Of a stretch of DNA of 64,000 nucleotides, positions 1 through 64,000 are shown piece by piece. Made by a program: the position numbers and the translations under genes. Numbering within the stretch: position 1 is the first letter of the stretch; the number at the start of each line of letters is the position of its first letter. Source of the stretch: an uncultured Gammaproteobacteria bacterium (GTDB lineage Bacteria > Patescibacteriota > Microgenomatia > Levybacterales > GWA1-39-11); contig CAYRKM010000001.1 of NCBI GenBank assembly GCA_964425075.1, positions 18,756-82,755 of the forward strand, read 5' to 3'. Below the pieces are notes generated by a model. That model was given only the letters and a program-made list of their open reading frames with translations, did not search any database and was not told where the DNA came from.

Positions 1-1
1 A

Positions 2-487
2 GAGCAAATTGCCTGCACTATGGAAGCAAAAGCTTGTCCTGATGGATCAAGCGTTGGAAGAACTGGCCCAAACTGTGAATTTGCACCCTGCCCAAAAATA
101 ACACCTACCCCAACAGATATTGGAGAGAAATTAGGAAAGTTTTACTGGAATATTAAAAATAGCAAATTAAGTAATGTATCTGAAAATGAAATAAAAAACG
201 TTTTACGTAATTATTCACCTGAAAATATTTATAGTGGAAGTTCTGCGCAGCTCACATTGATACAAATATCTACTCTGTCAGCGAATTTCGTTATATTAAC
301 AGGTGTAGGTTTAGATAAAAATTTACAGACAATACCAAGCGAACCTTTTGAATACATACTAGAAAAAAGTAACACATGGAAAATTGTAAATGCTTCAGAT
401 AAAGAATTCTGTTCTATTCTTAAAAAACTTCCAGATGATCTATTGGGAAGTAGACGTGAATATTATTTTAACTGTTTCTCAAATTAA
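2..487 (+). CDS. hypothetical protein, probably 5'-truncated by window edge (reading frame open from position 2)
   Basis: ORF 20..487 with no in-frame stop upstream to window start; Cys/Pro-rich N-terminal segment; no recognisable domain. Confidence 0.35.
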   Translation, partial: EQIACTMEAKACPDGSSVGRTGPNCEFAPCPKITPTPTDIGEKLGKFYWNIKNSKLSNVSENEIKNVLRNYSPENIYSGSSAQLTLIQISTLSANFVILTGVGLDKNLQTIPSEPFEYILEKSNTWKIVNASDKEFCSILKKLPDDLLGSRREYYFNCFSN

Positions 488-557
488 TTCTTCCTCTCAA
501 AATATTTTGTCAGAATTTCTTTTGCAATAGAGGTACTTACCTCAATATAGTGGATTA

Positions 558-2015
558 TTAAGGACTCAACTCATCTCTGTCCAACTCAGGATCTACGGTG
601 TCTATATCACCTACTCTTACAAATTCCTCGGCAAGACTTCTTGCTCTTCTAAGAACTCTTCTTGCTTTTCTACTCTCTGCAGGTGTTAATTGATCCCTCA
701 TATAGGGTATTCCTTCTTCCAAAATTCCAATTAAATTTCTTATTCTTGTTCCTGCTCCTGCAAAAGATACGGCATCCTCATCAGTCGGAAAACCCTCCTT
801 CTTTGCGCGAAAAACTCTTGCGAAATAACTCGCTGCAGCATCGGCTGGAGAAGCAAATCTTCCTGCCGCTTCCCTAATTCTATTAAATTCAGCAAGCTTT
901 TCAAAATTCGTCTCGAATAAATCTCTCATTCCAACTTGTCCTTGTCGAAACGCATTCAAATATGTATTTACCCGTATTCTAGCTGCTTTTTCGCTAACTA
1001 CATTGTCATCCCAAAATCTTCTAGCAAGAAAAAGAATATCATGCTCTGCTGCACCAGCCTCCACCAATCTACCCAACTGGCACGCGACCCTAAAAGCCAT
1101 AAGTGGCTGGTCTGGAACTTTTGTATTTCCCTTACCAGTATCTTGTTGGTTCCTGGGAACGACATAATTTTTTATAGAATCAGGAAGACCATAATAGAGA
1201 AGATCTCTTCTTACAACCTCAGGTTTGTGCCCAACACTCTTTGCAAACTCTTCAATTGTCAAATTTGGATTCATAGCTTTTTCTACCATCCATAAATCAC
1301 CATTTTGTTCTGCCCTTTCAAAATCTTTAGGTAGCCTTGAAGTGTTTTCAGAAACCTGAACCTTAAGTGCTTTTAGAGGGTGCATATTGTCAATTACCTG
1401 AACAACAGAATCCTCCTCTCCTAACATTTCAAGTGCTCTCAATCTTCGATGTCCCGCTATAACAATAAGCCAGGCAGGCTGATCATTATGTGTAGTTTGA
1501 ACTAAATCTATCAGGCGTTTTCTTTGCTCCTGTGGGATTTTTTTACCTACTGTAGAATAAGCCGCGATAAGATACATACGTGCAGCCTCAGGAGTTGTAT
1601 ATCTAGCAACCAATATCGGGTGAATAAGTAATCCTTCTGCCTGAATATTTCCTGCTAAAGTTTCTATGTCTTCATATATTTTTCTTTGCTGAACTACCGT
1701 GTTAAAACTTGCAATTGAATGTTTCTCAAATACTCCCTGTCTTATTTCACCACTGACTTCTTCCTCCTCCATAATTAAGTCAAGCTCTCCATTTACTGCT
1801 TCCGGTCTCCTATGAGAAAGGGGAAGAAATTCCTGCCCTAATAATCCCATTTGTTCCGCAGGTGGTACATAGGGTAATTCTTCTTGTTCTAGAAAAGGTT
1901 CATGTCCATTTACACCATCCGCCACTACCCATTCCTGATCTCCAAATCCAGCGAATCCTCCCTGAACTAAGGAGGTGCCTTCCAAAACTTCATGCTCAAT
2001 TTCTGGTGAAACCAT
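558..2015 (-). CDS. ParB/Srx-domain (ParB-like nuclease domain) protein
   Basis: 485-aa ORF containing ParB N-terminal signature ...LIVIAGHRRLRALEMLG... (GxRRxRA arginine patch). Confidence 0.5.
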   Translation of the reverse strand: MVSPEIEHEVLEGTSLVQGGFAGFGDQEWVVADGVNGHEPFLEQEELPYVPPAEQMGLLGQEFLPLSHRRPEAVNGELDLIMEEEEVSGEIRQGVFEKHSIASFNTVVQQRKIYEDIETLAGNIQAEGLLIHPILVARYTTPEAARMYLIAAYSTVGKKIPQEQRKRLIDLVQTTHNDQPAWLIVIAGHRRLRALEMLGEEDSVVQVIDNMHPLKALKVQVSENTSRLPKDFERAEQNGDLWMVEKAMNPNLTIEEFAKSVGHKPEVVRRDLLYYGLPDSIKNYVVPRNQQDTGKGNTKVPDQPLMAFRVACQLGRLVEAGAAEHDILFLARRFWDDNVVSEKAARIRVNTYLNAFRQGQVGMRDLFETNFEKLAEFNRIREAAGRFASPADAAASYFARVFRAKKEGFPTDEDAVSFAGAGTRIRNLIGILEEGIPYMRDQLTPAESRKARRVLRRARSLAEEFVRVGDIDTVDPELDRDELSP

Positions 2016-2094
2016 GAATACGATAATACAACTGAAGCCTTAAATTATCAATAACTTAAGAGCAGAAAAAGATTGTGGTATAAGTAAGCTTAAT

Positions 2095-3867
2095 CTAATT
2101 TTTTTTCTCAAAATAATTTGTCAGAATTTCTTTTGCAATTGGTGCAGCAATTCTTGAACCTTCTCCTCCATTTTCTACCAAAACCGTCACGGCAATTTCA
2201 GGATTATAAAAAGGTGCAAAAACTGTAAAAGAAGCGTGCGGCTCTTGGTTGTAACCATGTGACTCGGCAGTTCCGGTTTTACAACCTACAATAACACGAG
2301 TCATTCTCGCACTTCCCGAAGCGTCTTCAATATAATCCAGTCCATCAATGGGAAGTTTGTCATTTTTGACCTTAAAATCAAAGAACGGATAAGCAGTCCC
2401 ACCGGTTTCACATGCCTGTCTCATACCCTCCCTAACAATTGCTAAGTCTTCCTTTGAAGCGATATCTTTTTTAACAAGCTTTCCACTTCCCTTTAAAATA
2501 TGTGGTCTATACATCTCTCCACCGTTTGCAACAATTTGAGTATACAAATTTACTTGAAGAGGCGTAGCCTCAAGATATCCCTGACCGATACTCATATTAT
2601 ATGTATCTCCCAAATACCAATTTTCATTTAAAACCTTTTTCTTCCAGGATATTCCAGGTACGGTACCATTCACTTCACCCGGAAGGTCAATACCTGTTAT
2701 CTTTCCTAATCCAAAATTGCCTGCCCATTTATCAAGTTCTTCCTCTCCAATTTTTTCTCCTACTTTATAAAAAAAGATGTCATTCGACCTTCGGATCGCG
2801 CCTCTTAAATCCAAAAAGCCCTCTTTTCTGCCATTCTGCAAATAATTCCATGTTCCAAAATTTATTCCTCCAATGCTTACAACTCCAGTATCTTCAATTT
2901 CTGTATCTTCTGAAATTGCATTTGTGCCAAGACCCGCAACGGACGTTATCAACTTAAAAGTCGATCCAGGCGGATATACTCCTGCAATCGCCCTATCAAC
3001 TAATGGAAAGTTTTTATCATCAAGCAATACATCTACCTTTTTTTTATAAATTCCTGTTGGAACATATGATTCTTCTCGAGTAAATAAATTGGGATCAAAA
3101 GTTGGCTTTGAGTAAAGTGCGAGAACCTCCCCGTTTCTAGGATCGGAAGCAACAACTGCACCTTTCTCAACATTTCTCATTGCTTCATGGACCGCAAGCT
3201 GCAGTTTACCATCAAGCGTTGTATTAATAATTCCTCCTTCTCGTGGCTCATCCTCACCAAGTAACCTTATTCTTTCTCCTTTTGCATTTACCTCATACAA
3301 TTGCCTTCCGTTTTGACCATGCAAAAGCTTTTCGTATTGCTCTTCAAGTCCCATTCTCCCCGTAAAATCAGCAATTCCATAATCCTTAAATTCCGGCAAT
3401 AATGCTTCATTCCCCGAAATTTGTCCAATATATCCCAATGCATGAGCAGCCGCATCCTTTAAGAGATATTCTCTTTTAACTGTTGAAATAACAGGCTCCT
3501 TATCGGCAATTCTTTTCAAGGCTTCATCTTTTGAAAGCCATATTAATTCCTTTCCTTGAAGAATAGTAAATGCTGGAGTATTCCTAACAAGTGCTTCGTT
3601 ATTTCTATCAAATATAATTCCTCTTGGTGCTGGTATTAATTCTGTACGAATTCTATTTTCATCAGAAAGTCTTGAATAATAAGAAGCCCTAACAATTTGC
3701 AAAGTAAAAAGTCGAGTGAGCAATATTCCAAAAATTACTACTAAAATAATAAGGGGTGCAACTCGCAAAACAGGTTTGGATGTGGAACCACCAAAACCCC
3801 TTCTTCTTTTAAAGTGTTCTTCAAATACATGATCTGAAAATGCATGCCCAACTGACTTTTTTATCAT
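2095..3867 (-). CDS. mrdA: penicillin-binding protein 2 (peptidoglycan D,D-transpeptidase)
   Basis: 590 aa; N-terminal TM; SxxK (GSTFKLITS), SxD/SND and KTG (CKTGTAE) transpeptidase motifs; follows mreC-mreD. Confidence 0.85.
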   Translation of the reverse strand: MIKKSVGHAFSDHVFEEHFKRRRGFGGSTSKPVLRVAPLIILVVIFGILLTRLFTLQIVRASYYSRLSDENRIRTELIPAPRGIIFDRNNEALVRNTPAFTILQGKELIWLSKDEALKRIADKEPVISTVKREYLLKDAAAHALGYIGQISGNEALLPEFKDYGIADFTGRMGLEEQYEKLLHGQNGRQLYEVNAKGERIRLLGEDEPREGGIINTTLDGKLQLAVHEAMRNVEKGAVVASDPRNGEVLALYSKPTFDPNLFTREESYVPTGIYKKKVDVLLDDKNFPLVDRAIAGVYPPGSTFKLITSVAGLGTNAISEDTEIEDTGVVSIGGINFGTWNYLQNGRKEGFLDLRGAIRRSNDIFFYKVGEKIGEEELDKWAGNFGLGKITGIDLPGEVNGTVPGISWKKKVLNENWYLGDTYNMSIGQGYLEATPLQVNLYTQIVANGGEMYRPHILKGSGKLVKKDIASKEDLAIVREGMRQACETGGTAYPFFDFKVKNDKLPIDGLDYIEDASGSARMTRVIVGCKTGTAESHGYNQEPHASFTVFAPFYNPEIAVTVLVENGGEGSRIAAPIAKEILTNYFEKKN

Positions 3868-4280
3868 AATATTCCTTTCTTAACTAAATATTGAAAGATA
3901 TAAAATAATGCCCCGGCAATAAGTAAAAGCAGAACAACACTAGAAAGCGAATAAGATAAAATGTATGAATAGACAAAAGTCGCAATGATAGTAATTAGAG
4001 TTATAACCATAACATCTGATGATCCAAAATATTTTTCGTATAAATAAATTATCAAGAAAGTTGCAAAAATAAAAAATGGTGTAATTCCAAAATTTTCAAT
4101 TCTTAATGAATCAACCATAAGCCCTGCCAAAAGTACAAAAAGAAAAGAAATTTCATTTCTATAAAAAGATAAAACTAGAATCGAAAAGATAAAAATAAAA
4201 GGTATTGAAAAAAAAGAAAACTCCAATAAAAGAAAAAGTATAAGGATTAAAAGAAAAAGTACCAAATAGGAATTCTTCAC
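3864..4280 (-). CDS. mreD: rod shape-determining protein MreD (probable)
   Basis: 138-aa polytopic membrane protein located between mreC and mrdA; overlaps both by 4 nt (operon coupling). Confidence 0.55.
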   Translation of the reverse strand: MKNSYLVLFLLILILFLLLEFSFFSIPFIFIFSILVLSFYRNEISFLFVLLAGLMVDSLRIENFGITPFFIFATFLIIYLYEKYFGSSDVMVITLITIIATFVYSYILSYSLSSVVLLLLIAGALFYIFQYLVKKGIL

Positions 4281-5077
4281 AGTGATTGAATTACAAAAAC
4301 ATTTGTCAATCTTGAAAAATCAAGAATTGGCATAATCTCAGCGCTTTGAAATGGCTGAGACTCATTTTTTGAAACTGATTTTATTTTTCCAATTATTATA
4401 TCGGGCAATATTCCTATCCCATTTTGGCCTACTTCTCCTTTTGTTACAACAATTCCGTCCTTTATTAAGGTATCTGTTATTACCACTCTGTCAAAAATCA
4501 TAAAATCTTGATGTCCTACGACAATTCCATTTGCATTTGTTTCGGGTAACTTTGCTAACGTCTGAAATTTATCATTTACAATCGTATACACTACTGAATA
4601 ATTTTTCGAAACTTCTTCAACTTTTCCAACAAGATACTTACTAGATATAACATTCATTCCTTTTTGAATATTCTGCGCCTCTCCCACATTTATTACAAAT
4701 GCTGTTGGCAAATTTCGCTGTCCTAAAAAACCAACAATCTTTGCATTCATAAGACTTTGAGAATAGTTTTGTGAGATTTGAAATTGACTCCGCAACGCTT
4801 CATTCTCGCGCTTTATTAATTCGTAATCAACCACTCTTGAAGAAAGTTCCTGATTTTTTTTCTGAAGTTCCAAGATTTCCTTTTGCCGCAAGTCACCTTT
4901 CAATGAATATAAAATTGCCCTTGGGGAAGAGAAAATATTTTGAATGCCTCCTTGAAACCATTTGGCAGCCGCTGAGTCTCTATACAAAAAAATTCCAATG
5001 GAGACTAGAAGAAAAATTATTGTAATAATAAGAAGCTTTTTATTCTTTGAAGTACCTGTAGTTTGTGCTCCTCTCAT
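4277..5077 (-). CDS. mreC: rod shape-determining protein MreC
   Basis: 266 aa; N-terminal TM, coiled-coil (LELQKKNQELS...), beta-domains with YLVGKV motif; gene order mreC-mreD-mrdA. Confidence 0.8.
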   Translation of the reverse strand: MRGAQTTGTSKNKKLLIITIIFLLVSIGIFLYRDSAAAKWFQGGIQNIFSSPRAILYSLKGDLRQKEILELQKKNQELSSRVVDYELIKRENEALRSQFQISQNYSQSLMNAKIVGFLGQRNLPTAFVINVGEAQNIQKGMNVISSKYLVGKVEEVSKNYSVVYTIVNDKFQTLAKLPETNANGIVVGHQDFMIFDRVVITDTLIKDGIVVTKGEVGQNGIGILPDIIIGKIKSVSKNESQPFQSAEIMPILDFSRLTNVFVIQSL

Positions 5078-5120
5078 AACCTCATATGTTAACAGAGATG
5101 AGGTCGTCTTGGCAAGAAAA

Positions 5121-5145
5121 GGTGTGCCCCCGATGGCTTCGGGGG
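5121..5145 (-). terminator. perfect 9-bp stem hairpin GTGCCCCCG-ATGGCTT-CGGGGGCAC downstream of island A gene
   Basis: inverted repeat read directly; lies 20 nt after stop of 5165..5566 on the minus strand, followed by CTTTTCTTG. Confidence 0.45.
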
Positions 5146-5164
5146 CACGGATGTGTTGACTGTG

Positions 5165-5566
5165 TCAAACCGAGATCGCGGGGAACTCCTCCTCAACGGG
5201 GTCGTTCACCTCCATCCAGTTGTGGACGCGGAACCCGCATCGCACACAGTACTGGTCTCGCTCCTTGTCGGGGAGCGTTTCCTCTCGAATTTGCCCTTCG
5301 CATCGGGGACATGGTGGACAGCTCTCGGCGAAGAACCTGAGAAATGCCCAGATAGTCGTACGACGCAGGCCGGAGTACGGACCGATGTTTTGGACCCTCT
5401 GGTGGTAGATGGTCCAGTTGACCCGAACTGGGAAGAGGCCATCTCCAACCCGCATGTACGTCCAGTACACGATTGTTGGATTAGCCTTGAACTCCCCGAT
5501 GCTGGGAAGAACATCCATGGGTACGGAATTCTCCTCCAACACTGAAGTTACGGAACTGCTTGTCAC
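5165..5566 (-). CDS. zinc-ribbon protein, hypothetical (GC-rich island A)
   Basis: 133 aa, GTG start 6 nt after AGGAGGAGATAG RBS; CPPCPRC...(18 aa)...CVRCG C4 motif; ~60% GC versus ~35% flanks. Confidence 0.5.
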   Translation of the reverse strand: MTSSSVTSVLEENSVPMDVLPSIGEFKANPTIVYWTYMRVGDGLFPVRVNWTIYHQRVQNIGPYSGLRRTTIWAFLRFFAESCPPCPRCEGQIREETLPDKERDQYCVRCGFRVHNWMEVNDPVEEEFPAISV

Positions 5567-5881
5567 CTATCTCCTCCTAACGAAGCGCTTGCCTATCGGC
5601 AGTCTATCTACACGTGTGTTATAACATCTTCCCCAAGCTAATGCTTGGGGTAAACCTCTAAAGGAAGATGCTTTCTTACTTCAATTCATCCCCTCACTTC
5701 GTATCGGGGTTTTCTTGAAGAGCGAATAAACAGGCTGCCGTAGGCAAAATTCTATAGTCAACTTTAAAAGAACTTTATTAGCTACTTGGAAAGCAATTAT
5801 CCAATTTGCAAACAAGGAGATATTTTACTACTGTTTTTTGTAAAATACTATAGGGATTTTCTATCTTAGACTAAAGACCTT

Positions 5882-6547
5882 TTAGGAGAGTTTGCGGTAA
5901 ACGTACGCTGTTGCAATCATTATAACTGGCCAAACAATAAATATCCCAATTCCAAAAGCGATAATCCCCAACAAACAAAGTCCTGCGAATATCAATCCCA
6001 AGAGGAAAAGATTCCATTTGTGACCCTGTGTTAGCTTGCCGCTTGCAGAAATTGCCTCAAGTGGGCCCATTTTTTTATCAACTACAAAATATGAATAAAA
6101 TTGGAATTTAACTGCCCAAATAATTCCAGGAACAACTAAAAGAAGGACCCCCGCAAAAACTATCAACCCATATAAAAGACTTGAAAGAAAATAATTCCAT
6201 GCAAGATTGTAATGTTTAAAAAGATCTTCAATTATAGGTTTTTTCCCATCTATAAATTTAAGAGATATAGCAATAAGCCCAATACTAACCACAATCTGCA
6301 AGATCTTAGCTGCAAGACCTAAAACAAAGCTGAAAGCTGGAAAATTATTTTTTAGCTGATTCTGGAAAATTGAAGGAATAAAATTAACAGCCGCAACAAC
6401 TATGATAACGACCAAAAGAAATTGCCAATTCTTTTTGAATGTCTCCCAAGCGTATACTAACGCCTCTTTTTTTGAAAATGAATTCTTTGCCATATTGATA
6501 AGTTCTAAATGTATTGTCCTCAAAGACAGTATAAATGTCAAGAGCAA
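5882..6547 (-). CDS. polytopic membrane protein, hypothetical
   Basis: 221 aa, about six hydrophobic helices, no catalytic motif recognised. Confidence 0.55.
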   Translation of the reverse strand: MLLTFILSLRTIHLELINMAKNSFSKKEALVYAWETFKKNWQFLLVVIIVVAAVNFIPSIFQNQLKNNFPAFSFVLGLAAKILQIVVSIGLIAISLKFIDGKKPIIEDLFKHYNLAWNYFLSSLLYGLIVFAGVLLLVVPGIIWAVKFQFYSYFVVDKKMGPLEAISASGKLTQGHKWNLFLLGLIFAGLCLLGIIAFGIGIFIVWPVIMIATAYVYRKLS

Positions 6548-7693
6548 TCAAGAACGCAGATCTTCGGTTGCTTCTAATACTTCTGGACTTACAAATGAAC
6601 CTATATATTGGACGCTACCATCAACCATCTTATCCAAACTCTCCAACGACTCATCGGGATCTCTTGCCACCAAAAGATCTCCTGTTGCAAGCATATCCAG
6701 CATAATTTTTTGAGTTCTTTCAAAAGAAAATTTGGGAAATCTATCAGACACGTCTCTTAGATATTCTGTCAATAAGTTAGCATAATCATGAATTGCTTTT
6801 TTTCTTTCTTTAGCGCTTTCCAAAAAATCCTGAGCTTTAAAACCATGGCTATTTCCCATCAAAACTGAAGCTTTTGCGTCAGGTGGTGTAAGCCCTTGCT
6901 CAATTGCAGCTCTACTTTTTGATATGAGAAGTGCTGTTCTTCCGTCTAACTGAGTTTCGTCCGAAAATCTATTTTTGGCTATATCCATTATTTGCTCAAG
7001 AAAATTTTCTGTTTTTGTGTTGGGTGCGTAAGCTGCAAGTTGGGGGGATAATTTAGCAAGCATTCCTCCAGCCAACAATGCTACACCCATTCCTTTTATA
7101 AATGAACGGCGCGAAATAAGAGGTGACTGCGAATTTGCTCTATTACCCTCATACCATAAAGCAATATTTGCCAAAGAAAGCAAAGCAGCTGTTGCAACAA
7201 CCTCCCTAGTTGCCTCGTTCTTCTCGAAAATTTGCCGCCTCTCACCCTCGTTTGAGGTAAATCTACTAATATCCAACCTCTCCTCTATAGACGCGCTGTC
7301 TTCTATTTCATACTTGATATTGGTGTAAGACACATCGCCCGCAACAACTATCAACTCGCCCTTATTATTAATTTCTGACGGTCTTGCTGGAAGTCCCATC
7401 CAAACCCAGCGTTTTGCTGAAATTGGATAATCCCCCAAAGAATCCAAATCTAAATGCAAAGAATTTGGGTAAGATCCATCAACAGCAACAATACTTGGCT
7501 GATATTCCGACATTCTTCTTGCAACCTCAGAATTCCAAGCAAATGTATCAATGTCTCCTACTCCTTTTGAGTAAAACTGTCTCAACTCAGTGCCATCAGA
7601 ATGAACTCCTGGTTCAAAAAATATCTGACCATCTAATTGTCTTTCTTTTGGAACTAAGGATTCTTGATGATGTGTTTGACTTTGTATTTCCAT
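6548..7693 (-). CDS. hypothetical protein with internal twin-arginine-like segment
   Basis: ORF directly after sortase stop; start placed at the MEIQSQ Met to avoid overlap; mid-protein SRRSFIKGMGVALLAGG...AAYA resembles a Tat signal/TM. Confidence 0.5.
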   Translation of the reverse strand: MEIQSQTHHQESLVPKERQLDGQIFFEPGVHSDGTELRQFYSKGVGDIDTFAWNSEVARRMSEYQPSIVAVDGSYPNSLHLDLDSLGDYPISAKRWVWMGLPARPSEINNKGELIVVAGDVSYTNIKYEIEDSASIEERLDISRFTSNEGERRQIFEKNEATREVVATAALLSLANIALWYEGNRANSQSPLISRRSFIKGMGVALLAGGMLAKLSPQLAAYAPNTKTENFLEQIMDIAKNRFSDETQLDGRTALLISKSRAAIEQGLTPPDAKASVLMGNSHGFKAQDFLESAKERKKAIHDYANLLTEYLRDVSDRFPKFSFERTQKIMLDMLATGDLLVARDPDESLESLDKMVDGSVQYIGSFVSPEVLEATEDLRS

Positions 7694-7695
7694 AA

Positions 7696-8463
7696 CTATT
7701 TCAACGGTTCTGCAAATATGAGAAGTCTTTTCCAAGCAGTTCCCGGCGGCCAACAGGTTTGAAGAATCAATTTCTCGCCCTGCCCTATGTTTGAGGCGAT
7801 ATAATGAGTATCATCAGCATTAACTATCTCAGAATTTGTCATTTTGTAGTTATACCTCTGACCATTATAAAAAATTACTATATTATCTCCTATCTCCAAT
7901 TTATTCAGCAAATAAAATACAGCGTTATATCGCCCTACATTCCAAAAACTATCCGCGCTATGTGCGAAAAGATATGTTGTGCCATTAAGACCTGGAAAGG
8001 CAGTTCCCTTTGCATGCGCCACACCTTTCATGAGAGCTCTTAGATATTCATCTTCATTATTTGGATCTACATTTGAAATTATATGCTCATTTGCACCAAT
8101 TTTGGGAATTGTGACAGAAAATTCTGCTGAATCTGGAATGAGAATTTTTTCTTTCTCTCCAGCAATAATTGAGCCAAAAACACTTCTTCCTGCATTCGGA
8201 TTTTCATTTTCTATTCGCTCTAGAACTCTTGCGAATTCCGATGTGGTTTGTCCTTCTTGTGGGTCTCCAGCAATTAAGTATCGAATTTGAAAAACCTTTG
8301 CCAATTGGTATTGTGCTTCAAAATACGCAGCTGGTCCAAATGTTGCAAACAAACCAAACACAGTTAAGAGAATCAAAAAATTACTAATCGTGCGGATTAT
8401 TAGAAATCTAATAATTTTTTTTCTTTGAGAGACCGTAATGTGTTTTTGGGGAGGAACAGCCAT
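7696..8463 (-). CDS. sortase-family transpeptidase
   Basis: 255 aa; N-terminal TM; conserved His (LFAHS), catalytic LxTC (LILQTCWPPG) and downstream Arg (WKRLLIF). Confidence 0.75.
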   Translation of the reverse strand: MAVPPQKHITVSQRKKIIRFLIIRTISNFLILLTVFGLFATFGPAAYFEAQYQLAKVFQIRYLIAGDPQEGQTTSEFARVLERIENENPNAGRSVFGSIIAGEKEKILIPDSAEFSVTIPKIGANEHIISNVDPNNEDEYLRALMKGVAHAKGTAFPGLNGTTYLFAHSADSFWNVGRYNAVFYLLNKLEIGDNIVIFYNGQRYNYKMTNSEIVNADDTHYIASNIGQGEKLILQTCWPPGTAWKRLLIFAEPLK

Positions 8464-8588
8464 ATGGTTAGTTGTTAGTTTGTCAGTGGTTAGTTAATAG
8501 TTAAATTTTAAGTTTTAATTTTTTAATTTTAAATTGATACTAAATTCAGTAATCAGAAATCCATATTCAAAATTCTATATTACAACTT

Positions 8589-9026
8589 CTATTCCCTATC
8601 TCTTCCTTCTTCGATGAAAAAAGGTTTTTTATCAGTTACCCATTTAATAACAGCATCTTGAAGAGCAGGTGGAACTATTTTTTGACTGATAAATTCCTCG
8701 TAACCAAACCAATAAAAAGACACATGTTCTTCTCGTGACTTTACTTCTTCAACATCAATATCTACATGAAACAAAAAACTTATCTCATGTTTTAGCGTTT
8801 CATCCTGAGTAAATAAATTCTCAATTCCTCCTATGAATTGTACCGCAGTTACTCTTGCCCCCATTTCCTCGCGAAGTTCGCGGGCTAGTGCTTCACGCAT
8901 ATTTTCTGAGAATTCAATATGCCCTCCAGGAAGAAAAAAATAATCCCTCCCTTTTGTTTGACACACCAAAATTTTTTTGTCTCTTATAACGAGCGCTCTA
9001 ACTATTAATTCAAAATTATTAGCCAT
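8589..9026 (-). CDS. NUDIX hydrolase
   Basis: 145 aa; canonical Nudix box GGHIEFSENMREALARELREEMGARV (GX5EX7REUXEEXGU). Confidence 0.8.
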   Translation of the reverse strand: MANNFELIVRALVIRDKKILVCQTKGRDYFFLPGGHIEFSENMREALARELREEMGARVTAVQFIGGIENLFTQDETLKHEISFLFHVDIDVEEVKSREEHVSFYWFGYEEFISQKIVPPALQDAVIKWVTDKKPFFIEEGRDRE

Positions 9027-9071
9027 AACTCAATTGTATGTGAGATTTACTTGGGGTTCAAGGCGAAAAAA

Positions 9072-9620
9072 TTAACTTTTTTTAGAGGTTATAATTGATG
9101 CCACATTAAATAAAATAATCATTAAGAAAGCAGTTGCTGCCATCAATGGAATTGTTATATATCCAAAGCTTGCAAATTGTATCGTGCTGCATTTTGCAGT
9201 TTCCTCAGAACATTCTAAAAGATTTGGGAAAAGCTGCATAAGATAATGATAGGTTGCAATTAAAAATCCAATTATAGAAAGCGGTAGAACATATTTCTCA
9301 ACCTTTTCATTGGTAAAAAGCCCTACCCCAGCAACAATTACAATAGGGTACATAAAAATCCTTTGATACCAACATAATTTACAAGGATTGAAATGCGCAA
9401 TTTCTGAGAGAAAAAGACTTCCCACCGTAGCAATGGACGCAACTATCAAAGAAAAAGACAATGAGTTTTGCCCAAAAAATTTGGTTATGGTATGAAAAAT
9501 GGTTTTTTTCTTGGGGGAAAAATAATAGACAAGCAAGCTAATTAATAATCCTACACTTAAAACTTGCCCAACAACTGTCAATGCTGCAAGGGAGAGAATA
9601 ATACTTTGTATAAATTCCAT
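9072..9620 (-). CDS. disulfide bond formation protein B-like (DsbB/BdbC family)
   Basis: 182 aa, 4-TM; paired cysteines including CKLCWYQRIFMYP motif typical of DsbB/BdbC. Confidence 0.7.
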   Translation of the reverse strand: MEFIQSIILSLAALTVVGQVLSVGLLISLLVYYFSPKKKTIFHTITKFFGQNSLSFSLIVASIATVGSLFLSEIAHFNPCKLCWYQRIFMYPIVIVAGVGLFTNEKVEKYVLPLSIIGFLIATYHYLMQLFPNLLECSEETAKCSTIQFASFGYITIPLMAATAFLMIILFNVASIITSKKS

Positions 9621-9623
9621 ATT

Positions 9624-10571
9624 TTATTCACTCAACGGAAGACTTGTGCTTTTCGTTGGCTGTGGAGCCTTTTCAGAAGAAACTCCTTTTTTTGCTTCAA
9701 GTTCTGCATCAATTATTTTCTGAAACCCAGCAATGTCTCCAGGATTTGCGATCTTCTTGCCCTCGATGAAGAAACTTGGTGTTGAATTTACACCATTCTT
9801 AATTCCTTCATTTTGCTGTGCTTCAATAGTCTGTGCAATTGCAGGATCCTTCATATCAGTCGTAAATTTATTTACGTCAAGTCCTAGCTCTTTTGCATAT
9901 TCCACAAATTTCTGAATTGGATCTGCAAGAGATGACCATTCTCCTTGTCTCTCATACATCAGATCAGCCATTTCAAAGAATTTATTCTGTCTTCCTGCTG
10001 CCTCAGCTGCTTTTGCAGCAGGGAGTGCGTTAGGATGAATTGAGGTAAGAGGAAAATGCTTAAAAATAAGCTTTAACTGTCCTGGATAAAGTTCCAAAAG
10101 ACTTTTTACAATTGGGTGATATTGCTTGCATGCAGGACACTGAAAATCGGCGTACTCAACCATTGTAACCATTTTTTCTGCTTGCTCGCCTCCTGCTGTT
10201 GCTTGTTTGTCGGTATTGTTAGCAACCATTCTTTCATGTCCAGGTTCTGCAAATGAAGCGGTTATTCCATTTGTTTGGGGGTTGTTACGATTCTTACCAA
10301 TTATTACAAGTCCAACAAACAAAACCAAAAAAAGTGCTGCTGCTAAAGAAAGCGCTACCCATTTGGTTGTGTTTTGTTTCTGAGAAAGAGTTTGCTGTTG
10401 AAGCTTTTCAAGTTTTCGAAGTTCTTTTAATTCTTTTTTTGACATCTGAGCCATGAGATATATGATAATTGAAGTAAAAGGCTTAGTCAACCCCGTTTGA
10501 ATTAGGGTCAATCCAGTCTTTCCCAGAAGCTCATTTGCCTTATGCGCCAGCGAGAGGAGTCGAACCTCCAA
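9624..10571 (-). CDS. DsbA-like thiol:disulfide oxidoreductase (thioredoxin fold), membrane anchored
   Basis: 315 aa; N-terminal TM; CPACKQYHP CxxC active site; adjacent to DsbB-like gene. Confidence 0.7.
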   Translation of the reverse strand: MEVRLLSLAHKANELLGKTGLTLIQTGLTKPFTSIIIYLMAQMSKKELKELRKLEKLQQQTLSQKQNTTKWVALSLAAALFLVLFVGLVIIGKNRNNPQTNGITASFAEPGHERMVANNTDKQATAGGEQAEKMVTMVEYADFQCPACKQYHPIVKSLLELYPGQLKLIFKHFPLTSIHPNALPAAKAAEAAGRQNKFFEMADLMYERQGEWSSLADPIQKFVEYAKELGLDVNKFTTDMKDPAIAQTIEAQQNEGIKNGVNSTPSFFIEGKKIANPGDIAGFQKIIDAELEAKKGVSSEKAPQPTKSTSLPLSE

Positions 10572-10617
10572 CCTTTCCCTTAGGACGGGACTGCTCTATC
10601 CATTGAGCTACGCCGGC
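10545..10617 (-). tRNA. tRNA-Arg (anticodon CCT)
   Basis: manual cloverleaf: acceptor GCCGGCG/CGCTGGC, D-arm GCTC..GAGC, anticodon loop GTCCTAA, T-arm GGAGG-TTCGACT-CCTCT; CCA not encoded. Confidence 0.8.
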
Positions 10618-10619
10618 AA

Positions 10620-10690
10620 ATGTAGGACGGGCCTGTTCTACCTTTGCGAAGCAAAGTCGACCTGCGTTGAGCTACAGGGGCATTAATGTA
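10620..10690 (-). other. tRNA-like fragment (5' half resembling tRNA-Arg with aberrant D-loop insertion), abutting tRNA-Arg
   Basis: GCCCCTG-TA-GCTC-...-GGCCCGTCCTACA parallels the GCCGGCG-TA-GCTC-...-GTCCCGTCCTAAG of the neighbouring tRNA but cannot be folded into a full cloverleaf; contains CTTTGC-GAA-GCAAAG hairpin. Confidence 0.25.
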
Positions 10691-10747
10691 TTTTACCATG
10701 GATATGTTAAGTTTGATTTTTTTCATTTCACCACTATAATTCTTTCC

Positions 10748-11302
10748 ATGACTGGCGAAAGAGATTCAAACCCTCAAATTGATGATCCTCAAGGATTCCT
10801 AGCAAGACCTTTTACTGAAATTGAAATTGGAACACTTTTGGAAAACCCAACTTTAGATTTTCTAAAGTGGCTTCCTACAATTCCTGAAGAAACAGGTCTT
10901 GTATATATTGCACCTAAATGGGCGGTTATTAAAGCAAGCAAAAGAGGTGTGCCCTCCTGGACAATGCCAAAATATTCAGATGTACTTATTCATTCACATC
11001 CTGGTGGAACAGAATTTTTTCTTCCGAGTCCCCAGGACATTATGAATTGCTCCCCAACTGCAAAGAATTTGATAATATCCTCAGGCGGAGTTACTCAATA
11101 TTGCGCTCAAGATAGTATGAGCCCTGAGGAATTACAATTACTGCAAAGGAGAATGGCAGAGGATAATCCCGACAAAGATGATGTTTATCTGGCTTATAAA
11201 TTTCTTGAGAGAGTTGGAATACAATACAGCTTTACATCTTGGGAAGAAATGGATCAGGAAACATTGGACGTATTATTGTATGAAAACCTTCATCAGTATT
11301 AA
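10748..11302 (+). CDS. hypothetical protein with JAB/MPN-like metal motif (tentative)
   Basis: ORF 10667..11302, start placed at Met28; HSHPGGTEFFLPSPQD resembles the JAMM HxHx(7-9)SxxD signature. Confidence 0.4.
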   Translation: MTGERDSNPQIDDPQGFLARPFTEIEIGTLLENPTLDFLKWLPTIPEETGLVYIAPKWAVIKASKRGVPSWTMPKYSDVLIHSHPGGTEFFLPSPQDIMNCSPTAKNLIISSGGVTQYCAQDSMSPEELQLLQRRMAEDNPDKDDVYLAYKFLERVGIQYSFTSWEEMDQETLDVLLYENLHQY

Positions 11303-11320
11303 ATTTTATCCTTTGACGAA

Positions 11321-12472
11321 GTGCTGAGCTTTGCCTATAATACGCCCATGACGCAAGAAGCAAACAGTGGTGACCAATTCCATTATGATGGATTACCGTT
11401 ACCAATATTTCGTCCTGCAAATGAAATTCTCCGCCCGGATTATTCGGACCCTCAAAAACCAGTTTTTCCCTCAATTAGCGAACTTGTAGCAAATCTCACG
11501 CCAGAGGATGTACAAGAGCTCATTGCCCTGTATGATATTTCGAATGCTCTACAAACCTACTTCCAAGTGGAAACCTCCTCAGAAGGTGTTAGTTATTTTG
11601 TTTTAGCAAGAGATAGAATTCAGCAAGATGGAGATCTGGGGGGAGGTGTTTTTGCTTCAGATTTTGGCATATATTCTGATATGTATCCAAGAGAAATTAA
11701 AACAGGAACAGTTACAGAACTGCGAGTACTACTAAGTGATAATTCTATTTCAGTTGGGGAATTTGTAAGGACTCTACCTGTTGAAACAATTTTTAAAGAA
11801 GATACCCCAAATGGATCGTCCCCTGAGGCAGAAAGAGATCTCAGAGAGCACATCCAAAAAGCAATGTCTGACACGATAACCGAAGAAGATATCGACGCAA
11901 TAGGATATGAGATACTAAAAGACTACAAAAATGCTGCGTTTAATTTAGTAGATATGCTAGCATTTTCAAAAAATAGTCGCATTGCCTTTGAGATGTTAAG
12001 AAAAGCTGAGGCTTTGGCAAAGGCTGGCGGGTTTGAGTTGAATTACGCTACGGTAGCAAAATCTTTTGCCGATTTTCATGAATTGTCGTACGGAAAAAAT
12101 TTGGCCGCATTAGATGAATATTTTGAGTCTCGCCGACCCTTTGATTTTCCAACCTTTAGACAAGATGGTACTACTTTAATGCTTGCTTATCTAACTGATG
12201 CTCTTGAATCAGCAGAATTGCTAGGAAAGGATACAAGCTTTGTGGGTAAATATTTTGATGCGCTTTTCCCACAAATACTTGAGATTCTCAAACAAGACTT
12301 TAAGGAATTAAGACTACAAGAAGCATCCGGAAAAGATATATTACAAAGTGCTGGAAGATATACTCACAATAGATTGCAACTGATAAAATTGGCAAAAGCG
12401 GCTGGGAAACATGAAGAGGTAAATAGATTTTTAGACAAAATGGAAACAACTGTTCCCCTTTCTTTTAACTAA
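11321..12472 (+). CDS. hypothetical protein
   Basis: 383-aa ORF immediately downstream of the JAB-like gene, same strand; no motif recognised. Confidence 0.5.
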   Translation: MLSFAYNTPMTQEANSGDQFHYDGLPLPIFRPANEILRPDYSDPQKPVFPSISELVANLTPEDVQELIALYDISNALQTYFQVETSSEGVSYFVLARDRIQQDGDLGGGVFASDFGIYSDMYPREIKTGTVTELRVLLSDNSISVGEFVRTLPVETIFKEDTPNGSSPEAERDLREHIQKAMSDTITEEDIDAIGYEILKDYKNAAFNLVDMLAFSKNSRIAFEMLRKAEALAKAGGFELNYATVAKSFADFHELSYGKNLAALDEYFESRRPFDFPTFRQDGTTLMLAYLTDALESAELLGKDTSFVGKYFDALFPQILEILKQDFKELRLQEASGKDILQSAGRYTHNRLQLIKLAKAAGKHEEVNRFLDKMETTVPLSFN

Positions 12473-13068
12473 TTATCCTCTTCTATATCAACTACATGGC
12501 GCCTAAGCATCTTTTCTTCGACGTCGGCATTTGGCAAAAGTTCCTTTAGGATTTTGTAATATTTTAGCGGGTTATGAATAAGGTAAAGATATATATCTTG
12601 TTCATTTGCCCAGTCATACAACTTTAGGGTTCCATAATTAAATATTCTTCCAAATATTCCTTGCTCCATTTTTAGAGAACCTATATGCTCAAGAGTAAAT
12701 CGTTCTTCTCTTTTTATAATGAATCCTTTCCTATGATAGACTTCATTTGTTGTGATTTCATAATATTCCTCTAACCACAAGACAATTACATAAATCATCA
12801 CAATGCTTTTAATCAAAACTGCAAGAAGAAAAATTGGCAAATTAAAAACAGCAATTTCTGTAGGTATCCTTTGAATTAAACCTGAAGAGATTACAAAAAT
12901 ATAATAAGTAACAAGACATGCTGCTGCAAAAAATTCCAAAACAAAAAGCTTTAGAACAAGGAAAAAAATACTTTGGCGAATTGTAATGTGGGTTACAACA
13001 ATTTTTCTACCTTTTTCCTTTTTCTCTGTTTTTTCCCCAAATTCAATAACTTTTTCTGTAAGATTCAT
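12469..13068 (-). CDS. bacterial PH-domain (YdbS/YdbT-like) membrane protein
   Basis: 199 aa; two N-terminal TM helices followed by YHRKGFIIKREERFTLEHIGSLKMEQGIFGRIFNYGTLKL, typical of the bPH_2 family. Confidence 0.55.
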   Translation of the reverse strand: MNLTEKVIEFGEKTEKKEKGRKIVVTHITIRQSIFFLVLKLFVLEFFAAACLVTYYIFVISSGLIQRIPTEIAVFNLPIFLLAVLIKSIVMIYVIVLWLEEYYEITTNEVYHRKGFIIKREERFTLEHIGSLKMEQGIFGRIFNYGTLKLYDWANEQDIYLYLIHNPLKYYKILKELLPNADVEEKMLRRHVVDIEEDN

Positions 13069-13071
13069 AAT

Positions 13072-13878
13072 TTATGATAACAACACACCCCCATCCACAA
13101 CAATTTGAGTACCAGTTATATAACTGGCCATATCAGACGCAAGGAAGAGAACAACTTTTCCTATGTCATCTGGCTCACCCATCCTTCCCATCGGAATTTT
13201 CTGTAGAAATTTTTTCATGATTTCCTCCTGATTGGTGTTTGTTGTTGCTGGATGATCTGATTGCAATTTCTTTACACCCTCTGTCAAAATTCCACCAGGA
13301 GCTACCGCATTTACCCAAATTTTATGTGGTGCCAACTCTAATGCTACATTTTTTGTAAATCCCCAAACCCCATGCTTTGAAGCATCATAATGCGCAAGAC
13401 CTACTGAAGAAGGATGAAGAGCATCAATTGAAGTTATGTTAATAATTCTTCCACCTCTCCCTTGCTCTTTCATTTTTTCAGAAACATATTTGGTACATAG
13501 AAAAACACCCTTTAAATTAACCGACAAAACGTTTTCAAAATCCGAAAGAGTCATTTGACTAACTGGAATTGAAGGGTAAATGCCTGCGTTATTTATCAAA
13601 ATATCTACGCCTCCAAATAAAGATATGGTTTTCTCTACCATTTCCCTAACGCTTTCCTCTTTTGAAACATCGGTCAAGAAACCTGTTGCCTTATACCCCA
13701 ACGCCTCAATTTTCTCGACTGAATCTGTTACCTCCTCTTCGTCTCTACTTGCAATTACAACCTTAGCACCTGCTTCTGCGAGTCTATAAGCTATTCCATA
13801 ACCAATTCCAACTGCACCGGTAACAATTGCTACTTTTCCTGTAAGATCAAGTAATTTTTCTTTTGGAGTTATATTCAC
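13072..13878 (-). CDS. short-chain dehydrogenase/reductase (SDR) family oxidoreductase
   Basis: 268 aa; TGAxxGIG cofactor motif (IVTGAVGIGYGIA); catalytic YxxxK (YDASKHG). Confidence 0.8.
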   Translation of the reverse strand: MNITPKEKLLDLTGKVAIVTGAVGIGYGIAYRLAEAGAKVVIASRDEEEVTDSVEKIEALGYKATGFLTDVSKEESVREMVEKTISLFGGVDILINNAGIYPSIPVSQMTLSDFENVLSVNLKGVFLCTKYVSEKMKEQGRGGRIINITSIDALHPSSVGLAHYDASKHGVWGFTKNVALELAPHKIWVNAVAPGGILTEGVKKLQSDHPATTNTNQEEIMKKFLQKIPMGRMGEPDDIGKVVLFLASDMASYITGTQIVVDGGVLLS

Positions 13879-13908
13879 TACAATTTCATTCTTGCAGATA
13901 ACTTTGCC

Positions 13909-14781
13909 TCATGCAATACCGGCAAATTTTTTAAGACTGCTAGAAACTTCTTTTGGCTTTTCCAATGACACAACATGCCCTGCATCCTCTACCCACATAA
14001 GACGAATGTTTTCCTTTTCAGTTTTTATTCTGACAGCCTCAGAAAGGTCAATTAACTTATCAAATCTGCCCAAAATAATAAGCGTTCGCACTGTTAATTT
14101 TCGCATCTCGCGCTCCATATGAAAGTTATACATAGCCTTTCCCATTTCAAAAAGCGCATTTTTTTTGATTTTCTGCCTTCCACGAAGGCCATACTTGTTT
14201 ATTAGGTCCTTATTATATCTATACATATTCATATATTTTGCAGTTAAATGCCCATACCAATAATTACTCATCATTTTTTTCCCAATGCTTTTATTAATTC
14301 CATTTGAATTGAAAAAGAGGATCATATTCCTATACATTTTTGAAGGCAGCCAGTCGTATTTGATAATAGGAGGCCCAATTAAAACTAGTTTTTTAAGTAA
14401 TTCGGGATATTTATTTGCAAAACTTACACCAATTACTGTTCCCATCGAAAGACAACAAACAATATCTGCCTTTCTATCCAATTTCTTAAGCAATAAAGCC
14501 ACTGCATCAGCAACTCTTTCAACCGAATACTCCCCCTTTAGCTCTTCAGAGTCTCCATATCCTGGAAGATCAAGGGCTAATATATGAAATCCCGAAAGCT
14601 CCTTCATGAAAGGGACAAAACCTGACCAATCATTATTCCAACCATGAATTAATACAAGAAGAGGTCCACTACCATACTCTATATAATGCAGTTCTCTTTC
14701 ATCAATATCGACCTTATGATGAATAACTTCTTTTTCTAATTCGTCAATATAATAATTTCTTTTCTTACTAAAACCAAACAT
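13909..14781 (-). CDS. alpha/beta-fold hydrolase
   Basis: 290 aa; HGW oxyanion region (VLIHGWNND); nucleophile elbow GxSxG (CLSMGTVIG). Confidence 0.75.
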   Translation of the reverse strand: MFGFSKKRNYYIDELEKEVIHHKVDIDERELHYIEYGSGPLLVLIHGWNNDWSGFVPFMKELSGFHILALDLPGYGDSEELKGEYSVERVADAVALLLKKLDRKADIVCCLSMGTVIGVSFANKYPELLKKLVLIGPPIIKYDWLPSKMYRNMILFFNSNGINKSIGKKMMSNYWYGHLTAKYMNMYRYNKDLINKYGLRGRQKIKKNALFEMGKAMYNFHMEREMRKLTVRTLIILGRFDKLIDLSEAVRIKTEKENIRLMWVEDAGHVVSLEKPKEVSSSLKKFAGIA

Positions 14782-15068
14782 ACAATTAGTATTGAGTATT
14801 TAGAATTAAGTATCAAGAGCTTATGATTTTTATATTTAAAACAAGGAGGATCTTCCCATTCCTCATTTTGGAAATCAAGTATGTATTATCTTTTGCAACT
14901 GAAACAAAGAGCGTAAAGATTTTCCGACTGCAGCAAAGGCGGGGGATTCCTCACAAACTTGTTGAGGAGGGGGTGAAATCACACCCTTTGCAAAGGAGGA
15001 AAATTAGCTCGACTTTCATTGCAAAGAACTTTTGCTTCTTTTGTCGGCACAAAAGAAGAAGAGAATAA

Positions 15069-15830
15069 TCATATCTCCAATTCCGCAACTAGTGGCATGT
15101 GATCACTTACATCAACCTGTGGCTGATTTTTTCCTATAACCTTTATATTGGGCGTTACAAAAATCATATCAACTACTGCCGTTGCAAAACCAGGGTCTTC
15201 TTTGTACTTCATATTAAAAGTTGATGTAAGGGTAGTACCAAAAATATTTTTTACATTTAACTGCTCTTCTAAATTTTCTACAAATTCAGTATCAGGATTT
15301 AGATTGGTATCCCCTGCCAAAATTATTCTTTCTTTCCCTTTTGCAGCTTTTACAATAACATCAAGCATTCTAAAACGCTCAGGAGTATCTCTTCCAAGCT
15401 CTGCCCAGATCCCGTGCCAATTGTATAACCAAACTTTTTTACCCTCAATTTCGACATATGACTCAAGCATTCCTTCGGGAATTTCCTTTGCATATGGATC
15501 TTGAATCATCAAGTTGTGCTCCTTTAGTTGACTGTCAAAAAAATAAACTTTCTCACCAATCAGCGGAAATTTTGAAAAAATAGCATCCCCTTGAGGTGAT
15601 TTTGTTGTGGTATCGATTACCTTGGGACCAAATGTGTGATAGGCAAGATTGGGAAATTCTTTTGCAAAAAGGCTTACGGTTCTATATCTTTTTTCAAGAT
15701 TCTGATCAGGACTGTTATAAATTTCCTGAAAAAAAGCAATGTCAGGGTTTTCTTTGTGGATGAACTCAACGAGGTTGTCCCAAACAAGACCTCCATGCCA
15801 AACATTAAGAGTTAGAAATTTTATTTGCAT
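15069..15830 (-). CDS. endonuclease/exonuclease/phosphatase (EEP) family protein
   Basis: 253 aa; N-terminal LTLNVWHGG and C-terminal SDHMPLVAELEI are EEP hallmarks. Confidence 0.75.
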   Translation of the reverse strand: MQIKFLTLNVWHGGLVWDNLVEFIHKENPDIAFFQEIYNSPDQNLEKRYRTVSLFAKEFPNLAYHTFGPKVIDTTTKSPQGDAIFSKFPLIGEKVYFFDSQLKEHNLMIQDPYAKEIPEGMLESYVEIEGKKVWLYNWHGIWAELGRDTPERFRMLDVIVKAAKGKERIILAGDTNLNPDTEFVENLEEQLNVKNIFGTTLTSTFNMKYKEDPGFATAVVDMIFVTPNIKVIGKNQPQVDVSDHMPLVAELEI

Positions 15831-15855
15831 GAATTCATTATATAATACAGGTCAC

Positions 15856-16539
15856 ATGGAAGGAATATTTGGAGTTTACAAGACCCGCGGCATGACGTCA
15901 CACGATGTTGTTGCAATCATAAGACGCAAAACTAATGTTAAGCGTGTCGGTCATGGCGGTACTTTGGACCCCTTAGCAGAAGGTGTTCTTGTAATTGCAG
16001 TTGGACGCGAGAACACAAAACTACTCGATACATACGTTAAAGGAGAAAAGGAATATATTGCAGAAATCTTTCTTGGAGCCAATTCCACCACAGATGACGC
16101 GGAAGGAGAGATAAAAAAGGTAAACTCTAAAGTCATGCCTAAAATGGACAAAGTTAAAGAAGTGAGTAAATTATTTACTGGAGAGGTGATGCAAACCCCT
16201 CCCATCTACTCATCCGTGAAAATAGCGGGAAAACCTGCGCACCGTCGCGTAAGACGTGGAGAAAAAGTAAAACTCGAACCACGAAAAGTCAAAATTCACT
16301 CAATTGAAATTCTTGACTATCAATTTCCTGTTTTAAAACTGAAAGTTACAACAGGACCAGGAGTTTATATCCGCTCCCTTGCACGAGACATCGGAGAGCA
16401 GCTTGGAACGGGCGGTTATCTAACGAGCTTAATTAGAACAAGGGTTAATAATTTCACAATTGATGAGGCTATAAAACTTAATAATTCCGACTTTAGGCAA
16501 GAAAAAAAGCCCTCAGGCCAAGACACAAAAAGCGCGTGA
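15856..16539 (+). CDS. truB: tRNA pseudouridine(55) synthase TruB
   Basis: start at MEGIFGVYK Met; GMTSHDVV...GHGGTLDPLAEGVLVIAVG catalytic Asp motif. Confidence 0.85.
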   Translation: MEGIFGVYKTRGMTSHDVVAIIRRKTNVKRVGHGGTLDPLAEGVLVIAVGRENTKLLDTYVKGEKEYIAEIFLGANSTTDDAEGEIKKVNSKVMPKMDKVKEVSKLFTGEVMQTPPIYSSVKIAGKPAHRRVRRGEKVKLEPRKVKIHSIEILDYQFPVLKLKVTTGPGVYIRSLARDIGEQLGTGGYLTSLIRTRVNNFTIDEAIKLNNSDFRQEKKPSGQDTKSA

Positions 16540-16679
16540 TGCAATGCATATCTGCATCAGTACTGGTTGGTCCAACGACCCTCGGGCTTTGCCCGTTGAA
16601 TTCTTGTTTGTATCTTGCAAGAGGTAGACGCACTCAGCGTCGTTCGGGCTCCGCGCCCGCTTGCCACCACTAAGTCGCT

Positions 16680-17006
16680 TCAAACCGAGTGACTCTCGAT
16701 GTACGTAATCACGACCTCAGATGGGTCGTCTAGAACTGTCGCAAACATCCCATAGATCTCCTTCTTCAGACCAAGAAGTGCCTCTCTGTCACCCATGTAT
16801 TCCGCGGAAACATAGATCCTTAAGGGCACTCTGGCAAGGTCATCTTGTCCTGTTGGCCAGAACAAGATTTCCACCATCCTTGGTGACACGAAGAAAGCCC
16901 TGCGTGCACCGAGCTGAGTTGCCACCGTATGCGTCAACCACTCCCGCACCTGAACTCTGTCCAGGTTGATGCGGTCTGGGTTGTATCTAACCACTACTGT
17001 TATCAT
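16680..17006 (-). CDS. small hypothetical protein, paralog A (GC-rich island B)
   Basis: 108 aa (MITVVVRYNPD...); AAAGGAGTG RBS; preceded and followed by ~90-bp repeat; ~60% GC. Confidence 0.5.
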   Translation of the reverse strand: MITVVVRYNPDRINLDRVQVREWLTHTVATQLGARRAFFVSPRMVEILFWPTGQDDLARVPLRIYVSAEYMGDREALLGLKKEIYGMFATVLDDPSEVVITYIESHSV

Positions 17007-17009
17007 CAC

Positions 17010-17105
17010 GCACTCCTTTCAGGGCTTTACGAACACATGTTGCAAGTGGTAGGGTTTTTGACCCACTCAGGCCTTAACGGCCCGCTTGCCACCACTAGAT
17101 CCCAC
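17010..17105. repeat. ~90-bp intergenic repeat, copy 1 (second copy at 17439..17540; truncated third copy at 16648..16679)
   Basis: near-identical strings GCAAGTGGTAGGGTTTTTGACCCACTCAGGCCTTAACGGC(CC/TG)GCTTGCCACCACTAGA at both sites; each carries the RBS of the downstream small gene. Confidence 0.65.
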
Positions 17106-17438
17106 TTAGAACATCTCCGACTTGATCAGCACAATCCTGACGTGTTGTTCGGAGAAGCCCGGAAGGACTGCAACCACATCCTCCTTGAGTCGCCTCGCCA
17201 GATCCTCAGAACGACGGACGCCGTGGTCAACCAGAAGGCTGACGACGAAATGGATGTTTGGGTGTAACCTGTCGGATTCCCAATCGATCCTGCTGAAGAA
17301 AACTGCCACGTCCTCCGGACGAACCGGTTTTCCTCCTGCGAAAAAGTGGCCTGCCACGACGCGGCGAATTGCCTCAGCCCTCTCGCCGAAAGGAGCAAAC
17401 GACTGTGGCTTGTAATGAACCTCTACCTGAATTTTCAT
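17106..17438 (-). CDS. small hypothetical protein, paralog B (GC-rich island B)
   Basis: 110 aa from MKIQVEVHYKPQSF (internal Met of ORF 17106..17573) with GAAGGGAGTAAG RBS; same size and beta-alpha pattern as paralog A. Confidence 0.5.
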   Translation of the reverse strand: MKIQVEVHYKPQSFAPFGERAEAIRRVVAGHFFAGGKPVRPEDVAVFFSRIDWESDRLHPNIHFVVSLLVDHGVRRSEDLARRLKEDVVAVLPGFSEQHVRIVLIKSEMF

Positions 17439-17540
17439 GGATCTTACTCCCTTCAGAGTTTCACGGACACGTGTTTTGCAAGTGGTAGGGTTTTTGACCC
17501 ACTCAGGCCTTAACGGCTGGCTTGCCACCACTAGACCTGG
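17439..17540. repeat. ~90-bp intergenic repeat, copy 2
   Basis: see copy 1. Confidence 0.65.
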
Positions 17541-17706
17541 GTTTACCTTTTGCGATATCGGCAGATGTCGCAAAAGATCTTGTGGTCAAAGATGGGATGA
17601 GGAGCAGTGCCCTCACCTCCACAATTTCCACATCCAGGATCTGGTTTTGAGGTCGGGGCTCCGCGCCCCGCCTCAAGCAGTTTCACTTCGTCATCCATAA
17701 CTTCTC

Positions 17707-17964
17707 CTATTCTCTTGTGGTTAGCTCTGACCATTTCATGACCAGAACAGTCCAACCGACCATTAAGGCCAGTAAGACCCTCTCCATCATTGGATCCGTG
17801 TAGTTGATTATCGTAGCCCAGGGAAGGACTAAGAGAATCAACATGTAGAAGGCGTAGGCCATCCAGCCCCGCCAACCATACTTCCACTCTGAGGCAAGTA
17901 TGATCGTTGAAACCAGAAGGTATGCTGCCACACCTCCGGACCAATACCAGAAGGACTCCGGCAT
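17707..17964 (-). CDS. small two/three-TM membrane protein (island B)
   Basis: 85 aa from MPESFWYWSGG... with AAAGGTGA RBS; followed by GGGGCGCGGAGCCCC hairpin. Confidence 0.45.
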   Translation of the reverse strand: MPESFWYWSGGVAAYLLVSTIILASEWKYGWRGWMAYAFYMLILLVLPWATIINYTDPMMERVLLALMVGWTVLVMKWSELTTRE

Positions 17965-18170
17965 GGTTATCACCTTTCTAGAGTAAACGCGTGTGGTTTT
18001 GATCCGGCCGCAGCCGAACCTTATAGCACTTTGTAGGCGCCTTTCTGACCACACAAAAGATGATCACAAAAGCGCCCACAAAAATACACAAACAAGAATT
18101 TTCAATGAACGGGTGAAATTATACCAAAAAAAGAGTGGAATTAATGATTTGGAGTCAAACTTTCAAATAT

Positions 18171-18632
18171 TTAACGCTCATCATCAGCGTAAACATAAAA
18201 TAGATCTTTTTTCTCCCAATTATAAATTTCTTCTTTTCCAAACAATAATCCTAATTCCTTATCTGCGGCTTCTTTATGCTCTGAAGCATGAATAAGATTG
18301 AGTTGTTGACTCATAGCGAAGTCGCCTCGAATTGTACCCACTTCAGCCTCTCGAGCTTTTGTAATACCTATCATTTTTCTTACGGTTGAAATTGCATCAG
18401 TTCCCTGCCAAACCATCGCAACAACTGGATAACTTTGCATATAGTTTTTAAGTCCTGGAAAAAAGGGTTTGTCTTTGTGATGTGCATACCATTCATCAAG
18501 CAATTCATCTGAAAGGTTAACCATCTTTAACCCTACCAAATGAAGACCTTTTCGCTCAAATCGGTGAATAATCTCACCAATAAGCCCTCTTTGTACGCCA
18601 TCGGGTTTTACAAGTACAATAGTCCTTTCCAT
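18171..18632 (-). CDS. ndk: nucleoside diphosphate kinase
   Basis: 153 aa; MERTIVLVKPDGVQRGLIGEII... and NLIHASE (active-site His) signature. Confidence 0.9.
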   Translation of the reverse strand: MERTIVLVKPDGVQRGLIGEIIHRFERKGLHLVGLKMVNLSDELLDEWYAHHKDKPFFPGLKNYMQSYPVVAMVWQGTDAISTVRKMIGITKAREAEVGTIRGDFAMSQQLNLIHASEHKEAADKELGLLFGKEEIYNWEKKDLFYVYADDER

Positions 18633-18794
18633 AAATTAAATATAAACTTGCAATTTGTACTTGCAAGCTTTGCTTACTAATACTACTGTTCTTTCCATAT
18701 GTGTATCATACAAACCTTCAAGTCAAAAATCAATCAATAAATTCTATCAAGACTTTTTGGTTTGAGTGAGTATAAATATCACCGTAAGAAGTCT

Positions 18795-19469
18795 TTAGTT
18801 CTTAGCAAATTCAGCAATTTTCCTGTAAGTTGCCCGAATTCGAAGGTGAAGGTTGTTGTGTCCCAGTGTTAGCAACGTTACCGAATGTGTTTTTGGTAGA
18901 ACTGACCCACCTGGCACCATTTCATCATATTTTGCTTGAATGCAAAAAATTCTTTCAGGGTGAAGAATATTCATATTTTTTATTTTTTGAATAAGCTTGC
19001 TGTTTGGGAATAATTCCCGCCCAGAATGAGTAAACGAAACAAAAAATGAGGCCCATGTACCCTGAAAAGGCGCACCAATTGCGATAAATTTGTCCACTCG
19101 CCTCCATCCCTCATGTTCCTGAAGGTACAAAAGCGAAGTAAGAGCACCACCACTAATTCCTACAAGCACTATATCCTTACAGCTATGCTTCTCCAAATAT
19201 TCTTTTAATTGTGCTGCACTTTTCTCAAAATTGCCGTTTTGTAAGGGGAAATTTTTTATAAGAACCCGAAAACCTTTTCTTTCTAGATAATATTTCCAAT
19301 ACAAATGCTTTATGTTAAATGTCAGCCAACGCTCGACGATAACAATGGTTTTTCCTTCTTTCTTTCCTTCAAACCGGCTTTTCGGGATGAAATTTACCAA
19401 AATTCCAGAAATGGGATAAATACAAATAAGAAAAACTTCACTTACAAGGTCTGACAATAACTTCAGCAT
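18795..19469 (-). CDS. alpha/beta hydrolase (esterase/lipase-like)
   Basis: 224 aa; GxSxG nucleophile elbow (VLVGISGGALTS). Confidence 0.6.
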   Translation of the reverse strand: MLKLLSDLVSEVFLICIYPISGILVNFIPKSRFEGKKEGKTIVIVERWLTFNIKHLYWKYYLERKGFRVLIKNFPLQNGNFEKSAAQLKEYLEKHSCKDIVLVGISGGALTSLLYLQEHEGWRRVDKFIAIGAPFQGTWASFFVSFTHSGRELFPNSKLIQKIKNMNILHPERIFCIQAKYDEMVPGGSVLPKTHSVTLLTLGHNNLHLRIRATYRKIAEFAKN

Positions 19470-19516
19470 TAATTCATTGTATCAGAGCGTCCTTCTTTTT
19501 TTGGTATACTCTAAAC

Positions 19517-20596
19517 ATGCCTGAAGGTGAAATAATTCCTCGAGTAACAACATTTGAGCCAACCGGAACTCCGCACGAACTTGCAAATCCAAAATTTTTG
19601 GAGGGTTTATCAATGAAGATAGAACCCAGGCGTAAATTGGTTCCACTTTTTGAATATCTTAAAGGAGCACAAAACAAACCAAGAGGACAAGAGGGAGGCC
19701 AAACAGACCTTAATTCTCATTTTGAACAATTTATAGTACGGGAAGGTGGAGAAATTAAGCTAAAAGACCTAAGTGAATTTTCAGAAATGTTACGCCTAGC
19801 AGGATTTAATGCTGACCTTTTGGGTGTTCAGTCCGTTGGTAACAAAAACCAACAAGTAACAGCTGTTGTTCAGGATGTAGATCCTAATAATCCGCAGTCT
19901 GGATACGAACGACCGGTCACTGCTGAAGGACCACACATGATAATTGCTCCCTACGCAACTGACGAAAACGGACAACTCCACGTATTCCGCACAGTTCAAT
20001 TCAGAACAGGAAGTGCGGGCATTGACACCGCAAGGGGTTTTTTGGATGCTCAAACACTTTCCTCAGGACAACATATCTATAAGGTTGAAGGGTCTGAGGG
20101 AAAAGTTCAAGAAAATCTGCGTCGAATAATCAAAGAAGAAGGCGGAGAAAAATTACTTAACATTAAAAAAGTTCAATTTTTAGGCGCACATACTGTTAAT
20201 AAGAGCTTTGTCACTTCCCCTTCTGCACTTTTCGCGGTTGAAGTTGATTATGAAACTTTTACACAATTGAAAAATGTAGTTTCTGCTGAGGAAGCTGCAC
20301 GTCGTAAATTTGAGTTCGAGCAACAAGGCCTAACAGATATGATTCTTGATATGACTCCGGAACAATATGTACACTACAAAACCAATCCCTCTCTTGCCAA
20401 GGACATGGCATCAGACAGTGCGACAGATATTGTGATGATGGATTTCCTCATGCGCGAACTTCAAAAAACTAAAATGAAAGAAAGAACAGCTGAGATAAAA
20501 CAAGAAGCCAAACCAGAATCAGATAGTAGTGGTGCCCATCTTCTTACTAAGGCTAGAAAACTATTGCACACTCTTCGTCACAAAAAATCTGCCTGA
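19517..20596 (+). CDS. hypothetical protein
   Basis: 359-aa ORF; no motif recognised. Confidence 0.5.
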   Translation: MPEGEIIPRVTTFEPTGTPHELANPKFLEGLSMKIEPRRKLVPLFEYLKGAQNKPRGQEGGQTDLNSHFEQFIVREGGEIKLKDLSEFSEMLRLAGFNADLLGVQSVGNKNQQVTAVVQDVDPNNPQSGYERPVTAEGPHMIIAPYATDENGQLHVFRTVQFRTGSAGIDTARGFLDAQTLSSGQHIYKVEGSEGKVQENLRRIIKEEGGEKLLNIKKVQFLGAHTVNKSFVTSPSALFAVEVDYETFTQLKNVVSAEEAARRKFEFEQQGLTDMILDMTPEQYVHYKTNPSLAKDMASDSATDIVMMDFLMRELQKTKMKERTAEIKQEAKPESDSSGAHLLTKARKLLHTLRHKKSA

Positions 20597-20656
20597 TTTG
20601 ATGTGTGAAGGGGCGCCCCGCGGTTAGACCGCGGGAGCACCCCATGAACCAAGGAC

Positions 20657-21376
20657 CTAGGCCAACATTGCCTCCGGATGTCTGGCAAGCCAGACCATGA
20701 GGGTGTCGTTGGCTGTGGCCGAACGGTAGTTGATGCCGTTCAGCTCACCCGCGGCGATGCGTGAAAGAATCTCCCTCACGGGCAACCATGCAGTTCCTGT
20801 GATCCGCTCCTCCGTGTCGGTAGGAAGTCTGACTTGCGTCAGGTCCACTTCAACTTCAAAGAGCGAACTCCATGAGGCACAGAAGGTGGGATTGGGGTTG
20901 TGATGCCCCATCTCGACTATCTCGCCGATGAGTGCCTCAGGTGGAACTCCACCCTCTTCAAGCAGCTCACGAAGAGCAGCTGCGATCACGGTCTCCGCAC
21001 CGCTCTCGTTGAATGCCATAACCGCGGGCTGCCCGAATACGATCGGCGGGTCAGCAGGCTCTCCGGAAGGAAGGTCTGAAAATGGCCTCTCCTGGAAAAC
21101 CACTAACACTCGCCAGCCATCGGCAGCTTTGCCGGCGGCAACACCATTGATGTTTGCCGCCTCTCTGTACGCTCCCCGCTCGAAAGCGGGGGAACCGTCC
21201 GGGTTGGTCTGGACGCGAACGCGCATGGAACCAAACCGGGGGGATGTAATTCCCCAACCATCTGGATCTGGAACCCAAGCATTCTCACCACGAGTGGCAA
21301 GAAAGTCTGGGCAATCCACTGGGTCAATCCAACCGCGCATCGATGATCTATCCTCTCCTTGCGGCCTTACGGCCAC
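20657..21376 (-). CDS. Nudix-like hydrolase (GC-rich island C)
   Basis: 239 aa (GTG start, or internal MRGWIDP Met with GGAGAGG RBS); degenerate Nudix box ETVIAAALRELLEEGGV (Ex7REUxEExGU). Confidence 0.5.
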   Translation of the reverse strand: MAVRPQGEDRSSMRGWIDPVDCPDFLATRGENAWVPDPDGWGITSPRFGSMRVRVQTNPDGSPAFERGAYREAANINGVAAGKAADGWRVLVVFQERPFSDLPSGEPADPPIVFGQPAVMAFNESGAETVIAAALRELLEEGGVPPEALIGEIVEMGHHNPNPTFCASWSSLFEVEVDLTQVRLPTDTEERITGTAWLPVREILSRIAAGELNGINYRSATANDTLMVWLARHPEAMLA

Positions 21377-21530
21377 GCTATGTCCTTGGTTGTAAACGAA
21401 CTATCCAGTTGGTCGAGCTTATTTGTGTGTTTTTAAACACACAAAGGCCTCTCCAAAAAGACAGTAAATTTTATCACTTTTGAACTTAAATGTCAAATGC
21501 TATGGGATATAATATGGGGTTACTTTGATG

Positions 21531-22316
21531 CTATTCTATAATCTTTAGCAAATCTTCAAATTTTTCAATAGTTGCATCGGGTTTATCCGGATGATTTGTA
21601 TAATCTCTCCAACTTTTTGAAGTTCTATATCTTTCTGGAGGAATATATAAAACAGCTTGAGCGCCTGCTTGATGAGAGCATTGCACATCCCTAATAGGAT
21701 CATCACCGACATAAATTATGTCTCCGACTGGTCTGCCAAACCTTTGAGCCGCAACATCAAAAACCCGAGGATCTGGTTTTTCAATCCCAATTTCTTCCGA
21801 TGTCAAAAAATGATCAAAAAGATCAGCCACTCCAAGCCAGGTAAGAGTTGATCTCGGGGTAAAACTTCTGTCGTTTGATATTACAGCCAAATGCTTTCCT
21901 CTCGACTTTAGTTCTTCAAGTGTTTTTCTTAACTCCTCTTTGCGTGGACTGCTCTCCAGGAGCTTCTTAAACTCAGCTCTATATGCTGCAAGGACTTGAG
22001 GTCCGAGCAACGGCCTAATATGGTCAGGCACCCCAGCTCCTTTCAATCCATCTTGAATCCATGGTTCTTCTTGAGAAAAATGCGATGCAAACTGAAAATT
22101 CTTTTCAGCATTTGATCTACTCCATTCCTCAATGAATTGATTCACATCAAACGTAAAACCAAAATTTTGCTCTGAAAAATTTGCTCCATATTCACCAACG
22201 CTTCCCTTTATATCATCAAAGGGATCAAAAACTAAGGTGTTTCCCCAATCAAAAACAATGCTTGAACCAGATAGTTGGCCCTCACGTCTTTCGGAATCTC
22301 TTTCGACTACTACCAT
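21531..22316 (-). CDS. HAD-superfamily hydrolase
   Basis: 261 aa; motif I IVFDWGNTLV and motif IV YVGDDPIRDV. Confidence 0.75.
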   Translation of the reverse strand: MVVVERDSERREGQLSGSSIVFDWGNTLVFDPFDDIKGSVGEYGANFSEQNFGFTFDVNQFIEEWSRSNAEKNFQFASHFSQEEPWIQDGLKGAGVPDHIRPLLGPQVLAAYRAEFKKLLESSPRKEELRKTLEELKSRGKHLAVISNDRSFTPRSTLTWLGVADLFDHFLTSEEIGIEKPDPRVFDVAAQRFGRPVGDIIYVGDDPIRDVQCSHQAGAQAVLYIPPERYRTSKSWRDYTNHPDKPDATIEKFEDLLKIIE

Positions 22317-22391
22317 AAATTAATGTAAAAAAATTTATTCTTTTTCCTCTATTTTAATAGCTTTTCGAAGTGCCTGCACTGAGAAAAAATG

Positions 22392-23663
22392 CTATTTTAG
22401 TAATTTTTCGAAGTGTTTTGGGTCCTCAAAATTGCCAATCACTGCAAGACTTAATAATTTAGTATCAACGTATTCTTTAGCAACTCTTAATACGTCATTT
22501 AAGGTTACTTTTTCAATTTTCTCAATTATTTCGTGAGGGTTATGGAGCTCTCCCTGCAATATTTCTTGTGAGGCATACAAAATCGCGGCGCTCCTAGTAT
22601 CTTCCAAATCCAATACAAAATGCCCCTTTGTATATTCCTTCGCCTTTTCAAGTTCTTCCTCTGTTATTTCATCTTTTTCACTTACTTTTAAGTATTCGTC
22701 CACAACAACTTTTATTGCCTCATCCAATCTTTTGGGATCTGCTCCAACCCACGTAGCTAAATATCCAGCATCCAAATAGTGCTCAGATGTAGTCCTGACA
22801 TAATAAGAAATTCCCCGCCTTTCCCTCACCTCGTAAAAAAGTCTAGACGACATACCACCACCCAAGATTGAGGCCAAAATTGAGAGTGGGTATCTATCTT
22901 TTTTGTCTTTAAGCCCTACTGTTCTTACTCCAAGTGCAAAATGCGCCTGTTCTGTTTTTTTGTGTTTTACCTTAACTTCATATTTGTGCTGTTTTTCGTG
23001 TATTGGTAAATACTTGATGGTGTCAAACCTTGCAACATCTCCAAAATATTTAGCAATCCTTTTGTGCATATCCTCCACATGCACATTTCCAGCTACAACT
23101 ACAGTCATGTTGTGCGCACTATAAAGACTTCCCATATATTCAACAAAGTTATCACGGGTTATACTTCTTATAATATCCGGGGTTCCTGCTGTATCCCATC
23201 CAAGAGGTGTGTCTCCATACAAAAGCCCTTCGTAAATATCTCCAATATTTCTCATTGGAGTATCTTCATACATGTTAATTTCCTCAATTATTACTCCTTT
23301 TTCCCTATCAATTTCTGCAGGATCTAGTAAAAGATTCTTTAACATGTCAGACAGCACATCAAGACAAAGATCTATGTGGTTCGTGGCGGATTTTATGTAA
23401 TATCCTGTGTATTCTTTACCTGTAAAAGCATTAAACTCTGCTCCAATACCATCAATCAATGCTGAAATTTCACGTGCTGAAGGTCTATTGGTAGTGCCTT
23501 TAAAGGCCATGTGTTCTAAAAAGTGGGAAATTCCATTGAGTCTTTTCTCTTCATATCTACTTCCAGCCCCATACATAACAAGGGTGGTCGCCGACTCTAC
23601 TCCCAAAACGGGAACAACAATGACACGCACTCCATTATCGAGCACTGTTCTGTGATAACGCAT
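22392..23663 (-). CDS. M16-family zinc peptidase (insulinase-like)
   Basis: 423 aa; inverted zincin motif HFLEHMAFKGT (HxxEH). Confidence 0.8.
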   Translation of the reverse strand: MRYHRTVLDNGVRVIVVPVLGVESATTLVMYGAGSRYEEKRLNGISHFLEHMAFKGTTNRPSAREISALIDGIGAEFNAFTGKEYTGYYIKSATNHIDLCLDVLSDMLKNLLLDPAEIDREKGVIIEEINMYEDTPMRNIGDIYEGLLYGDTPLGWDTAGTPDIIRSITRDNFVEYMGSLYSAHNMTVVVAGNVHVEDMHKRIAKYFGDVARFDTIKYLPIHEKQHKYEVKVKHKKTEQAHFALGVRTVGLKDKKDRYPLSILASILGGGMSSRLFYEVRERRGISYYVRTTSEHYLDAGYLATWVGADPKRLDEAIKVVVDEYLKVSEKDEITEEELEKAKEYTKGHFVLDLEDTRSAAILYASQEILQGELHNPHEIIEKIEKVTLNDVLRVAKEYVDTKLLSLAVIGNFEDPKHFEKLLK

Positions 23664-23768
23664 AAGAACAATTTAAACATAGAGGTATTAATATTGCAAT
23701 CAAAATCACACTTGAGTTTTATGGTTATTCTTGAAAAAATAATTTCAAAATTGTAGAATTCTCGGATT

Positions 23769-24197
23769 ATGAAAGGCTGTGAATATTTTCTTCCTTTTGA
23801 ACCACCGCCGCAAGAAGGCTCGCAACAGCACGATAGAATTGGCCTAATTGTTGGGGAGGTAGTAACCAATTATCCATCAACAGCAGGGTGGAATCTTGAA
23901 GCACAACAGGTCTTAACAGAATCAACTGCTGATTATCTTAGATTTATTGATCTTGCAACAGGTGGAAGATTCAAAGACATAAGGGTTGTAAGCGATAGGG
24001 GTTTATTGGTAAGAAATAGAGAAGGTGTAATTTGTAAAGTTACGCCCCCTGATGGTCTTGTTGAGCTTTCAGGAGTTCAAAAAACAAATATCGGCAGGGT
24101 TACATCAGCAGTATTTGGACATTCGCTTGGAATGCTTCAAGTAGGAATTACAAGCTTTCATGATTATCAAAAAGCACAAAGGCAAAGAAGAAGATAA
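23769..24197 (+). CDS. hypothetical protein
   Basis: 142-aa ORF. Confidence 0.4.
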   Translation: MKGCEYFLPFEPPPQEGSQQHDRIGLIVGEVVTNYPSTAGWNLEAQQVLTESTADYLRFIDLATGGRFKDIRVVSDRGLLVRNREGVICKVTPPDGLVELSGVQKTNIGRVTSAVFGHSLGMLQVGITSFHDYQKAQRQRRR

Positions 24198-24201
24198 ACT
24201 G

Positions 24202-25926
24202 CTACATTTTTTCCACTGTCTCTATTCCGAGGATATGAAGGCCATTTTCAAGAACTTGACCCACAGCTTTTGTTAATTGCAGACGAAATGCTTCGTTCTC
24301 ACTACCTATAATTTTGTGCTTTTGATAGAAATTATTGAACTTTTGAGATAATTCAAACAAATAATTACAAAGTAAATTCGGTGCAAATTCATTAGCCGCT
24401 TGCTCTAAAATATATGGAAATTGCGTCAAGAACCGCAAAAGCACCTCCTCTTCTTTTTCCGTTTTTGAATTATCTAAATTGAAATTTGTTTCGGATTTAG
24501 AATTTAGTGCTTCGAATTTACGAAGTACGCTCTGCGTACGAGTGTATGTATATTGCAAATATGGCCCAGAATTTCCCTCAAGATTTATCGAGTCCTCAAA
24601 TGAAAATTGGATATCAGATGTTCTTCCAAATTTAAGCATCGAATATTTAACAGCGCCAATAGCAACAGTCTCGGCTGTTGAGTCATCTAATTCAGGAAAG
24701 CTCTTTGAAATGCGTTTTTTTGCCTCATCCAAAAGCCACTCACCACGGACAATATTGCCCATTCGGGATGACATTTTTCCATCTTTTAATTGCACAAAAC
24801 CATATACCAAATGCTTTTCGCGACCCTTTAAGTTTGGGTCTATTTGTTCTAAGGCTTTAAAAACTACTTCAAAATACCCGGCCTGCTCGGGACCGACCAC
24901 GTGAATAGCATTATCAAATTTAAATTCTTTATATTCAAGGGGGGCTAAGCCCATTTCCTTTGCTTCATAGGTTGGGTTGCCTTCAGATGTTACAAAAACC
25001 CTGTTGTGAAGCCCAAATTTCTCGCCTGGAAAAATAACTGCACCCGCATCTTTTACAAAGATGCCGTCCGCAACATGAGACAATACAATATCACGCCCGC
25101 TTTCATAAACTTCACTTTCAAAAAACAAGCGCTTAAAGGCAGTACCCATTTTTTTATAAATACTGTCAAAATATTCAAGACTCCAGCGCCTTGTGGTTTC
25201 CCAAATTGGCATAATTTCTGGATCGCGAGCATAAATTTGTTTGTTAATATTTGTAATTTCTTTTTTTGCCTCTTCGTCTTCTTCGTAAGATTTAGAACCC
25301 GTTGAATAAGCTAATCCCAAAAACAAAGCTTTTGCGGAAGGGGGTTTTACATCCTCAGCCTTTAAATCTTCATGTTTTTCTGCAAGAAGTTTCCTAACAC
25401 CATGCAAAGCTTTTGCAACATGCATTCCAACATCTCCTTGATAATTAACACGAGAAACATCCATTCCCTGCGACTCTAATAACCTACTAATTGATTCTCC
25501 TAAAGTTATGTTTCTTAAATGACCAATGTGAAATTCTTTGTGGGTATTCGGGTGGGCAAATTCAACAATTATTTTCTGGGGGTTTTTGGAGTTCTTGCCA
25601 AATGCTTCTTTCTTGTTATTTATTTTCTGAATTTGATGTTTGAGATACTCCTCGCTTAAGTAAAAATTGATAAATCCAGGTCCGGCAACTTCAATTTTTT
25701 CAAAGGTTTCTTTAATATCAACACTTTCTGAGATAAACTTTATGATCTCTTCTGCAATTTCTCGAGGTGATTTTCCAACTTGTTTTGAAACAACAAGAGC
25801 TATATTGGTTGCAAAATCTCCATGATCTGAATTTGTAACTAAAGAAACTTCAAAAGTAGCGTCAATATTTTTTCTCTCAAGAAAATTTTTCAGATTATCA
25901 AAAATTAATTGTTTTGGATTTGTCAT
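24202..25926 (-). CDS. argS: arginine--tRNA ligase
   Basis: 574 aa; HIGH motif (FHIGHLRN); KMSKS-like GKMSSRMGN; class I aaRS architecture. Confidence 0.9.
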   Translation of the reverse strand: MTNPKQLIFDNLKNFLERKNIDATFEVSLVTNSDHGDFATNIALVVSKQVGKSPREIAEEIIKFISESVDIKETFEKIEVAGPGFINFYLSEEYLKHQIQKINNKKEAFGKNSKNPQKIIVEFAHPNTHKEFHIGHLRNITLGESISRLLESQGMDVSRVNYQGDVGMHVAKALHGVRKLLAEKHEDLKAEDVKPPSAKALFLGLAYSTGSKSYEEDEEAKKEITNINKQIYARDPEIMPIWETTRRWSLEYFDSIYKKMGTAFKRLFFESEVYESGRDIVLSHVADGIFVKDAGAVIFPGEKFGLHNRVFVTSEGNPTYEAKEMGLAPLEYKEFKFDNAIHVVGPEQAGYFEVVFKALEQIDPNLKGREKHLVYGFVQLKDGKMSSRMGNIVRGEWLLDEAKKRISKSFPELDDSTAETVAIGAVKYSMLKFGRTSDIQFSFEDSINLEGNSGPYLQYTYTRTQSVLRKFEALNSKSETNFNLDNSKTEKEEEVLLRFLTQFPYILEQAANEFAPNLLCNYLFELSQKFNNFYQKHKIIGSENEAFRLQLTKAVGQVLENGLHILGIETVEKM

Positions 25927-25969
25927 ACTGTAAGTTTAAACGAATGAGGTATTGAACTCAAGAAGGGGA

Positions 25970-26854
25970 TTATTCGCTTAAATCGAGTTCTCGAAGAAAT
26001 TTCTTGAATTCGCCATTAATTCCAGGGTGATGAAGCGCAAATTCTACAACTGTTTTCATGTATTCTATTTTTGAACCAGTGTCATAATATTTTCCATTTT
26101 GAATTTCTACTCCATATATCGGAATACCTTGATCCCGCAGTGCATTTATACCGTCAATTAAATAAATCTCTCCACCTCGTCCAGGCTTAACATTTTTTAA
26201 AGCACCAAAAATTTCGGGAGGTAAAATATATGCTCCATGAGTCGCCATATTTGAAGGCGCTTGATCTGGTTCTGGCTTTTCTACAATATTATTTATCTTA
26301 AAAACATTTCCTTCAACGGGTTCAATGTCTGCAATTCCGTAACGTTTCAGATCTTCTTTTTTCTCGATCTTTACTCCAGAAATCACAACTCCACCATATT
26401 TCTCGTGCACATCAATCATTTGCTTAAGTCTGGGTGGATCTGAATAAATAAACTCATCTCCCCAAATCACGGCAAATGGCTCATCTTCAATAATTGGTTC
26501 AGCAGCCAAAACCGGTGTTCCATTTCCATATTGGCCTTTTTGTCTTACGTAAATAAAGTTAGCCATCTCTGAGATCTTTTGCACCTCAGCAAGCATCTCA
26601 TCTTTTCCGCCTTCTTTAAGGTTTTTTACCAAATCTTGGTTGAGAACATCAAAATGATCCTCAATCGCACGCTTCAAGGCTCCCGTTACAATAACAACGT
26701 CTTCAATACCTGAGGCCACAACTTCCTCTACCACATACTGAATAACCGGTTTGTCTACCACAGGAAGCATTTCCTTGGGCATTGCTTTTGTTTGAGGGAG
26801 GAACCGGGTTCCGAAACCGGCGGCTGGAATCACTGCTTTTCGAATTCTTGTCAT
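25970..26854 (-). CDS. galU: UTP--glucose-1-phosphate uridylyltransferase
   Basis: start at MTRIRKAVIPAAGFGTRFLP; AAGxGTRxLPxTK and VDKP motifs. Confidence 0.85.
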   Translation of the reverse strand: MTRIRKAVIPAAGFGTRFLPQTKAMPKEMLPVVDKPVIQYVVEEVVASGIEDVVIVTGALKRAIEDHFDVLNQDLVKNLKEGGKDEMLAEVQKISEMANFIYVRQKGQYGNGTPVLAAEPIIEDEPFAVIWGDEFIYSDPPRLKQMIDVHEKYGGVVISGVKIEKKEDLKRYGIADIEPVEGNVFKINNIVEKPEPDQAPSNMATHGAYILPPEIFGALKNVKPGRGGEIYLIDGINALRDQGIPIYGVEIQNGKYYDTGSKIEYMKTVVEFALHHPGINGEFKKFLRELDLSE

Positions 26855-26984
26855 AAATATGTAGTATGTAGAATGTAGCAAGTAGTAAGGCAAAAATGCA
26901 AGGGGAAAGTTGAACCTACTACCGTTTACTAACTACTGTTTGATTTTAAATCGAAATGAATAAATAATCAACTTTTTTATTCTT

Positions 26985-27013
26985 TACAAATACCCGAGAC
27001 TCTAGTATAATTT
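26985..27013 (+). promoter_or_regulatory. sigma70-like promoter for secE-nusG (TTTACA-17 bp-TATAAT)
   Basis: consensus -35 and -10 hexamers with 17-bp spacer read 9 nt upstream of the secE ATG. Confidence 0.45.
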
Positions 27014-27019
27014 GAAGTC

Positions 27020-27193
27020 ATGTTCACCTTCGTTAAAGAAGTTAGGTCCGAATTGGCAAAAGTGACTTGGCCTGAAAGGTCTGACACTATACGACTTACG
27101 GCAATTGTAATTGCCATAAGCATCATAGTTGGACTTTATCTCGGTGGATTGGATTTGATTTTTACAGAAATGCTCAAGTTCTTAGTATCTTAA
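27020..27193 (+). CDS. secE: preprotein translocase subunit SecE
   Basis: 57 aa (below the ORF track's length cutoff): MFTFVKEVRSELAKVTWPERSDTIRLTAIVIAISIIVGLYLGG...; single TM; immediately upstream of nusG. Confidence 0.7.
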   Translation: MFTFVKEVRSELAKVTWPERSDTIRLTAIVIAISIIVGLYLGGLDLIFTEMLKFLVS

Positions 27194-27197
27194 AAAT

Positions 27198-28052
27198 ATG
27201 GCAGACGATAATAAAAATATAACAACTGAAGAAAACGTTACTCTTGATGATATGCTTGCAGAAGCTGTGAGCGAAACTCAACCAGAGACAGCTGACAAAA
27301 CTAATGAGACTGAAACGTCAACTGATGATGTGCAATCTGAGGAAACTGTTGAAACTCCAAAGGAAATAACAGAAGAAACCACTGAATCAGTTGAAGCTCC
27401 TGAGGAAGAAGCAGCAATAGATGATGTAGTTGAGGAACCCCAAGAAAAACCAAAAGAATCTACTGAAGACAAAGAGGAAGAAGCAAAAACTCCAGTGAAT
27501 GAAGCCCCAGCAAGAAGTGCTGCAACCGCAAAAGGTCGTTGGTATATTGTTCACACCTACTCTGGACACGAAAATAAAGTGGCCAAAACTTTAATGCAAA
27601 GAGTGCAAAGTATGGGATTTGAAGAACAAATCTTTGATGCACTTGTTCCAACTCGAGAAACAATTAGAGTAAGAGGAGGAAAAAAAGAAACTGTACAGGA
27701 GAAAATTTTCCCAGGATACATTTTGGTAAATATGGAATTATCTGATGAAGCATGGGTTTTGGTAAGAACTACTCCCGGTGTTACATCATTTGTAGGTGCT
27801 CAAAACAAACCAACCCCTATAAGAGACGATGAGGTTAATGCAATTGTTGCTTTCGTTGGACAAAAAGAACCAACTTACAAAGCTCAATTCTCAACCAATG
27901 AAGCTGTAAAGATTACTGATGGACCATTCTCTGATTTCTTAGGTACTGTTGAGTCAATTGATGAAGCAAAAGGTAAAGTTAAGGTATTAGTCTCAATTTT
28001 TGGACGGGAAACACCCGTTGAGCTTGACTTCCTTCAGGTATCAAAGATATAA
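27198..28052 (+). CDS. nusG: transcription termination/antitermination factor NusG with ~115-aa acidic N-terminal extension
   Basis: NGN domain starts at WYIVHTYSGHENKV; C-terminal KOW (ITDGPFSDFLGTVESIDEAKGKVKVLVSIFGRETPVEL). Confidence 0.85.
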   Translation: MADDNKNITTEENVTLDDMLAEAVSETQPETADKTNETETSTDDVQSEETVETPKEITEETTESVEAPEEEAAIDDVVEEPQEKPKESTEDKEEEAKTPVNEAPARSAATAKGRWYIVHTYSGHENKVAKTLMQRVQSMGFEEQIFDALVPTRETIRVRGGKKETVQEKIFPGYILVNMELSDEAWVLVRTTPGVTSFVGAQNKPTPIRDDEVNAIVAFVGQKEPTYKAQFSTNEAVKITDGPFSDFLGTVESIDEAKGKVKVLVSIFGRETPVELDFLQVSKI

Positions 28053-28196
28053 TCGCTGAACTTGAAAGGAAATCATCATACCGACAACTCTTGTTCAAAT
28101 GTCCAACTGGCCATTTGAACTGAGACTCTCGGTATATTTCTCGCAAAAAGACTTTTATCGATATGCAAGCGAACACTTGCGACAGGAGCTCGAAAT

Positions 28197-28622
28197 ATGG
28201 CAAAAAAGATAAAAACATATATTAAAATCGCTATTAAAGGTGGCGAGGCCAATCCTGCACCACCAGTGGGAACAGCACTTGGACCCCACGGACTTCCTAT
28301 CATGGAATTCGTGAAGGCATTTAATGAAAAAACAGCAGAACAAAAAGGAATTCTTCTCCCAGTTGTTATCTCAGTATACGAGGACAGAACATTCTCTTTC
28401 ATCGTTAAAAAACCACCAGTTTCAGAACTTATCAAAATGGCACTAAAAATCGAAAAGGGCTCACAAAAACCAGGACGAGAAACTGCAGCAACTCTTACCA
28501 AGTCCCAAGCCGTAGAAATCGGAAAAACAAAAATGGACGACCTTAACACCAAAGACGAAGAAATGGCATCCCGAGTTGTGATGGGCACTGCCCGTTCAAT
28601 GGGAATTAAAGTGACTGACTAA
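28197..28622 (+). CDS. rplK: 50S ribosomal protein L11
   Basis: MAKKIKTYIKIAIKGGEANPAPPVGTALGPHG... near-consensus L11. Confidence 0.9.
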   Translation: MAKKIKTYIKIAIKGGEANPAPPVGTALGPHGLPIMEFVKAFNEKTAEQKGILLPVVISVYEDRTFSFIVKKPPVSELIKMALKIEKGSQKPGRETAATLTKSQAVEIGKTKMDDLNTKDEEMASRVVMGTARSMGIKVTD

Positions 28623-28768
28623 AAGGAAGTCATCCCGAACTTAATTCGGGATCTTGAAAATACGAAGCACTAAGCTCGAAGCACGAAACAAATTAAAAAT
28701 TACAAATTTCAAACTGTTTCGAATTTCGGATTTAGAATTTCGGATTTCTTTTTCAGAGAAAAAGTATT

Positions 28769-29701
28769 ATGGGAAAAATAAGAATCAAATCATTCGACGA
28801 AGCAACTCCAGAAGAGTTGGCAAAACAAAAAGCTAAAAGAGAAGCAAAAAAGGCGGAAAAAATTGCTGCCAAAAATGAGCAAAAGGCTTCAGCTGGAAAG
28901 AAAACCAATCCCCAAACAGATGGGACAATAACAACTGTTGAAGAACCAATTGCAAAAGACGCTATTGAGGCACAACTTGAGGCAAGCGAAGATCTTTCAA
29001 CTGTTGAAACACAAACCGAAACCCCTACTCCTGCAGTTGAAGTAAAAACTGCTAGCGAAACTGTAGAGACTCCAAAAAAAGAGAGAAAACAAAAGAAAGA
29101 AAAATTTGTACAAGTTAAAACCGACTCGAAAAGACACACTGAAAACAAAACATACGTTTCAAAAACCCAACCTTACAAACTTGATCAAGCTCTAGAGGCC
29201 CTCAGAAAGTTTAAAAAAGCAAAGTTTGATGAAACCGTTGAACTTCACGTAAATGTGAAAGAGAAAGCGACTTCTGGTCAGGTAACACTTCCTCACGGAA
29301 CTGGAAAAACTTTAAATATAAAAGTTGCAGATGAAGCAATAATCGCTGAGGTTAAAAAAGGAAAAATTAATTTTGATATTTTAGTTGCAACACCTTCAAT
29401 GATGCCTCAATTGGCTCAAGTTGCTAAGGTTCTAGGACCACGCGGCCTTATGCCAAATCCAAAGAACGGAACTATCGCAGAGAACACCGCTGAGGCAGTA
29501 AAAAAACTATCTGCAGGCCAAATTAGCTACAAAACAGAACCGGTTAGCCCTATTATTCACATAGCAGTTGGGAAAGTTAGCTTTGATGACAAACAATTAA
29601 AGGATAACATCTCAACTCTTCTAACAAGTGTTGGAAGTGCAAATATCAAGTCAGTGGTCCTCAAATCCACCATGAGCCCTGGTATAAAACTCCAGGTCTA
29701 G
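28769..29701 (+). CDS. rplA: 50S ribosomal protein L1 with ~110-aa K/E/A-rich N-terminal extension
   Basis: L1 core from KLDQALEALRKF...KFDETVELHVNV...LPHGTGK; synteny secE-nusG-rplK-rplA. Confidence 0.85.
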   Translation: MGKIRIKSFDEATPEELAKQKAKREAKKAEKIAAKNEQKASAGKKTNPQTDGTITTVEEPIAKDAIEAQLEASEDLSTVETQTETPTPAVEVKTASETVETPKKERKQKKEKFVQVKTDSKRHTENKTYVSKTQPYKLDQALEALRKFKKAKFDETVELHVNVKEKATSGQVTLPHGTGKTLNIKVADEAIIAEVKKGKINFDILVATPSMMPQLAQVAKVLGPRGLMPNPKNGTIAENTAEAVKKLSAGQISYKTEPVSPIIHIAVGKVSFDDKQLKDNISTLLTSVGSANIKSVVLKSTMSPGIKLQV

Positions 29702-29754
29702 AACTTCCTCAACTTGACTACAAACATTTCTCCAAGTAAGATACTCTCAACTGC

Positions 29755-30420
29755 TTGCTTCGTATGAAAAAAACAGTTCTTGCCATTTTTGCCCACCCCG
29801 ATGATGAAGCCTTCGGCCCAGGAGGAACACTCGCGAAATTTTCACAAACCCATGATGTTTATTTAATTTGCGCAACTCAAGGCGAAAAAGGTAAAAACAG
29901 CTTAAAAACTTCAAAGAAACTTCATGAAATTAGAAAGCTAGAACTTGAAAATTCTGCAAAAATTTTAGGAATTAAAAAAGTTTTTTGTCTTGGTTTTGTA
30001 GATGGGACTTTATCTAACAATTTATATCATAAATTAGCCTCAAAAATTGAGGAAAAAATAAAAAAAATAAATCCTGAAATAATTATTACTTTCGAACCAC
30101 GGGGAGTTTCAGGACATATCGATCACATTACCATAAGTCTGGCTACTACTTATGTGGTTTGCAAACATAAAAATATTCAACTTTTTTATTACTGCATGCC
30201 AGAAAAAGAACGAGCAAAAGCGCGGGATGATTATTTCATTTATTTCCCAAAGGGTTATAAAGAAAAAGAGGTTGACTGGGTAAATGACATAAAAGACACA
30301 TGGGATACAAAAGTAAAAGCAATGAAAGCGCACAAATCGCAAAAACATGATGCTGATGTAATAATAGAATTAGCCTCAAAACTACCCAAAAGGGAACTTT
30401 TTTTGAAATTTAAAAGATAA
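29755..30420 (+). CDS. PIG-L/LmbE-family N-acetylglucosaminyl deacetylase
   Basis: 221 aa; AIFAHPDDEAFGPGG metal-binding motif. Confidence 0.75.
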   Translation: MLRMKKTVLAIFAHPDDEAFGPGGTLAKFSQTHDVYLICATQGEKGKNSLKTSKKLHEIRKLELENSAKILGIKKVFCLGFVDGTLSNNLYHKLASKIEEKIKKINPEIIITFEPRGVSGHIDHITISLATTYVVCKHKNIQLFYYCMPEKERAKARDDYFIYFPKGYKEKEVDWVNDIKDTWDTKVKAMKAHKSQKHDADVIIELASKLPKRELFLKFKR

Positions 30421-30421
30421 A

Positions 30422-31609
30422 TTATTTCTTTAGAGCCTCAATACCGGGGAGTGTTCCATTTTCAATAAATTCAAGCATTGCACCTCCACCTGTTGAAATG
30501 TGGGTAATTTTCTCCAAATGGGACTTATGAGAAATTGCTGCCAATGTATCTCCCCCACCAACAATTGAAAAAACGTCAGAATTATGAGTTAGAGTATAGA
30601 ACAAAAAATCAGTACCACGAGCGTATTGAGGATTTTCTATGTACCCGACTGGCCCATTCCACACTAAAGTTTTGGCTTTCAAAATAACTCGAGCATAATC
30701 AGCTTGTGCCTCAGGTCCAATATCCAAAATCACATCATCTCTATCCACCTCAGAAATTTTCTTAACAATTCCACCCTCATCTATATCATTTTTACTTCCC
30801 ACTACTACATCTTGAGGTAAGATTATTTTTGTTTTATTTTTTTTAGCGTGCCGGACTATTTTTTTAACCTCATCCAATACCCCTTCTTCAGCCAAACTTT
30901 TTCCAATTGGATAACCCAACGCCTCAAGCATAGTATTTGCCAAGGCCCCACCAAGCACTAAAAAGTCCGCGATTTCTGTCAACTTATAAAGCAAATTAAG
31001 TTTTGTAGAAATTTTTGCTCCACCAACTATTGCCACAAATGGTTTTTTGGGGTGGTTGGTAACGTGACTTATCATCGCAATCTCGCGCTCCAATAAAAGC
31101 CCTCCGAAATGCGGCAAAAACTTGGGTAATTCTGTAATCGTCACACACTCCCTATGGCTTACTCCAAAAGCATCATTTACATAAACATCAGCCAAAACCG
31201 CAAGTTTTTCAGCCAATTCTTGCCCTGAAGCACTCTTTGGCTCATCTTCTCCTTTAAAAAAGCGGATATTTTCAAGAAATAAAATTTCTCCATTTTTTTG
31301 GTTTTCAAAATAATGCTTTGATGTATCCTGGGTAAAATTATCAACAAAACTTATTTTTACATTCGGAAGTAATTTCTGTAGTCTTTCAAAAATCGGGCGA
31401 AGAGATAATTCATTGTCATGCCCTTTTGGCCGACCGAGATGGGAAATTATAATAACTTTATTTTCTTTATAAAGTTTTTTTATGGTCGGAAGAGTCTGAC
31501 GAATTCGTTTGTCATCCGTAATTTTGTGCTTAGTTAAGGGCACATTAAAATCTACTCTAAGCAAAATTTTCTTATTTTGAATATGGGCTTTATCAATGAA
31601 AACTAACAT
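30422..31609 (-). CDS. pgk: phosphoglycerate kinase
   Basis: 395 aa; RVDFNVP N-terminal signature; GGGAMLEF C-terminal motif. Confidence 0.9.
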   Translation of the reverse strand: MLVFIDKAHIQNKKILLRVDFNVPLTKHKITDDKRIRQTLPTIKKLYKENKVIIISHLGRPKGHDNELSLRPIFERLQKLLPNVKISFVDNFTQDTSKHYFENQKNGEILFLENIRFFKGEDEPKSASGQELAEKLAVLADVYVNDAFGVSHRECVTITELPKFLPHFGGLLLEREIAMISHVTNHPKKPFVAIVGGAKISTKLNLLYKLTEIADFLVLGGALANTMLEALGYPIGKSLAEEGVLDEVKKIVRHAKKNKTKIILPQDVVVGSKNDIDEGGIVKKISEVDRDDVILDIGPEAQADYARVILKAKTLVWNGPVGYIENPQYARGTDFLFYTLTHNSDVFSIVGGGDTLAAISHKSHLEKITHISTGGGAMLEFIENGTLPGIEALKK

Positions 31610-31688
31610 ATATAAAAATTTCTAATTGACCTAAAAAAATACAAATCTGAAACTTTAATTTATTTAGAAATTAGAGCAAATAGAATAA

Positions 31689-33044
31689 TTAGGTCAATTT
31701 ATTTTCGCCTATATATTTCCGAATAGTGTGTGCTGTTCCTAAAAGATTTAAACTTATAAATAGCATTTCCAACTCTTCTGCTAGTTTTGCGCGAATTGGC
31801 TCTTTTTCACTTTCAGACAAAAGCCACATTTCTTTCTTGTGAGGGCCAATTGATTTTTTTCTAAGTTTGTAGACAAACTGCTCATCATTCCATCCTTCTT
31901 TTCTTTCATTTTGAAAATTTTGTTTTGTGTATTCATGAAGTTTTTCTCGCATTGCGTCAGGTATTGTGTCAAAAACAATATTTTGAAATCCTGTTGCCAA
32001 ATGGATTTCACAGGTATTATTTTGAGGAAAATCATCAAATTTATTGTCGGGTAAAGTGGAGGCGCCATGCTGAACTGCACCTGCAAGTCCATACTTTTCC
32101 CGAGCAAGTGAACCAATGTCTCTTAAAACATTAAAATCTACATTCATTTCTTGAAGCGAACCATCGGGATTTACTACTCCACCATGGGAAGTTCCTGTCT
32201 GGACACTCACTTTACTAATTCCAAGAAGGGCTTGGGGTTCAATTTTTGCCAAATATCCATCCATAAATACGGTAAAGTCCTCAACAGTTGAATTTACACC
32301 ACCAACATGTCCTATTTCTCCACCAATTGTTACCGTAATACCTCCCGGTTGCATACGGCGAATAAACTGAGTCATGAGTGCAGTCATTTCAATATTTTCT
32401 TTTTGCTGCTCCTCAACAGTTGGCTTATTAAGATCAACTAATGTCGACGCATCTATGTCAATATTATAAAAGCCTGCAGCAAGAGCATTTTTTATCTCCA
32501 ACTGTATTTCATCAATTTGTCCTTGAGGATATTCCTGATATTTTTTTACATCAAATTGGTAATGATCACCCTGGAGAAAAACAGGTCCTACAAATCCCGT
32601 TTTTATAGCTGCAGCAAGCACAACAACGGCAATCTCATCTTGAGTTTCTTTATCATATATCATCTCTGTTCTTGAAACCTCAAAAATAAAAGCACCTGCC
32701 TCCTTCTCAATCGCCTTTTTAAAAATCTCACAACAAACATCATAAGTAATTGCGCGCAAGTTAATTGCAGGAACTGTAAAACCGGACACCTCGCCTTTTC
32801 CAAAAGCCTCATAAAGCGAATAAATTGAGGCTGGTTCTATCCCAAATTCTTTAGCTAATTTGCGGATAAAAACCCTGGCTAAATGACGAGTAGTAGCGTC
32901 TTCAGAAAGTACGGCAGTATAAACAAGATGGTCAATTCCTTCATTCCGAAGTTTTGCCTCATCCTTTAACTGAATTTCTTTATCGTGAAGTATTGCGATA
33001 TCATGCAAATTATTCTCGAGTTCTTGAGTTGAGTTAAAAATCAT
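31689..33044 (-). CDS. class II (metal-dependent) fructose/tagatose-bisphosphate aldolase family, long form
   Basis: 451 aa; LQGDH, GGEIGHVGG, TGTSHGG and VQHGAS segments align to class II Fba catalytic elements. Confidence 0.7.
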   Translation of the reverse strand: MIFNSTQELENNLHDIAILHDKEIQLKDEAKLRNEGIDHLVYTAVLSEDATTRHLARVFIRKLAKEFGIEPASIYSLYEAFGKGEVSGFTVPAINLRAITYDVCCEIFKKAIEKEAGAFIFEVSRTEMIYDKETQDEIAVVVLAAAIKTGFVGPVFLQGDHYQFDVKKYQEYPQGQIDEIQLEIKNALAAGFYNIDIDASTLVDLNKPTVEEQQKENIEMTALMTQFIRRMQPGGITVTIGGEIGHVGGVNSTVEDFTVFMDGYLAKIEPQALLGISKVSVQTGTSHGGVVNPDGSLQEMNVDFNVLRDIGSLAREKYGLAGAVQHGASTLPDNKFDDFPQNNTCEIHLATGFQNIVFDTIPDAMREKLHEYTKQNFQNERKEGWNDEQFVYKLRKKSIGPHKKEMWLLSESEKEPIRAKLAEELEMLFISLNLLGTAHTIRKYIGENKLT

Positions 33045-33271
33045 AAGTTGATGATAAATGCTTGATGGTAGATGGAAAATGAAATTGAAGTAAAACTCAT
33101 ATTAACCATTTATCATTTGCCATTCATCATTATATTTAGTGTACGGGAGATAAGAAATCTCAGTCAAGTAGAACAAACGGTATCTGTGCATTGCGAAGAA
33201 TTTAATGGTTGGTGGGAGACGAGCGCGCGTGCGCATCGCCCCCCACCGGTAGTCGCAGAGTTGATAGGTGC

Positions 33272-33436
33272 TCACCTCGGATGACCCCTCCAGTGGTCGG
33301 GAGGCCTCGGCCGTCCAGCTTGCTCTTGTGCCCATTGCTCGTCGGCAATCCGTCGGTCTCGCCGCCAGGCAAAACCTAGCACGACATACACAATCAGACC
33401 GCCAAGGACGAATCCGAGAACAAACGCTCCAAGCAT
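33272..33436 (-). CDS. small single-TM peptide (54 aa), island D
   Basis: MLGAFVLGFVLGGLIVYVVLGFAWRRDRR...; preceded by CCGGCGCAAGCCGG palindrome plus AGGAAGGGAG RBS; not in ORF track (<60 aa). Confidence 0.4.
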   Translation of the reverse strand: MLGAFVLGFVLGGLIVYVVLGFAWRRDRRIADEQWAQEQAGRPRPPDHWRGHPR

Positions 33437-33469
33437 GTCTGTCTCCCTTCCTCCGGCTTGCGCCGGAAG

Positions 33470-33613
33470 CTAGTCTCTTCGATTGTTGGGTGGACGGCCG
33501 TAACCGTGCGTTGGTTGTTCTCCGGCAAGGATGATCCTGCCGAGTTTGGCCGTCAGCAGGAGACCTCCTGCCAAAACGACCACGATAACCACAACCCACA
33601 CGGGTAGCGACAC
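33470..33613 (-). CDS. small single-TM peptide (47 aa, GTG start), island D
   Basis: VSLPVWVVVIVVVLAGGLLLTAKLGRIILAGEQPTHGYGRPPNNRRD; preceded by CCGGCGCGAGCCGG palindrome plus GGAAGGAGG RBS. Confidence 0.4.
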   Translation of the reverse strand: MSLPVWVVVIVVVLAGGLLLTAKLGRIILAGEQPTHGYGRPPNNRRD

Positions 33614-33647
33614 AATCTGCCTCCTTCCACCGGCTCGCGCCGGGGCG

Positions 33648-33959
33648 CTAACGATGGCCTAGATTGTAGACCACCTCCCTATGGAAATTCCTGAACTCCC
33701 ACGACCTTGCTGATGCATTGTGGACGTCCTCATCTTGACTTGGAATCGTCGATAAGATCGTCCTCAGTTGACTAGCATACTCACGGATTTCACCGATTTG
33801 TGCGGGTTTTACCCCACGAAAACCATGCCGCAGCATGATTTCATAGCTCACGATTCTGGTGATTTTTCCCCTGAGTACTCCCATCAGGACAAGCCTCTCG
33901 TCAAGGCTCATTCTCTGAACCCGTTGTCTGAAGTTCGAGTTACCTCGTCGAGTAGTCAT
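33648..33959 (-). CDS. hypothetical small protein, possible DNA-binding (island D)
   Basis: 103 aa from MTTRRGNSNFRQRV (internal Met where GC-rich sequence begins); GGAAGGGG RBS; upstream perfect palindrome GTGCC-GCGAG-GGCAC. Confidence 0.4.
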   Translation of the reverse strand: MTTRRGNSNFRQRVQRMSLDERLVLMGVLRGKITRIVSYEIMLRHGFRGVKPAQIGEIREYASQLRTILSTIPSQDEDVHNASARSWEFRNFHREVVYNLGHR

Positions 33960-34357
33960 GACTGCCCCTTCCGTTAGATGCTTGAGTTTCACTCTGCGTT
34001 GTAAATGTGCAATGTGCCCTCGCGGCACAAGCAAATTACACCGCAGAACACAATTGGGGAAATTATATACTTTTGAAGTCATATTTACCACAAAGTGATA
34101 ATTATCAATTAAGAATGAAGAATTAATTTTTTTTGCATTTGAAACGAAGAGTGTGTTATGTATTTTCGTCATTTTGTACCGAACATATGAACCGGTAAAC
34201 GAATATGAGTGGTCCGAAGGAAAAAGCTGTAAAGGCTGAGCTTGCGAACTGCCGGAGCTTTTAATGAATGAGTGAAACCGGCGAATACGTGAGGGGCAAT
34301 TGACGAGAGGCTTTGCTACTTTCGCCGGAGCGAAAGTAGAAGAAAGAGGGAATAACT

Positions 34358-35032
34358 TTAGTAACTAACGTAGTGTAAAATTTTTGCGTTTTTCTTAAGG
34401 GTTGCTACCCACTCTTGATATTTTTGTTTTAATTTTTCTTGCTCAAGATACTGTCGGTACTGCATCTTTGCATCATCAGGGTTTTTTTCGTTTGCTAACA
34501 AATCTTTATTCTGTTCTAGGAATTTATTAAATTCGTCCTCGCCTACTTTTGCCTGTTCTCCAAGAATTTTATCTACAATCAATTGAATTTTTATTTGTTC
34601 ATTAAACAGTTCTTTTGAAATACTTCTTGACTCAAGTATTTGATTCAAATCTTGACCTTGGCCATCAAGTTGCTTTTTGATCTTTGCAATTTCCTTATCT
34701 ATATCTGCCTGACTTATATTTATTTTTCGTTTAGCAGCTTCTTGCAAAACAAGTCTTTCCTCAATTATTTCTTCAAGCGCTGTCTTTCCACTTTGCAATT
34801 CCAATTTATTAATTAATGAAAGTCTAGAAATTGGTTCTCCATTAACAGTTGCTGCAACGAAAAGAGAACGGCCGATATAAAGAAGAGCAGCAAGAACAAT
34901 AACTCCAAGGATAATTAGTGTAGCTTTTCTATTTTTTGGGGCCCAAACTTTATTTTTAAGATCTGCAAGGGTCGTTTTCTTTTTTGGTGATGAACTTTTT
35001 GTTGCCTTTTTTGCTGTTTTTGCTGTTGCCAT
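34358..35032 (-). CDS. membrane-anchored SurA-N-like / PpiC-type chaperone-like protein (tentative)
   Basis: 224 aa; K-rich N-terminus, one TM, then a helical domain resembling the SurA N-terminal region; no PPIase motif seen. Confidence 0.4.
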   Translation of the reverse strand: MATAKTAKKATKSSSPKKKTTLADLKNKVWAPKNRKATLIILGVIVLAALLYIGRSLFVAATVNGEPISRLSLINKLELQSGKTALEEIIEERLVLQEAAKRKINISQADIDKEIAKIKKQLDGQGQDLNQILESRSISKELFNEQIKIQLIVDKILGEQAKVGEDEFNKFLEQNKDLLANEKNPDDAKMQYRQYLEQEKLKQKYQEWVATLKKNAKILHYVSY

Positions 35033-35144
35033 GGGACAAGTATAGCATATATTTTAAAAAGTCAATACCGTTGCTCTTTATACCCAAAAGTACTACACTT
35101 ATATAGTAATCGGATCAATTTTCATAGGAAGGAGGTGTAACGAT

Positions 35145-35297
35145 ATGGGTATACTTGAGCTAATAATTGGGATACTGGTTTTTCTCTTCTTGGTAAATCT
35201 TTTTATGGCATTTATTCCTGTGCCACGAACTCTGGGCGGTGCTATTGTTTTGATCTTAGTAATATTTCTAGTATTACGTTTGCTGGGAATGGTCTAG
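35145..35297 (+). CDS. small membrane protein (50 aa)
   Basis: GGAAGGAGGTG RBS 7 nt before ATG; MGILELIIGILVFLFLVNLFMAFIPVPRTLGGAIVLILVIFLVLRLLGMV. Confidence 0.4.
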   Translation: MGILELIIGILVFLFLVNLFMAFIPVPRTLGGAIVLILVIFLVLRLLGMV

Positions 35298-35377
35298 AAA
35301 GATACGGCCACTTTTTATCGAAAGAGATTACATTTATAACAACTTAGTTGGTGGCTTTTTGCTTTGTGCAGCAAAAA

Positions 35378-36235
35378 TTAATCGCTCTCAACTTTAAGCT
35401 CTAAATATATTTTTCTATTCGTAGCAAGTTCTAATTCTCGACGAGCCATACTTCCAATTTCTTTTATTTTTGCCCCCCCAGCCCCAATTATCATTTTTTT
35501 ATATTTTTCAGGGGCAATAATTCTTGCTTTTATAACTGTCATGTCTTTTTTCTTTCGTTCTATAATTTCATCGACTTTTATATCAATCACATATGGCAGC
35601 TCGCGTCTAAGTCTTAAAAAGGCTTTCTCTCGAATTAGTTCTTGAAGATATAATTTTGAATCCAAATTTAGAGCAGGTGTTGCCATGTCCCTTGTTTCAA
35701 CGAGCTTTTCACCAACGGGTAAAAATTCAAAAATATTATCAATTATTCTATTCAAATTTTCCCCAGTTCTTGCGCTAACTTCCAAAACAACCTCAAATTC
35801 GTCCTCAAGGAAAATATATTGCTCCATAAAATTCGGCTCTCTTTTGTCAATTTTATTAATTACTAATATCTTAGGAACTTTTGATTTTCTGATGATTCCA
35901 AGCACCCTATTTTCCTCAATTCCACGCTCACGGCTTCTATCAACTACATATACAACTACATCAATGCCATCTTTTAAGGATTGCTCTGCAGTAAAATTGA
36001 TTCCAGAAGCCTTCGCATTATCAGCTTTTGCAAAAATTCCTGGGGTATCAACAAATAATATCTGGCCACGCTCATCCTCATATACTGCCTGAATTGAGAA
36101 CTGTGTAGTCTGTGGTTTTGGAGAAGTAATTGATACTTTCTGCTTCAAAAGAGCATTTAAAAGTGTAGATTTACCAGCATTGGGCCGTCCCAAAAGGGCA
36201 ACAGTACCTACTTTTAATTTTGGTTCATTAACCAT
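35378..36235 (-). CDS. era: GTPase Era
   Basis: 285 aa; G1 GRPNAGKST; G3 DTPG; C-terminal KH domain. Confidence 0.9.
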   Translation of the reverse strand: MVNEPKLKVGTVALLGRPNAGKSTLLNALLKQKVSITSPKPQTTQFSIQAVYEDERGQILFVDTPGIFAKADNAKASGINFTAEQSLKDGIDVVVYVVDRSRERGIEENRVLGIIRKSKVPKILVINKIDKREPNFMEQYIFLEDEFEVVLEVSARTGENLNRIIDNIFEFLPVGEKLVETRDMATPALNLDSKLYLQELIREKAFLRLRRELPYVIDIKVDEIIERKKKDMTVIKARIIAPEKYKKMIIGAGGAKIKEIGSMARRELELATNRKIYLELKVESD

Positions 36236-36364
36236 ATGGGTATTATATCAGAATTAGCCTCAAATTAGTTGGTAGTATGTAGAAAGTGGTAAGTAGCATG
36301 GTAGAGGAAGGATTAAGATATTTTTTTTGCTTACTACATTCTCCCCGCTACGTGCTACCGGCGG

Positions 36365-37141
36365 CTACTTCGCCACCGCAGGCCTTCCACCAAAACGTCT
36401 TTCGCGCTTGGCATAGTCAACAAGTGCTTTAATAATATCTTTTGAACCGGTATTTGGAAGTAATTTTTCTATGAAATAAAGCTCTGAGTTGGTTGAAAGC
36501 CATCCCAAATCAGAAGTTCTTTTCTCGCCCGACGTACGAATTATAAGATCTGCAGGGGGGACAAATCCGCCTCCATCTCTATATGAAGCAACAATTTCAT
36601 GTGTGATTTCTTTTAAATTATCCTTTACCATTTTTTTATACATCCTTAACTCCTGATCTTGTCCTGCATAGTCTACGGCAAGACACAAAACGCTTCCGGT
36701 GTTGTTTTTTGTCGCCTCCTCAGCCTCTTCGAAAGTTTTTCTAACATACTCTGGAATTCTATCTTTTCGCCCAAGATGAACAATTCTGGAGTTTTTTTCC
36801 ATGGCCTCAGGTAGCATTACTCTTAAAGTTTCGTCAATCACGTGCATAATTCCATCAGCTTCCTCGCGTGTTCTTGACCAATTGTCTGCAGAAAAACCCC
36901 AAATTGTAATAAATTTTATAGGTAATTGCCAAAGATCATAATAAATTTGCTTCACTACCTCTGCCCCTGCCTTATGCCCTTGAGTAATATTTTTTCCATA
37001 AAGCTTTGCCCACCTACCATTTCCGTCAGGAATTAAAAGCACATGCCGTGGAAATTTTTCTGTTGGAATATCTTTAAGCTCGGGGAATTTTTCCCAAACA
37101 GTTTTTGCGGTTTTTGATTTGTTGAACATACAAAAAAGCAA
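36365..37141 (-). CDS. uppS: undecaprenyl diphosphate synthase
   Basis: 258 aa; HVLLIPDGNGRWA and C-terminal RFGG motifs of cis-prenyltransferases. Confidence 0.85.
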   Translation of the reverse strand: MLFCMFNKSKTAKTVWEKFPELKDIPTEKFPRHVLLIPDGNGRWAKLYGKNITQGHKAGAEVVKQIYYDLWQLPIKFITIWGFSADNWSRTREEADGIMHVIDETLRVMLPEAMEKNSRIVHLGRKDRIPEYVRKTFEEAEEATKNNTGSVLCLAVDYAGQDQELRMYKKMVKDNLKEITHEIVASYRDGGGFVPPADLIIRTSGEKRTSDLGWLSTNSELYFIEKLLPNTGSKDIIKALVDYAKRERRFGGRPAVAK

Positions 37142-37169
37142 CTAATAGCGCTGCTTGGTGTATATTTTA

Positions 37170-37832
37170 CTAAAACGGGTTTGAAACTACAAATGTTGTA
37201 TTTTTGCAAAATTCCACCCTATGATGTTGACTTAAACCATGCATTGAAAGCGCCTCCCGATGAAATTTAGTTCCATACCCCTTATGTTTTTCAAATCCAT
37301 AAATTGGAAATTGTTTGGCAAGTTCTAACATATATCTATCTCTTACAACTTTTGCCAAAATTGATGAAGCCGCAATTGAAATACTAAGCCTATCTCCATG
37401 GATAATACCGGTTTGTGGACTGTTTAAGTCCGGAATTGTAAATCCATCCACCAAAATATGCAACTGTTCAAGACTTTGAATTTTTAACTTTAAATTCTGA
37501 ACTAGATTTCTCATTCCCAAAAAAGTTGATTTTCCAATTCCTATTTTATTAATAATTGAAACCGGTACAAATTCTACGTGCCAGGCTAGAGATCTTTTTA
37601 TAATTTCTTCAAATAATATTTCTCTTTTTTTCGGACTTAAAAGCTTTGAGTCATTTATCCCAAGTCCTCCTAATTCAGTTTCTAACTTGGGATTTAAAAC
37701 CACACCACCAACTGACAATGGTCCAGCAAAAGCACCTCGTCCAGCCTCATCAATTCCAACTACGGTAAAACCATTTTCCCAAACATCTTTCTCATACGAA
37801 AAATCAGGAAATGTCATAAAAATAGTATACAT
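37170..37832 (-). CDS. rnhB: ribonuclease HII
   Basis: 220 aa; GIDEAGRGAFAGPLSVGGVVL catalytic DEAGRG motif. Confidence 0.85.
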   Translation of the reverse strand: MYTIFMTFPDFSYEKDVWENGFTVVGIDEAGRGAFAGPLSVGGVVLNPKLETELGGLGINDSKLLSPKKREILFEEIIKRSLAWHVEFVPVSIINKIGIGKSTFLGMRNLVQNLKLKIQSLEQLHILVDGFTIPDLNSPQTGIIHGDRLSISIAASSILAKVVRDRYMLELAKQFPIYGFEKHKGYGTKFHREALSMHGLSQHHRVEFCKNTTFVVSNPF

Positions 37833-37870
37833 GATGCAAAAAAGGCAACTTTGATATATAATTTCCCGTT

Positions 37871-38437
37871 ATGACTATAGAAAATCAAAAATATAGGCTG
37901 CAAGCGGAAGACTTTGTCACTAGGGTTGCTGAGGCAAACAAAGGCCCGCATGGCATGGCCGTTGCTTTTTCAAGAGCGCTAATTGCGTATGGACGAGAAC
38001 ATATTATTGAAGCTTTAAAACAAAAGGACCCGTCAATTACCATTCTTATTACTCCTGAAGACTTAGATAGAATTTTTGAACAAACGCCGAATGAGCTTGG
38101 ACTTATGATCGTGGGAGCAGCAAACCTAGTAATTCATCATGCTCTTGCAGACGGCCAATATCAAACAACAGATTTTGCAGAAGAAATGAATAGGGGCCTT
38201 GTTGGAACACCGATAAGGTGGGATGCAGCAAGAAAACCTGGCTTGGAAAACATTCCACAATCAGATTTGGTCGATATGTATCCATTTGCAAGCAAGGAGC
38301 CGATTTTTACAGCATTCTATGGAGAAGAAGGAATGCGTCATATTCCTCCAGCTCTTCGCGAGGAGTTAATCCCATACGTATCTTTAATACGTCCTGTTTT
38401 GCCAACTATTGCTGAGGCATGGAATTTAATTCAATAA
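37871..38437 (+). CDS. hypothetical protein
   Basis: 188-aa ORF. Confidence 0.45.
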   Translation: MTIENQKYRLQAEDFVTRVAEANKGPHGMAVAFSRALIAYGREHIIEALKQKDPSITILITPEDLDRIFEQTPNELGLMIVGAANLVIHHALADGQYQTTDFAEEMNRGLVGTPIRWDAARKPGLENIPQSDLVDMYPFASKEPIFTAFYGEEGMRHIPPALREELIPYVSLIRPVLPTIAEAWNLIQ

Positions 38438-38438
38438 A

Positions 38439-39710
38439 CTAAAGGCGAATTATTTCCTCTCGTGAAGGACCAGTGGAAACTGAAGAAACTTTGCATCCGA
38501 TTTGCTTTTCTAATTCTTCAATGTAAGCTTTTGCATTTTTTGGCAGCTTTTCAAATTTCTTTATTCCCTTGGTTGAAGTTTTCCATCCAGGCATTGTTTT
38601 ATAAATGGGGGTAATTTTTGACAAAAATAAGTCATCTCCATCATAATAACTAACTTTTTTCCCGTTTAATTTGTATCCTACGCAAAGCTTAATTTCGGAA
38701 AAATCATCCAAAATATCCAATTTCGTAAGTGCAATGCTTGTTACCCCATTTAGTTTTACCGCAAAACGTACAAGTTCTGCATCAAACCAACCACATCTTC
38801 GGGCTCTTCCCGTTGTGGCGCCATACTCGGCCCCAATTTTTCGAATATTCTCCCCCACCTTACCTGTTAACTCTGTAGGAAATGGTCCTGAACCAACGCG
38901 AGTGATATAAGCTTTTGCAACTCCTATGACCTCGGTTAATTTTTGAGGCGGAATACCTGCGTATGCTGTAACACCGCCAGAAACTATAGTTGATGCAGTG
39001 ACAAATGGGTAGGTTCCCCAATCATTGTCCAAAAGCACAGCCTGTGCTCCTTCAAGAAGAATATTTTTCTTCTTTTCAATTGCGTCAGACAGTATCGGAT
39101 ACGGTTCCTTTATGAAAGGTGCAATTTTCTTTTTAAAACCCTCAAATTCTTTTACTATTGTGTCGGTATCCAATGCTTTTTCCCCCAATGCTTTAAGAAT
39201 TTTATTTTTGACTGTCAGCTGGATAGAAAGTTTGCGCCTAAACTCAGAGGAATTAAGCAAATCGGAAAGACGAATACCATTATAACTAACCTTATCAGCA
39301 TGCACGGGCCCAATTCCTCTACCGGTAGTACCGGTTTTGCCTTTGCCTTTTGCTTCCTCCAAAAGTCTATCAAGAAGCTTGTGATAAGGCATAATTAAGT
39401 GACATCGAGGAGAGATAAAAAATCTATTTTTAAGTGAAATACCTGACTTTTCAAGCATTTCAATTTCTTCTATTAAAGTAGGAAGGTCCAAAACTACACC
39501 ATTGGTTATAAAAGCTGTAACACGTGGCGCGAATATTCCTGAAGGAAGAAGATGCATCTTGAAAGTTCCGAATTCGTTGATAACTGTGTGCCCAGCGTTA
39601 TTTCCTCCTTGAAAACGGACAACAAAATCCGAGGTGGTAGATAGTGTGTCAATAATTTTGCCTTTTCCCTCGTCTCCCCATTGGGTTCCAAGGATGAGTG
39701 TAACTGGCAT
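38439..39710 (-). CDS. purA: adenylosuccinate synthetase
   Basis: 423 aa; GTQWGDEGKGKIID P-loop; GNNAGHTV motif. Confidence 0.9.
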   Translation of the reverse strand: MPVTLILGTQWGDEGKGKIIDTLSTTSDFVVRFQGGNNAGHTVINEFGTFKMHLLPSGIFAPRVTAFITNGVVLDLPTLIEEIEMLEKSGISLKNRFFISPRCHLIMPYHKLLDRLLEEAKGKGKTGTTGRGIGPVHADKVSYNGIRLSDLLNSSEFRRKLSIQLTVKNKILKALGEKALDTDTIVKEFEGFKKKIAPFIKEPYPILSDAIEKKKNILLEGAQAVLLDNDWGTYPFVTASTIVSGGVTAYAGIPPQKLTEVIGVAKAYITRVGSGPFPTELTGKVGENIRKIGAEYGATTGRARRCGWFDAELVRFAVKLNGVTSIALTKLDILDDFSEIKLCVGYKLNGKKVSYYDGDDLFLSKITPIYKTMPGWKTSTKGIKKFEKLPKNAKAYIEELEKQIGCKVSSVSTGPSREEIIRL

Positions 39711-39781
39711 ATTTGAATTTAAATGAAGCCTCAGTGATTGTATAAAGCAAGTTTTAAAAAAACAAGTGGAAAAAGCATTAT

Positions 39782-39817
39782 GCGCCGGGAATCCGCCAAA
39801 TGGCGGAAACCCGGCGC
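39782..39817 (-). terminator. compound hairpin GCGCCGGG-AATCCGCCAAATGGCGGAAA-CCCGGCGC followed (minus strand) by T-rich tract
   Basis: nested perfect inverted repeats 30 nt after stop of island E operon. Confidence 0.5.
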
Positions 39818-39846
39818 TATCGCACCTCCTCGTCGGAAAGGACCAC

Positions 39847-40215
39847 TTACAGGCTTCGCCGTGTGCTCAGCACCCGACCACCAGCAACTACGCCAACGGC
39901 GAGCACAACTAGCACCGCGGCAACCGCCAGGCTGCCAGACTGGTCGATGAGACCAGACGAGCCACCATTGGCTGGTGTCTGAGGCGTCGCGGCTGAAACC
40001 ATCTCCCGACTGCCTTTCAGCAGCCCGGCATTACCCACTTTGGGTGGAGTAATCTTTACCGTCTCTTGCGGTCGTCTCTCGAAAGAGATACTAACCGCCT
40101 GGGGCAACTTATCAGCCTGCTCCTGTTCGTTTTGGGCTCGGACGAAAACACCGAGAACCAACACGAGGGACACCACCATTACAGCGGCTACCATTTCCTT
40201 CTTTCTTGAACGCAT
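39847..40215 (-). CDS. secreted protein with N-terminal signal/TM and C-terminal hydrophobic anchor plus basic tail (island E)
   Basis: 122 aa; GAGGAG RBS; ...SGSLAVAAVLVVLAVGVVAGGRVLSTRRSL C-terminus. Confidence 0.5.
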   Translation of the reverse strand: MRSRKKEMVAAVMVVSLVLVLGVFVRAQNEQEQADKLPQAVSISFERRPQETVKITPPKVGNAGLLKGSREMVSAATPQTPANGGSSGLIDQSGSLAVAAVLVVLAVGVVAGGRVLSTRRSL

Positions 40216-40227
40216 CCCAGACTCCTC

Positions 40228-40401
40228 TCAGAAAATCTTCCTGATGGCAAGACTTATGCTTACCAAAAGGAAGATGGCAAACCCGAGCGGCGGGATAGCC
40301 GGGGAGATAGCGCTCTCGCCAATCCCACTAGAACTGTTTGATAGTGACCACACAAGAGTGGCCACCATGGCCGTCACCGAGACGGCCAACAGTCGAGCCA
40401 T
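40228..40401 (-). CDS. small two-TM membrane protein (57 aa), island E
   Basis: AAAGGAGGTGAA RBS then ATG; MARLLAVSVTAMVATLVWSL...FAIFLLVSISLAIRKIF. Confidence 0.4.
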   Translation of the reverse strand: MARLLAVSVTAMVATLVWSLSNSSSGIGESAISPAIPPLGFAIFLLVSISLAIRKIF

Positions 40402-40457
40402 TTCACCTCCTTTCGGAAAGTAGTGTTACGGCAAGACCGATCGAGCATCCAGTTCTG

Positions 40458-40838
40458 TCACAGCAGTGGTGGTGGTTTCCGTCGAGACTTTCGTCTCGAA
40501 AGAAATGTGGCTACCAGAGCAACCACAACGCCCACTTCGAACAGTATCAGGATGAGCAAAGCCGATACTGGTGGATCTGGTGCATATGTTGAGGCGCGAT
40601 CGTTGAACCACTCGAAGATGAGGATGGCTCCTAACACAAGTAGCACTATCATGGGGGTGGTATAGCGCCCACGATGTGATGCATCTTGTTTCTTGGCTTG
40701 CTGGACATCGTCTGGTTTCCTGACTTGCTGGTAATCCCACCAACTTCTCAGTCCTTCGTCGGGATTGCTCCCGTATCCAGACGTGTGAGCGGCCTCCAGA
40801 ACCTCTGGTGGCCACGTTTCCTTTTCTACGCGAGACAC
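40458..40838 (-). CDS. membrane protein (126 aa, GTG start), island E
   Basis: AGGAGGAAAA-GTG start (VSRVEKETWPP...); two C-terminal TM helices and RRKSRRK tail; longer ORF-track call 40458..40937 lacks an RBS. Confidence 0.45.
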   Translation of the reverse strand: MSRVEKETWPPEVLEAAHTSGYGSNPDEGLRSWWDYQQVRKPDDVQQAKKQDASHRGRYTTPMIVLLVLGAILIFEWFNDRASTYAPDPPVSALLILILFEVGVVVALVATFLSRRKSRRKPPPLL

Positions 40839-40863
40839 TTTTCCTCCTAGGAATTTCGTCCGT

Positions 40864-41079
40864 TTAGTGCGGCCAGCCTGGCCTTGATCCTCTCTGCTCT
40901 CGCAGGAAGGCTTCCACTTCATCCCCCAACCCAACATCGAAGTCGGGCGGAAGGGGCTCGAGCGGTGGGAGTTTTGGCTGAAACAAGATCCGGTGAACCA
41001 TCACCGGACCTATCAACATTACTCCCACAACGATTGCATCGAACACAGTTTGCCGAATCCTTCGTACTAGTCGAGACAC
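40864..41079 (-). CDS. small membrane protein (71 aa, GTG start), island E
   Basis: AGGAGGAACGACA-GTG (VSRLVRRIRQTVFDAIVVGVMLIGPVMV...); upstream perfect palindrome CTGCGGAC-AA-GTCCGCAG. Confidence 0.4.
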   Translation of the reverse strand: MSRLVRRIRQTVFDAIVVGVMLIGPVMVHRILFQPKLPPLEPLPPDFDVGLGDEVEAFLREQRGSRPGWPH

Positions 41080-41297
41080 TGTCGTTCCTCCTGTCCTTTC
41101 CTTCAATTGTTCGTGTGCGATAACTGCGGACAAGTCCGCAGAGAATTTTCAGATCCCCCAACAAGGCAGCTTTTGCCAAGTTCGGTTATCCAATGATGGA
41201 ATAATACCAAAAAATAGCAACAGAAACAAACTATGGGTTAAAAATTTGTGCTTTTTTACTCTTTGTTTTTTTTATTTGAAACAATATGGTATAGTAG

Positions 41298-41729
41298 TTG
41301 GGTATGAAAATGGCAGTATTTCTACTCTTGTCATCACCTCTTCTTATTCCTTTATCCGCTTACGCAACGTCTAACACTAATGTAGAAGTCTCAAATAATG
41401 GTGGTACTTCGTATACAAATGTAGAAATTGAAAATAACACAAGCTCAACAAATGTTGTAACCAATGACTCCAAAACTAAAGTCAGAATTGAGTCAAATGG
41501 GAAAGTCACAGAATATGAATCAGAAAAACCAGAAAATATAGAACTTAAATCAGAAGATGGAAAAACAAGTGTAAAAATAAATAATGAGTCGAAAGTAACC
41601 ACTACACCTTCAAGTACAACATCCGCAAAGGATAACGAAAATGATAAAAAATCAGAAGAAGCAAATAAAGAGGGAAAAAATATTTTAGAAATTATAAAAG
41701 ACTTCCTTGAAAACCTTTTTAATTTCTAA
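41298..41729 (+). CDS. secreted low-complexity repeat protein
   Basis: 143 aa; signal peptide MGMKMAVFLLLSSPLLIPLSAYA; reiterated T/N/S/K/E-rich segments. Confidence 0.5.
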   Translation: MGMKMAVFLLLSSPLLIPLSAYATSNTNVEVSNNGGTSYTNVEIENNTSSTNVVTNDSKTKVRIESNGKVTEYESEKPENIELKSEDGKTSVKINNESKVTTTPSSTTSAKDNENDKKSEEANKEGKNILEIIKDFLENLFNF

Positions 41730-42712
41730 ACTTCCTTTTTTAGTAATTCGGAAAGTCGCGTCATACTTACATCATCATAAATTGAAACCGGCAATATTTC
41801 CTTTTTAGTCTTTGAAAGAGTTTTTATTTGTTTTTTTAGTTCTTCATCAGTCAGTAAATCACACTTTGTAAGCAGAATTATTTCTTTTTTTAAAAGCAAA
41901 CTTTTATCATAGCCTTCGAATTCTTCGCGCACAGTTTTATATGCCTCATATACGTCAGGGGTTGTTGCGTCAATACAATGCAAAAGCATTTTGGTTTTTT
42001 GTATGTGTTTTAGAAATTGAATTCCAAGCCCTTTACCAACTGACGCGCCCTCAACAAGGCCTGGAATATCAGCTAGAACTATTTTATTTTTGCCATTTTT
42101 TGTCTTTGTAGATATTGTGCCCAAATTGGGTTCTAAAGTAGTGAAGGGGTAATTTCCAATTTTTGGGACGGCATTAGTAAGGGTTTTTAGCAAAGAACTT
42201 TTCCCTGCATTTGGAAATCCGATAAGACCAATATCTGCAATAAGACTTAACACAAGATGCAATTCTTTTTCTTCACCTTTTTGGTGAAATAAATTATATT
42301 TTCGCATTGCAAATGTCTCTTCGCTTCTATCGTGATTACCGATCTGTCCCTTTCCACCTCTCGCAATTCTAACTGGTACTTTTTCTTCAAGTAACTCAAC
42401 TGCTTTCTCGTTTGCCGTATCTATAATAGTAGTCCCCAAGGGTACGAGAACAGTTATATCCTCGCCACCTCGCCCATCTAAATTTTTATTCATACCGCGC
42501 TCACCATCTGGCGCTTTTATTAGTTTTTTGAATCTAAATTCATTTAAATCATGGACGTTTGCCGAACCTTCAAAATAAATATCTCCCCCACGGCCACCAT
42601 TTCCACCATCTGTATGTGGATTTTTACTACCGTAATTTGTATGAAATGATTTTCCGCCATCTCCACCGTTTCCGGCTTTTACTTTTATTGTTACATCATC
42701 AACTAAAGACAT
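41726..42712 (-). CDS. obg: GTPase Obg/CgtA
   Basis: 328 aa; glycine-rich Obg fold (AGNGGDGGKSFH...GGNGGRGGDIYF); G domain GFPNAGKSS. Confidence 0.9.
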   Translation of the reverse strand: MSLVDDVTIKVKAGNGGDGGKSFHTNYGSKNPHTDGGNGGRGGDIYFEGSANVHDLNEFRFKKLIKAPDGERGMNKNLDGRGGEDITVLVPLGTTIIDTANEKAVELLEEKVPVRIARGGKGQIGNHDRSEETFAMRKYNLFHQKGEEKELHLVLSLIADIGLIGFPNAGKSSLLKTLTNAVPKIGNYPFTTLEPNLGTISTKTKNGKNKIVLADIPGLVEGASVGKGLGIQFLKHIQKTKMLLHCIDATTPDVYEAYKTVREEFEGYDKSLLLKKEIILLTKCDLLTDEELKKQIKTLSKTKKEILPVSIYDDVSMTRLSELLKKEV

Positions 42713-42742
42713 ATCCTATATTATACCAGAGCCCAATGGGTT

Positions 42743-43387
42743 GTGGTGTTTTTGAGTAAAAATATCTCAAATCAAAATCTTGAATACTTAATTTGGTGTG
42801 GTATATTCATACTTATGAGTGGGCTTAGTAAAGAAACCCTAGACTTTCTAACAAGTGTTGCAAGTCGCCTTGATGAAGGTAGAGAAATATTGCAAGAAGA
42901 ACAATTATCACAAAGGTCTTACGAATTATTAATGCTTTTTTACAAATCCATTAGAACCAGTGAGGCAGTTAGAAACGCTTTTTTTGATGCATTTTTTGTA
43001 AATGCAGATATGTATTTACCATTATCTTTTTCTGTTGATATATCGGGTAATAGATATAATATTTCCTACCAAACACAGTCATCTAATGGTAGCGGACGAC
43101 TTTTCGATACCGCATTGGGGCAACATGGAGCCTCATCTGACAATATATTGGGAAGCGTTACTGCGAGTGTCACAAGAACTAACTTAGTAAATTCTGCTGA
43201 TATCGAAACTGGAGAAATAAGATTTAATGACGGATATATGGGAATAGTGAAAGATCCAACTCCAGTAATTCAGTACACAAAGGGTTATGAACACCCAGAG
43301 ATAAATACCTTAACAGCTGCAAACAATGTCCAAAGACTTTTTGGTGAATTGGGTGCCCCCCCACCCAAATTGCTTGGAATGGGATAG
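42743..43387 (+). CDS. hypothetical protein
   Basis: 214-aa ORF. Confidence 0.45.
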   Translation: MVFLSKNISNQNLEYLIWCGIFILMSGLSKETLDFLTSVASRLDEGREILQEEQLSQRSYELLMLFYKSIRTSEAVRNAFFDAFFVNADMYLPLSFSVDISGNRYNISYQTQSSNGSGRLFDTALGQHGASSDNILGSVTASVTRTNLVNSADIETGEIRFNDGYMGIVKDPTPVIQYTKGYEHPEINTLTAANNVQRLFGELGAPPPKLLGMG

Positions 43388-43447
43388 AGAAATGAGTCCT
43401 GTTGTCAACTATGGAATATAAATAGGGTCAAAAAGTTAAATAATTTT

Positions 43448-44263
43448 CTATGACTTGGGAGATCTCAAATATTTACTATATGCTGCTAACCATTCCTCTT
43501 CAGTTGGTTCCATGTCAGACAATATAATTCTTCCAACAATATTCTCCTCATCATTATCACCAAGTTTATTTGCAATATCGGAGAAAGCAAAAATAATACT
43601 CGATCTATATTCCTCAGGAATAAATTCTAACATTCTGCCATGAAGCGTACCCCTCGGTATAAAAATATTCACAGGCGTATTAACTGGGTCCTCAATTAAT
43701 CTAACAATTTGCTCTATTAATTTCTTGTCACGCAAATCACATAACTCTTGATATTCAAGGTGTTTTCTTTTATATTCAGGCAAACTCATGCGTAGCCTTC
43801 TACCCAGAAACTCTTTAAATTCCCTATCTACTTCAATACCTTCCTCATATATGAGACCAATATTATAACCCTCCGAATTTAACTCATCTATCGCCTGAAA
43901 CTGAGAAACCCTGTATAAGCGTTGGAATCCTTGCCCTTTTTCTACTTTTGTCCGCAAAACTTGCTCCCATTTTTCGACCGAATCTACACCACCATTCACT
44001 CCATACAAACCAACCCAATAATCATGTGTTTGTTGGGCTTCGCTGTAAAAATAATAATCAACAGCGTTTGCAGGATAAAAAGGCTCTTTTGCTTTCGTAG
44101 GTGATGCTTCCGGATCCTCTACTACAACAATATTGGTTTGCCCAGGGACAAAAACGTCTCGCATTAAATCCTTTGTTTCCTGAGTCAATGAAGACGCATT
44201 CTGTAGTTCAATTCCATGCTTTTCAAAGGCAAATGAAAGCCTCGCGTTTTGTTCTAAACTCAT
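43448..44263 (-). CDS. hypothetical protein
   Basis: 271-aa ORF. Confidence 0.5.
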   Translation of the reverse strand: MSLEQNARLSFAFEKHGIELQNASSLTQETKDLMRDVFVPGQTNIVVVEDPEASPTKAKEPFYPANAVDYYFYSEAQQTHDYWVGLYGVNGGVDSVEKWEQVLRTKVEKGQGFQRLYRVSQFQAIDELNSEGYNIGLIYEEGIEVDREFKEFLGRRLRMSLPEYKRKHLEYQELCDLRDKKLIEQIVRLIEDPVNTPVNIFIPRGTLHGRMLEFIPEEYRSSIIFAFSDIANKLGDNDEENIVGRIILSDMEPTEEEWLAAYSKYLRSPKS

Positions 44264-44397
44264 TCCGAAATTATACTAAAAATGAGTTTTTTTATCAACT
44301 ATGGGATGATTGTAGCGTTTATTAAATAAAAAAGAAGCGCAAAACTTCTGGTTCCTTGCTACCTACTACTTTCTACAATCCACCAATTTATTTGAGG

Positions 44398-44751
44398 CTA
44401 ATTTTGAGGCAAACCAAGGTGTTTTTCTACTTTCTTAAGTCTTCTGTGCAATACTGCATCCCCTTCGTCATAATTCTTGGCAATTATGCTCGTCGTTTTC
44501 TCAATTTTATTTACTTTATTTCTAACATCTTTAACGTCCTTACCTGTTTTTTTTACATTTTCTACAACATTATCCATCCGAATCTCAACATTTTTCATTC
44601 TATCGTCAAGCTCGCTTAAATCATTGCTTAATGAGATTTTTGTAAGGCGGATTTGGTCCTCTAAATTTCTAGCAGAATCTCTTACTTCTACTTTAACTTC
44701 TTCCTGAACCACCTTTCTTATCGCTTTTAAATCATCTAATGTAAGTGCCAT
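44398..44751 (-). CDS. coiled-coil hypothetical protein
   Basis: 117 aa from MALTLDDLKAIRK (internal Met of ORF 44398..44925); heptad-like charged repeats. Confidence 0.4.
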   Translation of the reverse strand: MALTLDDLKAIRKVVQEEVKVEVRDSARNLEDQIRLTKISLSNDLSELDDRMKNVEIRMDNVVENVKKTGKDVKDVRNKVNKIEKTTSIIAKNYDEGDAVLHRRLKKVEKHLGLPQN

Positions 44752-44866
44752 AGGATTTATTATTATTGAAAACTTCAGGGGAAATTTCAAGAGAGCAAAC
44801 AATATCAGCGAAGCATGGTATCGAATGGTACCTGACAGGCACTGAGCAACTATGTTTTGGGACTCA

Positions 44867-45472
44867 CTATTTCGGTAATTTGTCCCAAGGGCCAGGATAG
44901 TCTGGAGGATAAGTTCCCATAACAATATCTGTTGGTATGTCCTCTTTATTTATTAATATTTTATTAAAATCATATATCTTAAAATCCCTTTTGCTATCAA
45001 ATATTGCAATCGCAAACCTACTAGGACGTACAAAAAATGTATAATTTTTTGTTTTTGTATCAAATATGTAATTTACTTTTGCGTACTGAGTCATCTCTCT
45101 ATAGTTGGCAGGATCCATTTCTTCTAAGTCTTTGAGTTGTTGTGGGATATTCTTGTTTTCTTTTATCCTTTGTTTAATTTGTGCATGAATAGCGTGAGCA
45201 GGAATGATACCTCGATAAAAAGTACTCATGCTGCAACTAGTTGTTCCAACGATAAAGAAAAAGATTATATAAAAAAGATAGATTACTGCAAATACGGCAG
45301 GTGAGGCAATAAGCATAGTTATAAGCAGGCGCTTCTCTTTTATTCTCTTAATTTGAAAAATGATTATGAGAATAAAGATTAGTATCGGGAAGAATATAAA
45401 TACTCCCAAAACATTTAAATCATTAAGGCAAATATCTAGCACCGACTGTCTTGAAAATGGCATATCATACAT
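44867..45472 (-). CDS. membrane protein, hypothetical
   Basis: 201 aa, two N-terminal TM helices. Confidence 0.45.
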   Translation of the reverse strand: MYDMPFSRQSVLDICLNDLNVLGVFIFFPILIFILIIIFQIKRIKEKRLLITMLIASPAVFAVIYLFYIIFFFIVGTTSCSMSTFYRGIIPAHAIHAQIKQRIKENKNIPQQLKDLEEMDPANYREMTQYAKVNYIFDTKTKNYTFFVRPSRFAIAIFDSKRDFKIYDFNKILINKEDIPTDIVMGTYPPDYPGPWDKLPK

Positions 45473-45563
45473 AGCGAATTATTATAACAAATGATTTAAT
45501 TTCATTTGGGGTGGCTTAGTAAGCTTTGTTTTGGCCTAAATTTACTAAAGGATTAAGATTTTT

Positions 45564-46187
45564 CTATTTTAATATTTCTAGCGTTGAAAGAGTTTTATCT
45601 ACTTCTGTTTGAAACCCAACATTCTGAGGATCATTAACTGATGTCGCGATAACAATCGCATAATTTGATTTCATATCTTTTTGAAGCACATAATAGGTAG
45701 ATTGACCCAAACTACGAATCTTGTAAGTAACACCCGAATAATTATTGAGCATAATATTTTTTGGGGGGGCAATGATTTCTGAAGTTCCATCTGCGGTCAT
45801 CTGCTTAAGATACTCGTCCAACCATTTCTGAAATGTCTTTCCGTTTAAGGAAATTGTTTCAAAAACCATAATTACACCGTCATATATTTCGGTTTGTCCT
45901 TTTTGGGTTGCACCTGTTTTATAAATACGAATATGTTGTTTGTCTTTTGTGTCTAATTTATAATCTGCAGGATAAAGGAAAACATACACTCCTTGAGGAT
46001 CACTATAGCTACTTCCTCCGGCTCTTAAATCACTATTATCAATAGTCGGTTGTGGAGTATTCTCGGCTACCGAGGGAGAAGGAGTATTGTTGGGGTCTAT
46101 AAAGGAATTTTTTATTTTAGGAAAGAAATAAAAAATTCCCAACATAATTATTGCTATCACAATAAACCCTAATTTTGTTATTTTCAT
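45564..46187 (-). CDS. secreted/anchored hypothetical protein
   Basis: 207 aa, N-terminal TM/signal. Confidence 0.5.
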   Translation of the reverse strand: MKITKLGFIVIAIIMLGIFYFFPKIKNSFIDPNNTPSPSVAENTPQPTIDNSDLRAGGSSYSDPQGVYVFLYPADYKLDTKDKQHIRIYKTGATQKGQTEIYDGVIMVFETISLNGKTFQKWLDEYLKQMTADGTSEIIAPPKNIMLNNYSGVTYKIRSLGQSTYYVLQKDMKSNYAIVIATSVNDPQNVGFQTEVDKTLSTLEILK

Positions 46188-46245
46188 AAAGAAAGGATTG
46201 GTATTACCTATAAGTATAAAGGTTTTGTTTTGATGCTGAAAGTTT

Positions 46246-46286
46246 TGGCAGGGCCGGATGGAATCGAACCATCTTCAAAGGTTTTG
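46246..46286 (-). tRNA. 3' exon (positions 35-76, CCA encoded) of a split tRNA-Trp(CCA) gene
   Basis: CAAA-ACCTT-TGAA-GATGG-TTCGATT-CCATC-CGGCCCT-G-CCA; acceptor strand complementary to AGGGCCG in the 5' exon 166 nt upstream. Confidence 0.45.
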
Positions 46287-46302
46287 TCCCAGAAGTATCT
46301 TG

Positions 46303-46373
46303 CAGGGGTATCAGGGCTCGAACCTGAAATGGAGGTTTTGGAGACCTCTGTGATACCATTTCACCATACCCCT
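46303..46373 (-). tRNA. tRNA-Trp (anticodon CCA), intact copy embedded between the two exons of the split copy
   Basis: AGGGGTA-TG-GTGA-AATGGTA-TCAC-A-GAGGT-CTCCAAA-ACCTC-CATT-TCAGG-TTCGAGC-CCTGA-TACCCCT-G. Confidence 0.8.
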
Positions 46374-46452
46374 AAAAATAATGCCTGCTTAGAACTTCGG
46401 GATCCCGTACATCTAAGCAAAACCCTTCAGGTTTTGCAAGATGGTACTGGGA

Positions 46453-46485
46453 GAGACCTCTATTCTACCGGTAAACTACGGCCCT
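46453..46485 (-). tRNA. 5' exon (positions 1-34) of split tRNA-Trp(CCA)
   Basis: AGGGCCG-TA-GTTT-ACCGGTA-GAAT-A-GAGGT-CTC; joined to the 3' exon it reconstitutes anticodon loop CUCCAAA identical to the intact copy. Confidence 0.45.
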
Positions 46486-46546
46486 TTGTGTTATTATCAA
46501 GCTCAATTATATTTCAAAGGGGGATTTAATTCAATTTAAAGGCAAT

Positions 46547-47227
46547 CTAAGTACCCGATGCCGTCATTCTCACATTCATTTCCTTTAATGTATTATCAAA
46601 TGTATCTTTTACTATTTCTTCTGGCAGGTTGGAATTATTGATATTAATCTGTGCGAAAAAATCGTACACTGCCTGAAAATTAAAAGGCCCCATTAATTTT
46701 CTATGTGGAATTACAAGGTCAACCGAAACATACCCGTTTGATTGTGGAGATAAATTAACATAAATACCTTTTCTTGATTGCCTCAATGAAATAGCGCTGG
46801 AGCCAATTTTTTCGATGCTAATTGGCTTTTTCGCCCATTCTTCTTCTGAAAAGAATTCTTTAACCCCAACAATTAATCCATCTACATTTTGATCTGTAAT
46901 AATTTTGGCTGTTATATCTCCATCATTATCGCTGGTCACCCTAAAAACCTCACCACCATTTCTATCCACTACAAAAGTCGTAAAAGTATCACTATCATCA
47001 AAAATTTCCTGTATTTTCAAATCAGAAATTGTCGAACCATCAGGCACAATTCGCTGATCAACACCATTATTTACCAAACTTTCAGAGATTGGAGTTATAT
47101 TATTAGGAGAATTGTTTGGGTCAAAATCGGTATTGATACCTGATATTTTTCTACCTGAATCTGGAAATCTAATAATATTATCTGGTTGAGCTTCATCAGT
47201 CATTTCAAAATCAGTATACCATAGCAT
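46547..47227 (-). CDS. hypothetical protein
   Basis: 226-aa ORF. Confidence 0.5.
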   Translation of the reverse strand: MLWYTDFEMTDEAQPDNIIRFPDSGRKISGINTDFDPNNSPNNITPISESLVNNGVDQRIVPDGSTISDLKIQEIFDDSDTFTTFVVDRNGGEVFRVTSDNDGDITAKIITDQNVDGLIVGVKEFFSEEEWAKKPISIEKIGSSAISLRQSRKGIYVNLSPQSNGYVSVDLVIPHRKLMGPFNFQAVYDFFAQININNSNLPEEIVKDTFDNTLKEMNVRMTASGT

Positions 47228-47254
47228 AAAATTAAGGACATGATATATGAAATC

Positions 47255-47899
47255 CTAATCCTTAATTTCAAACTCTTCGATGATATTTGAGATTGTTCCA
47301 TGCTCACCTAAGTTGGCGACTATAAGTTTGGTAACCTGAAAATCTATAGTTTCAGTTTCGCCTAATGTTTTCATCGCCCCATTCCTATCTTTCTCGTTTT
47401 TAAGCCTTGTTAGAGTAACATGCGGAACGTAAAGCTCACCATGATAAATTGCTCCCGTCTTCAATACGTTTCGTCGTTCTTTTTCACCTAATTCTTCAAG
47501 TTGTTCTAATGCGGGGGGTGCGATAAGTCCTTCGCGAAGTGGATTTGCCAGTTTTAGAATTTGTCGGTGAAACTCCATAATTTCCTTTGATTTTTTTGCG
47601 TTCCACCAAACAAATCTTCCGGGGCTTATCCAAAAATCTGACATAAAAACGGAAAATTTTTTGCTTTCTTTGGAAAATTTTAGAAGAGTCTTTTTTAAAG
47701 AATCAAGATTTTTATATGGAAAATATCCTTGATAAATAGTTATGTGCGGTCTGAAATTTTTAGTATTAAGCGTAAATTCTGATGCAAATTTCTTAGTCAG
47801 ATTTTCACTTTGCTTAATCGCCTCTTTCTTTACATCGACTGAGGGCAAAATCACAATATTTAAAGCAATTGCTCTATTCTTGTCATTACTTGAAATCAT
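47255..47899 (-). CDS. 2H phosphoesterase superfamily protein (LigT-like 2'-5' RNA ligase/cyclic phosphodiesterase)
   Basis: 214 aa; two HxT/Sx motifs (HITIYQG and HVTLTRL). Confidence 0.65.
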   Translation of the reverse strand: MISSNDKNRAIALNIVILPSVDVKKEAIKQSENLTKKFASEFTLNTKNFRPHITIYQGYFPYKNLDSLKKTLLKFSKESKKFSVFMSDFWISPGRFVWWNAKKSKEIMEFHRQILKLANPLREGLIAPPALEQLEELGEKERRNVLKTGAIYHGELYVPHVTLTRLKNEKDRNGAMKTLGETETIDFQVTKLIVANLGEHGTISNIIEEFEIKD

Positions 47900-47946
47900 A
47901 AATACATTTTACCAAACTTACAAATATTGCTCATTGGGCTCTTTTT

Positions 47947-48648
47947 TTGCTAACATGGTATTTCATGATACAAAAAGCAACAGAGCATTTGAAAAGAAAT
48001 GTCACACCAACTTTCTCAAAAAATTTTAGAATTTCATTCCTGCTTCTTTCAATTCTTTTTTTATTTCTTTTTCTTTTATTTACTTTTATAGTAAGAAGTG
48101 ACGCTTTGCGTGTTTTTGATTTTGATACAACAGTAAGACTTCAGGCTCGAATTCCAATAAGAATTGACCCATTTTTCTCCTGGCTTTCGGTTTTTGGGCG
48201 CTTTGAAACGACCTTCGTAATTCTTCTTATTATTTTATTTATCAAAAGAAAGCTTTTGGGAATTGTTGCTTTCTCTTTGTTTGGTTTTGCACACATCATT
48301 GAAATAATTGGCAAGACAATTCTTTCCCAACCCGGACCTCCGCATATGTTTTTAAGAACCCATGAATTGGCTCAAGAATTCCCAGGGCTTTATATTCACA
48401 CAAATGCTTCATATCCATCGGGACACGCCATGCGAACAATTTTTCTATTCATTATTATTGGTTTACTCATATTTAGAAGTAAAAAGATATCCACAGTAAT
48501 AAAACTTTTTGCGTATGGAATTCTTCTTTCTATAGTTCTTCTAATGCTAGTATCCCGTGTTAGTCTTGGCGAGCACTGGACGACTGATGTCATCGGTGGA
48601 GCTCTCCTTGGAGCCTCTTTTGCACTTCTATCCCTTTTGTTTTTGTGA
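47947..48648 (+). CDS. PAP2-family membrane phosphatase
   Basis: 233 aa; KxxxxxxRP-like, PSGH (YPSGHAMR) and SRxxxxxHxxxD (SRVSLGEHWTTDV) motifs. Confidence 0.75.
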   Translation: MLTWYFMIQKATEHLKRNVTPTFSKNFRISFLLLSILFLFLFLLFTFIVRSDALRVFDFDTTVRLQARIPIRIDPFFSWLSVFGRFETTFVILLIILFIKRKLLGIVAFSLFGFAHIIEIIGKTILSQPGPPHMFLRTHELAQEFPGLYIHTNASYPSGHAMRTIFLFIIIGLLIFRSKKISTVIKLFAYGILLSIVLLMLVSRVSLGEHWTTDVIGGALLGASFALLSLLFL

Positions 48649-48684
48649 GCTTGAAAATTACAAAGGGCCCACTATAATTGAACA

Positions 48685-49449
48685 ATGTCAAAAGAAGAGC
48701 TCCCTACAGAACCGGGCATTCACTCAAATCCAATAGATATAGACGGGAATATCGCTCTAAGTGTTTGTCGGACTATGATTGTTGGTGCAAAACCTGCATC
48801 TCAGGAATATGTAGAAGCTGGTTGTTATTTCATGAAAGAAATCCAACCCAATCTCTACGAATTTGCAAAGGAGATGTTTGCCTTAAGAAGCACTATTGGA
48901 AGCGGTTCTGAGCCACAGGAAGATAACCGCTTTGGCTCCACTACAAAACCGCTTGACTCACATGAGGCAAGCTTTATGGATTCATATATGATAGGTGCAC
49001 TTTTGATGTTTCTTATTCTCCAAGATCAATATGAACTTGGAGGAAATCTTTTCCCTAAAATTTCAAAGAATAACACTGCTAATTATTTTGATAACCTTAT
49101 AGATGTTGAGTTAAACCATAGCGAGATTGCAGAAATAAAAGGCTTGAGAATCCCGGAAGACAAAAGCCTTTCGCCCGGAAGGCTTAATTATGCAATAAGG
49201 AATGACACAGTAACTTCAAGCACTCTTCAAAGAGTTACAAAAACATTTGTAGATAATTCGGATTCTACAGTCAGTGAATTTTGGGATACTCAATCATCCT
49301 TTCAGGAGGCCTTAAGACAAAGTGGGTTTTTCAGAAATTTCGGAAGTATTAAGGGAATTGTGTACGGTGCCTGTGATGTATTTAGATGTTTTGAATTAGT
49401 TGAAGAAAACGAAGCTCTTGATAGATGGTATGGGATTGAAACTAAATAG
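48685..49449 (+). CDS. hypothetical protein
   Basis: 254-aa ORF. Confidence 0.5.
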   Translation: MSKEELPTEPGIHSNPIDIDGNIALSVCRTMIVGAKPASQEYVEAGCYFMKEIQPNLYEFAKEMFALRSTIGSGSEPQEDNRFGSTTKPLDSHEASFMDSYMIGALLMFLILQDQYELGGNLFPKISKNNTANYFDNLIDVELNHSEIAEIKGLRIPEDKSLSPGRLNYAIRNDTVTSSTLQRVTKTFVDNSDSTVSEFWDTQSSFQEALRQSGFFRNFGSIKGIVYGACDVFRCFELVEENEALDRWYGIETK

Positions 49450-49450
49450 C

Positions 49451-49485
49451 TTTACTTTAATTTTTCTCGTTCTTTGTGAGGTTGA
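49451..49485. repeat. 35-bp direct repeat copy 1 (duplicate of rpmG 3' end), left boundary of island F segment
   Basis: TTTACTTTAATTTTTCTCGTTCTTTGTGAGGTTGA identical to 51210..51244; both followed by T8-9. Confidence 0.7.
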
Positions 49486-49756
49486 TTTTTTTACACTTCT
49501 ATTACTTCTTTTCCTCTAAGATTCAGCTTCTCTTGCTTTAATTTAACCTAAATTTATAACTTCGTCAGAAATTTGTCATGAAAAATTGACTGTAAGTGGT
49601 AAAATTGTTGAATTGAAAATCCAATTTGGGTTATATCAATAAGCTCTTTAATAATTGGGTGGATTTTTAGTGCTTGAAAGGGTTCTCCCGATCTTAAGAT
49701 ATATTGTCTTCGGATCGGGGGAACTCCCCAAGGGATCACAGAAAGGATCAACAACC

Positions 49757-50896
49757 ATGCCGAGTTTGCGCGGCCAAGAGGTTACCATTTCCGTCATTAA
49801 GGCGGATGTTGGCAGCATCGGAGGCCACACGCGCCCAAGCCCAACCATGATCAGACACGCGGAAAGAGCCATCGAAGGCGCAATCCGCGAAGGACTCATC
49901 GTGGACGGCTTCGCCACCTTCATCGGTGACGACACTGCCCTGAACATGCTTCACACTCGTGGAGAAAACTCGCAGGACGTACATCTCTTCGCATCAACGA
50001 CGTTCTTCGAGATGACCGGGATCGCGGAGAGAGAAGGTCTCTATGGCGCAGGCCAAGACCTCCTTGAGAGTGCTCCCAGCGGCAACGTCCGCGGAGCGGG
50101 ACCTGGTGCTGCCGAGATCGAATTCGTTCTCTTGCCTGACCGACGTTCGGCGGAGAGCATGATGATCTTCTCTGCAGACAAGTGCGGACCGGGAATGTTC
50201 AATCCCTACATCCGCGACGTCCTCACCAGCCCTGACGTCAACGGAGGGCTTCTTATTGCCTCTCCGCAGCGAGCAGGCTTCACGGTGAAGATCATCGACA
50301 TGAGTCCAGGGGCAAAGCAGGCCATCACGCTCACTCTGCCTGAAGACCGAGATGCGATGGCTGCTCTTCTGAGGACGCCAGACGTCTTCGCTGTCAAAAG
50401 CGTCTATTCGGGTCAGCATCCCGAAGAAAAGCTGATGGACTGCACGACCGACAGGCTTCACAGCTTCGGACCGACCGTGTACAAGGGCAAAGATGACCCT
50501 GTGCTCATTGTCCGAAATCAGGGGCTGTCCCTGGCACCGGAGGAGATCCTTCGACCGTGGACAAATCCGCGCAGAACCACAGGCGGCGCCCGTGGGAGCT
50601 CGGTGCAATACCCCTTCCCGAGCGCCATCAACACCCCGGTGACAGGAGCTTACTGCCAGACGCTAGTCGCCTGCATCGGCTTCTCGGTCAGCGAGGAGGG
50701 CAAGTTCTCGGAACGGGTCGACTTCTTTGCTTGGCCCGTCTGGGACTGGACACGTCAGCAGGTCTCCAAGCTTGCTAACCAGCTCTACCGCGAGGGGTTC
50801 AACGAAATGGCAATCGCCTCGAGTGGCGAACTCGCCTACACAGGCCTTCGTGACCTGGACGAGGCACTTTTGGCCCGTTTCGAGCCCATCGACTAG
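49757..50896 (+). CDS. fbp: bifunctional fructose-1,6-bisphosphate aldolase/phosphatase (class V FBPase, archaeal type), island F
   Basis: 380 aa from MPSLRGQEVTISVIKADVGSIGGHTRPS; ISVIKADxGS, GDDTALNMLHTRGE and GLYGAGQDLLESAPSGNVRGAGPGAAEIEF blocks match the FBP aldolase/phosphatase family; ~60% GC. Confidence 0.8.
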   Translation: MPSLRGQEVTISVIKADVGSIGGHTRPSPTMIRHAERAIEGAIREGLIVDGFATFIGDDTALNMLHTRGENSQDVHLFASTTFFEMTGIAEREGLYGAGQDLLESAPSGNVRGAGPGAAEIEFVLLPDRRSAESMMIFSADKCGPGMFNPYIRDVLTSPDVNGGLLIASPQRAGFTVKIIDMSPGAKQAITLTLPEDRDAMAALLRTPDVFAVKSVYSGQHPEEKLMDCTTDRLHSFGPTVYKGKDDPVLIVRNQGLSLAPEEILRPWTNPRRTTGGARGSSVQYPFPSAINTPVTGAYCQTLVACIGFSVSEEGKFSERVDFFAWPVWDWTRQQVSKLANQLYREGFNEMAIASSGELAYTGLRDLDEALLARFEPID

Positions 50897-51209
50897 TCCG
50901 GGGTAACCGGAGATCCACCCATCCCGAGAGAAGAGTCCCTGCCAGTACTACATAGACTGCAGACTGACCTCAGGAGAATGCATTCCTGAACGTCTTTTTG
51001 CAGCAAAATGTAATGCTTACTCTTCTCTCTCACCCTTTGCAAATGAAGCTCCACGAGTTAACACTCATGGTATCTTCTTTTCCTCGCTTGCGCCTTAGAG
51101 GGTATTAAGCTCGGAAAATAAAAAGGTTTGTTTTCAAAGGATGAGAATAATATGAATTTTTTGACGGAATTATCTAAAAAAATGGGGATTGAAGGAGGAT
51201 TAAAGTTAA

Positions 51210-51244
51210 TTTACTTTAATTTTTCTCGTTCTTTGTGAGGTTGA
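51210..51244. repeat. 35-bp direct repeat copy 2 = last 34 nt plus stop of rpmG
   Basis: see copy 1. Confidence 0.7.
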
Positions 51245-51390
51245 ATTTTTTTGCAATTCTTGCAGTACTTTTTAAGATTGAGTTTTTCAGGCGTGTTTAG
51301 CTTGTTGCGCTCACTAATATAGTTAACGCTTTTACAAACGGTGCATTGTAGCCCCAAAATAAATCGTACGTCTCCTTTTTTCTTTGCCAT
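51211..51390 (-). CDS. rpmG: 50S ribosomal protein L33
   Basis: 59 aa (below ORF-track cutoff): MAKKKGDVRFILGLQCTVCKSVNYISERNKLNTPEKLNLKKYCKNCKKIQPHKEREKLK; CxxC...CxxC zinc-ribbon L33. Confidence 0.85.
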   Translation of the reverse strand: MAKKKGDVRFILGLQCTVCKSVNYISERNKLNTPEKLNLKKYCKNCKKIQPHKEREKLK

Positions 51391-51637
51391 ATTTAAAAAA
51401 GTAAATATAAATAAAAGTCCTTGTTTTTTAAATATACCGAGAGTCTCGGTTCAAATGGTCAGTTGAGCATTTGAACAAGAGTTGTCGGTATATGGGTTTA
51501 AATAATCGAATTCAAACCCGTAAGTTCAAATTATACAAGATAGCCTGAAATTAATCAAGGATACTTTTTGAAGACAAAAGCCTTACTACCTCTTTCAATT
51601 GAGTTCATTTATTGATAAAATTTCAGAACTAAATTTT

Positions 51638-51709
51638 GCCTCGGTGGCTCAGTGGCAGAGCACGTTCTTGGTAAGAACGGGGTCGTGGGTTCGATTCCCA
51701 CTCGAGGCT
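51638..51709 (+). tRNA. tRNA-Thr (anticodon GGT)
   Basis: GCCTCGG-TG-GCTC-AGTGGCA-GAGC-A-CGTTC-TTGGTAA-GAACG-GGGTC-GTGGG-TTCGATT-CCCAC-TCGAGGC-T. Confidence 0.85.
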
Positions 51710-51882
51710 CAAGGCAAATTTGCCTCACTGCTTTTCATTTCAGCCTATTTTTTGTACAATATCAGGACGTATTTTGCCGAGATGGAGACATGACTATGCA
51801 GACCGAAGGTCACAGCGGTCATCGAAGCGAAGCTTAAATACGAACAACAAAAAATTGAGGTTAAACTTGAAGTGATATTAAT

Positions 51883-51967
51883 GCCGAGATGGCGGAGCGG
51901 TCAATCGCAACAGACTGTAAATCTGTCGCCCGTACGGGCTACATAGGTTCAAATCCTATTCTCGGCA
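51883..51967 (+). tRNA. tRNA-Tyr (anticodon GTA) with long variable arm
   Basis: acceptor GCCGAGA/TCTCGGC, anticodon arm ACAGA-CTGTAAA-TCTGT, variable stem GCCCG-TA-CGGGC, T-arm ATAGG-TTCAAAT-CCTAT. Confidence 0.85.
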
Positions 51968-51997
51968 CAAAAATTGCGTAGAAATTTTTGTGAAGAG

Positions 51998-52214
51998 AAC
52001 AAGGTTTTCTTATTCTCGGCACAAAATTGTAGATTTTGGGTTGAGAACAAGGTTTTCTTATTCTTGGCACAAACGAAGCGTAGTGTCCGAGAGCAAGGTT
52101 TTCTTATTCTCGGCACAAAATTGTAGATTTTGGGTTGAGAACAAGGTTTTCTTATTCTTGGCACAAACGAAGCGTAGTGTCCGAGAGCAAGGTTTTCTTA
52201 TTCTCGGCACAAAT
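51998..52214 (+). repeat. tandem array (5 copies) of a 28-nt unit AACAAGGTTTTCTTATTCT(C/T)GGCACAAA derived from the tRNA-Tyr 3' end, with alternating 20-nt spacers
   Basis: copies at 51998, 52046, 52094, 52140, 52188; spacers alternate ATTGTAGATTTTGGGTTGAG and CGAAGCGTAGTGTCCGAGAG (a 96-bp unit repeated ~2.3 times); the unit's last ~17 nt equal the tRNA-Tyr 3' end. Confidence 0.7.
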
Positions 52215-52413
52215 CTTTTCTGTGTTAAACCACAAATACTTTTACTTTCAGACATAAATTTCCCCTATTTGCATCCCATAACACATTTTTTACCTCAAAA
52301 CTGAGTTTTACTCCAGGACTGTGGATGGAGTGTGGACAAGATTTACTATATGACTTCTGTTTTTCTTATGAGATATGCTCTACTTTCTGAAGTCAAAATT
52401 TAGAAAAAGTTAT

Positions 52414-52866
52414 CTATTTTTTGGTGGGACTAGGACTTAATGAAGGTGAAGGTAAGGCGCTTGGTGCATCTCCTTTCACAACTGGACCGATATCTACAAC
52501 CTTCTTTATCGAAGGCCTATAAAGGATAGCTTTCTTGCTTTCGGGGTAAATAAGTACCTTGTCCCCATTTTCAGCGTTTTTGAAAAGCGGTTGGCCCTCA
52601 AGTTGTTTTTTGTCAACTACAGTTGCAATTGTTACCGGTCCACCAGGCAAAATTACACTTTTTGCAACCTCATTTACCAAAGAATCCACCTCATTTGCCC
52701 CGAGCACTTTTTCTGAAGAATAATAATCTTTAAAAATAAAATAACCCACCCCAAGACCCAGCATTATTAATAGGAAGAAAACAACAAGAATAATAGGAAC
52801 AGCTTTTGAACGAGGTTCTCTTTTCGTATCGGACATATCGTTATGTATTGTGCCAAATTCTCGCAT
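52414..52866 (-). CDS. membrane-anchored protein, paralog of the N-terminal domain of 55694..56584
   Basis: 150 aa; TM then ...ATVVDKKQLEGQPLFKNAENGDKVLIYPESKKAILYRPSIKKVVDIG, closely matching ...ATISDIAKLENQPFFREAKNGDKLIIYAGIRKAILYRPEIKKIIEIS; P/S-rich tail. Confidence 0.5.
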   Translation of the reverse strand: MREFGTIHNDMSDTKREPRSKAVPIILVVFFLLIMLGLGVGYFIFKDYYSSEKVLGANEVDSLVNEVAKSVILPGGPVTIATVVDKKQLEGQPLFKNAENGDKVLIYPESKKAILYRPSIKKVVDIGPVVKGDAPSALPSPSLSPSPTKK

Positions 52867-52918
52867 TATTTGTCAAACCATATTGTGCATGAGGCTTATT
52901 CTAGGGTAATATGAATAT

Positions 52919-55669
52919 ATGAAGGTATTTAAACGCCTAATAGCTTGTCTTGTGCTTATCCTGCTCCTTTTCGGACTATTTCCGCCTCCGCCAATCTATT
53001 CTGGTGATCTTTCAAATACGACATTAAGACTAACTAGGCAAAAAATTTCCACCTCATCAGGTGGAATGGTTTGTGCGCAAACTCCCTCATCTGACAATGG
53101 AACTGAAGCAAGTGTGCAGGTTATCTTTCCTACAGGATTTACAGTTAATTCTACAGCCTCAAATTGGACAGTTACAACTTCAAATCTTGCAAATGGGGCA
53201 ACAGCCTGGCCGGGAATTGATACGGCTACGGCTGTTTCTGGTCAAATTGTTACATTTCCAAGTACAAATTTATCGGCAAATACACTATATTGTTTTAATT
53301 TTTCTTCCTCAAGCACTCTTACCAACCCATCTTCAGCCGGAAATTATAGTGGAACCATCCGCACTCGTACTTCAGGTGCTGCAACTATAGACAGTAGGGA
53401 TTATGGAGTGGCAATTGTAAGTAACGAGCAAATTACTGTAACAGCAACAGTTGCAGCCTCACCAACTGACTATCAGGTTTCACTTGCCAAAACTTCACCC
53501 GCTAGTAGCACCTTTGCACAAGACACAACTATAGCCTATCAATTAACCTACGGCACAACACTTAATTATGCCACATCAATTACTGTTGAAGCACAGTGGA
53601 GTCTTGGTACAATTGAGGGATCAGGTGCGCCGACAGTTTCGGCTTTGAATTATGTAGTAGGAAGTGCATCCAATGGATATAATAGCACTGCTCCCGTCAT
53701 TGACACAACAAACAGAAAAATTACCTGGACAATTTCTTCATTCCCAGGCAATACATCTAACCAAACTGTAACTTTCAGTCTTAAAACCACTGATAATTAT
53801 ACAGGCTCTCTTGACGTTGACTTCACTACAAGTGGAAGGGTGCTTGGACCTGGAACTCAAACATCAGACTCAGATGTAAATGGCACCTATATATATAACT
53901 ACGGTATTACTCCAACTCCACAATCTGCTGCAGCTCCGGGGGGCGATGGGAGGTCTGATGGAAGGTCTGACGGCAGAGGAGGTTCCACCACCACAAATTC
54001 GCCACTTGCAATTGGTGATGTTGGGGTAAGAACTATTTCTGCAACTAATGCAACAATATTTGTAGAAACAAACAAAGCTTCATCCGTTACACTTTCGTAT
54101 GGAACTTCCCGAAATTCACTTATTAACACCGTAACTTCAGGAAACACACTACAACACCTGCTAAAACTCCAAAATCTTACTCCAAATACCCAATATTATT
54201 TTAGAATAACTGCACGTAGCGAATCAGAAACAGCCACCTCAGACCTCTTTACTTTCACAACTGCACTCGATATTCCCCCGCCGGAAATTGATAATAATTC
54301 ATTGAATATAACAGTTGGGGATGTCATACTCTCAGATCCATCTAAGGCATTGAATAACATCGCTAGAATAGTCTTACCTACAAATACGGCTTATTCCTTT
54401 AAGTTTATGATTTCTAATTTTAAAAACATAAAAGATGTAAGGGTTATAGCTAGAAATAAAAACGTACTCGGTGCAAACACACTAGGCAATAGAGGACTAA
54501 GCACAAATGAAGTTAGCCTTTCCGAAGTAAATCCAGGCCAATATATTGGAAGGCTTCAAAGTGACCAAAACCCCGAAACCTACCAAATATTTGTTAGTGT
54601 CTCAGACTTTAACGGAAATATCGCAGAACAACTCCTTGCAGAACTTCATGTAAAGCGTCCTTTCACGATTGTGTCAGCGAGAGATAATTCGCCTGTTGAA
54701 AATGCCAGGGTTACTATTTACTATCTCCACCCCAGATTCAAAACCTATGAACTCATTTCCAAGAATCTGCTAGAAATCCAGAATCCTGAATATAGCAACA
54801 TTGAAGGAATAGTAGATATTGCATTGCCTCAAGCGAAATATCGAGCTGAAATTGAAGCTTTAGGCTTTGCTACCAAAACCGTGGATTTTGAAATAGGAAT
54901 TGGGCCGGGTCAAGGTTACCCTCAAGTAAAATTGGAACCTACAGGGTTTGGTTTTATTGAAACAATAACATTTATTGTAGTAGTAGCTGGTGATGTTTTC
55001 TCTACATTTAATTCACTTATACAAGAACTAGGTTTCTCAAATAGAATGTTTGGATTTTTAGCTCTTATTACAGCAATTGAATTTACAATACTCCTCTTTT
55101 TTAGTTTTGCTGTTTATTTTGCCGTTACCCCCTGGAGACTTCCTTTTTATATTTTTTACCACCTCACAGCTTTTCTTAGAAAGGACAAGAACGGACAGAT
55201 TATAAAGGGGACTGTTATCAACCGCGAGGATGGATACGGAGTTAAGGGAATTTTGGTTTATATTCACAAGGGTTTAGGTAAGGTAATTGGCCATACTATA
55301 ACCAACTCGTTTGGTGAGTTTTATATACGGGTACCATCCTCAGGGTCTTACAGTATAACTACAATGCATAAATCATTTAAATCCACTCCTTCTTTCCGAG
55401 TCGAAAATGCATCAGGAGTTCAGAAGATTTACATTGAGGAGAAACGATTAAATAAACTCTCACTATTCCTGCACAAAACAGGATGGTATGGGGGGTATTT
55501 ATTATGCGACTTTATAGAGCTTTCTTTATTAATAACTCTTGTAATTGAAATACTTTTTGTTGTAAACCTCGGGTTTCTAAAAACCTTACCATTTCTTATC
55601 CTCGCAATTTCAAACTTTATACTTCTTCTTTACTTTAGAAAACACAAAGACGAGGCTAAAATTAGATAA
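52919..55669 (+). CDS. large S/T-rich surface protein with carboxypeptidase-regulatory-like domains and C-terminal multi-TM region
   Basis: 916 aa; signal peptide; GRSDGRSDGRGG tandem repeat; two CarboxypepD_reg-like segments (ARVTIYY...AEIEALGFATKTVDFEI; KGTVINREDGYGVKGILVYIHK...); four or more C-terminal TM helices. Confidence 0.6.
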   Translation: MKVFKRLIACLVLILLLFGLFPPPPIYSGDLSNTTLRLTRQKISTSSGGMVCAQTPSSDNGTEASVQVIFPTGFTVNSTASNWTVTTSNLANGATAWPGIDTATAVSGQIVTFPSTNLSANTLYCFNFSSSSTLTNPSSAGNYSGTIRTRTSGAATIDSRDYGVAIVSNEQITVTATVAASPTDYQVSLAKTSPASSTFAQDTTIAYQLTYGTTLNYATSITVEAQWSLGTIEGSGAPTVSALNYVVGSASNGYNSTAPVIDTTNRKITWTISSFPGNTSNQTVTFSLKTTDNYTGSLDVDFTTSGRVLGPGTQTSDSDVNGTYIYNYGITPTPQSAAAPGGDGRSDGRSDGRGGSTTTNSPLAIGDVGVRTISATNATIFVETNKASSVTLSYGTSRNSLINTVTSGNTLQHLLKLQNLTPNTQYYFRITARSESETATSDLFTFTTALDIPPPEIDNNSLNITVGDVILSDPSKALNNIARIVLPTNTAYSFKFMISNFKNIKDVRVIARNKNVLGANTLGNRGLSTNEVSLSEVNPGQYIGRLQSDQNPETYQIFVSVSDFNGNIAEQLLAELHVKRPFTIVSARDNSPVENARVTIYYLHPRFKTYELISKNLLEIQNPEYSNIEGIVDIALPQAKYRAEIEALGFATKTVDFEIGIGPGQGYPQVKLEPTGFGFIETITFIVVVAGDVFSTFNSLIQELGFSNRMFGFLALITAIEFTILLFFSFAVYFAVTPWRLPFYIFYHLTAFLRKDKNGQIIKGTVINREDGYGVKGILVYIHKGLGKVIGHTITNSFGEFYIRVPSSGSYSITTMHKSFKSTPSFRVENASGVQKIYIEEKRLNKLSLFLHKTGWYGGYLLCDFIELSLLITLVIEILFVVNLGFLKTLPFLILAISNFILLLYFRKHKDEAKIR

Positions 55670-55693
55670 GTGTTTGCCCATCTACCATCTATT

Positions 55694-56584
55694 CTAATAT
55701 TGTTCTGCAAAATCATCCCCCAAAATAAGGACAGCATCAGCGTTTGATGGTTTTGTTTCTCCTTCAGGAAGGCTTACAACATCAGGAGTTACTTTCGTAA
55801 TGCCTTTTATGGCCTCTTTCAACTTACTTTCAGAGATGGGGTTTGATGTGTCTACAGATGAGATTGATGTAGTTTGATAGTCCTCTTTTGCATTCCCCGT
55901 TGATACAATTTCTATGCTGTCCCCCTCTAAAATATCAGAGGCCTTTTTTGCAAGACCACCCTCTTTTGTACCATTAAGAATTACAATTTTTATAACTTTT
56001 TCTTCTGCTTCTACTATCGGCGTTGGAGTTAGAGTGGGCTCAGAAAGATTTGGGGCGTTATTTGTTTGATCAGATTCTCCTTCACCAATTGTCGAAATTT
56101 CAATGATCTTCTTTATCTCTGGCCTATAAAGTATTGCTTTTCTTATACCTGCATAAATTATCAACTTATCTCCATTCTTTGCTTCTCTAAAAAAAGGCTG
56201 ATTTTCAAGTTTTGCTATATCGGATATTGTTGCAACCGTTGGCTTCTCATCACTCGAAAGCAATACTTTCTCACCAACTTCTTGCAGTAAAGCATCAATT
56301 TCCGCTAGATTTCCCTCTTTTTCACCTGAAAATATATTTAAAAATTTACCGCGGATAGGAGAAGCTAAAATACCCAACAAGATTGTTACAATAAGCACAA
56401 ATCCAAAAAGGAACTTTCTATCTGATAGCACTTTTTTTGGAATAATTCTTAAGAAATTGAGATTAAGTCTTAGTTTTGGTTTTGTAACAGAATCCCCCTT
56501 GGTCTGCTCAAAAAATGATTTTTTACTATCTTGGGCCACTTTCTTCACACTATTTATGATAGGGTAATCAAAAGGCAACGTCAA
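55694..56584 (-). CDS. membrane-anchored protein with C-terminal LytR_C-type domain
   Basis: 296 aa; N-terminal TM; C-terminal IVILNGTKEGGLAKKASDILEG...VSTGNAKEDYQTTSI...DAVLILGDDF matches the LytR C-terminal domain pattern. Confidence 0.55.
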   Translation of the reverse strand: MTLPFDYPIINSVKKVAQDSKKSFFEQTKGDSVTKPKLRLNLNFLRIIPKKVLSDRKFLFGFVLIVTILLGILASPIRGKFLNIFSGEKEGNLAEIDALLQEVGEKVLLSSDEKPTVATISDIAKLENQPFFREAKNGDKLIIYAGIRKAILYRPEIKKIIEISTIGEGESDQTNNAPNLSEPTLTPTPIVEAEEKVIKIVILNGTKEGGLAKKASDILEGDSIEIVSTGNAKEDYQTTSISSVDTSNPISESKLKEAIKGITKVTPDVVSLPEGETKPSNADAVLILGDDFAEQY

Positions 56585-56632
56585 GAATTCTATCTAAATT
56601 CCTCAAAAGAAAATCAAGACTGGTAATTCTAC

Positions 56633-57634
56633 TTAGTTTAACTGCTTTGATGACTTATTCTCCAATGCGTCATAAATCCTTGAGGATATTTGAGCAATTA
56701 CTCTCTCGAGGCTTACAAAACTATTTCCCCTCGTCATGATACATACCAGATATGGGTTTCCCTTCCTATAGACAATCCCACAATCATGCAATTGCTTTAC
56801 GCCATTCTGAAGTTCTCTCTCTCCAAATTTATGACTTACAACAATTGAGTGAGGAATGCCAGCAACAATTCCATTTTTAAATTCAGTTTTTGATAGAATT
56901 TCCAGAGCTTTTTCTGAAAGATCTTTCTTTAGATATGAAGCGTTATAAAGAATTCTAAAGAGGCCGGAATAACCCTTGACGCTCATAAAATCCTCAGGGG
57001 TATTAGCTGTAGCCGTTTCTACTCCCAAATCAAGAGTAATCCTATCAATTAAGGCAGGTTCTATATTTTCCTCCAGCAAAGACAATGCAGCATTATCAGA
57101 ATAAACCATCATGCTCTCAATCAACTCATCTATCGTATACTCTTTTCCTATCTTAATTGATTGAGTGGGCTTTACTGCCTGTTCAAGAAGTATTTCTTTA
57201 GAATCATATTTGACTTTTTTACTTAAAAGATCAGGCGCTGACTCCGATTTTTTATAATAGGCCATCATAACCGGAAGTTTTAAAAGACTTGCTGGGGAAA
57301 AAGGCGCATGTTCATTTACTCCTATCCAGGGACCATTATTTAAATCTCTGAAATAGACAGAAGCATCATTTATATTTCCTGCTTTTTTCTGACTCTCAAC
57401 ATAATCAGCAATGTCTTTTTGCAAAGAGTTAAGACCCGTTAGTCGGATTGAATCCATTGAAGGTTCGCATTCAAGCAATGGACTTATAAATTTGTATCCT
57501 GATTCCCTTACCTCGGAGAATTTATCCTCATCGGAAGAATTCTCTGAAGTATTTTTTGAAGACAGGACGAAACTACCAAAAAATAATCCCAAAGCAAAGG
57601 CAATAAAAACAAAAACTATCGCTTTCCTACTCAT
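56633..57634 (-). CDS. serine hydrolase of the class A beta-lactamase / penicillin-binding fold (tentative)
   Basis: 333 aa; signal/TM; SxxK (SPASLLKLP), SDN (YSDNAA) and KxG-like (HKFGE) motifs in canonical order. Confidence 0.5.
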   Translation of the reverse strand: MSRKAIVFVFIAFALGLFFGSFVLSSKNTSENSSDEDKFSEVRESGYKFISPLLECEPSMDSIRLTGLNSLQKDIADYVESQKKAGNINDASVYFRDLNNGPWIGVNEHAPFSPASLLKLPVMMAYYKKSESAPDLLSKKVKYDSKEILLEQAVKPTQSIKIGKEYTIDELIESMMVYSDNAALSLLEENIEPALIDRITLDLGVETATANTPEDFMSVKGYSGLFRILYNASYLKKDLSEKALEILSKTEFKNGIVAGIPHSIVVSHKFGERELQNGVKQLHDCGIVYRKGNPYLVCIMTRGNSFVSLERVIAQISSRIYDALENKSSKQLN

Positions 57635-58196
57635 CTGATTTAAGTTTAATATAGTTAACTAAAAATAATTTGTCAATATAAATCAGATCAAAACAAAAAT
57701 ATAAGGAGCTCTATTCAACTCCACTCTCTTATATTAATTTTAACATCAAGAAATCGGCAAGCTTCTAAATGAACGAAAAATTTAGTTAAGAAGCTCTGAA
57801 GAACTTACTCCCTTTTTATGAAAAACATAAAAAGTAGTAATGCTCTCGTCTATTCCGATTTTTTCTTGCTTATGGTAGTCAATTATGTCATACCCGACAT
57901 TTACTGCTACCATTTTTGCTAGGTCATTTTCTGGGCAGTCTTTCATAAACCAGTTGTTAGTTATTAGTTACTAGGTATTAGTTGCAAGCATTAAGAAATT
58001 TGTAGATATTTGAGGATTAAGAAGATGTAGATGTAAATTAGCGATTCCTTTATCTTCCTAATTGCTTGCTACTTGCTACTAGCTACTTAATATTAACTAA
58101 TTGGCGTATGATGCTGACAGAAAATACACAAACAGCTTTAACTGTTTTCTCATTTTTTTAAAAGTTTTTTGCGCCATACAAATTCACCTCCTTCCT

Positions 58197-61100
58197 TTAA
58201 TTAACTATCAAATAATTAAATTCAACGTTTTTCTCAGCATTAACCTCAATACCAACAGTGAATGATCCATCAATTTCTTTTTCAGGATCCTCCTGTTTTT
58301 GCTCCAGTAAATATAATTGATGAGAGGATTGAGTTTTGGGGGTTATAAAAATAAGAGATGTATCTTTAACTAGCTTATTTAGAACTTTTATATGATCTGT
58401 ATTCTTCTTAAGAGTTATAAGTCCTGCAGCAGCTGTTGACTCAACTTCGGTATCACTAAGTACTTTTACTTTACCTTGCGCAAGTAGTAATTGACTACTT
58501 TGCACTGATTGGGCGCTAAATATACCTTTGACCGCAACGTTCTTCTCAAAACTTACATTCTCCCTAAAAACTGCCTCACCGTTGGCCATGAAGGTTATTG
58601 CATTACCCAAAAATGAAATATTCCCTTGTTTCAATGGTTGGATTTCCAAGTCTTGAAGCGCGTTAATTGCACCATTTCCAATTGTCAAATTGTTACCAAC
58701 AGTAATGCTATCCATCACTGAAACTTCACTTATAGTGGTCGTTCCGAATACAACTAAATTGTCGGCAATAGAGACAGCCCCTGAACCACTTGCGAACTGA
58801 CTCATTGATAAGAGGTTAAGAGCCTCCATTTTCTCAAGACGTGTAGAAAGAGCCTTCATGCTACTTGTTAGCTCCTCTAAATTGGCTGCTGCTTTACTCA
58901 TCTGCGATGAGAATTGACTTACTGCAGAACCTGAAGCTGATTGTGTCAAAAGGTCAATTTTGTTGGTTAATATTTCAAGCCCTTCAATTGACTCCGCCTT
59001 TATCTTTTTCGCAACTAATAGATCCGTTATTATCTTTGGACTGATTACCTCCTGGGTAGCAGCTATGCTATCAGTAAAAATACCCTGATTATTATTTTTC
59101 TGGGTTTTAAGGAATGCAAGTATTTCCTGCTGACGCCTATCATCTGATCCTAATTCAAAATTAAGCCCTGCAATATTTGGAAGAGAAGCTTCATCAATAG
59201 CAAATCCCTGCTCTGCCATGGCAATATCTACTGACTGGCCGTTGTAATCTACAAGATTTGCAAAAAGCATAACCTCTCCACACTTTGTATCAGGAAGTGA
59301 ACCAAGATTTATTTTTGGACATTCTGTTGCATACTCTTCATTGAAATCCTCCAAAGCCTTACCCAGAACTCTTCCACCAACTGTAGCCTTCATTGCATAC
59401 CCTGGGATGGAAGACGAGGTTAGATAGTCCCCTGCATGAACAGGTCCATTTTCATTGGTTACCTTAACTGGTACACGTCCCACCAATGCAATTGGATGAG
59501 AATCCTCAGTATATGCACCCGCTACAAAACCTGGCTTTGTTGATACAACTCCTAAAGCATCCTTTTGATATTGACCAGTTGTCTTCTTTACATTATGGTC
59601 ACCTTGTGAAGAATCTATCTGAACAACTTCACCTGGAAGCAACGTCTCAACTGAGGAATAATTTTCAGCCAAGTCAGCTCCACTTGTAAAGAATCCACCT
59701 TGCTGACCTGCGTATATATTTCCTGACTCATTAACTCTAAAAACTGTTTGGCCACCGCTTTGAAGCTTTAAAAGATCGGCATCATTGGTAATTTTATATT
59801 CAAATAACGTTGGCTGAGCTATAGTTCTCCAAGCAAGAGCACCATTCGAGCGCCAGACATCCTGATTAACATCACTGTACGTAGGAAAGTCCCTTGAGAA
59901 ATTTATTTGAACCTGGAGCCACTTATCAGTTGCAGCTGCCCCTAAATTCCCATCTGAAGGATAAACAGATTTATAGTCTGCTGTAAGAAGTGAGTCCTTA
60001 TCTGCAGCAGTCCTGACCTCAATATTAAGATGCTTATCAGCATTTTGTTTCCACGTCATAACAGAGCTTGTGCTTAACTGTGGAACATACATTTGACCTG
60101 AAAGATATTGCCCATCTGCAAAATAACCTGTATCAATAAGACTTACGTTATTGTTACCAGCCATTCCTCCATTTATCATTACCCACTTACCGTCTGGTCG
60201 CTGGAAAGCTACTGCTCCCGCTCCCTGAGGACTTACAAGCTGGGGTCCTGCACCAACTGCCAAGCCTCCTGAATATCCCAAAACCTGTGATCCTCCATAA
60301 GGAGACCAGATGCTTGAGGCATTAGCTGTATTTGCAGCCATATCAATAGTCTGGGTTTGACCACGTGTTATTAACCAAGTTCCGTCTGCTCTTGGTATTG
60401 CAACGCTTCCTCTACCGGCAGCATTTGTCATTGCGGTACCCGCTGCGAATGAATTGGTATATGGATTATAAACAGTCAGCGTAGCTGCTGGAGCTCCATT
60501 TGTACCAGCTGCACCTGCTACCACCATCCAAGCACCATCTTGACGTTGAAATACGTAAGAACCACATCCAAAGGCAACACCTGTGTTTGCAGCTGCCTGG
60601 AATAATTTTTTATTAGCATCATAAACCATCGATGTCTGAACACCTGTTGTAAACTGTCCGACTCCAATAAATACCCTATAAAGACCCTGATTTCCCCCAG
60701 CCATAGGTACAGCCCAAGCACCACAAGTAATATTACTTGAAGATGTTGGTCCTGCTGCAAGCGCAGTTGTGCCTTGCTGTAAATCTTTATACGGGTTAAA
60801 GAGTGTCGTAGTGGCAGCAGCCCCACCATGAACCAATGTGTATGTGCCATCCGTATTTTTGATAGGAAATCCTCCACGTCCTGAATTTGCTGAAAGCGCC
60901 GGTCCTGCTGCAAACCTAGAACCTGAAGCTGCTCTTGGATCATAAATATTTGTAGTTGTCCTTCCTGTTCCTCCTGCATCCTCACCAAATACTATTAAAA
61001 ATCTCCCATCAGGCAATTTAAGCGCATATGACCCCCACCCAGGGTATGTTGTAGGTACATCTCCTCCACCTGACTGAAGACTAAAGGTTGAAGACGCAGG

Positions 61101-63947
61101 ATCATAAATTGAAAAATTAACTGAAGCCGAAGCTGTTGCTATAACTCCAACTTGCCCATCAGGAAGCTGCATTACAACTGTTCCTTCCCCAGTATTTACA
61201 AGGGTTGTTGGATGTGGACCAATAAGTCCCTGATAAAATCCAGTTGTACTTACCATTGCATCTCCAGGCACCTGACCTACTGGTAAAGTAAGCCTATCGG
61301 GTAAATTCTGAACTCTAGTCAAAGCTGAGGCAGATGCCTCATAAGGTGCTCCGCTAAGTGCAGAATTTGCAAAATTATCAGCATTTCTCGTAAGGACACT
61401 AGAATTATCCAAAGTGTAATCGAACAATGTTGGGCTTGCAAAATCTTTAATCAGTAAAGGCCCATTTGCAAAATAGGTAAACCTTTCATCAATTGGATTT
61501 TGAGGGATAGGCCGCCTGAATCTTACTGTAACTCGTGCCCATGTATCAGAACTTGAGGCATTTACAAGATCTCCACTCCTTTGAATTGGCTTATCAATTG
61601 CACTTGAAAGACCACCCTGTGAGGTAGCAGTTTTAACAAAAAACTCAACATTTGACTGAGGTGTATCGGTAGTGGCACTAGAACTTCCCACAAATATATT
61701 TTCTGCTCCAATCGTCCACAATAGACTTGATGAAGGATTAAGTGAGGCTGTGTTAAAGTCTTCAGAAACATAAGACCCGCTCATGTTAAGGCCTGCGTCT
61801 ATCTTATTGGTAGTTGTTGCATTTCCTACGAAAACTTGAAAAGTACCATCATAATTCATTACTGTATGTGCGCCAATTCCAATAGCGGTAAGGTTTGTCC
61901 CATGCGTAGTATATGTATTGAGAGTTGGATTATATATATATGAAGCAGTCGAATTTCCTCCTACCATAATGAGTATCTTTCTATCCTGATATCTTATTGC
62001 ATGTGCTCCCTGACCCAATGCTGTTCCGGGACCAACCGCCTGACAAGGACCCATTGTATTGGCTGCAGCATCATAGATAACAGAAACATTAGCTTTTGAA
62101 AGGATCACGTACCTCCAGTTAGGAAGCTGTATCGCAACAGAACCTGCTCCATTTATTTCACAGTTAGTAGGAAGGGCCGGACCCGATGACACCGAACCTA
62201 TTGGAGCACCATTTGTAATGGTCCCATTATTAGGGTTATATAGCTGGGTCGTTGCAGTCGATCCTCCATTTATAATAAGTGCACTTCCATCAGGGCGTGG
62301 CAAAATTTGAGCACCAAGTCCGGTGGTTGTAAGAGTTGGTCCTGCTGAAAAAGTCTCAGTAGTGGGTGAAGGATTATATACAGATGAAGCTGTAGTACCA
62401 CCAATTGCTATAAAATATCTCCCGTTTTGTCTTCTGTATGCAACTGTTGAGTCCACAGTTGGTGCAGTACCTATGGCAACTGATGCTCCTACTGCAACCA
62501 CACCATTCGGATCTACTAATGATGTTGTAGTTACTGCATTTCCGTGGACCACTCTATATCTCCCATCGCTTCTCGGTAGTGCAATCGCACCCTCTTCAGC
62601 TGCTGCATTAAGTACTTGAGGAGATGCATAAATTTGCCCCGACTTTGAATCATAGATATACATGGTAGTAGTATTTCCACCACGAATCAAAAGATATGTT
62701 CCGTTTTGCCTTAAAATTGACATTGCGCCCTGACCAAGAGCAAGCGGAACTGCAGGCTGAGAGCCTGTTGTTATTGTCCCCGTTCCTGAATTTGGAACAG
62801 TCCCAACTGATAATTCAAGCGCATTCTTTGTATTATTAAGATTTGTTAGGGTAGCATTCGTGCTATTTGCGGTCCTTTGAAAATCTGTTGAAGTTAAATT
62901 GTTACCGGAAGTTGACTTATGGATATCAATTGATCCCTGTGTATCTACTGTTATTCCAGCCGAAGCATTTATTCCACCTGCTTTTGTAACTGTAAATTTA
63001 GTAAGTCCGCTTGCTGAAGCAGTAAGAAAGTCCCCTGTTCCATTTTGATCAATCAATAGGCCTGCAAATGTGGAATTTGCAGATATTGATGCAACTGCCG
63101 TAGTTCCTGCAGAAGTTATACCAGCCAACTTAAATACTGCAGAACTACTACTTGTGCTTCCCCACAAAAAGTCAACAGTGTTATTAATTGGAGAAAGTGT
63201 CTTATTGGATGTTGAAAGAACCCAATTAGAAGAACCGCCCGGCCCACCACTATTTGCATCATCACTACATGTAAGCACCCCACCTGAAGTTGTTGTAAGC
63301 TTTCCTCCATTTCCATTTCCCGAACAGTCAAATCCAGGTAAAGTAATCCCATTTGAAGCTCTTCCAAGGGTTAGTGTGGTAGCTGTGGTCGTGCCAATCC
63401 CTAACGTACCATTCGTTAATGTATCAATTGTCTGGCTTGCTGCAAGCTTTACGGAACCATTCAAATCAAGAGTGAATTTAGTGATACCTGCAGAGGAAGC
63501 CGTAAAGATGTCTTGGTTCTCTATTTGGTCAAATATTGCCACTGCTTTTCCCGTTGCTCCAAGGGAGAGTGCCCTTGTTACATGCAATTGAGAGATAGGA
63601 GTCGTAGTACCAATACCGAATTCTCCACTTGCAAGTATCGTTGCTCTTGCTGCATTACTCGTTCTTAGATTTAGTGGACTGCTACTATTTGCTCCAATAT
63701 TTACTGTGTTGTCACCGTCATATGAGAATAGATACCCTTGAGTAGTGGCCGAATCAAATCGTAATGTTGTATAGTTACCGGTTGTTTTATACAAATGAAG
63801 AATCTCTGTGGGAGTAGCTGTTCCCATACCAATATTGCCACTTGTTCCAACATAGAGTGCCGGAGTTGAAATATTTCCGGGCTTGAATTGTATGTCTCCG
63901 GTCGTATTCCCTCCAAGGGTTAATGTGTTATTCCTGACAGACTGCAA
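58197..63947 (-). CDS. giant surface protein (over 1916 aa; N-terminus lies beyond window end), G/T/S/N/A-rich beta-repeat fibre with tail-fibre-like C-terminal module
   Basis: frame stays open from 63947 to position 64000 (listed start is a TTG); hundreds of short G/T/S/A-rich beta-strand repeats; C-terminal ...GADLAENYSSVETLLPGEVVQID...ALGVVSTKPGFVAGA resembles the intramolecular-chaperone domain of phage tail spikes/fibres. Confidence 0.7.
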   Translation of the reverse strand: MQSVRNNTLTLGGNTTGDIQFKPGNISTPALYVGTSGNIGMGTATPTEILHLYKTTGNYTTLRFDSATTQGYLFSYDGDNTVNIGANSSSPLNLRTSNAARATILASGEFGIGTTTPISQLHVTRALSLGATGKAVAIFDQIENQDIFTASSAGITKFTLDLNGSVKLAASQTIDTLTNGTLGIGTTTATTLTLGRASNGITLPGFDCSGNGNGGKLTTTSGGVLTCSDDANSGGPGGSSNWVLSTSNKTLSPINNTVDFLWGSTSSSSAVFKLAGITSAGTTAVASISANSTFAGLLIDQNGTGDFLTASASGLTKFTVTKAGGINASAGITVDTQGSIDIHKSTSGNNLTSTDFQRTANSTNATLTNLNNTKNALELSVGTVPNSGTGTITTGSQPAVPLALGQGAMSILRQNGTYLLIRGGNTTTMYIYDSKSGQIYASPQVLNAAAEEGAIALPRSDGRYRVVHGNAVTTTSLVDPNGVVAVGASVAIGTAPTVDSTVAYRRQNGRYFIAIGGTTASSVYNPSPTTETFSAGPTLTTTGLGAQILPRPDGSALIINGGSTATTQLYNPNNGTITNGAPIGSVSSGPALPTNCEINGAGSVAIQLPNWRYVILSKANVSVIYDAAANTMGPCQAVGPGTALGQGAHAIRYQDRKILIMVGGNSTASYIYNPTLNTYTTHGTNLTAIGIGAHTVMNYDGTFQVFVGNATTTNKIDAGLNMSGSYVSEDFNTASLNPSSSLLWTIGAENIFVGSSSATTDTPQSNVEFFVKTATSQGGLSSAIDKPIQRSGDLVNASSSDTWARVTVRFRRPIPQNPIDERFTYFANGPLLIKDFASPTLFDYTLDNSSVLTRNADNFANSALSGAPYEASASALTRVQNLPDRLTLPVGQVPGDAMVSTTGFYQGLIGPHPTTLVNTGEGTVVMQLPDGQVGVIATASASVNFSIYDPASSTFSLQSGGGDVPTTYPGWGSYALKLPDGRFLIVFGEDAGGTGRTTTNIYDPRAASGSRFAAGPALSANSGRGGFPIKNTDGTYTLVHGGAAATTTLFNPYKDLQQGTTALAAGPTSSSNITCGAWAVPMAGGNQGLYRVFIGVGQFTTGVQTSMVYDANKKLFQAAANTGVAFGCGSYVFQRQDGAWMVVAGAAGTNGAPAATLTVYNPYTNSFAAGTAMTNAAGRGSVAIPRADGTWLITRGQTQTIDMAANTANASSIWSPYGGSQVLGYSGGLAVGAGPQLVSPQGAGAVAFQRPDGKWVMINGGMAGNNNVSLIDTGYFADGQYLSGQMYVPQLSTSSVMTWKQNADKHLNIEVRTAADKDSLLTADYKSVYPSDGNLGAAATDKWLQVQINFSRDFPTYSDVNQDVWRSNGALAWRTIAQPTLFEYKITNDADLLKLQSGGQTVFRVNESGNIYAGQQGGFFTSGADLAENYSSVETLLPGEVVQIDSSQGDHNVKKTTGQYQKDALGVVSTKPGFVAGAYTEDSHPIALVGRVPVKVTNENGPVHAGDYLTSSSIPGYAMKATVGGRVLGKALEDFNEEYATECPKINLGSLPDTKCGEVMLFANLVDYNGQSVDIAMAEQGFAIDEASLPNIAGLNFELGSDDRRQQEILAFLKTQKNNNQGIFTDSIAATQEVISPKIITDLLVAKKIKAESIEGLEILTNKIDLLTQSASGSAVSQFSSQMSKAAANLEELTSSMKALSTRLEKMEALNLLSMSQFASGSGAVSIADNLVVFGTTTISEVSVMDSITVGNNLTIGNGAINALQDLEIQPLKQGNISFLGNAITFMANGEAVFRENVSFEKNVAVKGIFSAQSVQSSQLLLAQGKVKVLSDTEVESTAAAGLITLKKNTDHIKVLNKLVKDTSLIFITPKTQSSHQLYLLEQKQEDPEKEIDGSFTVGIEVNAEKNVEFNYLIVN

Positions 63948-64000
63948 ACTTCCATCCCCTGAAAGATATATTCCTTTAGTTGCATTTCCTCCTTGTTGTG

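Follow-up and report, generated by a model that had tools for sequence, protein, structure and literature searches.

A compact, strain-variable operon of predicted small membrane proteins with foreign composition in a Levybacteria-like genome

Island E, a segment of about 1.4 kb (39770-41195, minus strand) in the window studied here (the whole stretch of DNA that was analyzed, 64,000 nucleotides long), is a real operon of four small genes that evolves under purifying selection and has a foreign composition. The island is probably a horizontally acquired accessory operon of a Levybacteria-like (CPR) genome, encoding a small and variable envelope module. We present below the evidence for the operon and its expression signals, for the origin of its one gene with relatives outside these lineages, and for the exchange of its contents between strains.

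Results

Layout and composition of the operon

The genes of the island and its immediate neighbors are as follows (positions are those of the window).

38439-39710: purA, the neighbor on one side of the island
39847-40215, minus strand: ORF4, 122 aa, ATG start
40228-40401, minus strand: ORF3, 57 aa, ATG start 4 nt past GGAGG
40458-40838, minus strand: ORF2, 126 aa, GTG start 4 nt past AGGAGGAA, begins VSRVE
40864-41079, minus strand: ORF1, 71 aa, GTG start 7 nt past GGAGG, begins VSRLV
41298-41729: gene for a signal-peptide repeat protein, the neighbor on the opposite side, with obg beyond

An earlier note on this DNA had described four minus-strand ORFs led by SD sequences (71, 126, 57 and 122 aa), two of them starting VSR from GTG, in a block between purA and a secreted-repeat gene; the ORFs and their position are as described, and the two VSR starts are those of ORF1 and ORF2. 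GGAGG or GAGGAG lies 4-7 nt before all four starts (AGGAGGAA precedes both GTG starts), and the spacers between the ORFs, of only 12-60 nt, hold just these SD sequences. Independent Logan contigs yielded the same four ORFs in automated gene calling. Every product of every cassette variant contains one or more hydrophobic segments of TM length, supporting the view taken in the note that this is a compact unit of four tiny membrane proteins.

GC content is 53% in the island versus 39% in the window, and the foreign composition proposed earlier is borne out at the codon level, with a GC3 of 0.50-0.64 in the four ORFs versus 0.25-0.30 in purA and obg. Over all cassette variants GC3 is 0.38-0.68, compared with 0.77-0.88 for donor-type genes and 0.25-0.30 for resident genes. 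Comparison of the seven GC-rich islands with one another (blastn and tblastx) yielded no similarity, so that a shared origin of these islands is unsupported.

Reality of the locus and coding status

Both junctions of the island are 100% identical between L001 and L002, assemblies made from separate sequencing runs. Two further samples provided L083 and L087, in which synteny is retained (obg, secreted protein and cassette in both, with purA next in L087). The source samples comprise SRR14271365/72, SRR22388098 and SRR22387838. The earlier note had allowed that the block might be a misassembled high-GC fragment, or that alternative long ORFs might be the true genes. The reproduced junctions and the synteny speak against the former, and the lack of conservation of the alternative frames against the latter: the 159-aa extension (40458-40937) is open for 54 codons in the window versus only 3 and 16 in relatives, and the frame of the 129-aa ORF (40426-40815) contains stops in L087 and L083.

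The dN/dS ratio is 0.13-0.35 in all comparisons but one, that of ORF2 in the window with its L087 copy (0.66), and the third codon position is where changes are most frequent in five of six tabulated comparisons; the cassette is carried by four lineages only, and the statistics on selection and covariation are correspondingly thin. No copy of the cassette contains a frameshift or an internal stop, and an SD sequence is kept ahead of the four window ORFs and of those starts in relatives that were read. The single value of 0.66 could reflect relaxed, rather than diversifying, selection.

We give almost no credence to the explanation that the island is a structured noncoding RNA, or a misassembled high-GC fragment, whose ORFs are accidental. 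The ends of the island are indeed strongly structured, and GC-rich islands in AT-rich genomes are often RNA genes. However, at the gathering score Rfam detected nothing but four tRNAs in the whole window, and even at E <= 10 it gave only chance-level microRNA and snoRNA matches in 39600-41350; the bias of substitutions toward codon position 3, and an amino acid identity of 75% at a dS of 1.3 (more than DNA drift would allow), are those of coding sequence; and both junctions and the syntenic arrangement recur in independent assemblies and samples.

Promoter, leader and terminator

The putative expression signals of the operon are as follows.

41201-41229, minus strand: putative sigma-70 promoter, with -35 element TTGTTT (41224-41229), a 17-nt spacer and a TG-extended -10 element, TGGTATTAT
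41201-41206, minus strand: -10 hexamer, giving a predicted transcription start at about 41194
41080-41194, minus strand: putative 5' leader of about 115 nt, a long imperfect hairpin followed by the palindrome hairpin
41114-41149, minus strand: leader core, an invariant 36 nt (AAAATTCTCTGCGGACTTGTCCGCAGTTATCGCACA) that contains the palindrome
39766-39843, minus strand: 3' element and compound intrinsic terminator (CCTTTCCG..GAGGAGGTGCGATA, stem GCGCCGGG/CCCGGCGC, inner hairpin, CTTTTTCC)

The window, L083 and L087 share the block CCCATAGTTTGTTT...TTTTTTGGTATTATTCC almost unchanged; because the promoter lies below the threshold of the consensus scan, it and the leader are putative assignments. 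The first hairpin of the leader (about 41149-41193) has a like shape in the window and in L083/L087 despite sequence changes, at leader fold z-scores of only -1.7 to -2.3. The 36-nt core is identical in the window (and L001), L083 and L087, while dS in obg is about 1.4 between these lineages, and it had no matches in JGI metagenome contigs or in IMG/VR.

The palindrome reported upstream of the ORFs is present and perfect (18 bp, 41124-41141; plus strand CTGCGGACAAGTCCGCAG) and is unique in the window, where the number of matches with at most three mismatches expected by chance is 0.01; as RNA it is predicted to form a 7-bp stem with a CUUG loop. It had been taken for the operator of a self-regulated operon. 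It lies away from the -35 and -10 elements, however, about 53-70 nt downstream of the sole conserved promoter-like element (60-88 nt as measured against its -10-like part) and within the putative leader, and Pfam finds no DNA-binding protein among the four products. With no regulator encoded in the cassette and a palindrome at about +55 in the putative leader, the term "self-regulated" is unsupported, and what stands of the earlier interpretation is the real, compact and foreign operon; an operator of the roadblock type may be located at the palindrome.

Three further candidate features of the leader were rejected: a leader peptide (its short TTG-started frame is closed in L083); an anti-SD pairing of the conserved UUCUCU and GGAGGA, found in the minimum-energy fold of the window but inconsistent across the three leaders; and homology to the regions upstream of the donor-type genes, with which the CPR leader shares a GAAA(A)TTCTCTG that is too short to count.

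Downstream of ORF4, the nested hairpin with T-tract described in the note was recovered at about 39769-39826 (-45.8 kcal/mol, z = -5.9 versus shuffles), forming, as expected of an intrinsic terminator, a stable stem followed by CTTTTTCC. It was missed by a simple consensus scan because the loop and stem limits of that scan exclude compound hairpins. The outer stem is conserved in the window, L087 and L088, and the inner hairpin is different in each, with three of its five pairs changed on both sides yet kept (four such pairs in the 28-pair structure). No match to the terminator motif was found in JGI metagenome contigs.

Three products without known relatives

In ORF1 a basic N-terminus precedes a single TM segment (about residues 10-33); the C-terminal part, acidic and rich in proline, ends in GWPH. 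It has homologues in L083 (75% amino acid identity, dN/dS 0.13) and L087 (44%), and its differences at codon positions 1, 2 and 3 number 16, 6 and 35. A word-based search of 5.8 billion proteins returned the protein itself and the L083 copy alone.

ORF2 starts with a soluble part of about 58 aa, which carries the invariant motif EVLEAAH..GYGSNP.EGL; a hairpin of two TM segments follows, and the protein has a basic tail (SRRKSRRK). Besides the L083 copy it has one homologue, an ORF in L087 that gene calling had passed over, with no others in a word-based search and an exhaustive HMMER profile search of 1.84 billion representatives; one extra match (E = 6.6e-4), to the TM stretch of a 750-aa protein, was judged spurious. 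The AlphaFold2 model contains helices only, at low confidence (pLDDT 63.6, pTM 0.28).

The third product, ORF3, has two hydrophobic segments linked by GIGE.AISPAIP. Its counterpart in L083 (4665-4823, TTG start) is 69% identical, with a dN/dS of 0.23; the gene is absent from L087. At the L083 locus the gene caller picked a different frame. Three small genes of the relatives were overlooked or put in the wrong frame by automated callers, and absence from protein databases therefore understates the spread of such cassettes.

None of the three products has a known match in Pfam, NCBIfam, PHROGs, PADLOC or the word-based search (nor, for ORF2, in the profile search); ORF1 and ORF3 were searched by words only, a method by which distant relatives could be missed. 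By sequence comparison, ORF1 and ORF2 are orphans whose homologues are confined to one sister lineage among billions of proteins. Relatives of ORF1-3 are also lacking in the donor-type loci described below, which consequently do not show a single-donor origin for the whole operon.

ORF4 belongs to a family of surface proteins

ORF4 opens with a putative signal peptide (hydrophobic residues 6-28 after MRSRKKE, with a VRA/Q cleavage-like site by eye), continues in a polar linker, in which PPKVGNAGLL and PANGGSSGL are degenerate sorting motifs, and closes with the conserved TM stretch LAVAAVLVVLAVGVVAGG and a tail, RVLSTRRSL. The earlier description of this product, as having a signal peptide, a hydrophobic C-terminal segment and a basic (RR) tail but no LPXTG, is confirmed in full; its family membership had escaped notice there.

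Relatives of ORF4 were aligned with the window sequence (27 relatives; 29 proteins were listed at E <= 10). The closest dozen are 74-92% identical to it across the C-terminal 30-46% of the protein, and the family consists of proteins of about 95 aa from bacteria of 64-70% GC, with a signal peptide, a Thr/Ala linker and a sortase-type [A/P]PxTG motif followed by a TM segment and an Arg tail. In loci of 64-70% GC this tail also terminates CHRD-domain and other Thr/Pro-rich proteins, and the motif ahead of it is APKTG, PPKTG, PPQTG, PPRTG or APTTG; (S/P)PXTG is a sorting-signal variant recognized by Clostridioides difficile sortase B. On these similarities ORF4 is a member of this family of sorting-signal proteins of high-GC bacteria, and it would descend from their small surface proteins, the direction of transfer being read from composition only. 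Some relatives have two or three copies of PKTGNAGL, an uncommon arrangement for a cleavage site. The donor-type contigs include ERZ25039597 contig_40612 and contig_37034.

The C-terminus of ORF4 is available for three CPR copies. PxTG is missing from all of them (PPKVG and PANGG in the window, VSTGG in L087, PDTTG in L088), and the Thr-Gly scissile pair is in register in none, yet over the 33 residues of TM segment and tail that end at the RR pair the window, L087 and L088 differ by a single Val/Ile substitution; dN/dS for ORF4 is 0.22-0.30. A scan of 28 family members against NCBIfam at E <= 10 returned no sorting-signal model (for example, TIGR01167 LPXTG_anchor), and the TLxTC motif of sortases occurs in no ORF of the 64-kb window, which covers part of a contig of about 835 kb. 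Of the features of an LPXTG-type sortase substrate, ORF4 thus has the signal peptide and the C-terminal TM segment and tail, and lacks the xPxTG motif and a match to a curated model. Because the CPR proteins lack PxTG and keep the TM segment and tail, they are most likely anchored in the membrane rather than linked to the wall.

Mosaicism between strains

The history of ORF2 is at odds with that of the flanking obg, and the cassette is mosaic between strains, a property that the earlier note had missed. In obg, the window is separated from L083 and from L087 by a dS of about 1.4, and L083 from L087 by 0.35; for ORF2, in contrast, it is 0.18 between the window and L087, 1.08 between the window and L083 and 0.97 between L083 and L087. 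ORF1 follows a different pattern again, with 75% amino acid identity between the window and L083 versus 40-44% for L087. Between L083 and L087 a tract of 95% identity runs to the leader core and ends just past the 36 nt, and thereafter similarity is found in short patches only. Three gene orders occur (1-2-3-4, 1-2-X-3-Y-4 and 1'-X'-2-Y'-4). The Y peptides of the relatives (L083, L087 and L088) have 34-49 aa, made up of a signal peptide and a short polar tail. The window has no separate Y gene; the N-terminus of its ORF4 is 29% identical to the Y peptide of L088 across 42 aa, at E = 1e-4 against a very small database. An empty site was sought in 80 fetched loci: obg lies less than 6 kb from purA in one of them (L060, with a gap of 3.2 kb), and no uninterrupted site can therefore be defined.

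Drift without function and peptide signaling were both considered as explanations of the island. The island could be a decaying remnant of horizontal transfer, in which genes from high-GC bacteria drift without function, as the loss of the sorting motif from all CPR copies, the absence of ORF3 from L087, the replaced N-terminus of the window ORF4 and the dN/dS of 0.66 for ORF2 (window-L087) might suggest. We judge this quite improbable, given that reading frames are intact in every copy and SD sequences retained at the four window starts and at those read in relatives; that most comparisons, with dS saturated, give a dN/dS far under 1; that the TM segment and tail of ORF4 are nearly identical in the window, L087 and L088; and that the leader core is 100% identical throughout, with compensatory changes upholding the terminator. 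A locus for signaling by secreted peptides, exporting short cues with ORF2 as membrane sensor or processor, would account for Y peptides built of a signal peptide and a short polar tail, and pherotype loci do show allelic mosaicism resembling that seen here. The window, however, has at most the weak resemblance of its ORF4 N-terminus to the L088 Y peptide in place of a Y gene, and no kinase, RRNPP-type receptor or response regulator is encoded nearby, which makes this explanation highly improbable.

Searches for known families and mobile origin

Searches of Pfam, NCBIfam, PHROGs and PADLOC returned only sub-threshold compositional matches, the best being LpqS (20 bits, cutoff 35) and FtsX (17 bits, cutoff 25.5). 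The PADLOC and PHROG scans covered nine cassette proteins (window, L083 and L087), and their best E values, 0.066 and 0.089 respectively, were not significant. IMG/VR contained no confirmed relative for the ORF2 and ORF4 profiles, and tblastn against plasmids gave no match for ORF2 or for a donor-type relative of ORF4.

These results bear on the proposal, which agrees with suggestions in the earlier note, that the cassette encodes a toxin or bacteriocin with its immunity, or superinfection exclusion, some products harming or blocking membranes and others protecting the producer. Loci of this kind typically encode small TM proteins and short peptides with a signal peptide, like the Y peptides (34-49 aa), and are mosaic from strain to strain within conserved flanks; ORF2 and X have two TM segments and a charged C-terminus, as class II holins do. 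We nevertheless hold the proposal to be unlikely, while leaving it some weight: a double-glycine leader, ABC transporter, modification enzyme, endolysin or regulator is found neither in nor beside the cassette, no PADLOC or PHROG match is significant, viral contigs (ORF2 and ORF4 profiles) and plasmids (ORF2 and a donor-type ORF4 relative) gave no confirmed relatives, and the sole gene with an outside family (ORF4) comes from a family of surface proteins rather than toxins.

Discussion

The reading that we favor is that of an acquired envelope module. The operon would be transcribed from the conserved TG-extended promoter, through the structured leader of about 115 nt, into one polycistronic mRNA that ends at the compound intrinsic terminator. 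All four products would insert in or cross the cytoplasmic membrane, with topologies predicted from hydropathy and charge: ORF1 as an N-in single-pass protein with a proline-rich acidic ectodomain, ORF2 with a cytoplasmic N-domain followed by the TM hairpin and basic tail, ORF3 as a small hairpin or as a signal peptide plus anchor, and ORF4 as a Sec-exported stalk on its C-terminal TM anchor. The segment from the leader core to the terminator would behave as a recombining, strain-variable cassette, in which genes are gained, lost, reordered and swapped across lineages. Promoter, transcription start, topologies, complex formation and biological role are what we infer from these features, the most likely function being that of a small, variable envelope complex; the diversity of the cassette points to a partner outside the cell (host surface, phage or toxin).

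On this reading, tiny envelope proteins are encoded in a Levybacteria-like lineage by genes of foreign composition that are maintained there. One or more of these genes would come from the surface-protein repertoire of high-GC bacteria and have been repurposed, with the sortase motif lost and the anchor kept, and the set is reshuffled among near-identical strains behind an invariant leader element.

A more specific reading, to which we assign a rather low probability, has the CPR bacterium living as an episymbiont and the cassette serving as its interface with the host. The small envelope proteins would include a surface stalk protein captured from the high-GC monoderm lineage on which the bacterium lives. 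Conserved ends, namely the invariant leader hairpin and the terminator, would form an expression slot for their display, and recombination would exchange the proteins among strains and so track variation in host or phage. CPR bacteria are mostly uncultured, and their envelope-host contacts and the identities of their hosts are largely obscure. Were this reading true, relatives of ORF4 would indicate which lineage hosts these Levybacteria, the invariant core of 36 nt would be a new regulatory RNA or protein-binding element, and such islets could, if the donor lineage is the host, act as markers for host prediction.

For the favored reading of an acquired, variable envelope module, several known systems offer comparisons. 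LPXTG-type sortase proteins resemble the ORF4 family in the signal peptide, low-complexity stalk, hydrophobic C-terminus and Arg-rich tail, and differ from the window ORF4, which has no PxTG. With class II bacteriocin-immunity loci the cassette has small TM proteins as its sole common feature, and there is neither a Pfam or NCBIfam match of that kind nor a transporter-sized ORF between obg and purA. Phage membrane proteins (class II holins, which have two TM segments and a charged C-terminus, as well as spanins and exclusion proteins) are likewise small, with one or two TM segments and charged C-termini; the cassette, unlike these, has no PHROG match, nearby endolysin or phage genes, or relatives in IMG/VR.

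Integron arrays, like the cassette, have a conserved promoter-proximal boundary, short promoterless ORFs and a break in identity after a palindromic element. The cassette differs from them in that no attC-like imperfect palindromes lie between its ORFs and no integrase-sized ORF adjoins it (the flanking ORFs being the secreted-repeat gene, obg and purA), and homologous recombination in the flanks suffices to explain the pattern. The pneumococcal blp bacteriocin-immunity and capsule loci are strain-variable accessory loci between conserved flanks; in the cassette, boundaries of this kind are formed by the leader core and the terminator, outside of which lie obg and purA. Whereas the cassette is only 1.2-1.5 kb long, is of foreign composition and is devoid of bacteriocin precursors, transporters, regulators and biosynthetic genes, it shares with these loci conserved flanks around a gene content that varies from strain to strain, and genes whose histories are discordant.

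Layout and authenticity of island E

The window has a mean GC content of 39% and contains 11 stretches longer than 300 bp with raised GC, the seven largest of which (0.7-1.7 kb, 46-56% GC) we refer to as islands. Island E (approximately 39770-41195) is 53% GC and holds exactly the four minus-strand ORFs that an earlier note had proposed from reading the DNA. The cassette and its neighbours are as follows.

38439-39710, purA, flanking island E
39847-40215, minus strand, ORF4 (ATG start, 122 aa)
40228-40401, minus strand, ORF3 (ATG start, 57 aa)
40458-40838, minus strand, ORF2 (GTG start, 126 aa)
40864-41079, minus strand, ORF1 (GTG start, 71 aa)
41298-41729, plus strand, gene for a signal-peptide repeat protein, then obg, flanking island E on the other side

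GGAGG or GAGGAG is found 4-7 nt before each of the four starts, and AGGAGGAA precedes both GTG starts. The sequences around the ORF1 and ORF2 starts are direct repeats of each other (23 nt, 74% identity), which may reflect duplication or a common translation-initiation context; the start (G/A)TGTCTCG, giving V/M-S-R, recurs in many cassette genes (window 40826-40848 and 41067-41089; 3655, 4825 and 4976 in L083; 3201 in L087). PurA identity to Levybacteria/Levyibacteriota MAGs does not exceed 69%, which makes the organism a Levybacteria-like CPR bacterium that has no close relative among sequenced genomes.

Misassembly, a concern of the earlier note, does not account for the locus: two Logan contigs from different runs (L001, SRR14271365; L002, SRR14271372) are 100% identical to window positions 39644-42025 and 38489-40239, so that both AT-rich/GC-rich junctions are independently reproduced. 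Two further samples carry syntenic versions, namely L083 (SRR22388098; obg, secreted protein, leader and small ORFs, the contig ending inside the ORF4 homologue) and L087 (SRR22387838; the same layout, running on through the terminator into purA), and L088, a 685-bp NCBI contig, holds the last two cassette genes and the terminator. Cassette carriers are four lineages only. The secreted neighbour gene always accompanies the cassette; it is AT-rich and divergently transcribed (counterparts L083 2898-3314 and L087 2026-2442, both minus strand), is 62% identical between lineages (dN/dS about 0.35), and encodes a protein of 138-143 aa with a signal peptide, repeated TNV.V/KV.I motifs, a conserved C-terminal helix IIK(D/E)F..NLFNF, and no Pfam match.

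Foreign composition

GC3 is 0.50-0.64 in window ORF1-4 and 0.38-0.68 in the cassette genes of L083, L087 and L088, against 0.25-0.30 in purA, obg and other resident genes and 0.77-0.88 in ORF4 relatives from high-GC genomes. ORFs of the six other islands likewise have GC3 of 0.44-0.69. Features elsewhere in the window are listed here.

5017-5694, 16455-18119, 20473-21471, 33096-34081, 49633-51115 and 60094-61071, six further GC-rich islands (46-56% GC)
20657-21376, minus strand, NUDIX-domain ORF inside another GC-rich island (239 aa, GC3 0.60, domain E = 4.3e-6)
49655-50896, plus strand, full-length class V fructose-1,6-bisphosphatase (413 aa, GC3 0.67, PF01950 E = 1.7e-96)
52919-55669, plus strand, very large ORF (916 aa) with a signal-peptide-like start
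58197-63947, minus strand, very large repeat-rich, Thr/Gly/Asn-rich ORF (1916 aa) towards the window end, holding one GC-richer stretch

DNA and tblastx comparison of the seven islands, island E included, revealed no similarity among them. The class V enzyme belongs to the FBP aldolase/phosphatase type, which is characteristic of archaea and of bacteria that branch deeply; in a CPR genome its gene looks to be a metabolic gene of foreign origin. The six further islands suggest repeated independent horizontal acquisitions; given the high-GC3 NUDIX and phosphatase islands and the mutual dissimilarity of all islands, such acquisition would seem to be habitual in this genome. The 916-aa and 1916-aa ORFs are probably surface proteins.

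Coding evidence and conserved expression signals

dN/dS is 0.13-0.35 in every comparison but one (ORF2 between the window and L087, 0.66), and in five of six tabulated comparisons codon position 3 has the most differences (positions 1/2/3: ORF1, 16/6/35; C-terminal part of ORF4, 13/9/30); the recently diverged ORF2 pair of the window and L087 shows little bias (10/14/17). The four frames hold against the longer alternatives named in the earlier note (40458-40937, 159 aa; 40426-40815, 129 aa), which are not kept in L083 and L087. We rejected both as genes: the 159-aa frame is an N-terminal extension without an SD sequence, open for 54 codons in the window, 3 in L087 and 16 in L083, and the 129-aa frame has one stop in L087 and four in L083. 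An Rfam search gave no family match.

On the upstream side, a conserved block, CCCATAGTTTGTTT-N-TTTTTTGGTATTATTCC, reads as a putative promoter at 41201-41229 (-35 TTGTTT, 17-nt spacer, TG-extended -10 TATTAT), with a predicted transcription start near 41194; we keep the promoter putative because a consensus promoter scan did not list this block. The putative leader (about 115 nt) opens with an imperfect hairpin of like shape in the window, L083 and L087, followed by a 36-nt core, AAAATTCTCTGCGGACTTGTCCGCAGTTATCGCACA (41114-41149), identical in all three. Overall identity of the promoter-leader segment around the core is only about 82%, and by our own arithmetic the chance of 36 unchanged bases at that divergence is about 0.001.

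The earlier note had described a palindrome, which is indeed perfect (18 bp, 41124-41141) and unique in the window, where 0.01 chance matches with at most three mismatches are expected; neither palindrome nor core was found in JGI metagenome contigs or IMG/VR. Its reading as an operator fares less well: the palindrome falls within the putative leader, at about +53 to +70 of the predicted transcript, and a leader element acting as RNA hairpin (7-bp stem with a CUUG loop), roadblock or protein-binding site is therefore likelier than a classical operator. Core and palindrome are invariant across loci and hence offer no covariation to separate RNA hairpin from protein site. The nested hairpin and T-tract of the same note form a strong compound terminator (-45.8 kcal/mol, z = -5.9 in the window), conserved in the window, L087 and L088 (Z-scores -3.8 to -5.9) as CCTTTCCG..GAGGAGGTGCGATAGCGCCGGG, an inner hairpin and CCCGGCGCATAA..CTTTTTCC. 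The inner hairpin differs in sequence among the three, with three of five pairs changed on both sides and pairing kept; the element is a genuine intrinsic terminator, unrelated to that of donor-type genes (ORF4 relatives in 64-70% GC genomes).

A decaying remnant of horizontal transfer is, on these data, improbable: reading frames are intact, SD sequences are kept, dN/dS is below 1 and the regulatory ends are conserved.

A mosaic interior between fixed boundaries

Divergence between cassette-bearing loci (dS unless stated; amino acid identities are over aligned columns)
Gene; window-L083; window-L087; L083-L087
obg; 1.50; 1.37; 0.35 (95% aa)
Secreted-protein gene; 0.81; 0.84; 0.02
ORF2; 1.08 (53% aa); 0.18 (82% aa); 0.97 (54% aa)
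ORF1, aa identity; 75%; 44%; 40%

L083 and L087 share 95% DNA identity for 2.4 kb, as far as the leader core; past it only three short patches align (64 bp at 77%, 82 bp at 93%, 117 bp at 91%). Gene order is 1-2-3-4 in the window, 1-2-X-3-Y-4 in L083, 1'-X'-2-Y'-4 (without ORF3) in L087 and ...Y''-4 in L088, where X is a two-TM protein weakly resembling the ORF2 hairpin and each Y peptide (34-49 aa) is a signal-peptide-like segment with a short tail. Because gene histories, DNA patches and gene orders differ, we conclude that the interior has been exchanged between lineages by recombination or transfer, the boundaries staying fixed. A short hairpin, GCGGCCGGTCTGGCCGC, lies directly 3' of the ORF2 stop in L083 (4329-4356) and L087 (3546-3573), where it is conserved within the 93%-identical patch; the window lacks it. 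An internal attenuator, a processing site and the edge of a recombination patch are possible readings.

Automated gene calling in L083 took a non-conserved 92-aa frame (4691-4969) over the conserved 52-aa ORF3 homologue (4665-4823), and in L087 it missed X (54 aa), ORF2 (114 aa) and Y (45 aa), at 3006-3170, 3201-3545 and 3588-3725; protein-database searches therefore under-report such genes.

Products and the origin of ORF4

Every product of every cassette variant has at least one TM-length hydrophobic segment. From charge distribution we infer that ORF1 is single-pass and N-in with a proline-rich acidic ectodomain, ORF2 a cytoplasmic N-domain followed by a TM hairpin and a basic tail, ORF3 a protein with two hydrophobic segments, and ORF4 a signal peptide plus C-terminal anchor. 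The ORF2 N-domain bears the invariant motif EVLEAAH..GYGSNP.EGL; the AlphaFold2 model of ORF2 contains helices only, at low confidence (pLDDT 63.6). Among 5.8 billion proteins ORF2 matched the window's own sequence and the L083 copy (41% identity), and 1.84 billion representatives searched exhaustively with a profile added nothing further. For ORF1 and ORF3 homologues were sought by a word-based method only, ORF1 matching itself and the L083 copy (73% identity; 75% over aligned columns). Homologues of ORF1 and ORF2 are confined to sister lineages; as the L087 ORF2 was never called as a gene, database absence understates the true distribution.

ORF4 has 27 relatives (86-183 aa, mostly 90-105 aa) built of a signal peptide MGLRVAAVLVGLIAALAPAALLAYDA, a Thr/Ala-rich linker and SAPKTGNAGLIDQSGSLAAAAVLVVLAVSVVAGGRVLSTRRNN; the closest dozen are 74-92% identical over the C-terminal 30-46% of window ORF4. 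Most come from genomes of 64-70% GC (L084, L085, L086, L089, L090), in which the gene stands alone, adjoining a CHRD-domain protein. The same tail terminates the CHRD protein and other Thr/Pro-rich proteins, after APTTG, PPKTG, PPQTG or PPRTG. Several adjacent Thr/Pro/Ala-rich proteins with this common tail ([A/P]P[K/Q/R/T]TG-x-x-G, TM segment, GGR(V/L)L(S/T)xRR) occur at L084 8001-9194, L085 7434-9237, L089 2-853 and L090 458-1247, and PKTGNAGL is tandemly repeated in some family members. Sortase-type sorting signals are characterised by just such a C-terminal module, xPxTG plus TM segment plus Arg, on otherwise unrelated proteins, and the tail looks like a lineage-specific signal of this type; NCBIfam curated sorting-signal models did not match it.

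In the three CPR copies with a C-terminus (the L083 copy ends before this region) the motif position reads PANGG (window), VSTGG (L087) and PDTTG (L088), and the following GLIDQSGSLAVAAVLVVLAVGV(V/I)AGGRVLSTRR is near-identical, with one Val/Ile change. We infer from these residues that cleavage has probably been lost and that the C-terminal helix keeps the protein anchored; its conserved small-residue pattern may serve helix packing. Window ORF4 has a second degenerate motif (PPKVGNAGLL), comparable to the two- and three-motif relatives P0022 and P0019. Its N-terminal 66 residues bear no relation to the family and weakly resemble a short upstream L088 peptide (29% identity over 42 aa; E = 1e-4, from a search of a tiny database), faintly suggesting a fusion with a Y-like peptide.

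Interpretation

Island E is a genuine operon, acquired horizontally and made mosaic by recombination, which encodes small membrane or exported proteins under strongly conserved expression signals. One of its genes, ORF4, can be traced to a protein family of high-GC bacteria with an xPxTG sorting signal. In this structural and evolutionary description we have high confidence. We propose, tentatively, a role at the envelope interface, in which the products would assemble into a small envelope complex, or be part of one, and cassette variability would reflect contact with an external partner (host surface, phage or toxin). Description and role taken together merit moderate confidence. The immunity, exclusion or bacteriocin-like function suggested in the earlier note is unlikely: regulator, transporter, precursor motif and endolysin are all absent from the cassette, and searches of PADLOC, PHROGs, IMG/VR and plasmid sequences returned no match. 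The module had been called self-regulated, and the cassette encodes no regulator. Inspection for a regulator or a sortase covered 64 kb of the genome, in which no ORF has the TLxTC motif of sortases.

No described family includes ORF1-3, and no described system resembles the four genes taken together; the general pattern is a familiar one, that of a strain-variable islet of foreign composition with conserved flanks and a sorting-signal-derived surface protein within.

Follow-up and report, generated by a model that had tools for sequence, protein, structure and literature searches.

A tRNA-Trp gene nested in the anticodon of another tRNA-Trp gene in a bacterium of the Microgenomates-group Patescibacteria

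The stretch of DNA analysed here, 64 kb in length and hereafter denoted the window, contains on its minus strand a tRNA gene nested in the anticodon of a second tRNA gene of the same isotype; the arrangement is real, and unusual. It is probably the product of a recent insertion at the DNA level, which killed the resident tRNA-Trp gene and supplied a replacement tRNA-Trp. As far as can be judged from sequence, the locus is best explained by an outer gene that is dead or dying and an inner gene that takes over under the old promoter.

Architecture of the nested locus

The outer (resident) tRNA-Trp gene is present as two pieces, both, like all features described in this section, on the minus strand. 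Its 5′ half (46453..46485; 33 nt, positions 1-34, with C34 as the last base) ends in …GAGGTCTC, and its 3′ half (46246..46286; 41 nt, positions 35-73 followed by an encoded CCA) reads CAAAACCTT…CGGCCCTGCCA; an insert of 166 bp (46287..46452) lies between C34 and C35. The coordinates given for the split gene in a preliminary description of the locus were all confirmed, as was the claim that the pieces 46485-46453 and 46286-46246 together make up a complete tRNA-Trp(CCA). When the halves are concatenated, the joined sequence is called by ARAGORN as a valid tRNA-Trp(CCA), its acceptor stem pairs at 7/7 positions, and it is identical at 71/71 positions to a real gene in a related genome (locus L133). 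Precise rejoining of the outer halves would give …GAATAGAGGTCTC|CAAAACCTTTGAAGATGG…, and the 7-nt CUCCAAA loop is restored by one junction only, in which the exon ends at C34 and the insert ends in A.

The insert contains a complete tRNA-Trp(CCA) without an encoded CCA (46303..46373), which scores 61.2 bits with the Rfam tRNA model and corresponds to the intact inner gene described previously. The inner and outer genes have about 50/71 positions in common, and the sequence of the anticodon stem-loop is common to both. The ends of the insert are formed by inverted repeats, with the left arm (TCCCAGTACCATCTTGCA) at 46435..46452 and the right arm (TGCAAGATACTTCTGGGA) at 46287..46304, the latter overlapping the last 2 nt of the inner tRNA. 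These 18-bp terminal repeats are present as originally reported, with the correction that 15/18, and not 14/18, positions are complementary. Complementarity of at least 15/18 at fixed ends has a probability of ~3e-7, and the terminal repeat is unique in the window.

Two hairpins can be placed between the left arm and the inner tRNA, the first of which overlaps the end of the arm (GCAAAACC-TGAAG-GGTTTTGC; 46417..46437, read from the sequence). The second (46386..46419) has 17-nt arms, 82% complementary, around a GGGATCCC centre, and is the element that had been noted as a strong hairpin with a T-tract; the hairpin is indeed there, but the TTTTT run begins 8 nt past the stem, and a terminator scan called no intrinsic terminator in the insert. 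A promoter-like site (TTGAAT-17-TATAAT; 10/12 consensus match) is located just upstream of the outer 5′ half, at 46506..46534, and no further promoter-like site was called between it and the inner tRNA, or within the insert. Gene callers put a spurious 98-aa ORF across the nested structure.

In a control for chance, 127,520 constructs with the same 33+166+41 geometry, taken from both strands of the window, were submitted to tRNA calling. Two stray calls were obtained, one of which fell ~110 nt away from the locus; all other calls were at the locus itself (in several registers), and the false-call rate is about 1 in 10^5. An identical 359-nt intergenic region is present in two independent Logan contigs, L001 and L002, which derive from different sequencing runs. 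DNA of this population turned up in SRR14271365 and SRR14271372. The outer gene is missed in place by Infernal at a relaxed E-value threshold and by ARAGORN in intron mode (0-300 nt); the latter had been suggested as a check, and it did not call the split gene.

The outer gene and its orthologues

Species-representative genomes were scanned with a degenerate 5′-half pattern, which yielded 69 loci, and further loci were added from contigs encoding homologues of the neighbouring PAP2 protein. An uninterrupted outer-type gene is present in 17 related loci; the intact loci are syntenic with the window via the PAP2 gene or the 207-aa downstream gene, and blastn alignments show the two outer halves to be contiguous in relatives. 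The intact gene of L133, to which the joined halves are identical, scores 60.8 bits with the Rfam tRNA model. In the other 16 intact genes most of the differences are compensatory changes of the pairs 27:41, 6:65 and 48:62; L042 and L118 also have a few unpaired substitutions. Some intact orthologues encode the CCA and others do not, and older 5′ relics are seen upstream of many intact genes in relatives.

Over its 33 nt, the outer 5′ half agrees exactly with the beginning of the intact genes of both L133 and L116, and the 3′ half matches L133 fully up to the discriminator base. In L116, the nearest sampled relative with the region (PAP2 79% identical), the sequence reads GGTCTCCA, that is, the same 33-nt 5′ half followed by CA, uninterrupted. 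The target is intact in close relatives (L116, L133 and 15 further loci) and invaded in others, i.e. there is a presence/absence polymorphism. The identification of the outer gene as the genome's ancestral tRNA-Trp(CCA) is well supported and, since its orthologues in relatives are intact and syntenic, the lineage of the window gained an insertion in a previously normal gene. The earlier suggestion that an insertion broke one tRNA-Trp while bringing a replacement is supported by these comparative loci.

The host belongs to the Microgenomates-group Patescibacteria. The tRNA-Tyr encoded in the window is of the 86-nt class II type, and the host is therefore bacterial; for two homologues of the PAP2 protein encoded next to the locus, the source gives the name Candidatus Levybacteria. 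Several related MAGs are labelled 'uncultured Gammaproteobacteria', a label that we treat as unreliable because they have tRNA sequences in common with Roizmanbacteria MAGs.

Origin of the inner gene

The inner type was not found in orthologous loci except within cassettes. A metagenome scan with the acceptor and D arm of the inner gene returned three relevant contigs, L082, L090 and L092. The tRNA of L082 is identical to the inner gene (74/74) and stands alone; those of L092 and L090 are 97% and 94.5% identical to it, respectively, and in both contigs cassettes interrupt the resident-type gene with these near-identical inner-type copies.

L092 is syntenic with the window (PAP2). Read in order, it has an outer-type 5′ half, a 28-nt hairpin that follows GGTCTC (C34|C35), and CAAAACCTT; next come an ORF of 81 aa, whose product carries a GIY-YIG catalytic domain (PF01541, 2e-13), and the inner-type tRNA-Trp, and finally a second GGTCTC-hairpin-CAAAACCTT copy, which runs into an outer 3′ half with an extra 41-nt insertion in its T loop. 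The design of L090 is that of L092 in a more decayed state, the D arm of its outer gene having been lost. By comparison of these sequences, the inner gene appears to be of a foreign type and is presumed to be the functional gene now doing the job.

The inner-type D arm also occurs in phage tRNA arrays, combined with different acceptor and T arms. A phage origin of the insert was rejected, as the phage tRNAs differ in these arms and the flanks of the insert have no viral match. Neither the fetched loci nor the viral contigs contain a homologue of the insert's left part, 79 nt in length.

Recurrence and decay in related genomes

Three of the 69 genome loci are interrupted, namely L013 (Kerfeldbacteria), L048 (Moraniibacteriota) and L065. 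In L013, L048 and L065/L135 a complete second tRNA-Trp lies 19-144 nt downstream of the break, and across all comparable contig groups an intact second tRNA-Trp is found 19-300 nt downstream, without exception. Three other contig groups have the break at or beside C34|C35, and a fourth has it at 37/38.

In L013 and L065/L135 the break follows CTC, as it does in the window. In L013 the gene for a large serine recombinase (Resolvase, Recombinase and Zn ribbon domains) abuts the inner tRNA-Trp, and in L065/L135 the break is followed by a 29-nt hairpin (TCCACC…GGTGGA), by CAAAACCATTTG and then by the new tRNA-Trp; for L065, both contigs end within the inner tRNA. The break in L048 comes three to four bases further on, after CTCCAAT; its outer gene has lost 16 nt, and 11-nt inverted repeats (CCCGCACCTTT and AAAGGTGCGGG) stand on either side of the inner tRNA.

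L136 and L138, which are closely related to L135 (95% identity in a neighbouring gene), have an intact resident gene. In L137 (93% identical) the L135-type new tRNA-Trp is followed by 48 nt and then by no more of the resident gene than its final 20 nt. Interrupted outer genes are decayed in L048, L090, L092 and L137. Every interrupted tRNA-Trp seen is accompanied by an intact one and the older interrupted copies are eroded, a pattern of recurrence and erosion that fits loss of function followed by decay, and not a spliced gene. It seems that the tRNA-Trp gene is hit by selfish DNA time and again. A survey of tRNA fragments beside all tRNAs in the fetched loci was confounded by neighbouring full tRNA genes and was left unused.

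Association with GIY-YIG open reading frames

A tblastn search with five GIY-YIG ORFs against all fetched DNA located such ORFs in eight loci (L042, L059, L090, L092, L118, L125, L127 and L133), at distances of 20-215 nt from the tRNA-Trp 5′ half. A ninth, in L136, adjoins tRNA-Leu, and 9/9 of the ORFs in the fetched loci are therefore beside a tRNA gene. With lengths of 81-87 aa, they comprise the catalytic domain only. In the window, tblastn gave only matches with E > 4 to these ORFs.

The hairpin of L090/L092 is readable as a 26-nt perfect palindrome between CC's (GGTCT-CC-palindrome-CC-AAAACC), and the duplicated CC may be the trace expected of a 2-nt staggered cut. A dinucleotide duplication of the CC type is absent from the junctions in the window. 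We infer that a GIY-YIG-driven, homing-like process is the leading candidate for the enzymology of insertion.

A more far-reaching proposal, which we regard as possible but short of probable, is that selfish 'break-and-replace' tRNA cassettes, forming an undescribed class, home into C34|C35 of the single tRNA-Trp gene and are driven by minimal GIY-YIG nucleases. If this is true, the cassettes destroy the resident gene and make the host depend on the tRNA-Trp that they carry, tRNA-Trp genes turn over continually and leave gene relics behind, and the 166-bp unit in the window is the smallest cassette, expressed from the promoter of its victim.

Proposed course of insertion, expression and decay

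In the explanation that we favour, it is well supported that 166 bp were inserted exactly between C34 and C35, inactivating the resident gene and bringing as a replacement a complete tRNA-Trp(CCA) that belongs to another sequence family. Our confidence is lower as regards the route: the tRNA-Trp gene of Microgenomates-group Patescibacteria would have been broken repeatedly in or beside the anticodon, and a break would be survived only where its repair, or an insertion, supplied a working tRNA-Trp. Small GIY-YIG nucleases, acting in a homing-like manner, would be the best candidate agents, and the insert in the window would be an ORF-less relative of the GIY-YIG/tRNA-Trp cassette.

The promoter-like site at 46506..46534 is probably the resident tRNA-Trp promoter, now driving the whole nested unit; since the insert has neither a promoter-like site nor a canonical terminator, the inner tRNA is most likely read from this resident promoter. 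Transcription would yield a precursor of ~250 nt, from which RNase P and 3′-end processing enzymes would release the inner tRNA, with the two outer halves discarded as by-products. Since its gene lacks the CCA, the inner tRNA would be completed by the CCA-adding enzyme. Over time the outer halves would decay into relics such as those in relatives; their perfect state in the window (71/71) could equally reflect a very recent event or continuing selection.

The 15/18 inverted repeats count against this explanation, as they are not accounted for by a nuclease cut and repair, and against the nuclease step counts that a reader of the shared anticodon stem-loop alone would also cut the replacement. 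The window contains no nuclease, recombinase or transposase gene, and a further tRNA-Trp gene may lie in the genome beyond these 64 kb. Neither simple break repair, nor serine or tyrosine recombination, nor cut-and-paste transposition, taken as they stand, accounts for inverted repeats together with zero target duplication.

The first 19 nt of the first hairpin resemble the start of the 3′ half (CAAAACCT[TT]GAAG[AT]GGTT), insert positions 17-35 look like a second, degenerate start of that half, and a 10-nt stretch of the first-hairpin region matches the reverse complement of the tRNA-Trp of relatives. The hairpin may thus be a partial, degenerate duplicate of the 3′-half start, although the resemblance is suggestive only. 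L092 and L135 also show an insertion followed by CAAAACC… ahead of their cassettes, and this pattern, taken with the degenerate 3′-half start, leads to a possible two-step origin. A hairpin may have been placed at C34|C35 first and the cassette into the hairpin second; a single step is neither more nor less favoured.

Alternative explanations

The preliminary description likened the insert to a miniature TIR element. It would then be a MITE-like non-autonomous transposon, carrying the tRNA as a passenger and moved by a transposase encoded elsewhere, an origin that we consider unlikely. The inverted repeats stand exactly at the ends of the insert (15/18; P ~3e-7), the insert is small, and other insertions at or beside C34|C35 are also helix-forming (the 29-nt hairpin of L135 and the 26-nt perfect palindrome of L090/L092). 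However, the flanks, CTC| and |CAAA, contain no direct repeat, so that a target-site duplication is lacking, and there is no transposase gene in the vicinity. A search for the terminal repeat elsewhere, as had been proposed, returned no second copy of either the repeats or the 79-nt arm in the 64-kb window, the 138 fetched loci or the viral contigs. The right arm, moreover, is partly the inner tRNA's own 3′ end and trailer, and is common to L082.

It is decidedly unlikely that the insert is a collapsed recombinase-driven integrative element, comparable to that in L013, which arrived with its own tRNA-Trp and later lost its body. Such an origin would be in keeping with the serine recombinase gene of L013, which abuts the inner tRNA-Trp just downstream of the broken 5′ half, and with the dyad symmetry of serine-recombinase attP arms, which would mimic terminal inverted repeats; there is also an archaeal precedent, in which a 5′ tRNA fragment, a recombinase-encoding element and a full tRNA occur together (PMC3293823). 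Yet the 2-bp serine crossover repeat is absent (TC at the left vs GA at the right), as is a 6-8-bp tyrosine-recombinase core repeat at the junctions, and a product of either type of recombinase was rejected on these grounds. There is no recombinase gene in the window, and no integrase gene among the neighbours of the locus, and a very precise internal deletion would be needed to leave only 16 bp at one end.

We regard as very improbable an outer gene that is still functional, whether by excision of the 166 nt as an intron or by the halves being held together by the repeat helix as a split tRNA, with the inner tRNA released from the same precursor. Both halves are pristine, and in RNA the repeats would prolong the anticodon stem as a stable stalk (-25.5 kcal/mol, z = -5.8), the whole 240 nt folding better than shuffled controls (z = -3.6). 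The junctions nevertheless resemble those of neither intron type, as had been anticipated for both group I and BHB introns. No match to the Intron_gpI covariance model was obtained at E <= 10 (45500-47200) or at E <= 0.5 (whole window); the 5′ exon ends in C and not U, and the insert in A and not G, and a group I intron was rejected accordingly. A BHB intron was rejected as the required geometry is absent in the fold, in which a 3x4 internal loop at the foot of the repeat helix has the two junctions on its opposite sides, the 4-bp BHB central helix (GGUC vs CUGG) pairs at 0/4 positions, and there are no staggered bulges like the two 3-nt bulges of the BHB motif. The bacterial nature of the host (class II tRNA-Tyr) also speaks against splicing, as does the constant presence of an intact tRNA-Trp beside the interrupted one, the older interrupted copies having decayed. 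The earlier suggestion of a processed or trans-acting arrangement thus gained no support.

A 2H/LigT-like '2'-5' RNA ligase' gene two genes upstream, on the same strand, could be taken as favouring splicing; its product has both HxT motifs and a PF13563 match (4.5e-9). However, a LigT-like gene stands as a conserved neighbour of PAP2 in L117, where no tRNA-Trp lies close by, and is absent from L026 and L029, where an intact tRNA-Trp abuts PAP2. Because of this distribution the gene was rejected as a splicing partner and is considered a coincidental neighbour. The 226-aa ORF directly upstream was rejected as the responsible enzyme, being an orphan with no homologues, no family matches and an unusable structure model (pLDDT 39.9).

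A chance resemblance or assembly chimera, in favour of which there is nothing besides the failure of tRNA predictors to call the outer gene in place, is already refuted by the 71/71 identity of the joined halves to the real L133 gene, the rate of about 1 false call in 10^5 in the geometry control, and the same 359 nt in two further independent assemblies, and we attach practically no weight to it.

Implications

Insertion into the resident gene, the explanation we prefer, provides a bacterial, population-level view of foreign or mobile DNA splitting a tRNA gene in or beside the anticodon, and bears on the long-debated origin of archaeal split and intron-containing tRNAs. The replacement of an essential single-copy tRNA gene would be a route for selfish DNA to become indispensable. 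If the GIY-YIG link holds, the 81-87-aa proteins would be very small tRNA-gene-targeting nucleases. The locus is also of consequence for annotation, in that tRNA finders report the inner gene only.

Comparison with known systems

In the limited collection of literature searched, no description of a nested tRNA-Trp arrangement was found; several known systems nonetheless have features in common with it. Rickettsia palindromic elements are tolerated within functional products and are present in many copies per genome. They resemble the insertions described here in being short and helix-forming and in lying in conserved genes (the 26-29-nt hairpins of L090, L092 and L135, and the repeat stalk in the window), whereas the insertion described here inactivates its target, and only a single copy of its sequence was seen in the data examined.

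Phages and ICEs use tRNA genes as targets, with the anticodon loop as a classical crossover region, and the element compensates for its own damage. The present locus is similar in that a tRNA gene is the target of insertion and the damage is compensated by the element. Classical elements of this kind, however, bring along just the 3′ part of the tRNA, from which a hybrid gene is regenerated, whereas the insert here carries a whole, differently sequenced tRNA; they are associated with a displaced 3′ fragment and core direct repeats, whereas here the two halves of the resident gene are left orphaned and a core repeat is absent.

A group I intron interrupts bacterial tRNA-Leu UAA at 34/35. In Patescibacteria, group I introns have been described within tRNA-Asn as well as tRNA-Asp at 35/36 (PMC13011429). 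The likeness to these introns extends to the position in the anticodon loop (34/35), the phylum, and a host gene missed by standard annotation. The insert in the window differs in having no group I core, in its wrong splice-site nucleotides, in being too short, and in containing a tRNA gene instead of a ribozyme.

In Archaea, a 5′ fragment of a tRNA-Thr gene of Caldiarchaeum lies upstream of a complete second copy, with mobile DNA between the two (PMC3293823), and for archaeal split and permuted tRNAs the idea has been put forward that mobile DNA splits tRNA genes near the anticodon (PMC3218864). The 5′ fragment, the inserted mobile DNA, the complete second copy and a polymorphic population are features common to these cases and the present one. 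The archaeal host, however, has a splicing endonuclease able to rescue split genes, whereas the host here is bacterial; the archaeal insert is 1.8 kb in length and encodes a recombinase, compared with 166 bp here; and in the window both halves immediately flank the new gene.

SegB of phage T4 is a free-standing GIY-YIG homing endonuclease, encoded in a tRNA gene cluster, which cuts tRNA gene DNA, leaving 3′ overhangs of 2 nt, and takes the tRNA genes around it along as it spreads (PMC2330249). In contrast to SegB, the insert in the window has no nuclease ORF, and the GIY-YIG ORFs of the relatives encode predicted nucleases of 81-87 aa with a catalytic domain only, whereas SegB has a DNA-binding part. 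SegB reads a T-loop motif, whereas the main break here is in the anticodon, and the incoming tRNA here lands inside a resident gene of the same isotype. The two systems are alike in that a GIY-YIG gene stands among tRNA genes, an arrangement that the L090/L092 cassettes (GIY-YIG ORF plus tRNA-Trp) resemble. SegB cuts the tRNA gene DNA of relatives that lack the SegB gene; in both cases the insertion is precise and without target duplication, and close relatives differ by its presence or absence.

Sequence around the split tRNA-Trp

At the junction between the insert and the 3′ half of the split tRNA-Trp lies an 11-nt sequence, ACAAAACCTTT (minus strand; 46277-46287), a second copy of which is found at 46218-46228, exactly 59 nt downstream of the junction copy and right beyond the 3′ end of the outer tRNA-Trp. 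The two copies may match by chance, or they may be left over from some earlier event. On the opposite strand, the entire structure is spanned by an ORF of 99 aa that starts with TTG (46230-46529, plus strand), and the corresponding ORF is annotated as a 98-aa gene in two Logan contigs (L001 and L002); this ORF overlying tRNA DNA is almost certainly spurious.

The interval between the split tRNA-Trp and the neighbouring PAP2 gene contains two minus-strand ORFs, an orphan one of 226 aa (46547-47227) and, adjoining it, one for a 2H/LigT-like phosphoesterase in which both HxT motifs are present (47255-47899). No homologues of the 226-aa ORF were found among 1.8 billion representative proteins, except a fragment of the ORF itself. 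In relatives, the PAP2-to-tRNA-Trp interval is highly variable in content, with lengths between 0.1 and 4.4 kb.

tRNA relics and tandem units

Relics of older tRNA-Trp copies occur approximately 20-75 nt 5′ of intact tRNA-Trp genes in eight loci of relatives (L009, L029, L125, L133, L026, L042, L066 and L119). One form, AGGGCCGTAGTTTAG-hairpin-CCAAAATACGCCCTG, is kept in three species with the hairpin preserved; the relic in L133 reads AGGGCCGTAGTTTACCGGTA. These relics may be simple decay products, or a leader element put to new use.

Elsewhere in the window, immediately 3′ of tRNA-Tyr (51883-51968), five tandem units of approximately 47 nt each form an array (51954-52223, plus strand), in which two variants alternate to give a 94-nt super-period. 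Every unit resembles the tRNA-Tyr acceptor/T-arm minihelix plus 3′ end (CCGAGAG-CAAGGTTTTCTTA-TTCTCGG-CACA). The units are matched in the relatives L026, L042 and L066, and L042, L125, L128 and L129 contain a 51-nt stretch that duplicates positions 36-86 of tRNA-Tyr.

GC-rich insertions and the T-loop break point

Several of the stretches inserted in three other loci with an interrupted tRNA-Trp (L013, L048 and L092) have a CCCGC start and a GCGGG end: that of L013 starts CCCGCCTGATG…, that of L048 reads CCCGCACCTTT…AAAGGTGCGGG, and that in the L092 T loop reads CCCGCCTGCAAC…GGCGGG. These ends hint that GC-rich palindromic insertions form a family within AT-rich Patescibacteria genomes.

The tRNA-Trp T loop (GGTTC|GATTCC) constitutes a second break point, in L092, L137 and L048. 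In L092 (minus-oriented, 5906-5948), a GC-rich hairpin insertion of 41 nt lies within the T loop, and the resident tRNA-Trp remnants of L137 (about 2730-2750) and L048 begin at …GATTC. The T-loop motif at which the tRNA-Trp of these three loci is broken is also the recognition motif of T4 SegB, a GIY-YIG homing endonuclease in a tRNA gene cluster.

Follow-up and report, generated by a model that had tools for sequence, protein, structure and literature searches.

The GC-rich FBP aldolase/phosphatase gene that lies between two copies of a 35-bp repeat beside rpmG is best read as an old resident of a variable Levyibacteriota locus that has been re-inserted, and not as a foreign island newly arrived with an integrase of its own. 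For the route of re-insertion we tentatively favor, at a little under an even chance, one-sided recombination in the conserved terminal block of rpmG, which would have inserted a cassette-bearing segment and duplicated the rpmG tail. Central carbon metabolism is patchy in CPR bacteria, and the gain or swapping of its genes is poorly documented (PMC7304191). The window referred to below is the whole stretch of DNA analyzed (64 kb of an 835-kb genome); its source organism is a Levyibacteriota (CPR) bacterium. The parts of the locus are:

47947–48648, plus strand: PAP2-family phosphatase gene (Pfam PAP2, E = 1.8e-16), the conserved left anchor
48651–48678: promoter-like TTGAAA-16-TATAAT of ORF254
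48685–49449, plus strand: ORF254 ('O'), with its own promoter straight after the PAP2 stop codon
49451–49485, no strand assigned: repeat copy 1, exact 35-mer, terminal block of the rpmG fossil
49451–49553, minus strand: pseudo-rpmG 3′ fragment (~100 nt), from nhmmer with an rpmG DNA profile and from alignments
49554–49679, plus strand: cassette upstream region, with a conserved GTCAGAAATTTGTCA motif, a promoter-like site and a conserved ATTGGGTGGATTTTT
49578–49605: promoter-like site of the cassette
49680–49726, plus strand: 5′ leader hairpin (21 bp), immediately upstream of the ribosome-binding site
49757–50896, plus strand: FBP aldolase/phosphatase gene, 379 aa from the given ATG; GC 0.59, GC3 0.69
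50926–51029, plus strand: 3′ element, an invariant stem GAGAGAAGAG...CTCTTCTCTC around ~85 nt with an inner hairpin
51046–51209, no strand assigned: AT-rich spacer (164 nt) between cassette and rpmG
51210–51244, no strand assigned: repeat copy 2, exact 35-mer, inside functional rpmG
51211–51390, minus strand: rpmG (ribosomal protein L33, 59 aa; Pfam Ribosomal_L33, E = 1.9e-15), the conserved right anchor
51638–51968, plus strand: tRNA-Thr(GGT) and tRNA-Tyr(GTA) (ARAGORN, Rfam), the conserved right flank
Left integrated junction: ORF254-35mer-TTTTTTTACAC
Right integrated junction: AAAGTTAA-35mer-AATTTTTTTGC

The 1,724 nt separating the repeat copies hold a single long ORF, which had been assigned from its sequence to the FBP aldolase/phosphatase family; an HMM search bore this out with a full-length match to PF01950 (FBPase_3; E = 1.3e-96; 324.4 bits, cut-off 25; profile positions 2–361 of 361). 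Comparison with PDB 3T2B chain A by phmmer (E = 5e-52) revealed identity at three sets of residues: firstly, Lys232, which we take to form the Schiff base; secondly, Asp11, His18, Asp52, Asp53, Gln95, Asp132, Asp233 and Asp234, presumably the metal ligands; thirdly, Tyr229 and the C-terminal Tyr348, which we assume to belong to the catalytic set as well. The protein is a predicted bifunctional FBP aldolase and phosphatase (PF01950, class V FBPase). Against the NCBIfam equivalog NF041126 it scored 293.5 bits, below the cut-off of 520, as did the homolog in locus L026 (359 bits); the window protein is a divergent member of the family. The preliminary description had called the enzyme archaeal-type and had pointed to a native class II aldolase at 31689–33044. 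The first label is apt as the name of an enzyme family, its PDB matches being archaeal, but not as a statement about the donor, since the closest proteins are all from Levyibacteriota; the second is poorly supported, the class II matches of that gene being weak (TIGR00167, E = 2e-13, far below cut-off).

GC content is 0.56–0.64 across about 49700–51000 and 0.29–0.42 in the flanks, and the GC3 of the gene compares with about 0.3 in neighboring genes. This composition, a family typical of archaea and deep-branching bacteria, and a 54–58% identical homolog in a genome of 69% GC (L070) would be consistent with a recent import straight from an archaeon or a GC-rich bacterium outside the phylum. We nonetheless regard such an import as very improbable: the closest proteins (62–67% identical) all lie in Levyibacteriota loci, and the nearest ones beyond that group reach 49% identity at most; the L070 copy lacks the promoter, leader and 3′ element that CPR cassettes have in common; and the third codon positions of the CPR copies are near saturation (0.42–0.55 identity), so the GC-rich state of the gene is old within the CPR group. 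The gene holds a GC3 of ~0.7 within genomes whose GC3 is ~0.3. The earlier proposal of foreign cargo thus stands as regards deviant composition and falls as regards lineage, since the cassette and its non-coding elements were already resident in the phylum.

Segment 49486–51209 appears to be a self-contained expression cassette, with a predicted promoter, leader hairpin, ORF and 3′ stem element. Its upstream region aligned with the entire PAP2-to-cassette intergenic region of L004, L014, L016 and L026. RNAalifold applied to five cassettes gave the leader hairpin 21 pairs, 10 of them with compensatory changes, and folds of the single sequences had z-scores of −3.96 (leader) and −5.23 (3′ element). 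The 3′ element has a single occurrence in the window and accompanies the CPR-type cassette at all loci that carry one; a role as a general cassette site was rejected, as it is restricted to the FBP aldolase/phosphatase gene and absent from the alternative modules of the slot. Neither the leader, the 3′ element nor other GC-rich stretches matched a known RNA family, even at E up to 1. Integron cassettes likewise have one ORF followed by an imperfect inverted-repeat element, lack a recombinase of their own and fill an array-like variable slot, but the window cassette has its own promoter, its 3′ element is invariant and specific to one gene, and neither IntI nor attI was found in the window.

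The PAP2–rpmG interval is hypervariable throughout the phylum: some loci have nothing in it, others ORF254, this cassette, or a GlpX-like FBPase together with a class I aldolase. PAP2 orthologs (56–65% aa identity) anchor the same interval in at least 14 Levyibacteriota loci, and the rpmG orthologs adjoining it share 74–83% aa identity with that of the window. GC-rich homologs of the FBP aldolase/phosphatase (62–67% aa identity) occupy it in L004, L014 and L016/L059, and L026 has a more distant one (44%); the cassettes of all these loci, which represent no fewer than four further species, share promoter, 5′ hairpin and 3′ element. The cassette seems to have long circulated in Levyibacteriota, normally sited just after PAP2. 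Distant homologs of ORF254 (21–29% aa identity) adjoin rpmG in L004, L014, L025, L026, L028–L030 and L051; ORF254 had no match in Pfam or NCBIfam, and a word-indexed search of 5.8 billion proteins returned no homolog besides itself.

Two loci, L014 and L029, are 92% identical in PAP2, yet the former carries this cassette and the latter the GlpX-like FBPase and class I aldolase, and their homology ends exactly at the PAP2 stop codon and 38 nt before ORF254. Such alignments show that cassettes are swapped between close relatives. The locus thereby resembles integration hot spots with flanking homology, in its conserved anchors (PAP2, rpmG/tRNA), in content that varies even between such close relatives and in clean breakpoints within the interval; unlike a plain double crossover, which leaves no duplication, the window bears a one-sided scar, the rpmG fossil. 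An empty site had been sought in relatives, and was found: ORF254 meets rpmG without interruption in L025 and L051, and PAP2 meets rpmG in L019, all of them different species (PAP2 58–63% aa identity). The window junction, in which the stop codon of repeat copy 1 (49452–49454, minus strand) lies 2 nt from that of ORF254, has the layout of L025, where the stops of ORF254 and rpmG are adjacent, and also resembles L026 and L051. Exact look-ups of the cassette ORF and rpmG gave no match outside the source samples; as no close relative of the genome is sampled, the insertion cannot be dated or polarized.

The exact 35-mer TTTACTTTAATTTTTCTCGTTCTTTGTGAGGTTGA occurs in the window at its two known positions alone, even when up to 3 mismatches are allowed, and had 0 matches across 100 shuffles. 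The preliminary description was correct on both copies, each of which has a T-run after it (the two differing by a 1-nt indel), on the second copy as the last 34 nt of rpmG including the stop codon, to which one base past the stop is to be added, and in that the scan revealed no common intergenic motif. Copy 1, however, goes on 5′-ward (in the rpmG sense) until about 49553 in degenerate, rpmG-like form; an nhmmer profile of rpmG DNA built without the window gene aligned at 49453–49509, with an envelope to 49553. The repeat thus represents the well-preserved tip of a pseudo-3′-end some 100 nt long. A dif-like (Xer) site was considered for the 35-mer and rejected, as no dyad symmetry was seen by eye.

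This fossil is a mosaic. Its last 35 nt are identical to functional rpmG, with the lineage-specific synonymous states of the latter, and are followed by one 1-nt indel and a 7-nt A run also shared with it; beyond the 35 nt, the next ~55 nt are 68% identical with two indels and retain the ancestral GAGAAGCT where functional rpmG has GAAAAACT, the 5′ half of the fossil showing a 4-nt insertion and an in-frame stop. By our own calculation, the probability of 35 unchanged sites at 32% divergence is ~1e-6, which argues that the terminal block recombined recently, and a crossover there accounts for the mosaic in one event. Directly next to the fossil lies the upstream region of the cassette in full, with a breakpoint no more than ~25 nt from the position of the PAP2 stop codon in relatives. 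The left flanks of the repeats, searched for a larger duplicated unit, gave only a 9-nt match, which 321 of 500 shuffles scored equally well.

We propose that the window lineage ancestrally had PAP2 followed by ORF254 converging on rpmG, and that the incoming DNA would have carried the cassette and a 3′ piece of rpmG; it could have been a circle after excision, or have come by uptake from a different Levyibacteriota cell. A crossover with resident rpmG inside its conserved last ~35–43 nt, as a Campbell-type single crossover or as homology-facilitated illegitimate recombination, would have used host recombination functions and no element-encoded integrase, leaving an intact rpmG, the cassette, and a ~100-nt rpmG tail stranded beside ORF254. 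We infer this direction, the single crossover and the absence of a dedicated recombinase. Homology-facilitated illegitimate recombination joins DNA through one homologous anchor and one illegitimate joint and, in natural transformation, can add foreign DNA beside a conserved gene, a single-anchor addition like that proposed here; unlike the window event, it usually deletes recipient DNA and does not duplicate part of the anchor, and we know of no demonstration of it in CPR bacteria. Several points count against one-sided recombination, besides the insertion being neither datable nor polarizable: the 5′ half of the fossil is only marginally closer to the rpmG of species in which the cassette adjoins rpmG (75–78%) than to that of the window (68%); the search for recombinases covered 64 kb of the 835-kb genome; neither a donor nor a circular form of the cassette segment was seen; an identity of 35–43 nt is near the lower limit for RecA-dependent recombination; and the spacer adjoining rpmG matches no known source, having no similarity to ORF254, its homologs or any fetched locus.

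Fossils of the rpmG 3′ end recur downstream of rpmG in at least 10 other loci, also without cargo, and only 15–100 nt separate fossil from gene in many relatives; the duplication alone is therefore no proof of integrase action. Fossil and functional ends differ by 52 synonymous and 12 non-synonymous changes, where 18% synonymous would be expected at random, and this excess fits an origin of the fossils as the ends of formerly functional alleles. The idea that downstream fossils in relatives are translated by readthrough or frameshifting was rejected, as their frame relative to rpmG varies by species. The L028 fossil and the L004 gene end share an identical 72-nt block in loci that are otherwise 64–87% identical. 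Moreover, the terminal block is the part of rpmG most conserved across species (the window and L045, for example, share 32 identical nt), and so is usable as a homology anchor.

The repeats had been interpreted as an attL/attR signature. Direct repeats with one copy in the 3′ end of an intact rpmG, and an empty site in relatives, agree with this; a recombinase was found neither in the island nor among the 40 largest ORFs of the window, the cargo is resident in the phylum, and there is no clean att core. As an alternative to recombination in the rpmG tail, the 35-mer could be the att core of a decayed or trans-mobilized element that depends on a tyrosine or serine recombinase from another part of the genome and is still excisable as a 1,759-bp circle. 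An attP/attB history predicts just such a perfect core next to a gene-like arm that decayed long ago, and the terminal ~42 nt are kept in the fossils of other species too (hmm positions 138–179; six loci in a first scan and five more metagenome loci). The short-read graph, itself ambiguous, is compatible with a mix of integrated, empty (ORF254-35mer-AATTTTTTTGCAATTC or ORF254-35mer-AATTTTTTTGC) and circular (AAAGTTAA-35mer-TTTTTTTACACTTC or AAAGTTAA-35mer-TTTTTTTACAC) forms. Even so, we think site-specific integration unlikely. The island holds the FBP aldolase/phosphatase ORF only, as had been described, and no recombinase domain was detected among the 40 largest ORFs of the window; an integrase-bearing intact element at rpmG was seen in none of about 45 related loci; the cassette has no flanking repeats in L004, L014, L016/L059, L017 or L026; copies of the terminal block in other species differ by 17–26%, so there is no active homogenization there; and fossil lengths are unequal (about 42, 94 and 100 nt). 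Neither the rpmG C-terminal pattern nor the protein was found on the viral contigs of IMG/VR, and tblastn returned nothing from plasmids (PLSDB) or phages (INPHARED).

Known elements lend site-specific integration some precedent. Streptococcal ICEs, whose integrases are tyrosine integrases, and IMEs have the same target gene and target end, the rpmG 3′ end (PMC4701971); they differ in carrying those integrases and conjugation/mobilization modules, none of which was found in the window, and in belonging to an unrelated phylum. In E. coli, e14/phage 21 insert inside the 3′ end of the housekeeping gene icd and leave the same sort of pseudo-3′-end, the displaced tail (icdC) being a far-side pseudogene and the tails differing mostly synonymously (PMC13626634). 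An insert of this type brings a replacement 3′ end, so the target gene stays intact. However, e14, a prophage of 15 kb, brings its own integrase and excises upon SOS induction, whereas the window insert is 1.7 kb, has one metabolic gene and no recombinase, and carries cargo native to the phylum.

Local tandem duplication followed by random loss would also yield a cassette between two rpmG ends, a course of events that we consider doubtful. An ancestor with PAP2, cassette and ORF254 converging on rpmG, an order modeled on L014, L026 and L004 (the last with an extra ORF369), would have doubled the block of cassette, ORF254 and last 100 nt of rpmG and lost the first cassette and the second ORF254, later gene conversion making the last 35 nt identical; in a variant, the cassette inserted between rpmG and a tandem rpmG fossil that was already present, as one is in L028 and L030. 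The cassette does precede ORF254 in 3 of 3 related species with both genes (L004, L014, L026), tandem duplicates of the rpmG tail with junction microhomology (ATAAGCT) are frequent in the phylum, three 34-nt tandem units are present in L030, and the fossil meets the cassette as a duplication junction right after PAP2 would. Yet this scheme requires at least four events, and the identical 35 nt demand an extra conversion on very short homology. Searches at 51030–51215 (blastn-short, tblastn, six-frame profile) found no trace of ORF254, and between PAP2 and ORF254 there is no cassette remnant, just the 36-nt ORF254 promoter, though decay could have erased both.

Two independent Logan short-read assemblies (SRR14271365 and SRR14271372) reproduced the sequence exactly, but their contigs (k = 31; L001 = 44538–49480, L002 = 49456–51244, L003 = 49456–51239) break inside the repeat and so give no proof of the order of the pieces. 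That the island is an independent small circle, or a piece of another organism's DNA, which shares the 35-mer and was threaded in by the assembler, is nevertheless hard to credit: the AT-rich ends of the island are Levyibacteriota-specific (rpmG fossil, cassette promoter common to relatives), the same gene stands beside rpmG or PAP2 in many independent assemblies, the NCBI record is one contig spanning the 835 kb, and a circle of 1.76 kb whose sole gene is metabolic lacks any replication function.

Beyond recombination in the rpmG tail, our preferred reading, a bolder idea is that the rpmG terminus and PAP2–rpmG slot may serve Levyibacteriota as a dedicated, integrase-less platform on which lineages swap ready-to-express FBP-step modules, the last ~42 nt of rpmG being the site for a trans-acting recombinase; we regard this as distinctly improbable. 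Were it true, the modules would be the bifunctional cassette with its leader RNA and 3′ element or GlpX with a class I aldolase, and their lasting GC-richness would suggest that a separate reservoir exists or that the cassette itself is under selection. In close relatives the same metabolic step is served by different genes within one chromosomal slot, and one genome keeps a recombination scar, so the route of exchange is testable with read-level data. A stable GC3 of this height in AT-rich genomes runs counter to the usual practice of dating recent transfer by composition. Finally, the conserved leader and 3′ elements are candidate new cis-regulatory RNAs for the control of gluconeogenesis in CPR bacteria.

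The window has two exact copies of the 35-mer TTTACTTTAATTTTTCTCGTTCTTTGTGAGGTTGA, at 49451-49485 and 51210-51244; a search allowing up to three mismatches found no third copy there, and 100 shuffles gave 0. Copy 2 consists of the final 34 nt of rpmG (ribosomal protein L33), including the stop codon, plus 1 base past the stop, and the exact repeat of a gene end reported in the preliminary description is thus borne out by the window search and Pfam. The locus is laid out as follows:

48685-49449, plus strand: ORF254, an ORF with no annotated function, between PAP2 (the left anchor gene of the interval) and repeat copy 1
49655-49756: 5' leader, a 21-bp hairpin with an upstream GGATTTTT able to pair with the ribosome-binding site
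50926-51029: 3' stem element, conserved across CPR copies
51211-51390, minus strand: rpmG (Pfam Ribosomal_L33)

Degenerate rpmG-like sequence extends from copy 1 in the 5' direction (rpmG sense), and the 35-bp repeat is the tip of a longer rpmG fossil, whose stop codon lies 2 nt from that of ORF254. A DNA profile of rpmG from 11 related species, with the window's own gene left out, found this fossil at 49453-49509 (envelope to 49553). Its last 35 nt are identical to functional rpmG. Beyond them come a 1-nt deletion and seven A in a row that both sequences share; over the following ~55 nt identity falls to 68%, a 4-nt insertion and an in-frame stop occur, and GAGAAGCT is retained as in relatives, where functional rpmG has GAAAAACT. 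Because 35 unchanged sites are so improbable at 32% divergence (P near 1e-6 by our own calculation), the terminal block has a younger history than the remaining fossil. Two independent Logan assemblies reproduce the window sequence exactly, and their k=31 contigs end within the repeat, which is expected when a 35-mer is present in two copies. Misassembly as the source of the arrangement is highly improbable.

The repeat copies are separated by 1,724 nt, in which an ORF scan found a single long ORF (49757-50896) and no other of note. As the preliminary description had proposed, this ORF matches the FBP aldolase/phosphatase family (PF01950, entire model, E 1.3e-96). Its product aligns to a Thermoproteus enzyme of known structure, 3T2B (E 5e-52), with Asp11, His18, Asp52, Asp53, Gln95, Asp132, Lys133, Tyr229, Lys232, Asp233, Asp234 and Tyr348 identical, and scores 293 bits against an NCBIfam equivalog cut-off of 520, which makes it a divergent family member. 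The 450-aa protein at 31689-33044 (minus strand, adjoining pgk at 30422-31609, minus strand), previously called a native class II aldolase, does resemble that class, but weakly (E 2e-13) and far under cut-offs.

GC content is 0.56-0.64 over about 49700-51000 and 0.29-0.42 outside. Other compositional and repeat features of the window are:

20657-21376, minus strand: NUDIX-domain ORF, 239 aa, GC 0.56 (NUDIX E 4e-6), a second coding gene of deviant composition, with no flanking repeat found
5042-5609, 16500-18083, 33131-34047 and 39724-41140: GC-rich stretches, GC 0.52-0.54
51995-52213: a 31-nt unit GAGAACAAGGTTTTCTTATTCTCGGCACAAA that forms a hairpin, present in five copies at 46-48 nt spacing, arranged as a 94-nt tandem repeat directly after tRNA-Tyr

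The four GC-rich stretches contain no convincing ORF (none of their frames shows the GC pattern of coding sequence), match neither Pfam nor Rfam (the latter even at E up to 1), and have no homologues in the related loci fetched; we regard them as candidate large structured RNAs. The first has a stable predicted fold when read on the minus strand (z = -4.46), and the second comprises three ~430-nt tandem units. Over the whole window (1-64000) GC skew is negative nearly throughout, summing to -11.8 across the 64 kb, and genes lie mostly on the minus strand, a strong strand asymmetry comparable to that described for another Microgenomates genome (PMC7143001).

A PAP2 protein scan places the window in Candidatus Levyibacteriota. 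The proteins nearest to the window enzyme form four clusters at 62-67% identity, all others being at or below 49%, and the three clusters traced to contigs (P0004 was left out) all come from Levyibacteriota loci with the same neighbourhood, none with flanking repeats round the cassette:

L004/L018: PAP2 - cassette - ORF254-like - (ORF369) - rpmG
L014: PAP2 - cassette - ORF254-like
L016/L059: PAP2 - cassette, convergent with rpmG

The window and its relatives share an upstream motif and promoter-like region, a 5' leader hairpin of 21 bp with 10 compensatory pairs, and a 3' element whose stem, GAGAGAAGAG/CTCTTCTCTC, is invariant. Both structures fold far better than shuffles (leader z = -3.96, 3' element z = -5.23) and stand beside every CPR copy (window, L004, L014, L016, L026, L069), including the much more distant L026 and L069; a homologue from a genome with 69% GC lacks both. 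Neither matches an Rfam family, and they are candidate cis-regulatory RNAs. The Levyibacteriota cassettes are all GC-rich (GC 0.57-0.63, GC3 0.69-0.79), the other genes of those genomes having GC3 of 0.27-0.35; identity at third codon positions has fallen almost to saturation among the copies (0.42-0.55), but their GC3 remains about 0.7-0.8. Given the homologues in the same neighbourhood and the common non-coding parts, the unit is a CPR-resident cassette and not a fresh import. The earlier view of a foreign-DNA island therefore holds for the deviating GC and not for residence, and its import directly from a source beyond the phylum is very unlikely. Searches of phages, plasmids and viral contigs gave no relative of the cassette, and we found no paper linking FBP aldolase/phosphatase to Patescibacteria.

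The PAP2-rpmG interval differs widely in content across species:

Nothing: L019
Short rpmG fossil: L020, L021, L024, L045, L047
ORF254 alone: L025, L051
Cassette alone: as in L016/L059
Cassette with ORF254: as in L014
GlpX-like FBPase, GC-rich class I FBP aldolase and ORF254: L028, L029
Unrelated ORFs: L023, L030, L031, L052

In L028 (5655-7853) and L029 (10684-12923), PAP2 is followed, in place of the bifunctional enzyme, by a class II FBPase resembling GlpX (E 6e-22) together with a class I FBP aldolase (GC 0.61; NF006704 454 bits, cut-off 277), a non-orthologous replacement for one metabolic step at a shared locus. L014 has the bifunctional module and L029 the alternative one although their PAP2 is 92% identical; the homology ends precisely at the stop codon of PAP2 and restarts 38 nt before ORF254. 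The L026 enzyme shares 44% identity with the window protein; it resembles non-Levyibacteriota proteins (57-61%) more than it does the Levyibacteriota group (44-49%), yet its PAP2 is as related to Levyibacteriota PAP2 as any other; the L069 enzyme, in a different gene context, was compared with L026 only (61%). From this contrast and this mismatch it follows that modules for one metabolic step are exchanged at the slot. L018 and L028 share a MAG, JAYRRJ01 (XM1_ASGE3bin.27); with two locus versions in one bin, it is probably a mixture of two related populations.

Partial rpmG 3' copies lie downstream of rpmG, on the same strand, in many loci:

~42-nt fossils: L004 (13439-13526 including spacer), L020, L021, L023/L060, L024, L028, L045/L049/L065, L047
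~94-nt fossils: L028, L030
L030 12864-12970: three tandem 34-nt units GCAAGCTTGAAGTCTTCGTTTCACTCGACTATAA, between rpmG and the 94-nt fossil, with the microhomology ATAAGC common to their junctions

The ~42-nt fossils follow a conserved 15-45-nt spacer that is a degenerate rpmG continuation. Most species still encode KKIQPHKEREKLK* in this copy, in a frame not conserved relative to rpmG, and in four of the seven genomes compared the fossil differs from its own rpmG end by synonymous changes only. In the fossils generally, the terminal ~42 nt are preserved and the 5' halves decayed. Divergence between fossil and functional ends is 17-26%, with 52 synonymous and 12 non-synonymous differences (random expectation 18% synonymous), suggesting that both tails were once part of working alleles. 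A block of 72 nt in the L028 fossil recurs unchanged in the gene end of L004.

Among the loci compared, the order PAP2 - ORF254 - cassette - rpmG, and a fossil between ORF254 and cassette, occur only in the window. Where its ORF254 meets the fossil, the layout mirrors the ORF254/rpmG junction of L025, the cassette's complete upstream region directly abuts the fossil, only the ORF254 promoter separates PAP2 from ORF254, and the spacer adjoining rpmG shows no trace of ORF254. The simplest account, offered tentatively and at somewhat less than an even chance, is that a single recombination within the conserved rpmG terminal block inserted a segment bearing both the cassette and a tail of rpmG into a chromosome that would have carried PAP2 and ORF254 convergent with rpmG. 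A tandem duplication followed by random loss and by conversion is unlikely, requiring more steps and lacking supporting remnants. Equally doubtful is the reading of the preliminary description, catalysis by a trans-acting integrase; the integrase search, which covered the 64-kb window, found none among its 40 largest ORFs.

Compared with known systems, the anatomy of the window matches e14, whose insertion in icd leaves an icdC tail (PMC13626634), and its target, the rpmG 3' end, is one known for ICEs in streptococci (PMC4701971). Unlike both, the insert is tiny and integrase-less, its cargo is native to the phylum, and it sits in a slot where modules for one metabolic step are exchanged.
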